Source: Peribolospora baueri (lineage: Eukaryota). Taken from it: 64,000 bases of DNA. A program made the position numbers and the translations under genes. Under the pieces are notes generated by a model. That model searched no databases. It saw nothing but the letters and a program-made list of their open reading frames with translations, and had not been told where the DNA came from. The DNA is taken from positions 62,001 to 126,000 of the forward strand of contig JAMDHS010000002.1 in assembly GCA_029717555.1 (NCBI GenBank), given 5' to 3'. Shown in pieces: positions 1-64,000 of the stretch (position 1 is the first letter of the stretch; the number at the start of each line of letters is the position of its first letter).

Positions 1-56
1 GTTTATGAGTGGCGCTTTCGCCTCTCCCTCCACTCTCAGTCAACCCCACCCACGAC

Positions 57-3000
57 ATGCCGCGCAAATCAAATAAGCAGCCAACTGACGAGGAGTTAGC
101 TCGGGAGGCGCCGTTCAAATACACGACCTTCCACGTGGCGCCCGCCATCAATGGCAAGAACGTCTCATCCAACTACCTCAAGACGGACGGTCAAACCTGG
201 TGGGCCCGGCAGGCAGCCTCGGAAGGGAAAGACGTGCTTCCATATGCTGGAAGGGGAAGGAAGAGGAAGAATCCGCCGCTGGGAAACGCCCAGGCCAGAG
301 AGGCGCCCTCTGCTTTGGGTGAGGTCGGCGAAGCGGATAAACCCAGCGAAGAGGATGAAGACTCAGAGAGGGTGCGTTCGATTGTTGTTCCTCGTCATTT
401 GTCTGGATTGGTTTGTTGAGAGACTCATTTCGGGGTTTTTTTTCCCTCCTCTCGTCCCCGAATCTAGGAGGAGGTTGCGCCAGCCGCCCGCACTATGGTC
501 ATCCACCCAGGCTCCCGCAATTTGCGTATCGGTCGCGCCTCTGATCACGCTCCGCTCATTATTCCTCATGTCATCGCGAGGCGTAAAAGGACAAACGGTC
601 TGCATGACACAGGTGAAGTGCAGGTGCAGGAGGACAAGGAGGTCGATGGACAGCAGGAGGAGAGGCGGCAGGAAGAGATGGACGTGGAAGAAGGGGAACC
701 AGTCGACCCGGTGAGTGGGATTTTGAAGTCACTTTTGCTTGCCCACAACGTCTTTTCTGAACGCTCGGCGGCTTGACATGCTCCTCCTGCTTGATAAGCT
801 TGGCAGAAAGTTCGACGCGATTCGCACCGACCTCCGATCCATCATGCGCTCGATGAAACTGCGCGGCGTCTCCAATGGCAAGGGACTCGCCGCGAGCTAC
901 AATGAAGGGGTGGAAGAGGTGTTTATTCAAGAACATAACGACCCGTATCCTGTCGAATGGACGAAAGCGGACGGAAAGGATTATGTCGTTGGGGAGGGTG
1001 TGCGTATTCTTACACAGTCAGCGTCCCTTGACGTTCTGCCGCTGATTCCACGAAATTCATTTCCGATGCGTGCGCATCAGGCTTTGCGTCTCCCTTGCTT
1101 CTCCCAGCCAGAGCCGAAGGGCTCTTCATCTGCCGTGAATTCAGAAATCTGGGAGCTCTTCTATCCGCTGCATTGTGGCAACTTCAACTTCGCGGGCTAC
1201 AATAAGGCCTATTCGACCAAGAGTTCCGTGTACCAAGCGTTATTGAATGACCTGGAAACCATATGGACGCATGCCATCGTTCACGATCTAGGCATAGACC
1301 GGAGGGAAATCAAGGCGAGCTGGTTGCGGGAATTTCGTTGGCCCAGGAGAGTTTAACTCACTGCCACGGTCTTTGCTCTTTGCATGCAGACAATGTCGGT
1401 CATTCTCATCGTTCCAGACCTCTTCGACAAGTACTATATCAGAGAGCTCTCCGACCTTTTGCTTGGAAGCATGGGCTTTGCGCAAATCTGCGTTCAACAA
1501 GAGTCCTTGTGCGCCTCGTTCGGTGCGGGTATATCCTCAGCGTGTATTGTCGACGTTGGGGCCACCAGAATCAACGTAGCTTGCGTTGATGAGGGGATGG
1601 TGCTTCCAGAGACCAGGTGAGCAGCGATGTAACGAGTGGATGTTTTGCTTCACCAGTCTCATTTACCGTGCTGTCCCCTTACCGGCTAAAGGATCTCATT
1701 GAGCTATGGAGGAGATGACATCACAGAGATCTGGAGTGAGTCTTCGCATCCTGGCTCTCAGAGCAGAGCAGTCGGATTGATCGTCACTCTCGGTTCGTCA
1801 ACTTCCCAGCTGCGTTGCTCGAGAGAGCCAACTTTCCTTACCGCGAGGTGGATATCCAGAAACGCATGAGCGATCGCATGCTAATGACAGAGTTGAAAGA
1901 GAAGATGAATACGATGAACCCCGTGCGTCTCTCTCTCCTTGTGCAACCTGTGACGGATTAGAGTTGTGCTGATCGCTCTGCAAATGCTTATTTTTGTTCT
2001 CTTTTGGTAGTCCGATTTTGGCCTCAACATGTATGACTTTTACGTTCGCTTGCCCGGCGAGATGACGCGCAAGTACATGTTACGCGTTTACGATGAAGTT
2101 ATCGTTGCGCCGATGGTGAGCAAGTTCACAGCGCCTTTTTGGCCGCGCGTGTCCGATACTTCTTGCTAACCCGTTTTCATGCCATCCCGGAAGACTCTAT
2201 TCCATCCGCGAGTTATAGACTTCGACCGCAAGCCGTCCTCAAGAGATGAAGAAGATCTTTGGGGAGCTGACCAGGACGACCTAAATGATTCGACCTTGTT
2301 CGCCGTGGTGAGCTTTAGTCTTTTCTCGATTGTGTCTTTACTCGCATATATCTGATCAGAGCTGCTCTGACTGGTCCAGACCAATGCCATGCAAAATTGT
2401 ACGAGACACCTGCTCCCACCAGTATCTGCTTCTGTTCCCGGCATCATCCCAGGCAATACCACGACTGGTCCGCAGCTCAGCGTCCACACTCCATCGGAGC
2501 ATCTTGCAGGTGCGACTGCTGGGACGCTTTCTGGCCTCGAGAGCCGGGCGGAGACGCCGTCCGAGCAGGCGGGTACGCCAGCCCCGGGCGGTCTGACTCC
2601 TTTGGGAGGTACGACTGGCCCCTCGAACACTCCGCTGGGGCAGGCGCAAACGAGTTCGGGACCACCGACGACCCAAAATGGACCTCAAGTACCGGCAGTT
2701 GACTTTTCGTGGGAAGCAAGCAAGGTGCCTCTGGACGTCGCCGTCTGGAACAGCCTCCTGGCCAGTGGGACGGAGGACAGAATCAAGCGCTTTGCCAACG
2801 CGATTGTATTCGTAGGAGGTGTGGGACGGATGCCTGGACTGGCGAGCGCTTTGGAAGCTAAGTGAGTTACATCTTTCTCAGCAGTAGCCTGGCATGGATC
2901 GATCGCTGAACACCTATGTGCACGTCTTACAGGCTGGTAATGCATATGTCGTCCAACCCAACAACCGGCCATGCCTCCGCCCAAGTCATACCCTCTCCGC

Positions 3001-3143
3001 GCGACATGGATCCACGTGTGTTGCCTTGGAAGGGCGTCTCTGTGCTCGCACGGTTGGAAGGCGTCGAGGATTTCTGGCTGCGTCGAAGGGATTGGGAGGA
3101 CCTTGGCTGGCGGGCTTTGAAGGAGAAGACGTTGTACTTATGA
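57..3143 (+). CDS. ARP8: Actin-related protein 8 (INO80 complex subunit), multi-exon
   Basis: N-terminal FKYTTFHVAPAINGKNVSSNYLKTD, VIHPGSRNLRIGRASD, LIVPDLFDKYYIRE..GFAQICVQQES..FGAGISSACIVDVGA..VACVDEG, and C-terminal PRDMDPRVLPWKGVSVLARLE..W..RDWEDLGWRALKEK. Pieces join through canonical introns plus one probable GC-AG intron. Confidence 0.93.
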
Positions 3144-3591
3144 ACATTTGTGTCATTATGATGAGTATGGAGCACCTCGGTCGATATGATGTTATCATAG
3201 GCGAGTCGGCTAACGATAGTTCGACCCTGTACGCAGTACGCAGAGCAGACCATGAAAAAGTCACTCCACCTTGGATCTCTAACGCCTCAACAATATGTAG
3301 AGCTCAAATAAGCTTTGATATAGGGACAGGCCGCCGCATATGAATTTTCTCCTCGCGGTGCCGCTAGGCATAATTTGCTCAGATTTAACGATAGCTGTCG
3401 TTGTCGTTCTACCTACGTGTGTCCAGCGACTCGTAAAACACATCGACTGGTACCACGAGCCGATGCGCAATGCGACGGAAGTGAAGCAACCAAAAATTGG
3501 ATAGACCCAGTACTGTGAACGCCTACAAATGGCATCGCCGCCTTGCCGCCTGCGGACAAGTGCGACTGAAATCAGAGCTCAACGCCAGCCG

Positions 3592-3972
3592 TCATTCGTC
3601 CGAGTCGAGGACATTGCCACCCATCTCCTCAATCAGCGGGGCCTTCCTCCCTTCCTCCCGAGATTGGTCCTCTTCATCCACGGCATCGTCACCGTCGCCG
3701 CTGTCATTCAGGGTGGACCGGGATCGAGCAGCGGCCTCCCGCTTGGCCATCATCTCGAGCAGGAAGGCCTCTGCCCCTGATAGCGCATTCGCGTGCGCGC
3801 CCGCTGCGCTGCTATCCGTGCCGGTCAGGATCTGTCGCCAGCCTTCGTTTGCCTTTTCGCCGTCGTCGTCGACATGGCTGCCTTCGTCCTCTGTAGTCGA
3901 ATCTTCATCAGCGTCAGAATTGGAAGTCGTCGAGGACAAAGGTGACGATGTCGAATTAGAGTCTGCGCTCAT

Positions 3973-4003
<31 letters not shown>

Positions 4004-4714
4004 GAAGCGGAGGAGGGTTTCGCTGTGGAGAGATTGTCGGTCATGGTCGCCTTCATGGACGCCCTTTCTTGTTCTTTGCACGCGCCGCGCTCCTGGTTCT
4101 CACCGTCCAAGATCGGCTGGGTTTCCCTCTCTTTTCCCTTGGACTCGACCTTTTGCTTGCGTTTTCTTCGTCTTGTAGCACGGTTTGGGCGTTCCTCGAA
4201 GACGCCGAGTCCAAGGTCCTGTCGCGAACACGGACGACCACGGCCGGTTGAGCTGGTGCTTACGTTATAAGCGCACGATGGTGACAGATAAAAGTTATAT
4301 CCACCAATTCCACGTAAGGTCGTTGCGCGCCTTCGGCAGACTCAGCGCCCAAGCTATCGTCCACATCCATCACGACTCTTCCTTCGCCTTGCTCGAGTTG
4401 AGCGTTGGCATCCCGGATCTGAGGTAGAAAAGCCTGCAGGCGCGAGAACACTGCAAACAACGGTCCCACAGAGTCAAAAAAGACCAATACATCCAATCAG
4501 GATGCCTCGAGAAACAAACTCACGGTCAGATGGCTCCGGAACTGCGAACATTTCGGGGGGAGCGACGGGTCTCGCTGACTGAGCCCCTACGTCCCTTTGA
4601 AGGAGTGCCTCTGGGCAAGTATGGGAGCAGGTTGAGTTGATATGGCAGCATAGTAGAGGCAATGAGTAATGGCTCACCTACGGCTCTCCTCCTGGCTTGT
4701 GACTGGTCTGACAT
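3592..4714 (-). CDS. DUF4598 / NOPCHAP1 (C12orf45)-like acidic protein, multi-exon
   Basis: Spliced reading gives LFSRLQAFLPQIRDANAQL...PYVEL-DLGLGVFEE, then a long acidic tract and a C-terminal PLIEEM. ATG at 4714 is followed by a GTGAG donor. Confidence 0.7.
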
Positions 4715-5015
4715 TGCCTTGCTTCCTTCACTTTGCCTCTGTCGGTCGTCGGTCTCGATACGAGTTGGGAGGACGTCTCGATCGGAAAAGAAAGACTGCG
4801 GTGCATCACGTGCACGAGACCGCGTTGCGCGTCCGACGCGTGAATATGCAGATTACGAGACGGGAACGTCGTTCAACTTCTCCGGCAGACGGATGCTAAA
4901 TAGAGAGCAACGCAGGCCGGCAGGGGTGCTGGTTTCCTCCTTCGCACCACCGCAACTCTCAGCGACGATCAACCGACCCAACCGTCTCTCGTCTGTCGTT
5001 AGCGACGCTTTCACC

Positions 5016-7360
5016 ATGTCAGCCGAGTCGGACATTTGTCTCCACCCGGACATTCTTCACTGCCTCAAGAGGAAACAGCTCGTGAGCCTTTGCCGTCGAT
5101 TCGACATCAAAGCCTCTGGAAAGGTACGTGATGGTTACAAAAAGCAGACTACTCTTCGTGCCATTGACTCTCATTATTGGCTTCCATTCTTCGCCTCCCT
5201 AGAACACTGATCTGATTGCCAAGCTCCAGGCATACGCCGCCACGATACCCCCCAACAGCCCCACAAATGGACTACTTGTTGTCGGCGATCACGATGACAA
5301 GGGGAATGATGACGACGACAAAGACAGCTCCGATATCGACAACGCTCGTAGCGAGATGGGGTTGCTTGTTCCGTCCAATACTTCTGATAACCAATCGAGC
5401 CTAGGTGGGAGCAGCAGGAATAGCACCATGAGCAGCACCATGAGCAGCACCATGAGCAGCACAAGGGGCAGCACAAGGAGCGCCAGAACTAGGAGTATCA
5501 ACACGAGTAACGCCCGAATGAAGAGCACGACCACTAAGGACAAGGATGAGGATGCTAGTGACGAAACGGCCTCCCTTGCTCCTTCCAAAGCCTCTGACAA
5601 CAAGTCAAGTCTAGGCAGGAGCAGCAGGAGCAACACCATGAGAAGCACCATGAGCGGCACCATGAGCAGCACAAGGAGCAGCACAAGGAGTGCCAGCATT
5701 AGGAGCACCAACGCCATTAACGCTAGCAGTAACGCCCGCATCAAGAGCACGGCGACGAAGGACAAGGATGAGGGTTCTCGTGGCGAAACAGCCTCCCTCG
5801 CTCCTTCCAAAGCGTCTGATATTAAGTCGAGCCTGGGTAGGACTAGCAGACTTGCGACGGACAGTTTGCGGAGGCCCGACAGGAGCAATACCAGCGCGCG
5901 GAACCCCATCAAGAGGACCGCCAGCATGCGGAGCACGGCTACGAGCAGCAGTCCGAGCAACATTACGACGAGCACCGACGACAGTGCCTCGAGCGACAAG
6001 GAGATGGCGGAAGGCCCTGCGAAAAAGAAACCTCGGACTGCTGTCTCCCAGGCTGGAGCCCCTATCACTTCGACGTCTAGCTCTCGCCCGGCGTCCAACT
6101 CTCGCCCGGCGTCCAGCTCTCGCCTGACGTCCAGCTCTCGCCCGGCGTCCATCTCTCGCCCATCTATCTCTCGAGGTACACAGGGCAGGAATCTCAGTAG
6201 TCCGCGCTCGCCCATGTGCTCGCAAGCGCGCTCGCCCGTCCGCTCGCCAGTCCGCTCGCCAGTCCGTTCGCCAATCCGTTCGCCACTACGCCCGTCAATC
6301 CATTTGCCCATCCGCTCCATTCGCTCGCCAGTTCGCTCGCCAGTGCGGCCTTCCATCCCCAACGGGATCTTATCCCGTAGCACGCCTGGCAAACCTCCTC
6401 TCAGTCCTTCGCGACCGCTCGCGTCGCCTTCTATCTCCAAGCTGGCCAGCCCTCAAGCCCGTGCCGAGGCGAATATTGGGAATCCTCGCTCGCCTGCCCC
6501 GCCTTCTGTTTCCAAAACAGCTTTCTCGGAAGCCACCGCTGCCGTTTTGGCTGAGATGAACGCTCGCATGAAAGCGAGCAAAGGCGACTCCGCTATGCCG
6601 GCGACAGCCGCAAGTCTAAACTTTGGCGAGAACAAGGCTACTGCGCCTCCTCCTAGCGTGCTGGGAGTGAAGCGCAAGCAGTCGGAGAGTGAAATGACCA
6701 GCAAGTTCGATGGACAGCACCAAAAGGAATTTGCAAAGTGAGCTCTTCTATCCAACTTGTCTCTCTGTTGTTATGCTGCTTGTAGAGAATGTTGCTTACA
6801 GGGGTAACCGGTTCTTCGTTGAGTAGAATGGGCTCAATTGCCAGCCATTACTCTCTAAAGCGGAAAGATCCTTTCGGCTCTCAGCCTAGCCCTTCGACGA
6901 AATCTTCGAGCGTCGCGTCAAGGAGCGATGCGCCCATCGTCGCGGGCGACGGTCAAAGCGGCCGCGAAACAAAGCGAATGCGCACGATGGACGGTAATGC
7001 CGCTCCGATTGCCAAGAGTACGACGGCGGACAAGCTCAAGCAAGAGGAATGGACGGCTGAAAAGCAGAAGCAGGACAAGGAAAAGAGGCTGCAGTTGGCT
7101 AGGCAGAGGAGGGCGGGAGCCGTCGGTCCTGGTGGGCGTGAGTATGGTAGCCTTCCCAAAAAAACCCGCAGTCAGAAAGAGCTTGTGTCTGATTCTGTCT
7201 TTGTAACTTTTCAGGCAAATCGCTGGCGCCTCAAGCTCGGCCAAAGACTAATGTTGCGACCCGCTTCCTTAAGACCGCAGGTGCTGGAGTGCGCAACGCT
7301 GTGCAGTCCGTTAAGACACTTGCTGGCGGGAGCGGCGACAAGAACATCCGTAACGTGTAG
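5016..7360 (+). CDS. NuSAP-like protein: N-terminal SAP domain, Ser/Arg/Pro-rich repeats, conserved helical motif, basic C-terminus; 4 exons
   Basis: SAP-like LHCLKRKQLVSLCRRFDIKASGK|NTDLIAKLQAY (intron 5124-5202). Motif FDGQHQKEFAK|MGSIASHY (intron 6738-6826). Last exon reads open to TAG at 7358-7360. Confidence 0.7.
5371..5849 (+). repeat. Intragenic tandem duplication (~210-220 bp unit, 2 copies plus a partial third) with nested 12-bp AGCACCATGAGC repeats
   Basis: Units start near 5371, 5581 and 5803. The two full units encode PS...SSLG..SR..TMSSTR.STRSA...NAR.KST.TKDKDE....ETASLA. Confidence 0.9.
6075..6345 (+). repeat. Coding minisatellites: 18-bp SSRPAS units followed by 12-bp RSPV/RSPI units
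   Basis: Repeated tctcgcccggcgtcca and cgctcgccagtc visible in the sequence. Confidence 0.85.
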
Positions 7361-7603
7361 GACGTTTGTCACCTCGTTAACACCCCGACGTAGGGGAAGA
7401 TACCCAGGAACGTGGTTCTTCTTTTTTTCTTCCCCAAGCTTCTTTTGGTTTCTGGTGTAGTTTTACCTTAGGCAGCCTCACAGGAGGGGGTATGGCCCGA
7501 AATGCCTTCTACGTTGACTATGAAGGAACGATGATTACAAAAAAAGGAATGTGAGAGTGTGCAGAAGAGCGAGGTAACGAACATGGTATGAAATACTCTG
7601 GAA

Positions 7604-9881
7604 TCAACGACGACTCGTTTCTTCGTCGTTCACCAAACCTGCCTTTTCGCCCCAGGTAGCGCTCGACTCGGCAGCGAGGGCTCCATCGTGGTCCATCTTG
7701 CTTCCATTACTGGGGACGTTGGTGATCGGGGCCTTGAACCACTTGCGCGCATCGATCAGGTACCACCCACCGGAACCAATAAGGACAACGCCAACTACAA
7801 GGAGAGAGACGAATGCATCATCCTTCAGTGATCCACGTTGAAAATTGCGCCGGATATAGCGCAGCAACACTCACAGATAAGGACAGCCCAGTTCATTGTC
7901 TCCTTGGTGGGCTGGCTATCCGGCGGACAAAGCAGCAAGAAGATGATGAAGATCACCCACGCCGACGCAATGGCTCCGCATGGGATGGCGAACTTGCCGA
8001 GTGACCAGGAGCCGGCCTTGAAGCGTGATCGACCAGAGGTAATACGGAGGAAGATTGGGATCGCATAGGAGATGTAAAGAGCTATTACGGAGCAGGAGGA
8101 CAGAGCATTAATGGCTGCAGGAGTTGGAGGAGAGAGTGCATGCAGAGAGAAGCCGGACATGTGAGCGGAACAAGAACACCTCAAGGCAGCACACGAAATG
8201 AAGAACACACCTGTCCCAGATGTCTGGAATGTGAGGAGACCGAGCAATGCGCTCCCACTGGCAACGAAGGCGACTGCGTTTACGGGCGTCCGAGTCCAAC
8301 CATTGACATGCTTCCACCACCGGGAGCCTGGAAGAGCGTTGTCCCTTGCGAAGGCGAAGACAACGCGGCTGGCATCAACCAGTTGAGCGCAACTCGTGAC
8401 GTACTGTTGAAGTAACGGAGAAAGAGCGAGAAGGGCCGTCAGGGCGGCGAGATTTGAAAGGAAGGCATGAACACGGCCAGAGACGCTTACCTGAACAATG
8501 ATCACAAGCGACCAGATAGCAAGCATGCCGTGCTTGCCCAGCACGTTGAGGAAGACCTGGGCCATTGGGAGGGGCAGGTCGCTGCTGAGCAAGTCTGGGA
8601 CGCTCGGAATCACGAACGAAGTGGCGATATTCAGAGCCCAGCCGAGGATGGCCGTGCCGGATACAGCGGAAACGATGGCGACGGGTCCCACTTTGGCTGC
8701 GTTTGTCGTCTCCTCAGCGATGTGGGCGGCTGAGTCGTATCCGGTCAGCGACCACATGGCACTCGTAAGAGACAACAAGAAAGCCATTCCATTGTTTGAC
8801 CAGCCACTGTTATTCTCAAACTGAAACAGGACCAAAGTATCAGCAATATGATATGTATCCGTATTTCGTTCACAATTGGTACTTTTTGAAGGACCAGCTC
8901 ACCTTGCCAAAAGCGACCGACGCTGGTTGCTTATCCCCGAGGACGGCGAACGCAATGATAACGGCCAGGGTGGTGCCGACGTTGATGAGCACGTAGAACA
9001 CATTGATACGAGCGAGAAAGCCAGTGGCGGCGCTGCAGAGGAACAGCTGGCTCGCGAGAAGAACGATGAAAATTCCGTAGATCGCGCCGGTGCTTAGGAC
9101 AGTGCCAGAGCCGACCTGGATCGCGCAAGCAATCATCTCGGAATTCGTGAACGCTGGTGGATCAAAAATTCACACAGTGAGAGCTAATCCTTTCAGCGAC
9201 GCGATATGGTCATATCGAGAGCGGCACGAACGCTCACCTATAGAGCAGACTAAAGACACTTGTCCGGTGATGTTGGACCAACCGGTGATCCAGCTAGCAA
9301 TGGGCGCGTAGCCTTTTGGCGCCAAGCGGGCGGACCAGTAATACAAGCCACCAGATGTGGGCATAGCTAATGGGTGAGGAAAGGGGGGTACGGAAGAGAG
9401 GGTGGCAATATTAAGCTCAAGCAGCGAAGCGAGCGCCTTTTTGGCCTATTTCACGGCTTTCATTAGGTGGAAACCTTGACTCACCAGAGCAGAGCTCAGC
9501 CATGGAAAGAGCGACGGTCATGACGAAAACTGCGGCTGTAATCCAGCCCCATACTGCAACAGAAGAGGCGAATCACTTTAGGTCAGGCTGTCCTACGCGA
9601 CGTTGCCGGAGGTCTCTTTGGCACTCACCGATGCCGACGTGACCGGCGTTATCTAGAGGAAAGTTGAGCGTAGCAGAGACAGAGGCGACGACACCCATGA
9701 TACTGAAACAGAAGCATGCCGTCGTCAATGCATTGAACTCGCGCTTGAACTCCTGCTTGTAACCGAGTCCGGCCAGGAGCTGCTCATCAGCGTTGAGAGA
9801 CGCAGGCAAGCTATCGCCGGCCGAGGCGGATTGGACGACCGCCCTGATCTTTTCTTTCGCCGTATTAGTGGTAGGCGACAT
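7604..9881 (-). CDS. APC superfamily amino-acid/amine permease (ACT family, GABA/choline/polyamine-permease-like), multi-exon
   Basis: LGYKQEFKREF, ELCSAMPTSGGLYYW, GYDSAAHIAEET, SRVVFAFARDNALPGS, ARKWF, and many hydrophobic helices. Confidence 0.92.
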
Positions 9882-10931
9882 GTCTGTCAAACGGAAAGAC
9901 AACGGACTCTGTGGAGGTGTGGAGTGGGACGAGAGGAAGAAAAAGAGGGAAGCAAAGTTGACGAGGGAGTTCATATGCGAATCGGGCTCGATGCCAGAAC
10001 AGAAGCTTCGTAGCCAAAACCGCCGGGAGCGTACGTTGCTGCATTGAGAGGATGAATGCGATATCAGTGCACAGAATCTGACTATCGAGAACGGGCGAAG
10101 CGTTATCAGCGCCGCATGTCGTCTAGTACGCCCTGATTCCGATTTTCGGCAATCCCTTAATGCGCTCGTCATAGATCCAATGTAAGACTGGTTGAAGACT
10201 AAGGTGGGGTCAGGAAAGCGAAGCCAGCTCATGACATGGCCGTATGAGTTACGAAACTGAGAAGATACGGGCCATGCTGGCGATAGATAACTCATCGTCG
10301 GGCTCGAAGCGACGGACGCGACGGAGGCCCGCCCATCTTGCTTTGTTGCCCCTCCCCGCGCAACTCAGGCCCAGAGACCAGCGACTTGACCGCGCGACAA
10401 ACCGAGCTGCTTCCGGACCTTTCCGGTGTAAGAGAAGAGCGGCAAGTGTGCGCATCCTCGTCGTCGACCCTTATCAGCGTGGTCTTCTTATCTTGCCGCC
10501 AGGCGTCCTCGCCTCTCACGGCATGCCCCTTTATCGCCGCCGCTCATGGCCGCAGTCGCGTTACGTTCTCCAAGTGTCACCCGCTGCTGTCCGTTTGTCA
10601 CTCCTCGATGGACGCTTGCCGTGAGGTGTCCAACGTCGTTCGTTAGCCTCCTCAGGCACCTCGAGGCGTTTCATCAAGCCTACACCGATTTCGAGCCGTT
10701 TATCTGACTGATCAATGAAAAGTCCGAGCTGATCTGATCGCAAGGTTGAGAGGCTCTCGCAGACGGACTTTTTTTTGAGTGCGTGCTTCTTTGGTTAGCT
10801 CACTTCGGAGCAACCTTGAGCAGGTGTTTCGCTACCTCTTTTCTCCTCCTCATCCTTACCCCCCCTCCTCCTGCAGCTATCTCATCTCTTTTCCTCGTCT
10901 CCTCTTTATTCACTAACTTTTTGTTACGGTT

Positions 10932-12780
10932 ATGTCAAACCACGACCCAACAGAACGCTCGCCGCTCCTCTCCGACGCGTCCGAGGACGCCTGGGACGAA
11001 CGCCTTGAGGTGGCGCTCTCCTCCTCGCCAGCCCATAGGCTGGGTTGCGAGCTGCTCCTGCTCCTGCGCCGATCCATTCCCGTCAGCTTTGCCTACACGC
11101 TTCAGATGTCTCTCCAGACCGTGTCAGTTCTCCTCGTCGGACGACTAGGCCCCGACGAACTGGCCGCCGCTGCAAGCGCCTACATGATCGCCATGGTCAC
11201 GGGTGAGTATGGGCGTGTGTGGGCGAGTATGTGAAAAGTAGATGACGAAAAAAACAAGGTGATATTGACCGCTGTTCTCACGCCCTCGGTACGCAGGCTG
11301 GACGGTTGCTCTCGGCGGGACGACAGCTTTGGATACGCTCGCTTCGCCCCTCTTCACGGCCTCGCCGACGCCATCGGACGTCGGCGTCCTCCTCCAGCGT
11401 GGTCTTTTCGTTCTATATCTGCTTTATATCCCTGTTGCTGCTCTTTGGTTCTGGATCGCACCCGTGTTTCGCCTCCTCGGGCAACACGAAGGGCTTAGCG
11501 ACAACGTCCAGGCATTCCTCCGTGTACTTATCATCGGAGCGCCGGCTTATATTGGTTTTGAGAGTGTTAAAAAATATTTGCAAGTTCAAGGTGAGTCGAT
11601 TTTGTCTTCCTACACAGAGGTATTCGGGTGAAGCATCATTGAAGGGTCCGTCTCACGGTGTATGTCTCTATCTGTCCCTCCAGGCTTGATGTCACCATCG
11701 ACGCTCGTCCTGGCGATCACTGCTCCCATCTGTGCCGGCCTAAACGTACTCTGCGTGCATACCCTGGACATGGGCCTTCTCGGCGCTCCATTGGCAACCT
11801 CCATCTCTTACTGGATCGCCTTTGTTCTTCTTTCTCTCGTTGCTCGCCTCGGACCGGGTAAAGCCTGCTGGGCGGGTCTGGACAGGAGGGCATTGAGCCC
11901 GCGAGGGTGCGTGCAGTTCCTCAAGCTCGCCGTTCCAGGCATTCTCATGGTCGGAACGGAGTGGTGGGCGTTCGAGATCGTCGCCCTGCTCGCCGGCCGC
12001 CTGCCAGGGAAGGCTCTTGCGGCACAAGGGGTCATCATGACTTGCGACCAGGTCATGAACACACTCCCTTTCGGCGTCGGCGTTTCCTCTTCCTCCCGCC
12101 TAGGCAACCTCCTCGGCCTTGGCAGGCCCGCTATTCCGCTAGCGAAGCTCTCTTCACAGGCTTCCGCGTCGCTCTCCACAATCTTCGGCGCTCTAGTCAT
12201 GCTGGTTTTGCTCGTCAAAATGGACACGTTCGGCTATCTCTTCTCCGATGACGCGGAGACGGTAGCCGCCGTGGCAGATGTTCTGCCTTATGTGGCCGCG
12301 TTCCAGATTTTCGACGGCTGGGCGGGCAGTTGTGGAGGACTTCTAAGGGGCATGGGTAGACAGGTAAGCGAATGATGGTGGGAGCCGGTTCCGGTTCGAA
12401 TGGGAGGCTCAGTCCCGTCTTCTTGGGTCCGCAGCACATCGGCGCCATTGTCAACGTAACGGCCTACTACCTCCTCGCCCTCCCGCTCGGCGCATTTCTG
12501 GCTTTTAACCGCCAAAAAGGCCTCGCGGGTCTCTGGTTCGGCCAATGTCTCGCGCTCTTCCTCGTCGGGTGAGCATCCTCACTCCCTCGCTTTATTCACC
12601 CCTTCCTGCTCCTGACCTTCATGCGTTGTGCGGTCTTCTTTTCAACACAGCGCGGGAGAGTACATTGTAGTTACTTTCGGCACCAACTGGGAGCACGAGG
12701 TAGACCTGGCGTGGCAGAGGGTCAAGTCGGACAAGCACGCCGCACCTCCGGCGGCCGAGGGGAGGATAGAGGAGGCGTGA
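10932..12780 (+). CDS. MATE family efflux transporter, multi-exon
   Basis: [56 protein letters not shown]....[24 protein letters not shown]. Last exon reads to TGA ending at 12780. Confidence 0.93.
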
Positions 12781-12985
12781 GAGGAGCTGAACGGCTACTT
12801 ATTTCGTAGATTCGCTTGCCGGTTACATGTCCTCGCCTAAGCCGAGTAAAACGAGTCTCGTCCGTGTATCAATCATGATTTCCTGCGCTCGAATAGACGT
12901 GAATGGGAACTGCGAGTACATTCAGGCACGTCATTCTAAGAATACAATGGCGAACATATCAAAAACCGAACAAGGAACAAACCAT

Positions 12986-14874
12986 TCAAAAGGCGAGCTG
13001 ACGTGCGCCTCCGGCGCCCCTAACCAAGCTCGCGCCGGCTGAGATGGAGTCTCTAAACATCTTTACCAAATGTTCCGCCTCGAGATCGAAATCTAACAAA
13101 GCAGGGTTGGACGCGCGGGGCGAGGGCGAAGATAGTTGTGGAGACAGAGGCGACTGTGATGTTATGCTTACAGCCTCCACCGGCGGCGCTATGCTGCCAG
13201 AAGAGGTCCGAGGACCGCCTTGTATTCGAACCAGATTGCATGAGTGGGCTGATAAGGGAGTTGGGGGAATCCCGGAGGGCGAAGCTGGGGATGTTGACGT
13301 TGAAATAGTCGATGACAAACTCGCGGGGAGCAGCGGAAGGACAGCAAGGTCAGCTTCTCGCTGAGTGAGAGCAGGGACACGCTCAGAAGACGGGGGAAGA
13401 GACGGCGCGATATGCAGTGCAGCGTTTGCAGATGCTTGTTGTGATGGCCTCATGGCGGTCGTGCTGTGGGACATGGCATCCGGCGACGCCTGTTGTTGTT
13501 GTTGATGTTGTCGTGGTTGTTCTCGCGGCGGAACGGTGGACGAAGTGGCGCCTCCTGTATAAGGAGGGTGTATGAGGTACTCCATGAAGGAGTAAGGATC
13601 ATACAAATCGGGATTGGGACTTTCCTTGCCGTTGCGCCCAATGGGCATGAAGGGATAAGAGCCAGAGCCCAAGAATGACGAGGCGCTGTGCAGCTGCGAA
13701 GGCGACGTGTCCGCTGAGCGACGATGGTGGGAGTCGGCCTTCGCGGAGGGGTGAGACGAGGGCTGATGATGATGGTGATGAAGGTGAGAGATATGTGAGC
13801 GCTGGTGATCCTTGCGCTGGTGTCCGTGGTCGTGATGGACGGGACAGGGCGACGACGGCTGCGGGAGGATAAAATTTCAGGGGAATAGACATGCCCATAA
13901 AGAGCAGAATGTGGAACAGAAAGGGGAAAGAAAAAAAAAGGATAGAGAAAAGGGATATCCTAGGATCAGGAGCCCTTAAGACAAGACGAAATGATCATAG
14001 ACCGAAGGAAACTGAGACGGACGGGAACAAAAGACACTTGCCGAGCAGGAAAGGTCTTGAGTCGAGCTCACGCTCTCCTCTGATGAACACGACGAAAACG
14101 TACCACGCCGATGTCGTTTGATCCCAACTTCTTGACATCGCTCGTAAGCCGCTGACCGCCGATCAGAATGGTGACATCGGTGTGAGTGCGTCCTCATGCG
14201 CTTGGACGACGACCATTCCTGTTCAGGCGCCACGCGTTTGTACAGTCGTTCGCCTGCAGTAGTCTGATTGTCGATGGCAAATTGAGAGAAGCCTGAAATA
14301 CGATAAATGGCACTCAGATGTTCGAGAAGATGGGCATTTTGTCTTTTGAGCCGTTTGACTTCGGTGGACAAGTTGGTGATGTCACCGACACAAGCGGCAG
14401 GAGGCGCGGCACGTGGGCTGGCGGCGACGCCTTGCATGCCCTCAACGGGGGACGATTGACGCGAAGAGGGTTCCAAAGTGACTTGGTGGACGGGTTGAGT
14501 AGCGTGAGAGAAGGCACGAGCAGAGGATGGTAAAGGAGAATGGCACGGATGGAGGGACTCCCGTCCAGCGCTCTCTTGGAGGTCCTTGACTTGTTCCTGC
14601 AGTGACTTGACGGTGCCCTCGAGCTGTCGACGGGAAACATCATAGACAATTGTTGAGTCATTGGAAGGCTCTCATCTCTGTCAACTGAGTCCAGTCCAAC
14701 CCTGAAGCTCACCGTAGCGATATATTCTTTCCGTCTGGCTCGCAACGCCGCTTGAGCTCGAGCGTTGCGCGAACGAGGCTTAGGCGAGGCGGGCTTGTCG
14801 GCGTCCGGCATGGTGGACGCTTGCTGAGAAGTGGAAGATACATCAGGGTGTTCCTGGCTGACTTCTGCGGCCAT
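12986..14874 (-). CDS. bZIP-type transcription factor with a long low-complexity C-terminus, multi-exon; start codon uncertain
   Basis: Basic region RSRNARAQAALRARRKEYIAT spliced to the zipper LEGTVKSLQEQVKDLQE. Second coil ITNLSTEVKRLKRQNAHL. Pro/Ser/Gln-rich tail in ORF 12986-13672. Confidence 0.72.
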
Positions 14875-15457
14875 AACGACGACGACGACCAAGGAAGGGC
14901 GAGGGGCTGATCTGCAGTGTATAGCTGGAAGGAGTGGAGGGATAAAGAGGAAGAAGAACGATGAGGCATCGGTGCGGTTAAAGTACGAAACGCGCCGTCC
15001 GCTTATCTCCCTTATCTCTTCGATGCCGTCACCTCAGAGAGACAAATTGATTGGCTGATTGAATCTGTTTAAATTCACATAACTACTGGCCATTATTGAC
15101 CTAAAGGGACGGGACACAGGCCTCGCGATTAGATACGTACTACCGCAGCCGCCAACGCAGCCAGTGCCGAGTGGTGAGGTAACCGCGGAACTCACCGCTT
15201 ACATACTCGTCTGTCTGCCTTCGCCTTGTACCAGCTAGTCATTCGCGTGTCCCAGGGCAATCCAGCAATCAGACATTGAGCGATAGCGAGCAGGACGGCC
15301 CTTTTCATGGGCCCTGCGCTCGTTGGTCGTGGTGCTCATAAATCGGCCGACGGCTGGGCCACTGTCCAGATGCACGGCCCTCCCTCCTCTGTTTGCAGCT
15401 TCTTGCTTGATCGCACCGCCCGCTCCTGTGCTTGACCTCTAAGGCACTTGTGTCATC

Positions 15458-17658
15458 ATGCGCTTCTCCTCCTACCTCAGCTTCCTCGCCATCGTTCTGC
15501 CTTTGGCCGTCGCCTCCCCGGCCTCGCATTCCGTCGAGCAGTACGTCTTCGAGAACGAGGTCGACGCTCACTCGCACGGCCATTCGCATGGTGCTGTCGA
15601 TACGGTGGTCAACCATGTCCCGATGAGTGAGTGTCTGGTGGTCTCGTTTGCAATGTCCAATTTCGTGTGCCAGCGGGGAACGAAGGCCACCGGTCGCTGA
15701 CGCGACACGGTGGACATCTCTCACACGCACACAGATGACATGCAAGGCGGCGATGGCGAGACAGTGGCAGACAGTATGTGAGTGTGCCATACCTTTTCCC
15801 TTTTCCTCCCAAGTTGCTCTTAACTGACGCTACAATCCATGGCGCCGCTTTTTTTTTTCTCTGCTCACAGCTTTTCCGGCATTGGCACTTTTGCTCACTT
15901 GCCCTACGCCAACTGCTTCAGCAAGGCTGGAGCAGGCGAGTTCGACATTGCTTTCGTAGGCGCTCCTTTTGACACAGCGTGAGTGAAATTGTATTTCCGT
16001 GGTTACACAAGCAGACTCTGTGCTCAATAGTTCTGCTTTTGGCCGACACAGGACCTCATACCGACCGGGCGCAAGGTGAGTCAAACGCAGCGAATCCGTA
16101 TCGCCATGCTTTAGAAGAAATGTTCTCACCTCTGTGTTCCTTTACGAACCGGTCCTACCTCAAGGTTCGGTCCTTCTGGCATTCGACAGGGTAGTCGGCG
16201 ATTGACCCTCTATGGGGGTTACTCTCCCTGGCTCGATGTCAACCCTTTCCACGACTGGGCCAAGGTTGTCGACTGCGGAGACATCCCCGTCACTGTAAGC
16301 AGTAGTATATCTTCCAATAAGAGTCATCCGTATGCCCATTTCAGTTCGGCTAGAATTGGATTTCATATATATGCGCTTTTTTTCTCCAGCCCTATGACAA
16401 TGTCTTCGCCATCGAGCAGATCGAGCTTGGACACAAGGCGCTTCTGCACAAGGGTCCCGCTACTACTTTGAAGTCGAAGGGCCTTTCTCTCAGCGGCAAG
16501 GTTCATCCTCGTCTTATCACGCTCGGTGGAGGTACGTTACGGTTTGGTATTGGACGCCAGGCAGGAAGGCTTCAATGCTCAAGTAGGATTACAATCTTCC
16601 TTTCTCAGATCACACCATTACGCTCCCCCTCCTGCGAAGCATCAACAGCGTCTACGGTCCGATTTCGGTCATCCACTTCGACTCGCAGTGAGTCTCGCTC
16701 CAGTGGTGGTGCACCAAACTGAACGTCCGTCTTAAAGCTGACCCAACCATGCTTCTCTTCTGCCTTGCTTCTCCAGCTTGGATACCTGGAAACCCAAGGT
16801 TTTCGGTGGTGCGAAGAGCAACACGGCAAGTCTCAACCACGGCACTTGTAAGTGTGGTCAACCCCTTTCGTCCGTTCGATCTGGAGCGACAGCTCACAGT
16901 GCCTCGTGGGCTTGGCTGTGCGTTCCAGACTTCTGGCACGCTGCCCAGGAAGGCTTGATCAAGAACGGCACCTCTATTCACGCTGGTATTAGGTGAGACG
17001 CGTTTAATGTCCCTCTCCTGAGAGCTGTCAGCTACGGCCGATTCTACTCTTACCCGTTCCTCTCCCTTTGCAATCCACTTCATTAGGACCACCCTCTCCG
17101 GCCCGTCGGATTACACCAATGATGAAGATTGCGGCTTCGTAATGGTCGAGGCTCGGGAAATCGACCACATCGGCACGGACGGCATCATCAAGAAGATCAG
17201 GGAGACGGTGGGCGACAACCCTGTGTACCTGTCTCTTGACATTGGTGCGTCCTTGCGTCTCGAGCGCTTTTCCGACGCCCCTCATCCCTGCTCCGCGCTC
17301 AAATTGACTCCCTTGACGCTCTCTGACATGATTCTTGTCTTGATGCATTTGGTAGACGTCCTCGACCCTTCGGCTGCCCCTGCGACCGGCACCCCGGAGA
17401 CGGGCGGCTGGTCCACGCGCGAGCTTCGCACCATCCTCCGCGGCTTGGAAGGCATGAATATAGTGTCAGCCGACATCGTCGAGGTCGCCCCTCCTTTCGA
17501 CAGCCAGGCTGAACTCACGCAAATGGCCGCCGCCGACGTTTTATACGACATTCTCAGGTTAGCTCGCAGAACCCACTGTTGTGTGCGTGCCCAGTTAACC
17601 GTTCGTTTCGTCCACTTGCAGTGTTATGGTCAAGAAAGGGCCCCTTTTCAAGGCCTAA
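15458..17658 (+). CDS. Ureohydrolase (agmatinase/guanidinobutyrase-like) with signal peptide, many exons
   Basis: FSGIGTFAHLP, GAPFDT.TSYRPGARFGP, GGDHTITLP, HFDSHLDTW, SLDIDVLDP..APATGTPETGGW, DIVEVAP. Hydrophobic N-terminus MRFSSYLSFLAIVLPLAVA. Confidence 0.93.
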
Positions 17659-17967
17659 ACTAGCCCTGGAGTCACCGGATGGCGTGTATGCCCCTTCATG
17701 TTTTGCACCTGTACAGTCGAATCTCTTGAGGAATGATTTAATGTCTTCGTGTGAGACGATCGAGAGCCGTTGTCGAACGAGAGGTTCTTGTGACCGGCAT
17801 TGTACAATAAGTCCCTTTTCCTTCGACTAGGACACCGTTCCGCACGGAAGTATGAGAATACTTGAAAGTGCATTGAAAGTCGAGATGCTCTTGAAGTGAT
17901 GCTTATTTGTACGATACATATTACAGTCTTGGACCTGGCTTCCTTGCTTTAACCTAACCCCCTTGAC

Positions 17968-20900
17968 TCACTCCCAAGCTCTACCGTCCATCACCCTTGC
18001 TGGTCTACCCGTTCTGGCACCATCCGCTCTGGCAAGAGGCTGCCGGGCCTGCCCCTGCCCCTGACTCTGGAACTTGTCTATTGCGGCCTCCAGCTCATCC
18101 CTGAGGGCCACGATCCTCCACAAACCTTCTACCAACGCACGCTTGGAGTTCCGCCGGAATTTGCCGAGTGAGGGAGGGAGATCATTGTCTGGACCCTGGC
18201 GAAAGTCGATGCGGGCTTGGTAGGTGTCGGCGTCGCGGCGACGATGCCGGTCGCCATCCCAACGCTCTCGAGGTCGGGCTTGCGACGGGACACGATCCAT
18301 CCTCTCGGCTTCGATTCCGGCCAAGACAGGTTGAGGCTGATAATAATAGCGTCTTTCCCTCGGGTCCGCTCCTAGTCCGAAATCAGACATATCGAACGTG
18401 TCAACAGATTCTTCCTCCATCTTTTCCATTGACGCCGGCGGGCTCGCGTCCACGACCTGCAAGTATCGTCGGGCTCGATCTACTCCACGCGACAGCGACG
18501 TGGACGCATTCTCGCTCGAAGATGGGGTCGACGGAGACAGATATGTTGGTCGAACGGGGGCGGGAAGTGTTTGGTACCCAGCAAGATGAGGCGACCGCCA
18601 TGTGTCGAAGGAAGGCTTTGTCGGACGAGTGGGCGCTTCCCTGAGCCCCTCCAGGGCGGCTCGATGGAAAGAGGCAGCGTCCACCTGATGTAACCGATGC
18701 GGAGGATTGGAAACCGCTCTTCGATATGATACGTTCTCCAGGTGGGCAGAAGACACCGCTTCTTTTCTCCGATCGTACGACGGCCATGCAAGGTCCTTCG
18801 ACTGACGCAGCTGTCTCTGACCCGTCTGCGAAATGGGCCTGGCTTGCAAGGAGTCCACAGATGAGTCCGTTACGGGGCGATATCTTGCCTGTGCCTCATG
18901 AACGGATAGCGACACCGCCTCTCTTGTAGTCTGTGGCGGCCTAGCGAATTCAGCAGATCGAGGCGGCCGTGGTTGAGGAGGCGTCGTGACTTTGACTGGC
19001 TGGGTGTGTCGCGAGTGCCTAGGTGGGAGATCCTCAATGCCGGACGTCCCGATGCGCTGCCGGCCCCTTATGTCATACGAGGGAAGAGATGTGTCCTCGC
19101 TCAGCCTGTTTGGCCACGGTCGAGAGAGATCGTTCCATTGAGGCAGCCGTGCTCGAGAAGCCCGCTGAGAGCGCATTGGCACTGCTTCTTGGGACGGTCT
19201 CCTTGAAAAATCTTTGAAGCCGCCCGCTTCGTCGCGATAGCATGCGTTGGACTCATAAACGGGCAGAGATACGGGTTCTCTGCTCCGATCCGACGACGGC
19301 CTGGAAGGGTCTACAGACTGAGACCGCTGGTACGGAGCTGACCTCGGCACGGTAGCCGGCGGTGACACTCCATCTGGAGGTCTGGTCGCGAGGAAGTTTC
19401 CAAACTCGGAAGACGACCAAGCAGGGTCCGGCAAAGAAGATCGTGAACCTCTGAGTTGCGGTAGACTGGCTGAGTTCCTTGGACCGGGTCTCGACACTCG
19501 AGCCTCCCGGTCAGTGTCGAGGGCGAAGGTGACTCGGAGAGGCGACCTTTTGGGAGGCGGGATCCTCGGAGGAACACTCCGTTGGGTAGCCATCGGAGTT
19601 GAAAATGGCACCGGGACCTTGACGGGCCCATCCTTCGGAGGCGGCGTTGGTGGTCGATCAACTATCTCTACGGCGTCCTTTCGGCCATCCGGAGAGAACG
19701 TTAACCCCAGAGTGGTAGGCATCCGTGGCAACTCGAGCCGCTGCCGAGACGAAAGTATTGGCCCTCCATCGACAGGCCCACGTCGCCTGCCCAACCATTC
19801 CGTGCTTTCCAGAATGCCAACATGCATCCCAAGAGCCGCTAGTACTCGGTTCATCGAACGGTGATGGGACACGACGCCGCCCAGAAAGCTGTTGATGGTC
19901 TCCAAGAGGCGCGCGCGGACCTGCGCGGGCGTTGGGAGGTCGGCGTCGGGTAAACAGCTGGACACGCCGCCGCTGGGAAGAATGTGATACAACACTGGTG
20001 GGAGCGGAGTTGGAATCGGAAGATTGGGCGAGCAGGGGCCAGACGAGTCGTTTCCCTTGTTGCGATTAGCACGCAGCTGAGCGAGGGCTGCAAGGCAGGC
20101 GAACGTCGCAGACTTATGTATCGCGCCTCTCCGTTTCAGCTTCTCCCCTGGTGCAGCATCGGGAACAGTCGGAGCGAGGAGAGGCATGACGGTATTTGTG
20201 ACGTGGAAGACGTCCCGCAACGTGCGCCGGAAAGCTGTGGTGACGCCGTTCTCAGCCTCGCGCACAGGTTTGGGTGGCACGAAGTGCAGCACGGCCGAGA
20301 GGGCAGGATATTTCGGAGGGGGTCCTAGTGCAGAAAGGGGACGTGAGGAATTGGTCCCAGGCGCGGTAGATGGTCGGCCTTGATCGTAGATCGCATCTGG
20401 CAGCCATGAGTCTGGACAAGCATGTGCCGGATGGTCAAATGGGACGGATGGGTGCAAGGAGGGTGATGTTGAATCGAGTGACTTGGGTCCAACACTGTAT
20501 TGGGACGGGGGCCTGCTGGGCTGTGATGATCCGCTTGAGAACCCTTTGGAGAGGAGCCACTGCTTCGCAACCTCCTCCGCCTTCCTAACTGCTTGCAAAA
20601 GCCCGCCACCATACAGGTTCTGACGGGTGCTGGTGGCGCTGTCGACAGACAGAGAGCGCCCTAGAGATGCCCGCGCTTCTCCCGCGATGATGCGGCCAAC
20701 CTTGCGCAAGGTGTCGACCTTGGTTTTGCGAGGATGTGGGACGGCGTCCCAGAGGCGAACACACACTGGCGAGTCTGGAACTTCGTCGAGCCAGCACATC
20801 TCAGGGAGTGCGCTCGAAGGGGGGTCGATCTCAGGGCCCGTCGTGGAGAAAATGAGAAGAGAGTTTGCTAAGGCGGAAGTGTGGAAGAGAGGCTCCAAGT

Positions 20901-21396
20901 CGGACAAAGAAGGCTCTGTGCGAAAGGCGTTGATCAATGAAACGAGGTCAGCCATACGGGCCGACATAACTGCGCCATGCAAGTAGGCTAGCGAATGCTG
21001 AACGAAAGGAAAGGGGGAACATGGCTCGGGCTCACCTCCAAGGATTAAAATAGCTCTTCCAACGTCGGCAGACCCACGAAGGGACCGCAGACATCGCTGA
21101 GCGGGACTGTGCTCCTGGTCATCTCGGTATTCCTGCCCGTAGTCCCGGTTAGAGGAGGTGATCAGGATGGGCTCAGGTTTACCGAGGGCAGCAGGAAGAC
21201 TGATGACACGCGAGCGCGGCCAATGCTGGTCACGCATGACGCCGTGGTCGTTGACGTGTCTTTGGCTTGGATCTTGGAATCTCAGCCTAGGAGGACCGCC
21301 AGGAAAGGTGGTCGTCATGCGCTCGACATCCTTCGCCATAGCCATGATACGGTCCAGCTCGTCAAGGACGCCGAGGCCCATCCGGTTGGCCTCCAT
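17968..21396 (-). CDS. Large uncharacterised protein (~1100 aa) with a probably folded N-terminal half and Pro/Arg/Ser-rich disordered C-terminal half
   Basis: A 3.5-kb uninterrupted ORF; first ATG about 21396; possible in-frame intron 20916-21035. No named domain recognised. Confidence 0.7.
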   Translation of the reverse strand: MEANRMGLGVLDELDRIMAMAKDVERMTTTFPGGPPRLRFQDPSQRHVNDHGVMRDQHWPRSRVISLPAALGKPEPILITSSNRDYGQEYRDDQEHSPAQRCLRSLRGSADVGRAILILGGEPEPCSPFPFVQHSLAYLHGAVMSARMADLVSLINAFRTEPSLSDLEPLFHTSALANSLLIFSTTGPEIDPPSSALPEMCWLDEVPDSPVCVRLWDAVPHPRKTKVDTLRKVGRIIAGEARASLGRSLSVDSATSTRQNLYGGGLLQAVRKAEEVAKQWLLSKGFSSGSSQPSRPPSQYSVGPKSLDSTSPSLHPSVPFDHPAHACPDSWLPDAIYDQGRPSTAPGTNSSRPLSALGPPPKYPALSAVLHFVPPKPVREAENGVTTAFRRTLRDVFHVTNTVMPLLAPTVPDAAPGEKLKRRGAIHKSATFACLAALAQLRANRNKGNDSSGPCSPNLPIPTPLPPVLYHILPSGGVSSCLPDADLPTPAQVRARLLETINSFLGGVVSHHRSMNRVLAALGMHVGILESTEWLGRRRGPVDGGPILSSRQRLELPRMPTTLGLTFSPDGRKDAVEIVDRPPTPPPKDGPVKVPVPFSTPMATQRSVPPRIPPPKRSPLRVTFALDTDREARVSRPGPRNSASLPQLRGSRSSLPDPAWSSSEFGNFLATRPPDGVSPPATVPRSAPYQRSQSVDPSRPSSDRSREPVSLPVYESNACYRDEAGGFKDFSRRPSQEAVPMRSQRASRARLPQWNDLSRPWPNRLSEDTSLPSYDIRGRQRIGTSGIEDLPPRHSRHTQPVKVTTPPQPRPPRSAEFARPPQTTREAVSLSVHEAQARYRPVTDSSVDSLQARPISQTGQRQLRQSKDLAWPSYDRRKEAVSSAHLENVSYRRAVSNPPHRLHQVDAASFHRAALEGLREAPTRPTKPSFDTWRSPHLAGYQTLPAPVRPTYLSPSTPSSSENASTSLSRGVDRARRYLQVVDASPPASMEKMEEESVDTFDMSDFGLGADPRERRYYYQPQPVLAGIEAERMDRVPSQARPRERWDGDRHRRRDADTYQARIDFRQGPDNDLPPSLGKFRRNSKRALVEGLWRIVALRDELEAAIDKFQSQGQGQARQPLARADGARTGRPARVMDGRAWE

Positions 21397-22191
21397 GGCC
21401 GGCAACCGTCGGTGGCCGCTTTCGGGATGCCCACGACCAGGCAGTGAAAGCACAGAAAAGCAGAGAAGCAAAGAGATGGAGGGAGTGAAGAGATGGGTAG
21501 AAGATCAGGGCACGGGAAGGGACGCGGTCAGTCATATATTAAAACAGCGACAAGACTGAGCCGCTCCTGCTCCGCAAGGCAACGAAGACAGGCGGACCGA
21601 CGGTATGGCCAGCTGTTCAGGGAACGGCCATGGTCTCCTCCCATGCGTGCCCTGTGACTACCAGCCACTGGAGCCGCACTCTTTGTGCTTGGCATAGTAA
21701 CGTAACCTTGAATATCCTTGGTCGTCGTGTTGGTGGTAGAAGTTGTGTCCGTGCCTGATGGAGTTGACGCGGCCGTGTGTTCGGCAGGCGCGCGTCTGAC
21801 ATGCTCCGCCCGTTGGAAGGTCTAAGCAAATGTCTTGCGCCGTCGTTCCTGAACGCAACGCTTACAGCGAATATGTGTAGAAAGCTGGGCAGACATCGAC
21901 AATGCCGATCCGAACAGGTCCCAGGCACGTTTGCCGGTACAGGACGCTCCTTGTGAATGGCGGTGGCGACGGAAGGGGCCAGCCAGTCTTCTGGCAGCAT
22001 TTGCATCCATCCTGGCAAGGAGGAAGCCGGTAGCATCCGAGTACTCACTCTTCTCGAAGATCATTTCTTCCATAGAAAAGCGAGCGATGACGCACTGATA
22101 CACACGCAAGCGACTCGAGCCCGCCATTGAAAAGGTCCTTCTCCCACAGGTCTTGAGGTTCGAATCCTCGAAAAGCCCTCAACGCGCCGAC

Positions 22192-23876
22192 ATGCCCTTT
22201 ACGCCGCTCCACTCCCTCCTTGGGGGCCTCTCGCTCTCATGCTCCCTGCAGGGCCTGCTTTACCTCAACGGCCAAGTCCTAGGCGTGAGCGGGTTCCTCC
22301 ATCGCGCTGTGTCCGCCACCATTGGCGTACGAGGCGCGACATGGGACGACGAGCGCTCAAGCCTGGCTCTCGCCTTCGTTGCCGGGTTGGTGGGTGCGGG
22401 TTTCGTGATAGAACGAGCTGAAGAGAGCATCGTGAAAGGCCTAGGTGTGCAGATCTTCGATCCCGCCCTCAGAGGCTTTGGAGGTGGAGATCGCTTCCAA
22501 GCCATCGCTTGGGTCATCGGGAGTGGGCTGCTTGTCGGGTTCGGTACAAAGGTGGGCGATATTTTCCTTCTGCTCGTCCACCGGTTCAGCTCCAGCCTTG
22601 AACTCACCCTTCGCCTTCTTCTTCATCATTCTGCCTTGGGCTATTCCATCAGCTTGGCTCAGGGTGCACTTCGTAAGTAACCGGGATCCCATTTCAGCGC
22701 GTTTCAGAACGCTACAGCATACGTGCTCGAGCGCTGGAGCAGTGCAGCAGACTCACCGATCTTTGAATCCCACCCGCTTCGTAACGCGGCGACTCGCCTT
22801 GTGCAGTGGCCACTTCCTCTGTGGCCTCTCACGTCTTTCCAAGCGCTCGTTTGCAGCCACCGCCACGTTCTTCAGCGTCGCCGTGCTGGCTGCCAACGTC
22901 CTCGGCACCGTACCTTTCCTCGCCGCTCGCGGTGCCTCTTCTGCCGTGAAAACACAGATTGCGGAAGCGACGTGGGAACTTCCTGATTGGACGGTCGTAG
23001 CGCTGTTACAGCTGCCGGTCTTGGGATACGCCATCATCGCGCCTTTGCTAGCGAAGTGGGAAAAGGTGAGTGAACCTTTTCAGATCCTCTTGTGAGCCGT
23101 TTGCTTGCTCATACCCTAGCCCCTTCGCCGCTTTCCAGAGTCGTGCGGCCAAGTCTGCTCACAACCAAGATGAGACGAAAGGACGCGAGAAAAAGGCCAG
23201 CTCTACGGGGCCAGTCTCGATCGTCCCCCGGTTGATCACGAGTTGCTTGGCTGGTGTGTATATGCGTATGACATCGACCTCTCCTCAGATGTTGCTCACC
23301 ACGTGTCCTTGCTCCGTTTGGTCTGGTGCCATCATCTTGCTTCTCTCTCTTGTCTATTCGACGTCCCCCACTGCCTCTTCCTCAGGCGCCCACTTCGCAA
23401 CGGGCCTCACCCTGACAGGCATGCTCCACCCCTCCAAAGTGCTTGGCTTCCTCGCCTTTCCTTTGCCACCTCTTGAGTATCTGCGCCCGCCTTCTTCCTC
23501 TTTCTCCCCTTTCCTCTCTTCTGCCGTCTCTTCGGCGACAAGGGTGTGGGATCCTTCCCTCTCTCTTGTGGCTTTGGGCGGCATCCTACCCGCCCTCTTC
23601 ACCTACCAATATCACCTCCTCCCATTCCTCCGCAAAGCTCTTGCCCCCACGCCGAAACTGGGGGGATCTTGGAACCTCCCCAATCCCCTCTCTCCTATCG
23701 ACGCCAAGCTGATTATCGGAGCGGTGATATTTGGCTTGGGATGGGGAGCGAGTGGACTCTGCCCCGGCCCTGCTCTTGTCTACATGGGAGCCACATTGGG
23801 AGGGCGCACGGAAGAGGTGGGCAGGATGGCCTTGTTTGTGGGAAGCATGGCCGTCGGTGGGCAGTTGGCGTGGTGA
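22192..23876 (+). CDS. YeeE/YedE (DUF395) sulfur-compound/thiosulfate transporter family protein with two fused halves, multi-exon
   Basis: NGQVLGVSG, LLVGFGTK|LGSGCTS|GHFLCGLSRLSKRSFAATATFF, GML.PSKVLGFL, WDPSL, GAVIFGLGWGASGLCPGPAL. Confidence 0.88.
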
Positions 23877-24018
23877 GCGAAAGAGGGGGAGTGTGCGATT
23901 CATGAAATCGCACGCAGAGGGCTTCAAGCGTTGGAGACGCGATGTTTGGCGTATGTGTACACGGACGTCGCGTTTTCCGCAGTGGCTCCCCCACCTCGAC
24001 ATTTTCCGTCGAACTGGT

Positions 24019-24175
24019 GCGCCAAGATATTATAGCTAATGGTCACCTGGATCATGTACCACCTATCCTACTGGGTCCCACAACTGCCTATGTCGAGGTG
24101 GGGGCGCCAAGATATTATAGCTAATGGTCACCTGGATCATGTACCACATATCCTACTGGGTCCCACAACTGCCTA
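24019..24175. repeat. 72-bp direct repeat (24019-24090 and 24104-24175, one mismatch) joined by an inverted copy of 23988-24002
   Basis: gcgccaagatattatagctaatggtcacctggatcatgtaccac(c/a)tatcctactgggtcccacaactgccta occurs twice. Confidence 0.95.
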
Positions 24176-24246
24176 ATCGCGACAAAGGCTTACCGCCGTT
24201 GCCAACCTCGAGCCCTTTGACACCCGTCTTCGTTGTTCCCTCGTTC

Positions 24247-25769
<1,523 letters not shown>

Positions 25770-25964
25770 TTTGGATTTCAAGACTATCAGGCGAAGCTGT
25801 TGAGTGTCGGTGGGAGTCGAGAGCAGAACGGCAAGCGTCCGCGTGTTATTACTTGACGCTTCCTCGCCGCAGCCGATCTGTGCGAAGGGGGGACGACCTT
25901 CCCGACCCTCGCGGAAGTCGTTACCACCTCAACTGCTTTCTAGGAATTTGCAAGGCGGCTCTCG

Positions 25965-27221
25965 ATGGTGAGTTCGCTGAACGGCCTCGCCATTTGCACG
26001 TCGGATTTGACCGAGTCGGACGACTGCCAAGCTGATCCGATCCGTACATAACCGTCTCTCTGCACCCGTAAATGCTCTCTGGCCGCGTCTCCTACCGTTT
26101 CTGCTCGTGTAGTCCCGCCTCGAGCTCCTCAACGACGGCGGCTACCGCTCCGACGGTCGACGACAGTACGAGCTTCGAGCTTTTGACGTTCGACTGGGCG
26201 GCGGAGGCGGAGGCGTAGCTGCAGGAGGCGCGGACGGCTCGGCGACGGTATCGCACGGCCTCACTACAGTGTTGGTTTCAGTGTACGGGCCTCGGGAGGC
26301 GAGGCTGGGAAGGTCACATACGTCGCATGAGCGCGCGGTGTTGAATGTGGAGGTATCGGTGGCACCGTTCAGTACGATGGAGAGGAGGGAGAGGGGAAGG
26401 GGGGATAAGTGCGTACACGCTCTTCTTTGCGATTTCACTGCTATTCTCCACTCTTCTACTGATTTTCCTCGGCTTTTGTTAATTTTTCCTTCGCTGTTCT
26501 TTTGCTTCTCAGGCTTTTGACAGAGTTTGCAGCGGCGGTAAAGGCCACCTTCGAACCTGTCATTCAAACACGTTTGTACCCTCGCTCGCAGATTGACATT
26601 TTTGTTCAGGTCTTGCAGCAAGACGGAGGTGAGTCGAGTGGACGGTGGGACGGGGAGAGGCTTTTACACCCGCTGTGTTTGTTGGTGAAGTTACAGCCGA
26701 CCTAGATGCCTGCCTTCCATTTCAAGCTGAATCATTGTTGGGTGTCCAGTGCTTACTCGTCTACATATTCTGTTCAATCCTTGCGCGCCTTTGCAGGCGT
26801 CCTCCAAGCAGCTATCAACGCCGCTACGCTTGCGCTCATCGACGCTGGCATCCCTCTTCGGGACTATGTTTGCGCCTGCACCTCAGCCTGTCTAGACACA
26901 CACTCCCTCCTAGACCTCAACGGGGCGGAAGAGTCCGATCTCCCCCACCTCACGCTCGCGGTTCTGCCTCGCTCAGGAAAAGTGACGCTCGTGACGATGG
27001 AGACGAGGCTACACATCGATCGCTTCGAGGAGATCTTCAACCTCGCCATTCAGGCTGGCCGTGGCGTCTTGCACAAGGAGATGGATAGGGCCGTTAGGGC
27101 TTCGATGGACAAGCTTTTGCACGCCAGGACGGGCGGTGCGGCAGCGTTGGGTGGAGAGGCGAAGACGACGACTGAAAAGGGTGCTGTCGAGACGGAGGAT
27201 TTGGACATGGCAGATGTGTGA
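25965..27221 (+). CDS. RRP41: Exosome complex RNase PH-like subunit Rrp41/Ski6, multi-exon
   Basis: ATG|intron|SRLELLNDGGYRSDGRRQYELR, ADGSA...HGLT.VLVSVYGPRE, LYPRSQIDIFVQVLQQDG, AAINAATLALIDAGIP, LLDLNGAEE. Confidence 0.95.
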
Positions 27222-27441
27222 CTGTCCCTGCTCGCAGTGGATTGCAGTCGCCTGTACACTAGCTTCTTCAAGGGGCATCGATCCCCGGTCTCCCCCAAAA
27301 AAAGCCTTCATGAGGGTGCGTAGGGTCGGAAAGGCACCGTCCGGGATGAGACCAAGGCGAGCTGGGCGACCTACTCTTGTTCGAAAAGCATCACACCTCC
27401 CCGACCTTCCGGACGGCCAGAGATGATTGTCTCTATTCTCC

Positions 27442-30400
27442 CTATCCTGTCTCCGGCGCCTGCCTTGTATCTTCCGTCGATCGTTGTTGCGGCTGCACGT
27501 CTTCGACGACCTTGCAGACCTCGACGTCGACGCCGGCGCCGAGTAAAACGTCTATCCACACCTGCGTTCAGACGGGTCAAACAGTTCAACTGCAGTGTGG
27601 AAGCAAAGATAGATCCTGGTGTCGGGGATGCGATTGCAGACAGACAACTGTACTAACTCACCCTTTGCGCATCCGAAAGTCGGTCGCCTGGACCCTTGAC
27701 CTCAACGAACCTACACGATTTGTCTTCGTACCTCCATAAGCTGCGGAGGACAGACCAACGAAGGAACATCACTGCCGTTAATGAACCAGAGTGGCCCTGG
27801 CGGAAGCATGGCGCTGCAGGCGAAAGATGGAACTAGCTAGCTCACCACAAGTCAGGCATGCCACTGCCCCGCTGCCCATACTCTTCGCACAGCATCTGGC
27901 AGATGATCGCGAGCGCCCTACCGCCAAGGCACTGTGTATCATCATGCACAAAAATTAAAAGTTAAAATAAATGGTAGGCCATGCGCAAAGGATGCGATCC
28001 CGACGACAAACGTCAAAAGTGACGGTCATCGGACAACCCGTCGGTCCTGCACGCAGAGGTGTCGAAACCTCGCTATCGCTTGCACTCACTTCCGTAATCT
28101 CGGCCAGGTCCTGTCTCTCGTACTTCCAGTCGACGCCCACCGCCCACGTGGCGTACTTCCTCTCGCGCTCGTCCGTGACGCGAACTAGCTCCGGCGCTCT
28201 CCCCTGCCGAATCTCCTCGAGCCTCGCCCGAATGAGGGGCGCCCTGGCAATGCTGAACGCATCGGTGCCGAGATCGAGAGGAGCGCGCTGATACGGCGTC
28301 TCGAAGGCACCCGGCACGGGATAGAAGAGGATGTCCCAAAAGATGAGAGTGAAGAGAGTGCTCAGGATGCCGTTTTCCGAGTGGAAACTGGTGATCGTAC
28401 AGTCGAGAGCGCAACGGTTTTTTAGATGATCGTGAAGCGCAATGATTTTCCCTGCTCGTCGTTCTCGACCGTTCACCGATGGACGTGGTGCTCACCCTTT
28501 GTAACCTTCATCCTCGTAGGACTGAAGAGCGATTGTCTCGACGTTGCATATCTCGCCGTCACGACCCCGCCACATGCTTTTTCCGCCGGCTTTCCGCCCA
28601 TCGAGAGCAGGAGGACCTTGTTCCCGTCCCAAAGTCAACTGACCAGTGGCCTTGGAAAGAGTGGGCGCGCATGAAGCAGGCTTCTTCGGGTTGATGGAGG
28701 GCGAGCGGCTGATCTCGCTTGAGATCCTTCGCTTGTTGGACGAGTATGCACCAGGGTCCGATCGTGAACGACCAGCACCTACAGATGACATGATCGACGT
28801 AGCGGAAAGCGCCCGTCTGGCAACAACTGTACGCTCTCGACATGCCTTGAGCTGGACATAAATGAAATCGTGCTGTTCCGAGCGTGGGATGCGCAGCTCG
28901 CGTTCGAGACGGGCGATGCGACGCTGCAGCGAGGACTGATAAACCAAGTGGGTGTCTGGATCCTCCACCGCGCGGATACATACTTCCAACGCCTCGTGCT
29001 TTCCCTTTGATTTGTGCTGGTCGCCGTACGTGGAAAGCACCAAGGCTAGTCGGTCGTACCACGCTCTGAAGGAAGGGCACCACAACCAGGGTCAGCATAT
29101 GCGATCAAGCACAAGCCAAACCGGAGAATTGACTCACCCGCGCTTGCCTCGTCTAAAAGCAGTCTGCTCCAACAGTGCCCTGAGCACTTTCTTCTCTCGC
29201 TCATACTCCCTTAGTCGGCCAAGGACATGAGCGCCCTTGTAGACGACTCGGGTGAGAATATGACCCGGATGGTATCGATGCCAGCAATATCGAGCCACTC
29301 CCTTTGACATGATCGTCCCAGTAACCTTAGGGGAATTTTCGCCGTCCATTTTCTCGCTGACGAATAACAACCACTCAGGCCAAGCGATCTCGAAAATCCC
29401 TTTGGCCGCTTGAAGCGAGGTCCGCGTACGCTCCTCAATCAGGGGTATCATTTGCGCTTCGAGGTCGAGAGCGCGTTCGTAAGCGAGCAGATGATCGCGG
29501 GAGGGAAAGAGGTCGGATGAGCGGTCGTGGACGTAAGAGGGGTAACGTCGACGGTGGCATCGTGCCAGCACAGCTGTCGTCAGGGGCTTCTCGTCTGGTG
29601 CGATGCTGAAGGCACACAAAAGCGTCACCTGGTAAGTGGGTTTGCTCAGCGCGAATCTAAGTCACTTGACGTGAATTGCCTACCTCCGGTAGTACACCAT
29701 GGCGACCCTCTCGAAAAGCTTGCAAACGTCGTCGTTCAACCGGATCAGCCGCATGCCGAGACACCTGCCCACTTCTCGGGCGAGGAAGGAGTGAAACTGG
29801 GTCCCCTTCTTTCCCCAGGCGTCGAAGGTAAGCGAGATCTCTCCGGTCTTGGCGCAGGCGAAAAGTGTTGATTGGGAGAATGAGGACGACAGAAGTCCTT
29901 GGATGATAGCCGCGCGCTGCGAGCGAGGAACAACGACCCAAGCAGACAGACATAACAAGACTCTTAGCCAAAACGTGGAAAGGAAATATCGTTATGCTCC
30001 TGCTCACCGTAGTAGCAACCTTCATCTTCATCCTTTTCCCCAAGATCTTGAGCTCATCCAGACTGAGCATACCCAACGCCTCCTCGATCCCAGCCTTTCC
30101 GGTGTCGCTCAGTAAAGCCGCCTCCGTCTCGGCAAAGAAGCTAAGGTTGCCTCCTTGACTGTCTGACACAGACACCTTGTTGCTATCGACCGAAGTTGGC
30201 GAGAAAGGGGGGGCATTCTCCTTGGATCCCGGCGATGTTGGCGAGCGCAGAGGAGAAACAGCTCTCGCCTTGCCCTTGTCTCGCATAAATGTGCAGACGT
30301 CTTGAGATTCGGAGCCATACCAGGAGGGAAAGTGATGGGAGAAACCCATACACAGTCCGTCGACGGCTCTCCGCATCTCGGCGACGTCGCGATCGTACGA

Positions 30401-30917
30401 CAGTCGGTCTAGTCGATGCCAGCCACGTTTGCGTGAGAACAGGCGGACGAACAGGTAACGAGGTTCGTCTGGCGGCGAGGAAAGAAAGACCGTGAGTGCA
30501 ATCAGCAAGATGCTTTCTCACATCGGATACTGCAGACATGAGCTGGAAAAGGTTAAAAAGCGCACAGTCCATGGACAGAAACGCCTCGAAGACGCGCATC
30601 TCTTTTTGCGTGAAGAGGTAGGCCTCTTTGTCGAGCACGGTGGTAAGCATCTCTTGAAAGATCTCGACGTACATGCTTTCCCTCCTCGCGCGTTCCTCCC
30701 GGTCACGACCCCACCCTGCTTTTTCCATCTCTTCCAAACTTGCGTCGAGAGGATCGTAATCATCCCCGTTACACACTGCAGTCGCCGTCCCCACGTTCGA
30801 TGGACCAGGAACACAAGGGGTTGAGCTACGCCAATGAGGTGAAATTGAGGGATGGTCGAGCCGTTGCCGCTTTCTAGTCGGCTGGACTGATAAAGCTGGA
30901 GGGGACATCAAGTCCAT
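27442..30917 (-). CDS. FAN1: Fanconi-associated nuclease 1 (VRR-NUC), multi-exon
   Basis: RYLFVRLFSRKRGW, GKRG-AWYDRLAL, HSENGILSTLFTLIFWDILF..VPGAFETPYQRAPLDL, SGMPDL, RFVEVKGPGDRLSDAQ.VW (PD-(D/E)xK nuclease motif). Confidence 0.94.
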
Positions 30918-32629
30918 CGTGGAGGTGTGATGATGATGCTTCAGGTGACGTTCCAGCGATGTTGTCCGTGCGACACCAGTCGCTGCGGCAGCGGACGATG
31001 ACCAGACGGTGTCGTTACCCGTGGACGGCCGGCGACGGCTACCGCAGTTGCCCTACCGCAGTATACCCTTCCCACCGTTACCTCTCTTTATAGCCCCTTT
31101 AGGTCGTTCACGGCCTGTATATACGGACTCTTAAGCGGATTAATCCATCCATTCATCCATCCTTCGTTTTTTTTTTTTTCCACCAGACCCTCACCATAAG
31201 CTCTGTGTCGTCTTTTCCCTCATTCGACTTCCCTGACGCTCCTTTCGGACGCCGCCCAAGGCCTCCTCGCTTGCCCTCCCCGGGCCCCGCCCCGAGGCGG
31301 TCGCTACGACGGGCCAGGTCACGCAATTTGCCGCGTGGTCACGCGAATCAAGAAGCGACCACCCCCAGCCCGACGCCTCTCACTGCTAGCGTCCCCCCCC
31401 CAGCCCCCCTCAACGAGGATCCGACTTATAGCCAACGACCCCGACAGCATGAGCTCGTTGATCCTTGTTCAACATTGATGCCAAGATCCCAGCGCCGCCG
31501 GCCAGGTCGGGCTGTATGAATGCATGTGTACGTCTGTGTCTGCACAGCAATGACATGCTCGCTTTTACTTGCAGCGTCCTCAACATCTGCTCACCGTGCA
31601 AGAGTTTTACTACCTGTTGGAAGATAGCGTATTGTTTATCGGACGTGTCTCGGGATGTGTCACGTGTCCATTGCTGGATGGGGAGCATCTCGCCCGACTG
31701 AAGTCATGAATCAACATCTCTCCTTCTCACGACCAACTCTTCCATATCATGGTGCTGGAATGCTGCATTGTTAACCGTTGGTGCGGAGAACGCAGTCAGG
31801 CTGGTAGAACAGTTGACATCGATCCCTCGGACAGCGGCTTAATCCTATTGAACGGAACGACGGGTCGCTCAAAGCTTTATGTTCGTCTCGTCGTAGCTCT
31901 GTTCGATTAATGTGCCCAGGTCGGGAGGCGAGAGAGAGGCAAGTATCAACGACGGAGTTCGATGATCGGAGCATTTGCGACCAATCGGATATTAAACTGA
32001 AATGAAAAAAGGCTTGCCAGACTCACCGATAGTTGTAGCTTGACAGGTGCGCGCGGCTTATGCGAAACCTTTCGCCACAAGACGACGTAGTTAGCAAGCA
32101 CACCCCCAACGGCCAGGAGGCATGTCGTCCTTACATCGACTTCGTCGGATCGGACTCTTTCGCATCCTGCAACACTCACAGGTCCGCGATAAATACGTTC
32201 ACTGGTCCGTGCCTCACATAGTCCCACCATGCGCACGAGCTCCGCCTCGTCGAACCTCATCACCAAGCTCTTTCCGTACTGCTCGACCTCCCCCTCGTTG
32301 CCGCCTCCGCCGCGCCTCCCACATGCCAACTCGGGGGCACACCTTGAACTGTCATACCACCACGACGAGCGTGCAGTATGCGCGAGCAGCCACCGCGGCC
32401 GGCAAGGAGCCTGGCTCGAGTCTGGCACCAGCAGCGTCCAAGCAGCCGTGCGGTTTTTTTCACGGCCGCTTTGAAGAAACTCTCCTCGGAACTCCGCCCG
32501 CAGAGGGTGAGGATGATCTACACGTCGAAAAAGGAGCGATTCGTCATGTAAGATACATATGTTCAAGACGGTTCGGGAAAAGGATTCAAGACCGGTTGGC
32601 ATCAGTCTCCCACTTCCACCTCACCCTCT

Positions 32630-35526
32630 CTAGGCGATGCGTGGCTTCTTGCTCAACGCGTTTTGACCGTTACCATCAGATGGCGGCCGCTGGAGGGCTG
32701 GCCGTTTGTTATTGCTGGACCTGAGAAAGAGTGTGGAGAGTTTGCGTCAGCGGAATCGTCCCATCCACCTTCCCACCGCCTAGCGAGTATGCGGCCGGCC
32801 TTCAAGACCGATACGAACTGAGTACCGAAGACGAAGAAGCTCACCACAAGAAGAAATTGCACCTGTAATCCGAGTTGACGTCCTCCCTTGCCATCTTGCT
32901 CCTACCCCGGTCATACCCTGGCCCGACAGGCCTACTGCAGAGCCAAAAGTGGCGACCTTTGTTTGGACCCGGTTTGTTCACCGTGTACTCCTTCGCTGGC
33001 TCGTTGTGCACCTCGCACCGCGGCACGGGAGGCCGGGAGAAGAGCGCTTGCCAGCCATGGCTTGGCTCAGCGGACGAGCCGTTGCGAGACGGGTGAGAGG
33101 AGGAGGAAGAAGGGGATGGAAGGGGCTCTGCTTCCGCCTCGGCGAGAGAGAGCGTGTATTCGTAGTCGGACATGGTGGAAGACGGACACAGGAGGATGGA
33201 ACCTTTATGAAACGACGGCCGTCGCGCGTCGTCCTCGCATGTCGACTTGAGATCTGTTGACTTCCGATGAGTAGAAGGGCTGCTCCTTTTCGGGGCAGCA
33301 AAGAAGCTCGACAGCTTCATCTGACCTCCTCCTCCGCCGCCGCCACCAGTGTTTTTCACCTTGCCTTTGCACTTCTTGTTTTCCTCCGATTTCGTCGTCG
33401 TCGACGCGTGCGTGACCACCTTTCTCGCAATCGATGAAACGGATGAGGATGACGTCAGAGACGGTGACGCGGGGCGAGATGACGTCCCTGGGTGAGAAGA
33501 GGCCGATTTGCTGACGGGACGCGACGAAGACGAAGGCGTAGGCGGCGAAAGCGCGTTGGCGATGCTCTCCAACTTGGACATTCTCGGCACTGTTTGGCGG
33601 CTTCCGTAATCCCCAACGATGCCGTGAACCTCTTTTTCGCTGCTCGGTTCGATACTTCCTCCGTTCGCCCCGCGATCACCGTCGCTTTCTTCTGTGTCCG
33701 TATACAGCGCACACGCCCCTTCCGTCGCCTCGAAGAGGGCGGTTGCGAGCAGTGGCCCATCGCCCTCGGCCTTGTCCTTTTCTCCGTCGGCCACATCTGC
33801 TGCTGACGAGCGGAGGTTGTCCTCTTTTCCGGCACTCGAACCTGCGGCAGCATCGGTGGAGCCCGCCGACTGGGGCGCGGAGCCGGACAGCACCATCGCC
33901 GACGCCGGATCACCCCTTGCACCCGCTGCCGAGCTGGAGCGAGCGACAACCTTCTTGCCAAAGAAGCTGCTGAGGAGCTTCTGCTTGGACGAAAACTCGT
34001 CCCACCAGCATGCTGCGAAGCGCGGTGGCGGCACGTCGTCCGCCTTTGTCGTGATTTCTCGTCTCACCGTCCCGGTCTCGCCGTCGGGGTTGGCGCGCTC
34101 CTTAACGGGGTCTCCTTCTCCTCTGCGAAGAGGATCTTCGGAGACGTCGAACGCGTACCGACTCCGGCTTGGAGGGTTTATCTCGTCCCATAGTTTGACC
34201 TTTCCGCGGCCTTCGACGACAATCTCGTCGTGCAGGTCGAGGTAGACGGGACAGTGGTCCGAGCCGTACAATTCTGGTTGGATGTCCGAGTGGCGCACCC
34301 AGGGCAGCAGGCCGGGAGTAACGAGGATGTAGTCCAGTCGGGTGCCATAATTGGAGGGACTGCGTGCAAGTGGGAGGGGGTAAGAGCGATAGAGTTCGTA
34401 AAGAAGAGAAAACTTGATCAGGAAAGAGAAGAATCCCATCTCGTGCCGCGATAGGGTACTCACCGGGCATCCGTCTTCATATCCCAGCAGGTAAACATGC
34501 CCCTCCTGTCGGGGTTACATTTCCTCGTCGTGTCGACCAGCGGGCCTTGCGGCCCGACCCATTCCTTGAACCACGTCCTGGCGGGGTGATCCATAAAGTC
34601 GTCCAAGCCGTGATCCTTCTTCCTCCTCTCCGGATCGGCGTGATCGATAGGAGCGCTCACGATGTTCACGTCGCCGACCACAATGACGTCCCTTCCGGCG
34701 TCGATGAGCGCCTTAACACGCGCCTCAAGGAGCGCGTTGAACTCGAGCTTGAAGGGCAGGCGCTCCTCGGACGTCTCGGCGGGGCAGTATACGTTGATGA
34801 GAACAAAGAGACGGAAGTCAAGCACAACGGCTCGTCCTTCAAGGTCGATTGCACGGCAGGAGGATGGGGAGACGGGGAAGTCGTCGGAATATATGGCGGG
34901 GTAGTGGCCCACACGGTCCTCCGTCGACGAAGCTGGGCTTGAGCTGGACCGAGCACGAGAGGAAGAGAAGGAAGCAGCGGCGGCTTCTTCAGAGAAAAGA
35001 ATGCCGCTGAGCCCTTCCTCAGCCTTGATCGGCACGGTGGAGAGCTTCTTGGTGTACACCACCGTCCCGGAGTAGCCGCGGGTCGCGTTGGGATTGGGGC
35101 GGTAGAAGGAGAAAAAGGCGTCATACTTGTCCATGATGGCCATCGATCGCTCAAGCTTCTTGCGAGTGATCTTGTGCTCTGAAAGCGGTGCCAACGGGAG
35201 CCAGCTGTAGACGTGCTTTGATGGTGAGACGGAGAGTGAGAGGAGCGGAGAAGACGCACCCTGGAAGCAGTAGATGTCGGCGCCCATCTCGTCGAGCATG
35301 GCCTGATGGGAGCCGAGTCCGTACCATCTGAGCAAAGAAGGGAGAGTTGAGTGCAGGATGCAAGGGGAACGTCGTTGTACGCAGGGATTTGGGCTCACGG
35401 ATGATGCTTGACCACCGTGCTGATGCCGTTCTGTCGAGAAAGCAGGGGCGTAAACATGAGCACGGCTGTAGTCGCTCACCGGATCGTTTCCGGGAACCTC
35501 ACGATATTCCATGTCACAATCCTCAT
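32630..35526 (-). CDS. APN2: AP endonuclease 2 (ExoIII/EEP family) with PIP boxes and C-terminal GRF zinc finger, multi-exon
   Basis: MRIVTWNI|NG, DIYCFQE, GYSG, EGR, NVYCP, GDVN, FTCW, NYGTRLDYIL, GSDHCPV, and CEVHNEPA...VNKPGPNKGRHFWLCSRP...CNFFLW. Confidence 0.96.
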
Positions 35527-36142
35527 CTGCGTATCGCCCGCCTAGCAAACACGAGCATGAAACAATGCGTTCTGGTGGAGGGCAGGTTGAAGCGAGGGGG
35601 AAGGATGTAGTGCTGATGGTGTCGTCGGTGACGAGACGGGTCGATCAAAGCGGCCGATCGTGCGCGCCGATTGGCTCGCCGCACAGACCACCTTGGTCCA
35701 CCTTGGTCCACCTTGGACATGTCCGGCCAGCAAGCAGGTCCAGTCTCACTCGACATGCATATCCACTTGAACGACGTCCGTAAAGAGTAAGCAGGCGAGA
35801 GAGCTGAGAGGACGTCCGTATACGCTATGGGCAGATGCGCATGCGCCGCGCGTCTCGTTGAGGTTTTCGCGTGGGCGATCTAATCTTCCAGCTCACCGAC
35901 TCTTGATCAGCGATCGCGGCTTCCCGTAGTCGGACGACGACTGACGTCAACTAGGGAGATCGCACCCTCCACTCTTACCACTATCCTCAATGTGGCTAGG
36001 GTAGGATGAGTGGATTTAAGCAAGCGTGCCAGACCCAGAACATCTGTCACAGCGCCCGCCAGTTTGCTACGCCGGCCGCCTCCGAGATCCTCCGTTGTCT
36101 GTGAAAGAACCTCACTCTCTCATACCCCTCTCTTCCTCTGCC

Positions 36143-37902
36143 ATGTCCTGCACCCTTCTCCGCCCCTTCCGCACCGCCGTCGCCGCCACTCAACGCAGTC
36201 CAGTCGTCTCATCCCCCTCTTCCTTGTCTGTGGCCGCTCGCGCACCTGTCCTCGGCTCGCGGTCGGTCGCGTCCAGGACGGGTCCGCATGCGGCGTTCCC
36301 CTTCCTCCCCGTCAACGCGCTGGAGCAGAAGCCCCGTAAGGTCGGCTTGACCGAGATCAGGGCCGCTTACTACGCCCCTTTTGGGCCCAGGTACTTTCAA
36401 GATATACTTGAGACGTGAGTGGTTGTGCGCCTCTTTCTTCCTTTCGACATGAGTGGAAGGACGGTCGGCTGGTCACGACTCACCGGCGATGGCCACATCG
36501 CAAAAAACGGTCCGGTCAAGCAGCTTCGGCGAGTACGTCGACGGTATTAAGTACGCCGGCGGCTCCTTTACCCTTCACGAGAAAGAGTCGCTAAAGAAAA
36601 TGATCAACCTCGCCCACGACAACGGCGTGTGTGAGTCGGAGCGTCGTATTGTAGCTCTGATTGGGGGCGAGCACGAGCTCGTGAAGCCGCTCGAATAGAC
36701 CGGATCGTTGACGTTGGATCATTACTTCTATTTGCTCTCGTTCACTTCTCTCACTTGCTCGTTTTTGCGCAAGACGTGTCCACCGGCGGCTTCATCGAGC
36801 GCGTTCTTTCCTGCTCCGCCGGCGATTTTGAGCTCGTGAACAAATACCTCAAAACGTGCAAGGAGCTTGGGTAAGTTCACCTGGGCGTCCTACGAGGCAG
36901 AAGGGTACACAAAGAGGAATTGCGTTTGAGCTCATGCTTTTAACCTTGCCGATACCTTGGCGACTGCTTCGTGAACGGACGCTCAGGTTCGACGTTCTGG
37001 AGGTGAGCAACAATCGGGTTTCGCCTCGAAAAAGCATCGTAGTTCTCTTCCTTCATCTCTTACGCTCGCCTGACCGCCTGACCCTCATTTTCCTGTTTCT
37101 CCAGATTTCCTCCGGTTTCCTTTCCATACCCACCGAAGACTGGGCAAACCTTGTAGAGCTAGCCGCCTCACACGGCCTCAAGCCAAAGCCCGAGATCGGC
37201 ATCCAGTTCGGAGCAGGAGGAGACACGGCCACGGCCGAGCTGGAGAGCATGGGCACGCGAGACCCTGCTTGGCTCGTCACCCGTGCTAACGTTTTGCTTG
37301 ACGCGGGCGCTGACAGGATCATGATCGAGTCGGAGGGAATCACTGAAAATGTCAAGACTTGGCGCACCGGTACGTTTCGTCGCACGCGCTTCCTCCCTCG
37401 AGCCTCTCGTGTCATGAACGTGTGTGCGAACCGTCCCCTGCCTTTTCTACGGGCTCTCTGGCTTGACGCCTCTAGATGTCATCAGCAAGATCACGGAGAG
37501 CCTTCCCATGGATAAGGTCATGTTTGAAGCGGCCGATCCCGGTGAGCGTCTCTATTTGCTTTTGTGCGCGCCGGCGAATGATCCTTCTTGGCGGCGCTCT
37601 CACCTTTTTCTTTCGTCCTCTCACACACAGCCGTGTTCCAATACTATATTCAGGTGAGACGAGTCTTTCAGTGCCGTGGTATCCTCCTGCTCACTGTTAC
37701 ACGGTTCGTTCAATGACCAACTCGTTGTTTGCTCCCTTCCTTCCTCCCTGTCCAGAACTTCGGAGTCAACGTGAACCTCTCCATCGACCACAGCCAGATC
37801 GTCCAGCTAGCCTGTCTCCGTCGAGGCATCTGGGGCACGCAACAGACCTTTGGAGGCCGCATCGTCTCCTTCCCTTTCTCTCCCTCTTCTCCTCCTTCCT
37901 AA
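36143..37902 (+). CDS. Phosphosulfolactate synthase (ComA)/HSA32-like TIM-barrel protein with probable mitochondrial presequence, multi-exon
   Basis: KPRKVGLTEIR..YY, YVDGIKYAGGS, VSTGGFIE, GFDVLEISSGF, KPEIG, IMIESEGITE, MFEAADP, FGVNVNL.IDH..IVQLACLRRGIWG. Confidence 0.9.
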
Positions 37903-38454
37903 ATGCCATTATATTTATTTTCTTCCTTGAGAAAGACCCCCTCTCTGTGACCATTCGAGCGCGCCGTCTCTCTCATACCTGCATACGTACGTCCAATTAG
38001 TGTGCGCAACAAGGTCCGACCGCATAAGGCCTCTTCTCTACTCGGCGAGAATACCATGATGGTGTGTTGTCAGCGAGTTGAACGAATTGGCCCATCACCC
38101 ATGTGCAAGACATTCTTCTTTTCTAAGGCTTCGCCCCTAGAGTGTGACTGGGTGAGAACGTCCGTCTCAAGTTCATAAAGGTGTGAAGGGGAATGGCTCT
38201 GGACAGCAGGGAACAGGTGGCTTTGGATAGGAGCCCTCAAAGCCCAAGAATTTTCCACCCGCGCGTTACGGCGTATCCGGCGCGTCGTCGCCGAGACCGT
38301 GTAAATTGACGATCATCGGCAGCTACCCGACTTGTTTCCAGCTTCCCACTTACTTACCACACTTCCTTCTTCCATCCCCTACATACAAAGGCCGGCAGGC
38401 CCACACGCACGCACGCACGTGTGCACGACCGGGGCAACTAACCAATCCACAGCG

Positions 38455-40083
38455 ATGGCCCCGGTGGACCCTAGTCCAGCCTCGGACGACGACATCTTCG
38501 TCGTCACCGAAGAGGGTCTCATCCCGTGTTTCCCCTCCAAGTCTCAGTCCCGGTCCCATAGTCAGACGCAAACGAAGGCATCGACGACGGTCCGGGATAT
38601 CGCGCATCTCACGACTCTCGAGAACGAAGCAGAGGAGGAGCTCGGTCCGAGTTTCCTCTCCCAGTCTCAGTTGCAGCCCCAAGAGGAAACACAAACGCAG
38701 ACATCGACAGCAGCCCCGGCTAGGGCGCCTCTCACGAATGAAGAGAAACGGCGTGCTAGGGAGGCCAACAAGGCACGCTCCTCCAAGGGTGAGGCCATCA
38801 AGGAAATGATAGTTGAGATCGACGCCGCCCTCGTCGCTTCGGACACTGGCGCCCTCCACGACGTTTTGGCTCCCCTCCGGCAGCGGCTTCTGGACGAGGG
38901 AGTATTGTCCGTGGAATTCTTCGACGGCGGTTCGATTACCTCTTTGATTCGCTGGAAGCGGCGCACGAAGGCGAAGATGAACGAGGAAACGCGGACTTGG
39001 GTACCTCTGGAGGAGCCAGTGACGGAGGAGGAGAACACGGTGTTATTCTTCCTGCCAGCAGAAGAACTCGCGACACATCTCGAGAGAGGTTCGCTGTCGA
39101 CTACCATCCACGACGTCCGCCAGGTGGTTGGGCACACGCATCAGATCTTCGTCATGGTCGATGGCATGGAAAAGTATTTTCGCAAGCGCAGGAACGCCAT
39201 CAACCGCGATTTTACCGCAGCTGTGAGGGGAGAGCTGAACGGCGTGCCCGTTGTCGACCATGGGGAGTGTGGAAGCAGCAGAGGAGGGGGTAGAAAGGAC
39301 TCGAGCGGCGTCATGACCGAGGAGGATGTATACGAGGAGCTGCTCCGACTCCAAGTCGTCGAGAAGTGCTTCATCGTCCATGTTGACAGAAAGACGGAAG
39401 TCGTCGAGTGGCTCGTCGCTGTCACGTCCGACATCTCTATCCGGCCGTTCAAGTGAGTCGCCACTTGCCCCATTCTCCGCCTGCGTTCGTTCTCCGGAAA
39501 CGGCCCCCTGATCGAACTACCAAACTACTGCACCCCGGCTCACTCCCCCTCTCCCCCTTTGCAGACTTCTCCGGAACTCTCACCTTCCCTTCTGTCCGGA
39601 TGCTCGAACGCCGACAGGGAAGGACGACTCAGAGACATATCGCTACATGCTGCAGCAAATTCCTAAGGTCACCCACCACACAGCCTTGGGCATCCAGCGC
39701 GATTTTCCCACGCTGCGTAGTCTGTTCGAGGCATACGAGCGAACGAGCAATCGCGCATTGGCTGAACAGCTGCTCGCTGATTGCGTGGTGAGTGTAAAGC
39801 TCTCATCGATTGCCAAGGGGCGCCCGATTAATGTCGATGGGCCAGCACTTCTAACTCTAGGTCAACTCGGTTTGAACTGGACCATACAGATCAGTCACAC
39901 ACGGAACGGTGTTGCAAATGCTCGTGTGGTTGGCAATAACATGTCCAAGCGTGAGTATGGCAGCGGCGAGAGAACTTTGGATGAATGCGAGAACGGTGCT
40001 CATGCCCTCGTTCGGCTCCCGCCCGCTCAGGCATATACGACATTTTACAGGGTACCGACCCACTGATGCTCATCAATGGATGA
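38455..40083 (+). CDS. EME1: Crossover junction endonuclease non-catalytic subunit (ERCC4 family, Eme1/Mms4-like)
   Basis: KEMIVEID, IRWKRR..A.......W.P....EEE, YFRKRRNAINRDF, EELLRLQV, DISIRPFK, HhH-like MLQQIPKVT...A..I...FPTLRSL..AY. A CTAAC...CAG acceptor just before the ATG suggests an upstream intron. Confidence 0.8.
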
Positions 40084-40182
40084 GAGGATCATTTGATTTG
40101 GCTGTCAACTCTGGGCCTTTCGGATCGCATTCACCTTGCACTGCGTAGCAAACAGAATCGGAGTCTGCGGCCGCATATACGA

Positions 40183-43100
40183 TCAGTCCAGAGGATCGCG
40201 GCCTTCCCTCCGCGCTGCCTTGAACCTCGACACCTTCTTAGGCGGCTGCTCTTCCGAAGCAGTTGAAGCCGGTCTTGGATGCGGAACGGGCAAGCTGGTC
40301 GGAGTCTGGGACGATCTGGGAGCGGTGGGCTGCGAAGTTCCTACGGCTCGGACCATTGGCGGCTTCGGCTCGGTCTCTTCGGGCTGTTGCGCCGGCCTCG
40401 CATCGCCGGCGAGAGGGGCGCCGCCGGATGTGCATACATCCTCGCCGAACTCTAGAGCTTCAAGCCTCCTGCGCATGATCTCTTCGAGCCCCTCGTCGTC
40501 GCTTTCACCTTCTAGCTCGATACCTCTCCTTCCCGCTAGTGCCTGCTCTTGTCCCTCTCCACTCGTCATGATGGCACTGTTCTTGGGATACCGAACGTCC
40601 CCGAGCGAGGGAATCACCATCATAGGCTGACCCGTCACAGATGGGTCAGATAGCAATTGTTCGATGGTCGTCATGCCGCTATCTTCTCTGTGCTCGTGCT
40701 CTTCGTCCGGAGAGAAGTTACGCAAACCAGGTGCGTTCTCGTTAGCAAACGTCGAAGACGACGAGCTGGGATCCTCGCGGCCCATTTGACCGTGAACATT
40801 GGCCGCGAAGCGCGAGGCTCTAAATCGAGAGACTTTGCCTCGCTTCTCAAAGTCAGTGCGCGGGGCGGTCGTGGCGTCCAGAGGAACGAACTTGACGCAG
40901 GGAATAAGGGCACAGGAAAGGCAGAAGAACGGTCAGCCTAAAATTGCATACCGGCTCCGACGCAACCTATTTCGCAAAGGCCAAAGGCGCACGAAATACG
41001 TCATGTCGAAGGGGCAATGCGAACCACAGCGGGCTAGCCAGTCGACAAGCTCACCTCCTGTTCCCAGGGATCCTCATTCCTCGAAGTCGCCAGCAATCTG
41101 GCGAGCTCCTCTCCACTGAGCGATCCCGTGCCTGCCCCTTCCGCGAGCTGGTGCCTCCTGCGGTGATACTCGAGCGCGACCTCACGCTGGTGCATGGCTT
41201 CATCCAGATCGATGCCTTCTTCGTCATCTACGTCTGATGCCTCGTCGAAGGAGAGATCAATGTCGTCTGAATCGTCCTCTTCCTCCTCCTCTTCCGCTAG
41301 GTCGTTTGCAACCTGCTTAGCTTGATCGATCATATGAGGAGCACCGGCGTTGAGCGGTACAGGCGGTACGGGCGGAACATCCTCCACTCGCGTACCCTTC
41401 GCCGGCCTACCTTCCCCTTCCTCCTCAGACGACTCTTCCGAGTCTTTTCCCTGCTCTGCCCTCGCAGAAGCGGTTAGCTGCTCCTCCGAAGGAGGTTTCC
41501 AACCTCTTGCCTCAAGCTTCGCTCGGAACTTGCTGGACGGCCTCGCGTGCGGAAGTAAAGGTCCTCGCTCGGACGCGGGCTTGAGCGGTCGCTCCACGAT
41601 GCCCGGTTTCATTACTTGACGGCGTTGGGGCCCTCTGGCTCCACCGGTCGCTTCGGACACTTGGGAAGGTGTAGGCGCAGCTCGCTGGCCGGTTTGCAGT
41701 CCTTGGCCGCTGAGAAGGGCCACGATCGATGCTGCCTCCTCCTCGTTGTCGTCTTCTGAATCTTCTTGATTGATAGTCGTCGCTTCAGCAGCAAACCGGA
41801 CCCCTTTCTTCCGCCCAGCAGTCCCTTCGCCTCCCTTCTCGTGTGTTTCCACTTCGTCTCTTGCTGCTTCACTTGGCGGGACAGCGAAACCGACGCTCTT
41901 CTTCCTATTTTCCTTGCCCTGGGACGAAGAAGATTGCGGAGCAGGAGCCGCTGTGTTACGGTTCGAGATCGAAGACACAGAAGAAGGTAATTTCTTCAAG
42001 GCAGGCGGGGGCGTGGGCATTGCTGGAGTCGATCTTGTAGGAGGGGCAGGTAGAGCCTGGTCAACGTCCATGCTGTCGTCCTCCTCGCCGTTCTCGCCCT
42101 CGTCCTCATCGTCTGGAATTTCAGCCGTCCGCCTTGGCCTCGCCCTGGCATCAGTAGAGAAGGCCTTCTCAGGATCGAAGGTGCCATCGTCTGTATCTTC
42201 TTCCTCTTCGTCGCCCTCCTCTAGATCCGCGAAAAGGCGATCCAGCCACCGCATGCGCTCCTCCTTCGTCGTTACTGCCGCGCCACTACGTCCTTTCGGC
42301 ATAGACCGCTCAAAAGGTTGAGTATACCCCGGTCGTCGGGTTGATTCTGGCGCATCGTCTGGGACCTGCTCGATGGGCTCGAAGAATGGGAGACCCTCTT
42401 CGTTTACGAGCTGTGGTGCAACAAAGTGAGTATAAAATGATATTATTTCTCGTCATTTAAGAAGAAACGTTAGGAAAGCATCACAGACCTCATTATTATC
42501 GTTTAGCACGAGATGGCCATCTGGTTTGACCCCAGGTCCGAAGATGTTCTCCCCGCCCGGACCTTTCCCCTGTGCAAGGCTCTCCGCCAACGAGGCGACG
42601 AAAGCGCTCCGTACTGTCGCAACTCCAGAGCTGAGCTCTGTTCCCGTAAGTACACAAGGAGGTAGTCTTCAGCTTTGCGTTCGGAAAAACAGCCATAACC
42701 GCCACGAAGCAAGCTCACCTTCCCTCCGTCTCTTGAGCATTTCTCTCGCATCGCTGACGCTCTTCTCCTCCCAAACGCCTTCGGGTGTCTCAACACGCCT
42801 TCGCCGATCTGCAGTGAGACCAGTTTTTGTGGCTGTCCCCGAGGCTTGAGAAGATGATGATATAGGCGCATCGCCTACTCGCACCATGACTCTGCCGGGC
42901 TGGAGCGGCTCATCAAAAGGGAAGGGTGAGCAGCCGACCGGTGCCTGTTACAAGAAAATAACAGAAGAATGAGATTGAACCACAGAAAAAAACGACTTGC
43001 CGCGCAGCGCAGTCAAATATGAACTCCAAAGGTCCAAAAGGCTTTTACTCACTGCTGCCGCCGCCTTTGCCTTGTCAAGGTCGTTTTCCAGCTCCGCGAG

Positions 43101-43226
43101 CGCCTGATCAAGTTTTTCCAGCCTGGCCAACTCGGAAGTTGCCCTGGCCAGCTGCTGCTGTACCTTCTCCGGGATGGGGGCGGTAGTGGGCTCTGAGTCT
43201 GAGGGCCTTGGTTGAGACTCAGACAT
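40183..43226 (-). CDS. BUD27: Bud27/URI unconventional prefoldin-like protein, multi-exon
   Basis: N-terminal coiled coil with VMVRVGD..AREMLKRR, NEEGLPFFEPIE, AMHQREVALEYHRRR, and terminal PKKVSRFKAAR. Confidence 0.78.
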
Positions 43227-43419
43227 GGTACTTGAGGTGTGCGTTATGGAAGTCGTTCCGTCAGACGTCGTTCGAGCGGTCCATGCAAGCAATCATGGAG
43301 ATCACGTGCACATATCCGCTGCGGCACAGGAAGAAAGCACGGGCCTTCCTGCGACCATGACTTGTCGCAGAAATAATCCCACCTTCCTCTATATTCATCC
43401 CTCAACACATTGACCAAAC

Positions 43420-45401
<1,982 letters not shown>

Positions 45402-46034
45402 GGTGCCGATAAGGAGGTATGCGTACGTCATTCGGCGCTGCGTCGCGTTGGGCTCTGTGCGTCGCAGTAAGCGCGTCATAGAAAGGGCGACGGGAGTCCT
45501 CATGATTCCGTGGATTCATAGACTCGAGGAGGAGTCGCCGACACTACAGTGTACGTGTCAATATAGGGGATTTAATTTGGCTGCGTGCGGTTCGGAAATT
45601 TGAAGGCTGATCGGAGTCGGACGTTTACAATCGACTTTAAATGAATTAAAAGCGATCGTTGATCCGGATCGGTGTCGTCAACTGATTTCGGTGGTGATAA
45701 CTTGCGAGACTCCCTTTTTATGGGGACAGTGTCTGTTCTGAGTGGGAAATAAAGAGCTTCGCCTCTCATGGGAGGTGTCTATTTCGAGATTTAAGACACC
45801 TTGTCTTGCGAGGAAGGGAGGAGGAAGTCTCATGCCAATGGAGAGGGCTGGCACATATCGCCGCGGTCGTGAGCCGGGCGTGATATCTCTCCTTCCATCC
45901 GACAACGACGGCTGTTTCGAAAAGATCACCCTTCACCGCCCAGCTGTCCCTCCACCCCGTGTCCTACGATATAGCTTTGTATAGTTTGACCCGGCAAGCA
46001 GCACCATGTCCCGCGTCCCCATCATTCGTCGCAC

Positions 46035-46963
46035 ATGAGCACGTTCACCAGACTCAGAGAAGCTTGGTGCGAGTTCGCCTACCCGTCCAACGCCAAGTCG
46101 TCGTCTGCTAGAGATTTCTTGGGTGGGTCCGAGGTGGCTTACGGCCCGGATTCGTTGTGTGCGGCGGGAGGGGAAGAGGCGAGAAAAGGAGAGCTGAACT
46201 GAACTGCTTCACCGTTTGTCTCGAGGATAGCTCGCGAACGCAACTTTGGTAGCTGGCTTCGACTGGTGAGCTTGCACCGCCGCTTCGGCTCGCCTCGCCT
46301 GTGGGTTCATTTGCTGACTTGGCCATCGTATTATCCTCCCTCCTCGCCCGTTTTCTTTCCTTTATATCGCCTCCTCAGTCCGCCACCCTCTTCGTCCTCG
46401 CAGGGGCCCTTATCATCCGCTTCCGACTGGCGGATATCTCAGCTCGCTCCTCCCCCCGCCCCGGCACGGCCGTCCGAGGCTCTTCAGAAGGCTACGCTTA
46501 CGATGATAGCCATGGCTACCGGGGTACGAATGAGGTCGGAGGCGGAGATGGGAACGGGGAGTCGGCACAGGCCGTCTTCATCGCGTCCCCCTCTTCACCA
46601 CCGCCGTCCGACGCCAACGTCTCCTCTTCGCCCTACTCCTCCTCCTCAGTACCCTCGTGCACCTACCCCCTCACCTGCGCCATTTGCCCGTGCGCCCCCT
46701 CCACCCTGCTCGTGCCGACGATCCTCGAAACCACCATGGGCTCCCTCATCCTCGGGTCCATGTTCTTCGGCTTCGCCGTTGGAGCCTTGCTCATCGGCAT
46801 CGTTGACTACATGGGGTGTCAGCGCGGGCTCGAGGATGCGGAGAGGACCGGCAGAGCGTTCGTGCAGAGCGGAAGGATCGTGCAAGCGTGTCAGGTGCTC
46901 ATCGCGCTGGCCATCAGCGCTACGGCCGTCCTTCTGCTCGTCACCGAGGGGGTTGCCAAATGA
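46035..46963 (+). CDS. DUF202 (YidH-like) small membrane protein, 3 exons
   Basis: Spliced N-terminus ...SSARDFL|ARERNFGSWLRL|SATLFVLAGALIIRFRL matches the DUF202 pattern RD.LA.ER.F.SW.R. Two more hydrophobic helices follow. The ORF track misses the true start. Confidence 0.8.
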
Positions 46964-48114
46964 CGCCGGGAGGATGGCTCATTGGCGCGAGGAAAAGAGC
47001 GTCTCCATGCGCAATACAATCTTCCTCGTGTGTTTTTGTCAGAGCCAAAGGTCGACTAGACAAGCCACGGATGATACGACGGATAGGGGGCGGCAAGTTA
47101 GATTTTTTATTTTTTGGCAAGTCGGTTGTTGTAAGAACACTCAATCATCGGCCGGCGTATATACTAGAACTTTGCCGCTTTGGAGATCGCTCGGTGCTTT
47201 GCCCGAGGCTGCTGGTATGGGGAGTGAACGTCTGGGTCTCGCAAGGTTTACGAGAAGACTCGCTCTGCGACCGCTCTTCAAAGCGTCTCCAGCAGATCCG
47301 GACGGCAGACTTGGCCCCATCTCACTTGCCGAAGGCGGTCCTTTCGTGCCTTTGAGGCAAGGTGGTCACGGGACGATAAAAAAGCTAAGTGAAAGTAAGA
47401 GTGATGGACGGGGCGAGAGTTTGATGGGGTTGCTCGATAGGTTATGTCTATAAAGATGGCGAAGACAGGCAGAGAAGCCGGGGCCTATACACCCGAGAGG
47501 GCATGGGGACGATCCAAGTCCGCAAGTGCCTTGCGCTTTTCTGCGCCTGCCGGATTGTTCTCCCACGGCGATTGCGAGCTGGCACACCCACTCCGCTTCG
47601 CTGTTCTCAGCGCCGGCCACGCTGCTGCACTCACGCGGTCCGCGAGCACCGCCGGAGGGATGGATCGCCGAGAGCACTTAGGCTTTGAGGGCTGGCTGAG
47701 TCGGTCGGATCGAGGTCGGCTGATTCCGACTTGGTCGTGTGTGACTTGGCGAGTCGAAAAGGGGTCTCAGATGTCTGTCTGAACCGGGCCCGGAAGGCGC
47801 CGGGCGGTGATCGTCGTGTTCGCCGCCACCGCCTCGCCTCGCGTTTGCCTGGCCGATCGGGCGTGCTGTGCTGTGCTGCTGCGGCAGGCGCTTGCGTGTG
47901 CTCCTGGGCTGATTGACTCGTGCGACCGGCGAAACGGGCCCGGCTGGCCGACGACCGACTCTGCCCCCAACCACCATCATCCCATCGCGACCGCCACTCG
48001 CTCCAGACGCTCTCACTCGCAAACAGACGCAAGACGTTTGACACCTTTCGTACCCCCATCGCCTCCTATCGTGAGTGTTACGCTTTGTCTCCACGTCCCT
48101 CCGTTCCCACGTAA

Positions 48115-49279
<1,165 letters not shown>

Positions 49280-50020
49280 CGTGCCCTATGTCATCGCCCT
49301 TCGCCCCGTCTCGTCCACCGCCCGGGGCACGCTCGTTTCGCTTCCTCTTGAACGTCCCCTCGCATGCATTAGAATTCCTGCCACTCGTACCTCCCCGCTG
49401 TGTTTCGCTTCTACTCCTTTTGGGATCACTTCACCTCCCCTGACGCCTACGTGTGTATCGCCCCTCCTTCATACCTTGTTTTTCTTACTCCCAACCATCC
49501 CCATCGCATAGTTCTGTCCGACAGTTCCGCCGTTTCTTTCAACCCTTATTGCCATTCCACCGGCGAATTGTCCTTCCTTTTGTCTTTCGCCCCTTTCCCC
49601 TTTATAGTCGTACCGGCGCCCAAACTCCGCCCCACGGGTCTCGGTCTGCTGTCGGCTCAACCTTTCCCCATTGTGGGCGTGAATGTATTCGTAGACGTCA
49701 ATCAAGCTCCCCAAGATGATTTTTCTCGAGTCAGGCTTTTGTGTGATACTTGAGAGAATGTGCTCTATTGGGAGGATACATGGATGGATGAGAGCAAGAA
49801 AAGGGGCCGGTGCTGGGAGAGGGCGATGGCCGTCGGGGCGCATGAGGAAGACTGACGGGCGGTAGTGGTAGTGGACGTGGCGTGAATAAGGGAAGCTTGG
49901 TTCCGGCGCAGAGCATGTGGCCTGTGCTGCCGCAGCTTTTCTCGACACCGGAGCCACCAAGAGCGCGCGGACGGTCTAAGATCGTTTTCCCATCATCACC
50001 TACTCGAATCTTTCACCACC

Positions 50021-52086
50021 ATGGGCGGCGACAACTCGCCGGAGGAGCTCTTCTCCGACGTAGATGAGCTCGAAGCAAAGGAGCTCGACTTGGACTTGGC
50101 GTCCGATGACGACGGCATCGACGAGGGCGATTTCGACATGGACGCGCTTCCGAACTCGGGCTCGGACTCGGATGCCGACTCGGACGACGACGACGAGCCC
50201 GTGACTGCCGCTAATTTTGAGGCCAAGTCGCGGGCTCTGGACGCCAAGCGAGTTCGACGGGCGGTCGAGGATCGCGAAGAGCTGTTGCGGAGTACGAAGC
50301 GGATGAAGGGCGATGAGGGCGCGGTGGGCGTGTCTCGAAGGGAGGGGAGCAGCGATGAGGATGTTGAGGAGGACGGAGACGAGGAGGATACGTTTGCGCT
50401 ACCTACGGTGGAGGAGAGGGAAGCGGAGAAGAAGATCGGAGCGGATCTGCAGGTGGTGCAGATGAGGATACAGGAGGTGGTCAGGACCTTGAGCGATTTC
50501 AAAAAGTTGGCCAAGGACGGGAGGTGAGTTGTTGACAGGTCAAGAGTGGCGTTCGCGCTCCTTTTCTTGCTATCTTTTTTGGCCAATGTCCTGTTCGCAG
50601 TTGCCAGAACCGGATCGTCTTGACGTTTGGTTATCTTTCTTCGCCTCTTACCCCGGCCATCCAGGTCCCGAACGGAATACGTCGAACAACTGATCAGCGA
50701 CATCTGCGATTATTACGGCTACAATCAGTACCTGGCCGAGAAGCTGTTCAACATTTTCAGCCCCGCCGAGGTGAGTGCGGTGGTGCAATGGAGTGGAAAG
50801 GCAGCTGGTCTCCCTCACACTGCCAGCGGCATGCTTGGCTGACGCAGACGTCGCTCGTCTCGTCCGCGCCAGGCCATCGAGTTCTTCGAAGCAAATGAGG
50901 TGCCACGACCAGTGACGATTCGAGCCAACACGCTACGCACCCGCCGACGAGACCTGGCGCAAGCGCTGATCAATAGAGGTGTCAATCTCGAGCCGATCGG
51001 CAAGTGGACGAAGGTGGGGCTGCAAGTGTTCGAGTCTGCGGTGCCCATTGGCGCTACGCCCGAGTATCTCGCCGGTCACTACATGCTTCAGGCCGCCAGC
51101 TCCTTCCTTCCCGTCATGGCGCTCGCGCCTCAGCCCAACGAGCGCGTGCTCGACATGGCCAGCGCGCCGGGTGGAAAGACGACGTACATGAGCGCCCTAA
51201 TGCAGAACACCGGTCTCGTCTTTGCCAACGACTCGAACAAAGCTCGGACAAAAAGCTTGACGGCCAACGTGCACCGTCTCGGATGTAAGAACGTTGTCGT
51301 GTGCAGCTACGACGGCAGGCAGTTCCCTAAGGTCATGGGCGGGTTCGACCGCGTGCTTCTGGACGCGCCGTGTTCGGGCACGGGCGTCATCAGCAAGGAC
51401 CCCAGCGTCAAGACCAACAAGGTGAGCTCATGTGGACGCGAAAGTGGGCGGATCGGGCGAGTGCTTAAAAGATTGTTTGCCTCTTATCCACACGGCGTCC
51501 GAATTGGCCTCTGGCTCGTGTGCGCGCAGAGCGAACGAGACTTTACTCTGCTCGCGCACCTCCAAAAGCAGCTGATCCTCTGCGCCATCGACTCGATCAA
51601 CGCTTCCTCGTCGACGGGAGGCTACGTGGTTTACTCCACGTGCTCCGTCACGGTGGACGAGAACGAGGCGGTGGTGGATTATGCGTTGCGGAAGCGACCC
51701 AACGTGCGCATCGTGCCCACCGGCATCGAGTTTGGAAGGGAAGGGTTAACGAGCTATCGGGGTCGGAAGTTTAATCCCAAGATGAAACTTGCGAGGAGGA
51801 TCTATGTGAGTAGGCCGTTGACGGGCGGCATAGTTCAGCCGGTGGGGGGCGCGTAACTCATCATTCGACCCTATCTTCGGTTCGCTTTTAGCCTCATGTC
51901 CACAACATGGACGGGTTTTGGCTCGTCAAGGTGAGTCTCGCTTCCCTCGTCCGTCTGGCCGCATCGTCCGTGCTGCTTGCGTCGCGCTCTCGCCCTGACC
52001 CCTCGTGACCCCTGCTCCATCTCCGAACACAGCTCAAGGTGGAGAAGAGCGCGACGGGCAAGAGGGCGGAGGAGACGGATGCGTGA
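50021..52086 (+). CDS. NOP2: 25S rRNA m5C methyltransferase Nop2, multi-exon
   Basis: YYGYNQYL, RPVTIRANTLRTRRRDLAQALINRGVNL, GATPEYLAGHYMLQ, LDMASAPGGKT, DRVLLDAPCSGTG, VYSTCS, PHVHNMDGF. Confidence 0.97.
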
Positions 52087-53092
52087 ACACGATCGTCGGT
52101 GGATCTTCTCAAGACGACCAGGCTACTGATTCGAGATGGAGATCGCTCCAAGGTTGCAGTCCGGAGACCAGGTCAGGTCCGATCCGAATCCGCTCCCGAA
52201 CGCTTTCATGGGTCTTCTGAGGGACGGAAGCGTATGTACGAATAAGCAACCATCGTTATACGGAGGCATCATTCCCCAATCTCAGTGCGGAGAGCATGCA
52301 TGATGCGATGAGTGTCCGAGAAAACGCATGTTAAATAGCAAGACAGATCACGCTCGATCGGACGGTAGGCGGTGAAGGGTCGCCGAGCGAGGCCGTGCGT
52401 GTTGTACAATATGTTTCGAACGGGTGAGCAAAGGTGGGGGAAAGGGGGCGTGTAAATGGTGAGTGGAGGATGCCGACGCACCAGCACATACGGAAGCGAA
52501 AACGAGAAGGGTCGAAGAGGGGAGTGGGAGAGCGTGAGCCCTTTCAACGCCCGGCGACGTACTGCATGTGCCGGGACGAGAGAGACAGATGACAGATACG
52601 AGGAGCGAATGACTGCGATGAAAAGACATGGCAACTTGGAAATGGACAGGAAGAGGTTTCTCAGCTGAGTTCGAGGGCGATGGGAAGGAGATCGATCGAT
52701 CGATCGATCTCGCTTTTTTGAGGATATGAGGGAACGACAAGAAATCGAGGCGCGCAGACGGTGACGGTCGAGAAGGTCGATTAGATCGAGGCGAGCAGGA
52801 CAGAAGTAGCCATCGTCCTCTCAGCATAGTCAGCTCGCTGAGGATGGGCCGTGACGCTTCGCGGCGACCTCATGATGATGGTGGTTACATGCGATCGGAT
52901 GGCCCGTGCCCAAAGTCATGTCACGTGCGTGCATCTATACAGTCTAGCGCGCGCGGTTGCACGCACGTCTCTCGCACGCTGACGGACACTGGGGACCGGC
53001 TGCGGCATCCATCGACAGGCGTCGACATTGGCGACCGCCTTCGCGCCTCTGAGCCTCCTTCGACGTTATCCACTCTTCAATCACTGCCCAAC

Positions 53093-53702
53093 ATGGATGA
53101 TTACGACGCCGCCGCCGCCGCCGAGCTCAAGAAGCGAAGGTCGTTCCGCAAGTACTCCTACCGCGGTGTAGAGCTTGACCAGCTTCTCGACCTTCCCAAC
53201 GAGGACGTGAGTGATCTTATCCCGATGGGGTGAAGGAAGAAGGGGAAGGGCGGCGGTGGTCTGAACCAAGCGTCGTTACACCGCTCACTCGTGTTCTGCG
53301 TGTCTGTTCTACTTTTCTGCTTCTCTCGTCCCATCGCGCCCGTTTATGGCCCACCTCCAGTTCATGAAGCTCGTACACGCTCGCGCCCGCCGGCGCTTCC
53401 AGCGCGGCCTGAAGCGCAAGCCGATGGGCCTGATCAAGAAGCTCCGCAAGGCGAAGAAGGAGGCTCCTCCGAACGAGAAGCCGGCGGTGGTCAAGACGCA
53501 CCTGCGCAACATGATCGTCGTCCCGGAAATGATCGGCTCGGTCGTCGGCATCTACAACGGCAAGGTCTTCAACACGGTCGAGATCAAGCCCGAGATGACC
53601 GGTCACTACCTCGGCGAGTTCTCCATCTCCTACACCCCCGTCAAGCACGGTCGCCCCGGTGTCGGTGCCACGAACAGCTCGAGGTTCATCCCCCTCAAGT
53701 AA
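53093..53702 (+). CDS. RPS15: 40S ribosomal protein S15 (uS19), 2 exons
   Basis: [21 protein letters not shown]|...[25 protein letters not shown]...[30 protein letters not shown]. Confidence 0.98.
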
Positions 53703-54489
53703 ACGCGGAAACCCAAAATCGACCGTTCGCCTCGGGCGACGGCCGGCGGACGGCGCCCGCGGCGCCCTGGGCGTTTTGTTCCGTTTGGAAGCTCGTCGGG
53801 GACGATGGATGGGAATGCATGCGACCAAGTGCGTGGTGTGGCGGGCTTTGGGCGACGCGGCCGGTGCGGTCGATCGGTCGTTGTTTTCACGGTTATGCGT
53901 GGTGAGGGGGAAAAGGGCGGTTGGACGACTCGGCCAGTAAACCCCCTGTGTGCACCTCAACCAGCGCTTCGGCTCTGTATGCTTCTGTTTGACATGTTCA
54001 TGTATGCCCACCTCGTTCACTTTCGAAGCCTCTTACCATCTCCCCCTTCCGGCGTGGAGGCCTCTTTGTCTTCGGCAAGGACCTGCGGTCTGAGAAAGAT
54101 GCCGTGTTGAGCAGACCAGGTCTCGCCAAGCTGGCGGGGCGCCATTGGAGACCCGGGCGATGTCATCCTTGTTTCGCTTTTTAATTCTTCAGACTCGACC
54201 CATCATAGGGTTTGTTCAAGGTGCATGGGGTACGTATCGTATCGCCTTGCCGCCGGCGTGACTGGAGCCCGACGAAAATTCACGCCGCGTGTGCTGTCGC
54301 TGATCAAAGCGGTTCTCCGTTGAGCTGGGACTGATAACATATGATGATGTGCGACCCGACCCAACCTCTACATAAACACCAAGGTCTGTTATTGAGCGTG
54401 CACATGGGTGAAGAAGAAATTTAAAAGGAAGACAAGATTAATAAGCCTCGCCTACAAGAGGGAGAGAAGAAGGTAAAGAAGAAAAGTGA

Positions 54490-54542
54490 GAGAAAATACG
54501 TAAAAGGAAAAAGAAAAAGAGGGAAACTAAAAGAAAAAGAAG
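54490..54542 (-). terminator. Oligo-T RNA polymerase III terminator tract downstream of 5S
   Basis: Several T4-T5 runs on the minus strand immediately after the 5S 3' end. Confidence 0.75.
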
Positions 54543-54660
54543 AACTGCAGCATTGAGGATTCCCGCGTGGTCCCCCACCGCAGTACTGACTCAACGGTAC
54601 CATGCTTAACTTTGCAGATCGGACGGGATGCAGTGCTTTCATGGTCCTATGGCCGCAGAT
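54543..54660 (-). rRNA. 5S rRNA gene (118 nt), apparently intact
   Basis: Minus strand reads ATCTGCGGCCATAGGACCATGAAAGCACTGCATCCCGTCCGATCTGCAAAGTTAAGC...AGTACTGCGGTGGGGGACCACGCGGGAATCC...GCTGCAGTT. The 5' and 3' ends pair. Confidence 0.97.
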
Positions 54661-54963
54661 GGAGAATAGAATGAGACCGAGATAGACATGCGTCTCATCC
54701 TGAGCCTTCCTCTGCTCTTTTCTGACTTTTGACCACTACCTGTCTCCTATAGAGGGAAGACCAACTGAGATAATTTTTTATTTTTATTTTTATTTTTTCC
54801 TTCTCCTTCTCCAAGTCATCCCACCGGAACAAATTTTTTGATTATTGATTATTTTCAGTCTCCACCTTTGCGTCGTCCTCACGGACGCCCGAGGCCTGAG
54901 TCGAATACGTAAAACTCCTTCTCACCAGAAGGATTAAAAAAGAGGAAAGCTCAACCAAGTTGA
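54661..54963 (-). other. Probable rDNA 3'ETS/IGS1 spacer between the LSU 3' end and 5S
   Basis: AT-rich ~300 bp between co-oriented LSU end and 5S, the arrangement known from many basidiomycete rDNA repeats. Small hairpin TTCAACTTGGTTGAG right after the LSU end. Confidence 0.7.
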
Positions 54964-55040
54964 ACAAACCTTTAGAACAAAGGCTTATTAGCCTCAGCAG
55001 ATCGTAGCAACAAGGCTACTCTACTGCTTACAGCACCCTG
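54964..55040 (-). pseudogene. 3'-terminal ~75 nt fragment of 25S/28S (LSU) rRNA
   Basis: Minus strand GGGTGCTGTAAGCAGTAGAGTAGCCTTGTTGCTACGATCTGCTGAGGCTAATAAGCCTTTGTTCTAAAGGTTTGT matches the conserved fungal LSU 3' end. There is no LSU sequence upstream of about 55040. Confidence 0.9.
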
Positions 55041-55650
55041 AGCCCGGGAAAGGTCGTCACGAAGCTCGGGCGAGACTGTGGCCGTCGATTCGATCTGGAC
55101 TGCATGAGCTGTGGCCTCGAAAGGTGAGTCGGATCATTCCAGTCGGGAGAGTGCGTCAATATTGACGTGGTAGCGTCCGGTGCGGTGCCGAATGTCTAGG
55201 CGCGACCGGTACTGGCTGACGATCAGAGACCAGCAGTAGGCGACTGTTGAGCTTCGCGGGCGCAACAAGCGACCTCCGTTTCGGTGGGCCAAAAGGTACG
55301 CTCTACGGAATTGAGCATCCTCGACAGGAAGAGGACAGGACGCTCGTGCGGTCGGTTTCGTCGGTTCCGGGTGCGAGCTGGTGGACTGCGACCGCCATAC
55401 CGTGTTTTTTGCTGACGTCGCAATAGAAGATGAACAGCCGCGAAAAGTCGGGACGGACGACAGCCGGCGAGCTGGTGAGAATGTTCTTCAGCTCTTCGAA
55501 GGAGCGCTTGGCGTCCTCTGTCGCTTCGACTTTGGCGGATTCGGTGAAGTGAAGTTCTTGCGGGCTGGTCCCCCCCTCTGTCGCCTTGACTTTAATTCCG
55601 CTCCCATTTTTTCGCCGAGGCGGCGCTTGCTTGTCACCGGCGGCAGGACA
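55041..55650 (-). mobile_element. Degenerate Ty3/gypsy LTR-retrotransposon pol fragment (RT connection and RNase H)
   Basis: Across frames: SFEELKNILTSSPAVVRPDFSRLFIFYCDVSKKHGMAVAVHQ, ERPVLFLSRMLNSVERTFWPTETEVAC, KLNSRLL/WSLIVSQYRSRLDIRHRTGRYHVNIDALSRL. Frameshifts, an internal deletion, no LTR seen. Confidence 0.88.
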
Positions 55651-55654
55651 TGAC

Positions 55655-56765
55655 GACTGAAAGGAAGGACCCAAACCCACGGCTTGAAAATGGCGTCCTT
55701 TCCGTTCGTCTCAACGTAGCTGGTCCAGACGAACCCGAGGGATGACCAGATCGTACGAGCGGAGGTGAGAAGCGGAGCTGACCTGAAACATCGTCGCCTG
55801 CCGACATAGTCGCGCGAGCCAAGCAATACTGAAAGCGACGCGAACGCACCTCAACAAACGGTTCATGCAGAATGCGGCGCAGAATTCCGCGGTCATGCGA
55901 AAGGCGAGGACGGTGGCGAGGAAAAGGGAGTCCTTCTAGAATAGCCTGGCGAAGCCAATGAAGACGTGCCTGCCCGGCTTCATTTGCTTTCCCTTCTGCC
56001 CCTCCTTGGACTTGGCTTCGGCCGTTGCGAGGTGGCCGCTGTTCGAGTCGCCCATCCACAGCCTCTTTCCGACCCTCCCACGAGTCCGTAAAAATACGGA
56101 TCGAGCAACGGCAGCGCCTTGTCGGCCAAGCCGGCCTGTTGTAATCTGCCAACAGAGGGAGATCGTCTTCGGGCACGGCGTCCACCTGAGAGGCACGTCG
56201 AATGAGCGGCTGCAACCAGGTCCAGGTGGATGAAGCTGATCGGCGAGCACGTTTGCTGTGGGTGCGGGCTGAGGTTGGTGACGTAGTCGTTGCGACTCCG
56301 GACGGGCGTCCAAACACGCGGGGTGATGAGGTGTACGAACGCACCGGCGAAGAAGACGAGGGAGAGGCGGAGGATGGAAACGGCTTGAAGGAGGCCGGGT
56401 TGGAGAGTGAAGAGGGGAGGATTTCGGTAGACGAAGGTGCACCAAGGGAGGATGTCTGTGAGCACGTAGATACTCATGGGTACGAAGAGGAGGACCATCA
56501 CCATCCTCCCCAGCGACTTGCGCGTCGAAACGCGCTTGGAGAAGGTCTGGATACAAGAGAAAGTGCTGAGGTAGGCGTAGAAGATGAGGTTTCCCAGCTC
56601 AAGGCACTCCTCAGAGCGCAGCTCGTGGCGAAGCTTCTCGGGGTCCTTCTCCTTCCGAAATCCCCTCTCCCATTCCTTCAAGAACCTTGCGCCGCCTTTC
56701 CCGTCGCTTTGTTCGTCCCGATCGTCGTCGTGATCTTTCGCTGCACATCGTCGCCTACCTGCTGC
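55655..56765 (-). pseudogene. Fragment of an ABCC (MRP-like) transporter gene (TMD0, linker and start of TMD1)
   Basis: LITPRVWTP...PHPQQTCSPISF/TWLQPLIRRASQV..VPEDDLPLLADY, RHVFIGFARLF*KD...MNRLL|.YVETNGKDAIFKPWVW. Several frameshifts, TAG at 55936-55938, retained intron 55720-55849, no nucleotide-binding domain. Confidence 0.8.
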
Positions 56766-58276
56766 AGAGCAAATGGTACACAGCACGTGCGAGGTTCAGT
56801 CGGTCTGTCTGAGAAGAGCAAGGGAAGAAAGAGAAAAAAGAGAAAAAAAAGGTCGGACGTGAGGGGATGAGCGTGACGAGTTGTGGTTGACGTAAACACG
56901 CGCCGAAACACGCGCCGACCGTCGCCATCCGGAACGACGAACGAGACGAGACGAGGCGACGCGAGGTGTTTCCTAGTCTAAGTGCTCCCGGCGGGCCCGG
57001 CGGGCGGGAAGGTGGCGATGGGGCGACGGCAGTGCTTGGAGGTTTGTACTTGCATGCATGCACACATACAGACAGACAGACAGACAAACGTACAGTGCTG
57101 TCTGCACGTGGGTACAGAGGGAGAAGGGCGAGGGGGAGAGAGAGGGAGAGGGAGGGAGGATGGGGGCGATGTTGGCATGCGACGACGCCACTCGCGCTCA
57201 CTAACGGAGATACAGGGGATGGTGGGAGAGAGAGAAAGGGTATTGTTAACGAGATGGGGGGACGAGAGCGCGGGTGACGCGGTCGAAGAGAATTTCTTGC
57301 ACGACCGACCGACGGACCGGGGAGCGTATCGGAGAGTGCCGTCCATTCATTCATCAAGACAGGGACATTTGCGCTTCTTCTTTTTCTTTTTCTTTTTTTT
57401 TTTTTTGCTGACATGGGACGATGCCGCAGTTTGAAATTTCCATTAGACTCGTACTGGTACTTGGTTCCAATGCTTGCTTGGCTTGGCTCCATCGGGGTAC
57501 GGACCGTCGCCCCAGGCGCGTGCAGCGGCATAGCATCGCATGGCATCGCATTGCGTCGCATCGCATGTGTCGCAGGCAAAGGAAAAGAAAAAAGGGAACG
57601 GATGAAAGGATAGATATTTTTCCGTATTTTCTAACTAAGTAGATAGACAGACGCACGCAGGCACGACACGAGCCACCCGAGCCGAGACCAGACCAGACCG
57701 GCGGTCCGGCCCCACTCGCCGTCCGTCCCGCGGTGGGATCGGTGGATCGGCCGGGCCGGCGGCAAGCTGCAAGCGGCGTGGGGCAGGCGCGACACGCGCA
57801 AGATAGGTGGAGGGGGAGGAGGAGGATGGGATGATGCTACGATGATGACAGGCGGTCCGTCGCGTCGCGTTACGTTCACGTCACTGGGAATGGAAGGACG
57901 TCGTCGTCGTGCCAGAGCACGCGCGCGCCGTGAACGGTAACGGTAACGGTAACGAGGACAAGGGCTCGTGACCGTTGAAGCGCAGCGCTGCGTTGCGCTC
58001 CGGAGGCGAGCGGAGAGGCGACATTGAGTATTCCAACGTAAACGTAACTCGTGAGCTGTGCTGTCTGTCCTGTGACCAGGAAACGAGGTCAAGTCAAGTC
58101 AAGTCGACTTGAGTTGAGTCTGTGGCGCGCGGGGGACCGGCGTATAATAAGCGACGGCGACGACGGACGAACGGACGAAAGGACGGAGGGGGCGGCCACT
58201 TCTGCGCGTGCGTTGTGGGACCTGACCAGCCCGCCGGTCTCGACCGTCTGTACCGTGTTCCCGTCCGGCGGCAAAC

Positions 58277-58867
58277 GGCATGGCATGGCATGGCATGGCA
58301 TGACGTGGCATGTCATGGCACGGCTGGCTGGCTTAGCTTCGCTTGGCTCGGCATGGGCATTGCAACGCCAGGCAGGCGGGGAGGCCACGGCAGGGATAGT
58401 ATGGGGGCACGGTAGACGAACGGAGCGGAGGGAGCGAGGGTGGCTGCTGTCGGCACCAATTTTTCCTTTCTCTTTCTTTCCACTCCTCCTCCGTCCATCC
58501 GTCCTTCCGTCTCCAGCCGGCGGGAAGGAGACAGAATGGAAAAGGGAGGGACGGGTGGTCTGCTCGCTTCGGCATCCATCGGGGACATTCTCATCTCTAG
58601 TCTTGCTTTTCTCTTTGGCCTGGCCAAGCGAGCCACGAGCCACGAGCCACGAGCCACGAGTGACTAGTGGCTAGCGGCGTGCTAAGCTGGATGACCGCCC
58701 CGCATTGGCGTCCTTGCGAGCGTACCTTTTTTGACGTTGTCGCGAGTCGAGGAAGTTGTGTGTCGACTGCGACTGTTTGTATAGTCCAGTCACCGTGCCA
58801 TGTCCGCCCAAGCCATGATGGAGCCGGACTGGACTGGCCGACGACGACGACGACGACGACGACGACG
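58277..58867. repeat. Simple repeats: (GGCAT)5 at 58277-58301, (GAGCCAC)4 at 58630-58657, (ACG)n at ~58839-58867
   Basis: Read directly from the sequence. Confidence 0.9.
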
Positions 58868-59912
58868 AAGGGACGGAAGAAGGAAGAGGCGAGGCGGGCG
58901 GGTCGGGACGCCAAGCGAGGCAAAGCGGCTTCGCGCGTGCCTCGCCTCGCTGAGCCGAGTGTGAGCCGCAGGCACCGGCGCGTCAGGAACGGGCTGCGGA
59001 GGAAGAAGGAGTGAGATGCAGATGGGGATGGGCAGGGAGGGAGATGATAGCCAGCGAGACGAGACGCGTAGATACACACTCACACATTCGTCGATTCCAT
59101 TTCGTCCCCCACTCGTCGTCTCGCTTTCCGACGCTGTCCCTCCCGCCGTATTCCATCACCTTACCGTCGTCTGTCGCCCCACTGTTTTGTCCCGTACCTA
59201 CCTTCCTGTACCTTACGGATGGCTTGCTTGTTTGTCGGCTCGGATCGGTCGCTCGTGCCCGCCCAAATGCATCCATCCATCGTATCCTTCCCTTGGTGTG
59301 CGTGGTGTGACCGGCCGCTTACGCTTACGCGCGCGTCAGCTGCAAAGCCCACGCGCGCTGCCGACTCCATCTCGTGCAACGACCGACGACCGAGGCTGTG
59401 GGATGATCGACGCCCCAGGCCAAGGCCGCGGCTCCCTCCACTCCCGCCCGCCCGACCGCCACGCACGCGCGCCCGCCGGAGGTGCGCAGGTGGAGGAAGA
59501 GGAAGGGACGACAGAGACGACAGGGGACGGGACGCTGCAATGCCATATATGTGCCATGCTATGGACATGGACGAGGCACGGGATGCGATGGGGATGAACG
59601 ATGATGGGACGGCGATGATGACGCGAGTCACAAACACCCACCATCCTCGTCCTCGTCATGCACCTCACCTCCCTCACCATCACCGTTCACATAAGCGACA
59701 ATAAACGTGGTCGCCCTCGTCGTCGCCCGTCCCTTTCTTTTCCTCCTTTCTCTCTTCCCCCTTTCGGTCCGACTACTCCCTTCTCCCCCGCACAAACCTA
59801 GGCTACTACTTATCGCCACCGCACACAGTCCGTCACCACTGCACCACCACCACCGCCTCCTCAACTTGCACCACCATCGCCGTCATCACCGCCATCGCCA
59901 CCACCACGTCGC

Positions 59913-62850
59913 ATGTCCACCTCCCACCCATCCTCCCCCTACGCCCTCCCCTCCCACCCCCACCCCCGCCTTGCCCCGCCAGCGCTCGTTCTAAAGCCGC
60001 CGACGCCATCGGAGCAAGACCAGGCGAGCATGGCCTCCGATGCAACCCCGCCCGCTGGCAGGTTTTCAAAGCTTGATCAGCGTCACCCGCCCAACACCAA
60101 CCACAGCAACAGCAGCAATCGTTCCAGTTGCGCCGACGCTCGCTCGAGACAGACTCTCTTCTCCGCCCCTGGTAGGAAGAGGCGTAGGTTGCAGAAGGTG
60201 AGCGAGCGAGCCGGCGGGCGCGGGAGGCAAGGCAGCGTAGGCACACGTCGCACCTCCTCGTCTCCTTTTCTTTGCTCACTTCCACCATGCTCCTCCCCAG
60301 GCCTGCGTCGCTTGTCATCGCGCAAAACGACGCTGCGACGGCTTCCTCCCCTGCAGCAACTGCGACTTTACCGGCCGCCAGTGCGTCTACAGCGACGCCA
60401 ACGGAAACCCCGTCCCTCCGCCGCCCCGAGCACCAGAGGCGAGGGACGCTGGCCGCGTCTCGGCCGCCGCTTATATCGCCTCCATCAACGGTGGTGCCGC
60501 CGGCACCGCTGCTGCCCCCACCTCTTCCTCCGCCTCGCCCTCCTCCCCTTCTCGTCCCTACGCCCCGCTCTTCGCCCATGCTACCGCCTCGTCGCCTGAT
60601 ACCGCCCTCTCCACGCACATCGGTGTATCGCCCGACGTCGACGCCGACCTCCAGCGCGAGTTCGTGGAAGGTGAGTCGGTCGGGCGGGCCCCATGTCGTC
60701 GTATCCCAGCTCAACCCTTCCTTCCGCCAGCCTTCTTCACCCACCTTCACCCCTTCAGCCTCCTCTTCCACCGCCCCACCTTCTTTCGCCACCTCCACCG
60801 CGCTGCCTTCTCGCCCCTCCTCCTCCACGCTCTCTACGCCGTCTCCGCCCGCCTCCTCCCGAGCCTCGCGGACGCCCACCGCGCCGGAGACGCCCATGCG
60901 CGCTTCGCTCGTGCCCTCCTCTTCTCCCCCGAGCGTCCCGGTAGCGAGCGCACGCCCATCGACGCCCCCGCCCTCGACACCGCACAAGCCCTCCTCCTCC
61001 TCGCCCTCCACGAGCTTGGCATGGCCAGGCTCGAGCGTGCATGGGCTTACCTTGGCATTTGCGTCCGCATGATCGCCGCCTTCGGCCTGCCCAGTCCTCC
61101 GAGAAGGAAAAGGAGAAGGAAGAGGGAGTGGGGAGAAGAGGAGGACGAGGAAGAGACGCAGGATGCCACCGTCAACCGCCTTTTCTGGCTCGCCTGGACC
61201 CTCGACGCCCTCCTCGCTTCCCTCCTCCGACGCCCGCGCGCCTTTTCCCCGGACGATGTCGCCCGTGTGCCCCTTCCCAGCGCCGACGACGCCTCCTTCC
61301 ATCGTCGACCCCACCCAGACGCCTACATCCGCTCCTCCCTCGCCGAGCAGGAGACCGTGTCCGAGTTTGGCTTGCTCGTCCGCGTCGTCGACCTGTTCGC
61401 CCGCGTCAACGCGCGCTGGCCGTCGCCGTCCACCTTTTCTCCTCCATCCCCATCCCCGTCTCCATCTTCATCCCCCGCCGTATCCCCATCCACCCGATCC
61501 GAGTTGGCCGAGTGCCACCGCGCCCTCGCCGCCTGGCGCGCCTCCGTGCCCTGTGGTGGCCTTGTGAACGCCGCCGCCGCCGCCGCCGCCACCGGAACCC
61601 TCAGGCCTGAGGCGTGGTGCTACTCGTTCATGCACGCCATTGCGCTCTGCGTCGAGTTGAGACTTTGCGAGGTGAACGCCGAAGCGAAAGAGAAACGGCG
61701 GGCTGTCGTCGCAGAGCTGATCAACGTGCTCGAGTCCTTCGTCCCCACCGGCTTCAAAAGCCCCCTCCTCGCCTATCCTCTCCACGTCTGCCACCAGTGT
61801 CAGGCCTCTTCGCCCGATGGCCGCGTCGAGCACCGCTTGCTTGCTTGGAAGGACGCGCTGGACACGTCGTGGAGGCTCCCTTGGGATCAGCTTTTCCCTC
61901 CCCGTCCGTCCGTCGAGCCTTGCGACCCCACCGCCACCGCCAGCGATCAAGGTCAACCCTTCTATCCCGCCCTGCCGCCTATGCACTTTTCCGACCGTCC
62001 TCCCATGGCCGCCGCCAGCGACATCGACGTCAAGCGCATCCGCAGCTTTAGCAGCCCAGAGCCCCACGCCGAGCCCCGCGTCGAGCCCGGCTCACCGGGC
62101 GGTTACCCTTTCTATTCGCCTCCTTCGCCCGCTGTGTCGCTCCTATCGCCTTTGACCAACGGCACTACTGCTCCGACGGCCAGCCCCGGTCCTCGCTCGC
62201 CTCCTCCTGCCCACGGCTCGTTCCCATCGCCTCAGCGCGCTCCTCATCCGGCCTACTACCACCCGCAGTCGGCTTCCCTCGCTCCTCCCTCGCCCGGTCA
62301 CTCGATCCATCACCGTTCCCATCACTCTCACTCGCGTAGCCAGCCCTGCTCGCCGGCGTACCAGGACGGCCACCACCCCCATCAGCACCAACACCACCAC
62401 CACCAGCACAGCGGCAGCGTCGATGGCTATCCCGACCTCCCGCCGCCGCCAGGCTCCGTGCTCCCGCCGTTGCGTGTCCCTTCACCGCGCCACTACGAGT
62501 ACGCGCCGTCCTCGGCCATTCCTGAATTGGCCGCCGCCAACCACGACGACCAGCGTCATCATCATCATCACCATTATCCGCACCACCACCACCTCGCCCC
62601 CGTACCAGCCACGTCGACGTGGCGAGCCGCCATCCCATCGCTCCCTCTGCCACTCCCTGCCACCTCTCCCACCGCCAGCGACCTCTCGAACCCGGTCCCC
62701 TCGGCAGCAGCGGCGGGGCACGGAGCTCGAGTCGAGCCTGGCTACGCGAACGCACACGGGCACATCCATGGACATGGACATGAACATGGGCTCGGCACGG
62801 CGCAGCTGCCGCCTCTCATGGGCTACCTTCGCGAGGAGAAGTCGATTTGA
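59913..62850 (+). CDS. Zn(II)2Cys6 transcription factor with fungal-specific TF domain and Pro/His-rich tail, 3 exons; start 59913 or ~60030
   Basis: RKRRRLQK|ACVACHRAKRRCDGFLPCSNCDFTGRQCVY, then FFTHLHP...FHRPTF, AQALLLLALHE, AWAYLGICVRM, RLFWLAWTLD. Confidence 0.93.
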
Positions 62851-63287
62851 CTTGGACTGGACCACTCGCTTCTTTCGTTATCGTTCGTCGCCCTCGTTTG
62901 CTTATTTCTTTTTTCGTCAGTCGGTCGCGATACGTATGGACGCTTTCTCGTGATTTTTTCGTCGCACTCCTCTCTCTTCTTTTGATCGGGTTTTGGTTCG
63001 GGTTTGTAACTGTCACCTCCACATCCCTTTTCTTCTTCTTTTTTTTTTTTGTCGTTTGCCGCGAGTCTCCCTCGCCATTCCACCAAGCTGAGTGAGGTTA
63101 TTTGTAAAGTAAAAAACACAACACAAACACGGCTCTCTTCCTTCCCTCTTATTACTAGTTCGTCTGTCTGTCTGTCCGTCGGTCAGTCCGTCGGTGAGCG
63201 GTTGGTTTGACAAACTTGGAACACTTCCGCGACGTCGTACACACACTGGTGTTTCGTGCATGCGTGCGTCCGCTGAGATGACCTCCC

Positions 63288-63288
<1 letters not shown>

Positions 63289-63326
<38 letters not shown>

Positions 63327-63356
63327 GAAAGAGAGAGAGAGAGAGAGAGTGTGTGT
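63289..63356. repeat. Compound microsatellite (TA)n(GA)n(GT)n
   Basis: Read directly from the sequence. Confidence 0.95.
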
Positions 63357-63766
63357 GGAGGTTCGAGCAGTCCCAAAGACCCCAATGGTCTTGGATTTCC
63401 CTCCTCCTTCAGCGCTTTCTCCCCCCTCGCCTCGTGTCGTGTCGTGTCGTCAGTCGAAACAATTCCTTCTCTGGACGGCCCATGTGAATGGCCGTATAGC
63501 CGTAGACGGAAGGAAGTGAGGGACGGCGGCGTGGGCGAGTTAGTTCGTCGGACCGACCAGACTCGATCGATCATGCTGTTCTGTTCACCCAACCTAACCC
63601 CCGTCCCATCCTTTCGTTTACGACAGATTCACTTTTGTGGACGACACCCGAGGACGCGGTCATGTTCCAATAGGGTTTCATCCATCTCAGATGTCCGTCT
63701 CGGACGGCGCGGTATAAGTACATCACATCGTATCTCATCGTCACCACACATCGACCCACCCCCCCT

Positions 63767-64000
63767 TCACTCGGGCACCACGCTCTCCTCGTGGAACGCG
63801 CCAAGCGCCTTGAGCGCGTCGGCCAACCGCCGATAATCGGCCAGCAGCCGAGCCACCTCGCCCAGACGGAGCTCCTCCTCGGAACATTCGAGGAAGCGCT
63901 GGATGGGCGGCGCGAACGTCGTGCTGCCGCCGGCGGACAAGGCGGACGTCGACGGCACCGGCAGTGGGACGGTGGACACGCCGGGAGACGAGGAAGACCT
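63767..64000 (-). CDS. VPS9: 3' end of a gene running off the window; probable Vps9 Rab5 GEF C-terminus
   Basis: PPIQRFLECSEEELRLGEVARLLADYRRLADAL resembles the C-terminal helix of fungal Vps9 as recalled; the VPS9 domain itself is not in the window. Confidence 0.6.
   Translation of the reverse strand, partial: RSSSSPGVSTVPLPVPSTSALSAGGSTTFAPPIQRFLECSEEELRLGEVARLLADYRRLADALKALGAFHEESVVPE

Follow-up and report, generated by a model that had tools for sequence, protein, structure and literature searches.

The interval between the RPS15 and Zn2Cys6 genes of the basidiomycete fungus Peribolospora baueri holds a patch of unrelated DNA pieces. On its minus strand, part of an ABCC transporter gene, a retrotransposon pol fragment and a stretch of ribosomal DNA (tip of the LSU gene, spacer and 5S gene) lie in near-direct abutment and derive from unrelated loci, as the first-pass annotation had proposed. 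Our best reading, to which we give a probability of roughly 0.55, is that this patchwork is old, non-coding DNA whose fragments were taken up as one or more breaks were repaired by end joining and have decayed neutrally since. The patch is real, it resembles an ordinary repair scar and features of its kind are known; we see no sign of a new mechanism, nor of a function. Its value lies mainly in annotation (a pseudogene, a transposable element relic and an orphon 5S gene) and in its use as a dated marker of repair history. Positions are those of the window, the whole stretch of 64,000 nucleotides that was analyzed.

Anatomy of the patch

Table 1. Features of the patch, with window positions, strand and the evidence for each.
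Feature	Position	Strand	Evidence
Probable tryptophan synthase alpha-chain (TrpA-like) domain relic, ~50 codons	54165-54314	plus	PF00290, TIGR00262
T/C-rich tract downstream of 5S, GC ~0.42, begins with TTCTTTTTCTTTT	54400-54541	minus	sequence, composition
Full-length 5S rRNA gene, structurally intact	54542-54660	minus	Rfam RF00001
IGS1-like spacer, 303 nt, LSU end to 5S	54661-54963	minus	contig depth and joints
Last ~75 nt of LSU rRNA	54964-55038	minus	RF02543 and deep contigs
Dead Ty3/gypsy-type pol fragment (RT end, RNase H, tether), several frames	~55039-55640	minus	PF17919, PF17917
ABCC-type transporter fragment, whole	56645-55665	minus	tblastn
ABCC last exon piece (..YVETNGKDAIFKPWVWVL), breaks off in first helix of TMD1	55665-55719	minus	tblastn
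ABCC intron, GTGCGT..CAG, 130 nt, GT..AG	55720-55849	minus	gap between colinear HSPs
ABCC N-terminal membrane region and linker, homologue residues ~100-325	55850-56645	minus	tblastn frames -3/-1/-2

The transporter piece was delimited by a tblastn comparison of 125 proteins with the window, in which all 146 HSPs at E<=0.01 (best 6.6e-11) fell within 55459-56645 on the minus strand, colinear with residues ~100-343 of basidiomycete MRP-type transporters of 1350-1740 aa. By sequence similarity, the piece is homologous to the N-terminal membrane region and linker of ABCC (MRP) proteins. Each of the 120 homologues listed has both PF00664 and PF00005, and one of them, P0070, matches ABCC2, YCF1, MRP1 and others, with 60 of the 60 solved chains shown being ABCC members; the last exon piece is identical to P0070 at 12 of 18 positions (residues 326-343). 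The intron lies exactly where the first-pass annotation had placed it, and its phase fits the frames of the flanking HSPs. No ABCC HSP extends past residue ~343 and tblastn detected no trace of an NBD or TMD2 in the 64-kb window; the piece is a fragment and not a gene with the complete TMD1-NBD1-TMD2-NBD2 core. It is interrupted by two frameshifts, one near 56231 and a second somewhere from 56138 to 56040, and by an in-frame TAG stop at 55936-55938, while the open frame continues without similarity to 56795. The assignment came only through match P0004, its full-length relatives and tblastn: Pfam searches of the ABCC frames gave no match, a word-based search returned no longer homologues of the ORF at 55980-56795, and phmmer against 1.84 billion representatives gave just five weak matches. 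Two of these five are low-complexity repeat proteins and irrelevant.

In the neighboring pol relic, whose outer limits are inferred from reading frames, RT_RNaseH_2 (PF17919) was the one relevant match among seven ORFs, at E 9.2e-07 and 29.3 bits against a cut-off of 29.8 (ORF 55303-55710, minus strand), and RT_RNaseH (PF17917) matched a second frame, 55226-55591 on the same strand, at E 0.0023. The nearest Atlas clusters are also RT_RNaseH_2 (0.84, to be read as a lead only), and comparison of the frames with solved structures reached RT/RNase H chains only at E ~0.5-0.7, which is not usable. The relic is probably Ty3/gypsy rather than another LTR group, as is usual in fungi for members of these Pfam families. 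Repeat searches of its flanks revealed no direct repeats and no LTR, and the surrounding ORFs contained no other retroelement domain. The piece is a fragment and not a full LTR retrotransposon, as LTRs, gag, protease and integrase were not found. A 19-nt repeat lies within it. Near-direct abutment also holds at the junction with the ABCC piece, where the earlier description of little or no filler needs the correction that up to ~25 nt are unassigned.

For the ribosomal piece, the LSU tip aligns to positions ~3330-3401 of RF02543, the end of the model, with high posterior over window positions ~55038-54964 (E 3.1e-07); its score of 35.2 bits does not reach the gathering score of 50, which is no surprise for a match of only 75 nt. 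A further part of the same match at 55041-55100 has low posterior and was rejected as rRNA. The 5S gene covers positions 1-120 of the 120 in RF00001 with 110 bits (gathering score 38), and in the comparison with the consensus helices only the terminal pair was flagged as non-canonical. Directly downstream of its 3′ end on the minus strand is the TTCTTTTTCTTTT run. Since its sequence is complete and can fold, and a T-run terminator follows, this copy could be transcribed from its internal promoter; the working 5S gene proposed in the first-pass annotation is a candidate one. The tract that follows may be what is left of a diverged IGS2 or, alternatively, a purine-rich stretch of the target site.

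There is probably a fourth piece, just outside the start originally given for the mosaic (54400) and on the opposite strand. Among 53 ORFs, one matched the tryptophan synthase alpha-chain family PF00290 (E 4e-04), and it also matched TIGR00262 (E 2e-04); its top three Atlas clusters are Trp_syntA (0.80-0.82, a lead only) and phmmer found no match to it among solved structures. The observation that the rDNA, pol and ABCC pieces all lie on the minus strand stands, but because this probable TrpA-like relic is on the plus strand, the argument from co-orientation is weakened. A Pfam search of the 53 ORFs in 53600-60370 detected no other relic across the 3.4-kb stretch 56870-60240.

Several unrelated gene fragments adjoining one another, mostly in one orientation, would also be expected of cargo in a decayed Helitron-like or other gene-capturing transposon, one of the origins put forward in the first-pass annotation. 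We regard this origin as hardly credible here. Repeat searches of the patch found no TSD, TIR or LTR, and the 76 ORFs scanned around it contained no Rep/helicase or transposase domain, in agreement with the earlier statement that LTRs and a transposase are missing. Apart from the 19-nt repeat in the pol relic, the only repeats found are low-complexity purine tracts at both patch ends (54408-54544 and 56809-56853, 65-79% alike). No second copy of the composite was found in the contigs, the pol relic is single copy at >=80% likeness (depth 120-165), and where other parts occur again, the additional copies are consistent with a parent gene and with rDNA variants.

Donor loci and the age of the patch

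Contigs came from four public runs, all of one study, of which X1 and X2 perhaps represent the sample of the window's own assembly. The possibility that the mosaic is an assembly chimera, which the first-pass annotation had named as one refutation, is contradicted by contigs of organisms A and B that bridge the junctions. In single-copy sequence, contigs of 5672 nt (A) and 5674 nt (B) extend from 52000 and reach into the 5S gene (to 54566 and 54568). Another contig of A, 689 nt long, covers 55009-55697, and both inner junctions are crossed by a contig of B (1099 nt, 54958-55754). Joints with a short side, 54660>54988 (26) and 55923>56826 (21), were left out.

The ribosomal origin is evident from depth. 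Summed depth in the bins of 54574-55041 is 3,600-11,051 vs ~73-110 in the flanks, and the LSU tip and the 5S gene match contigs 40-180 times deeper than single copy. These deep contigs match 54543-54720 and 54936-55038. They part from the window at 54543 or 54529 on one side; beyond 55038 on the other they continue with different sequence, as expected if the LSU gene of the array continues there. Because the contigs that match the LSU tip and 5S part from the window precisely at 55038 and where the 5S gene has its 3′ end, we conclude that the piece is an rDNA orphon, derived from a tandem unit and lying outside the array among unique DNA. Orphons are dispersed single copies derived from tandemly repeated genes. 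At position 54602 the window has A, vs T in all or most of the deep (array) 5S contigs, and the 5S gene of the patch is one copy beside far more abundant array-linked copies. Linkage of 5S to the rDNA repeat is known in basidiomycetes, and in this genome the 5S gene and the LSU end are linked in the repeat since one deep contig joins both (joint 54720>54936, depth 4308 in run X2).

The spacer is less uniform. Its ends (54661-54720 and 54936-54963) match deep rDNA contigs, whereas the middle 215 nt match only contigs of single-copy depth. A second variant of the long spacer was found at single-copy-like depth (124.5 in X1), with five listed differences over 54727-54935. This second variant elsewhere, together with an rDNA piece that begins within the LSU gene and follows the order of the unit, would suit a relic of a former array edge, that is, a truncated first unit (LSU tip, IGS1 and 5S) whose array has since been lost or moved. 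Such a history is very unlikely, as the Rfam scan of the 64-kb window at gathering threshold reported 5S only, with no SSU or other part of the unit after it, and unique genes flank the patch on each side within 1-6 kb.

The ABCC piece also has a counterpart. A parent-like contig of 376 nt in X2 (depth 96.3) covers 56010-56366 with 27 substitutions and exactly five indels (-1 at 56228, +4 at 56125, -1 at 56075, +5 at 56054 and +12 at 56052), which account for all 23 gap letters reported. By frame arithmetic, the shift from frame -3 to -1 is undone by the first indel and that from -1 to -2 by the other four (net +20). In the parent copy, T>C at 55937 turns the TAG of the window into TGG, and G>A at 55939 is synonymous (TTC>TTT). 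Because a second single-copy contig thus restores the frame and has TGG for the stop, an intact ABCC parent gene exists elsewhere in the genome. The intron is also spanned by a parent-like contig, with indels. For organism B, the ABCC contigs at 55755-56052 show different subsets of differences in X3 and X4 and may represent either the orthologue or the parent.

Organism B, a relative, has the same junctions, and the patch therefore predates the split of A and B. Inside the patch the two differ by 2.0-4.2% (7/266, 13/310, 8/406 and 12/298), and in the flanks by 1.8-4.2%; the patch drifts like the surrounding non-coding DNA, in neutral decay. Relative to organism B, the window is without 118 nt at 55265, inside the pol relic, and ~159 nt at 55612-55669.

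Proposed capture of the fragments

We infer the mechanism of capture, and the number of events, from this anatomy. In the end-joining reading, loose DNA fragments (rDNA, retrotransposon DNA or cDNA, and a gene piece) would have been ligated into one or a few chromosome breaks. The rDNA part would have been copied from a tandem unit with 5S linked to the LSU gene, and the ABCC part would be an intron-bearing partial copy of a gene whose intact parent is elsewhere in the genome. Capture would precede the split of organisms A and B, and drift would afterwards have introduced the frameshifts, stop codon and deletions. Insertions of this kind have a precedent in the laboratory: at induced breaks in yeast, inserted sequences derive from Ty elements, rDNA and mtDNA as well as from nuclear DNA of other kinds. 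Of ~33,000 insertions, nearly 4000 are complex, with two to four fragments joined, and some of the complex ones mix several DNA sources (PMC11372161).

Two observations sit less easily with end joining. Three of the four pieces are co-oriented, an outcome that random ligation gives with a chance of ~1/4 for three pieces. The rDNA match also ends exactly at the 3′ end of 5S, as an RNA-templated origin would predict, and this exact stop fits a random DNA fragment only if the spacer beyond has diverged, like the middle of IGS1.

The data are equally compatible with one event, such as the multi-template capture of the first-pass annotation, and with several; no empty or part-filled site was seen, and the only relative found, organism B, already has the whole patch. 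A stepwise history, in which a partial or whole ABCC duplicate came first, a Ty3/gypsy element inserted into it, and the rDNA fragment was inserted separately, with the LTRs, much of the element's remainder and what else there was of the ABCC gene lost to later deletions, is rather unlikely. Deletions are demonstrably ongoing, as the two differences in length from organism B indicate, the pieces are heavily decayed (frameshifts, a stop, several frames), and the TrpA-like relic on the opposite strand suggests that the interval gathered debris more than once. Yet tblastn showed no ABCC sequence on the far side of the inserts, where none of the 146 HSPs falls; no LTR remnant or flanking repeat is present, and every junction would need to have been trimmed to near-direct abutment.

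The templates themselves were DNA or unprocessed RNA, because the ABCC piece (like its parent copy) keeps its intron and the rDNA piece keeps its spacer. The earlier claim that they were DNA rather than mature RNA is correct in excluding the mature form, but unprocessed RNA is allowed as well. A further reading is a single chimeric cDNA, made as a retrotransposon reverse transcriptase moved from a read-through rRNA precursor that stopped at the 5S terminator to the element's own RNA and on to unspliced ABCC pre-mRNA, with the product captured at a break. We consider it very improbable. The co-orientation of the three main pieces with the retroelement in the middle, the end of the array match at the 5S 3′ end (54543) and the derivation of the ABCC piece from the 5′ part of its gene are all consistent with it, and tripartite template-switch chimeras exist in a fungus (PMC2104539). 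On the other side, intron and spacer are retained, neither poly(A) nor a target-site duplication is present, the ABCC piece is without a recognizable protein start (similarity begins at about residue 100), and a probable fourth piece lies on the other strand. The fungal chimeras described there are also products of a LINE and have its 3′ part as well as direct repeats of 14 bp, neither of which occurs in the patch (PMC2104539). The fuller proposal, that the three co-oriented pieces are one chimeric cDNA produced by an LTR-retrotransposon reverse transcriptase and that such products seed dispersed, possibly expressed 5S copies, is quite improbable. Were a chimeric cDNA the true origin, it would constitute an RNA-mediated escape route of the array-linked basidiomycete 5S gene from the rDNA repeat.

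Relation to known systems

Under the end-joining reading, the patch is a clean natural counterpart, fixed in two related fungi, of the break-repair products of yeast, in which several unrelated fragments, typically of rDNA and retrotransposons, are joined at one place. For a lineage with linked 5S, it illustrates one way for a complete 5S gene to become separated from the rDNA repeat.

Like other orphons, the rDNA piece is a partial unit outside the array, with unique DNA around it, and has diverged from the homogenized array copies; unlike them, it holds only ~500-640 nt of the unit and is fused to unrelated fragments. With the bipartite and tripartite chimeric retrogenes made by LINEs in Magnaporthe and mammals, the patch shares the head-to-tail fusion, in one orientation, of three unrelated sequences that include a retroelement part, but it is without a LINE part, poly(A) or direct repeats, it keeps intron and spacer, and its retroelement is of the LTR type and lies in the middle (PMC2104539). 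The likeness to the break insertions of yeast is that unrelated fragments are directly joined, that rDNA, retrotransposon DNA or cDNA and nuclear sequences act as donors, and that two to four fragments enter per event. The patch differs from these insertions in being natural, fixed and old, in belonging to a basidiomycete, in its length of ~2.3 kb and in including a complete 5S gene.

Composition of the patch

Along the minus strand, between 56645 and 54542, an ABCC transporter fragment, a retroelement pol relic, an LSU rRNA tip, and a spacer with a 5S gene follow one another in that order, as the first-pass annotation had observed. The feature is of a known kind, a complex patch of captured DNA with an rDNA orphon among its parts.

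Features of the patch and of its left flank
Feature	Position	Strand	Details
ABCC HSP, homologue residues about 100-234	56645-56232	minus	frame -3; tblastn
ABCC HSP, homologue residues about 267-297	56230-56138	minus	frame -1; tblastn
ABCC HSP, homologue residues about 260-328	56040-55840	minus	frame -2, in-frame TAG at 55936-55938; tblastn
ABCC HSP, homologue residues 326-343	55718-55665	minus	frame -3; tblastn
LSU rRNA 3' end, ~75 nt	55038-54964	minus	E 3.1e-07, reaches final model position
Spacer, 303 nt	between LSU tip and 5S	minus	
5S gene, full-length	54660-54542	minus	110 bits; followed by a T-run
TrpA-like relic (probable), about 50 codons	54165-54314	plus	single copy; also in the flank contig of organism B

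The ABCC piece had no match by Pfam or word-based search. Of the five matches that a full HMMER search among 1.84 billion representatives returned, three were weak N-terminal ABC fragments. From P0004, one of the three, the search reached 372 full-size ABC transporters of basidiomycetes, of the 'multidrug resistance-associated' type, with PF00664 and PF00005 present in all 120 of those listed. When 125 proteins were used as tblastn queries against the whole 64-kb window (E<=0.01), all 146 HSPs fell within 55459-56645 on the minus strand, colinear with the homologues, and no further ABC sequence was found elsewhere in the window. The best 60 matches shown for P0070, one of the homologues, among solved chains were all ABCC proteins (ABCC2, YCF1, MRP1 and others). 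The 130-nt gap at 55720-55849 starts with GTGCGT, ends with CAG and has the phase demanded by the adjoining frames, so the intron previously placed there is correct.

The pol relic is matched by RT_RNaseH_2 over 55303-55710 on the minus strand (E 9.2e-07, 29.3 bits against a Pfam cut-off of 29.8) and, in a different frame, by RT_RNaseH (E 0.0023). The protein atlas places it nearest the RT_RNaseH_2 family (0.84, a lead only), and solved structures gave nothing useful.

Contig evidence from two organisms

Contigs over the region 52000-59000 came from four runs of one study, to which organism A, which may be the source sample, and the related organism B contributed two each. On the RPS15 side, a single-copy contig of each organism (A, 5672 nt; B, 5674 nt) reaches into the 5S gene, ending at 54566 and 54568, respectively. 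A 689-nt contig spans 55009-55697 in organism A, and a 1099-nt contig spans 54958-55754 in organism B, through the LSU/pol and pol/ABCC junctions. Since contigs of both organisms bridge the junctions, the concern that it might be an assembly chimera can be set aside. Organism B carries the same patch, which is thus old. Divergence between the two is alike in the flanks (1.8-4.2%) and inside the patch (2.0-4.2%), so there is no sign of constraint. Organism B is longer by 118 nt at 55265 and by about 159 nt at 55612-55669, and length changes therefore continued after the split. At the latter site, organism B has 58 duplicated nt along with 101 other letters, and a 19-nt direct repeat (55515-55533 and 55575-55593, 89% alike, 60 nt apart) lies near the ABCC/pol junction; together they suggest local copying or slippage there.

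A second contig of organism A, at single-copy depth, covers 55676-56366, including the intron. Over 56010-56366, 27 substitutions separate it from the window, together with five indels (-1, +4, -1, +5, +12); the indels make up all 23 gap letters reported and, by frame arithmetic, are exactly what undoes the window's two frameshifts. The contig also has TGG at the window's TAG, with a synonymous change adjoining. An intact ABCC parent gene is therefore present at another locus, and the window's piece is a decayed partial copy that has kept an intron.

In bins 54574-55041, summed depth reaches 3,600-11,051, against about 73-110 in unique DNA. Matches of the deep contigs lie at 54543-54720 (5S and 60 nt upstream) and 54936-55038 (LSU tip and 28 nt), and one contig of depth 4308 links the two, so the organism's repeat has its 5S and LSU genes in linkage. 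The deep contigs depart from the window exactly at 55038, beyond which their sequence is different, as would be the case with the array's LSU gene running on, and also at 54543/54529, just beyond the 5S 3' end. The window's piece is thus an orphon, a diverged single copy of the LSU-tip-to-5S stretch of the repeat. That the patch is a relic of an array edge has little support and is very unlikely. The middle 215 nt of the spacer are matched only by single-copy-depth contigs, and among these is a second variant from another genomic location. This long-spacer variant (54727-54935) has depth 124.5 in X1, a run of organism A, and five differences are listed between it and the window; it may be either a further orphon or a unit at the array's edge. 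The window's 5S differs from the deep 5S at at least one position, 54602, where the 5167 depth units of run X2 include about 600 with the window's letter. Loose ends at 54661 and 54529-54543 represent more 5S copies with other upstream or downstream sequences, and the genome's 5S genes thus lie in several contexts.

Flanks and a probable fourth relic

The patch neighbors polyubiquitin, NOP2 (best matches all Basidiomycota, about 75-78% identity) and RPS15/uS19, with a Zn2Cys6 factor 3.4 kb further on. Two 228-nt tandem copies at 48505-48960 (92% alike) coincide with ubiquitin units of the polyubiquitin gene, and a 75-nt direct repeat pair (97% alike, 85 nt apart) lies at 24016-24175. Upstream of the Zn2Cys6 gene, over about 3.4 kb (56870-60240), no ORF of >=60 aa had a Pfam match; the stretch is rich in short tandem repeats and unusually long as intergenic DNA for a ~23 Mb genome. 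At the right patch edge (56810-56847) lies a 37-nt purine-rich stretch common to other loci, with bin depth 466-872 and loose ends on both sides, and a similar purine tract occupies the left edge (54408-54544); these could be a fragile target tract.

Just left of 54400, an ORF at 54111-54320 (plus strand) has ~50 residues similar to tryptophan synthase alpha (Pfam E 4e-04, the one such match among 53 ORFs; TIGR00262 E 2e-04). The top three protein atlas clusters agree, and phmmer against solved chains gave no match. By similarity, this stretch is probably a fourth relic, in opposite orientation. The earlier interpretation is partly supported: it holds as to pieces from unrelated loci and is weakened as regards their co-orientation.

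Origin of the patch

Searches at and around the patch found no LTR, TIR, TSD, transposase or Rep/helicase, bearing out the earlier remark on absent LTR and transposase; transposon cargo, including the Helitron-like element once proposed, has little support and is extremely unlikely. The shared orientation of three pieces and the end of the rDNA match at the 5S 3' end make a template-switch cDNA attractive. However, the intron and spacer are kept, poly(A) and direct repeats are lacking, the probable fourth piece runs the other way, and the patch differs from the LINE-made chimeras of Magnaporthe described in PMC2104539, making this origin very unlikely. The chief alternative to the capture favored below is a stepwise history followed by deletions, which is possible though doubtful.

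We favor, with a probability of roughly 0.55, an origin in one or a few events in which end joining would have captured loose DNA fragments. Yeast break insertions, as reported in PMC11372161, have Ty elements, rDNA, mtDNA and other nuclear DNA as sources, and nearly 4000 of about 33,000 combined two to four fragments, in some cases drawn from different sources. It is the likeness to these insertions that favors end-joining capture, the patch donors being of the same classes that yeast, by that account, pastes into broken chromosomes.
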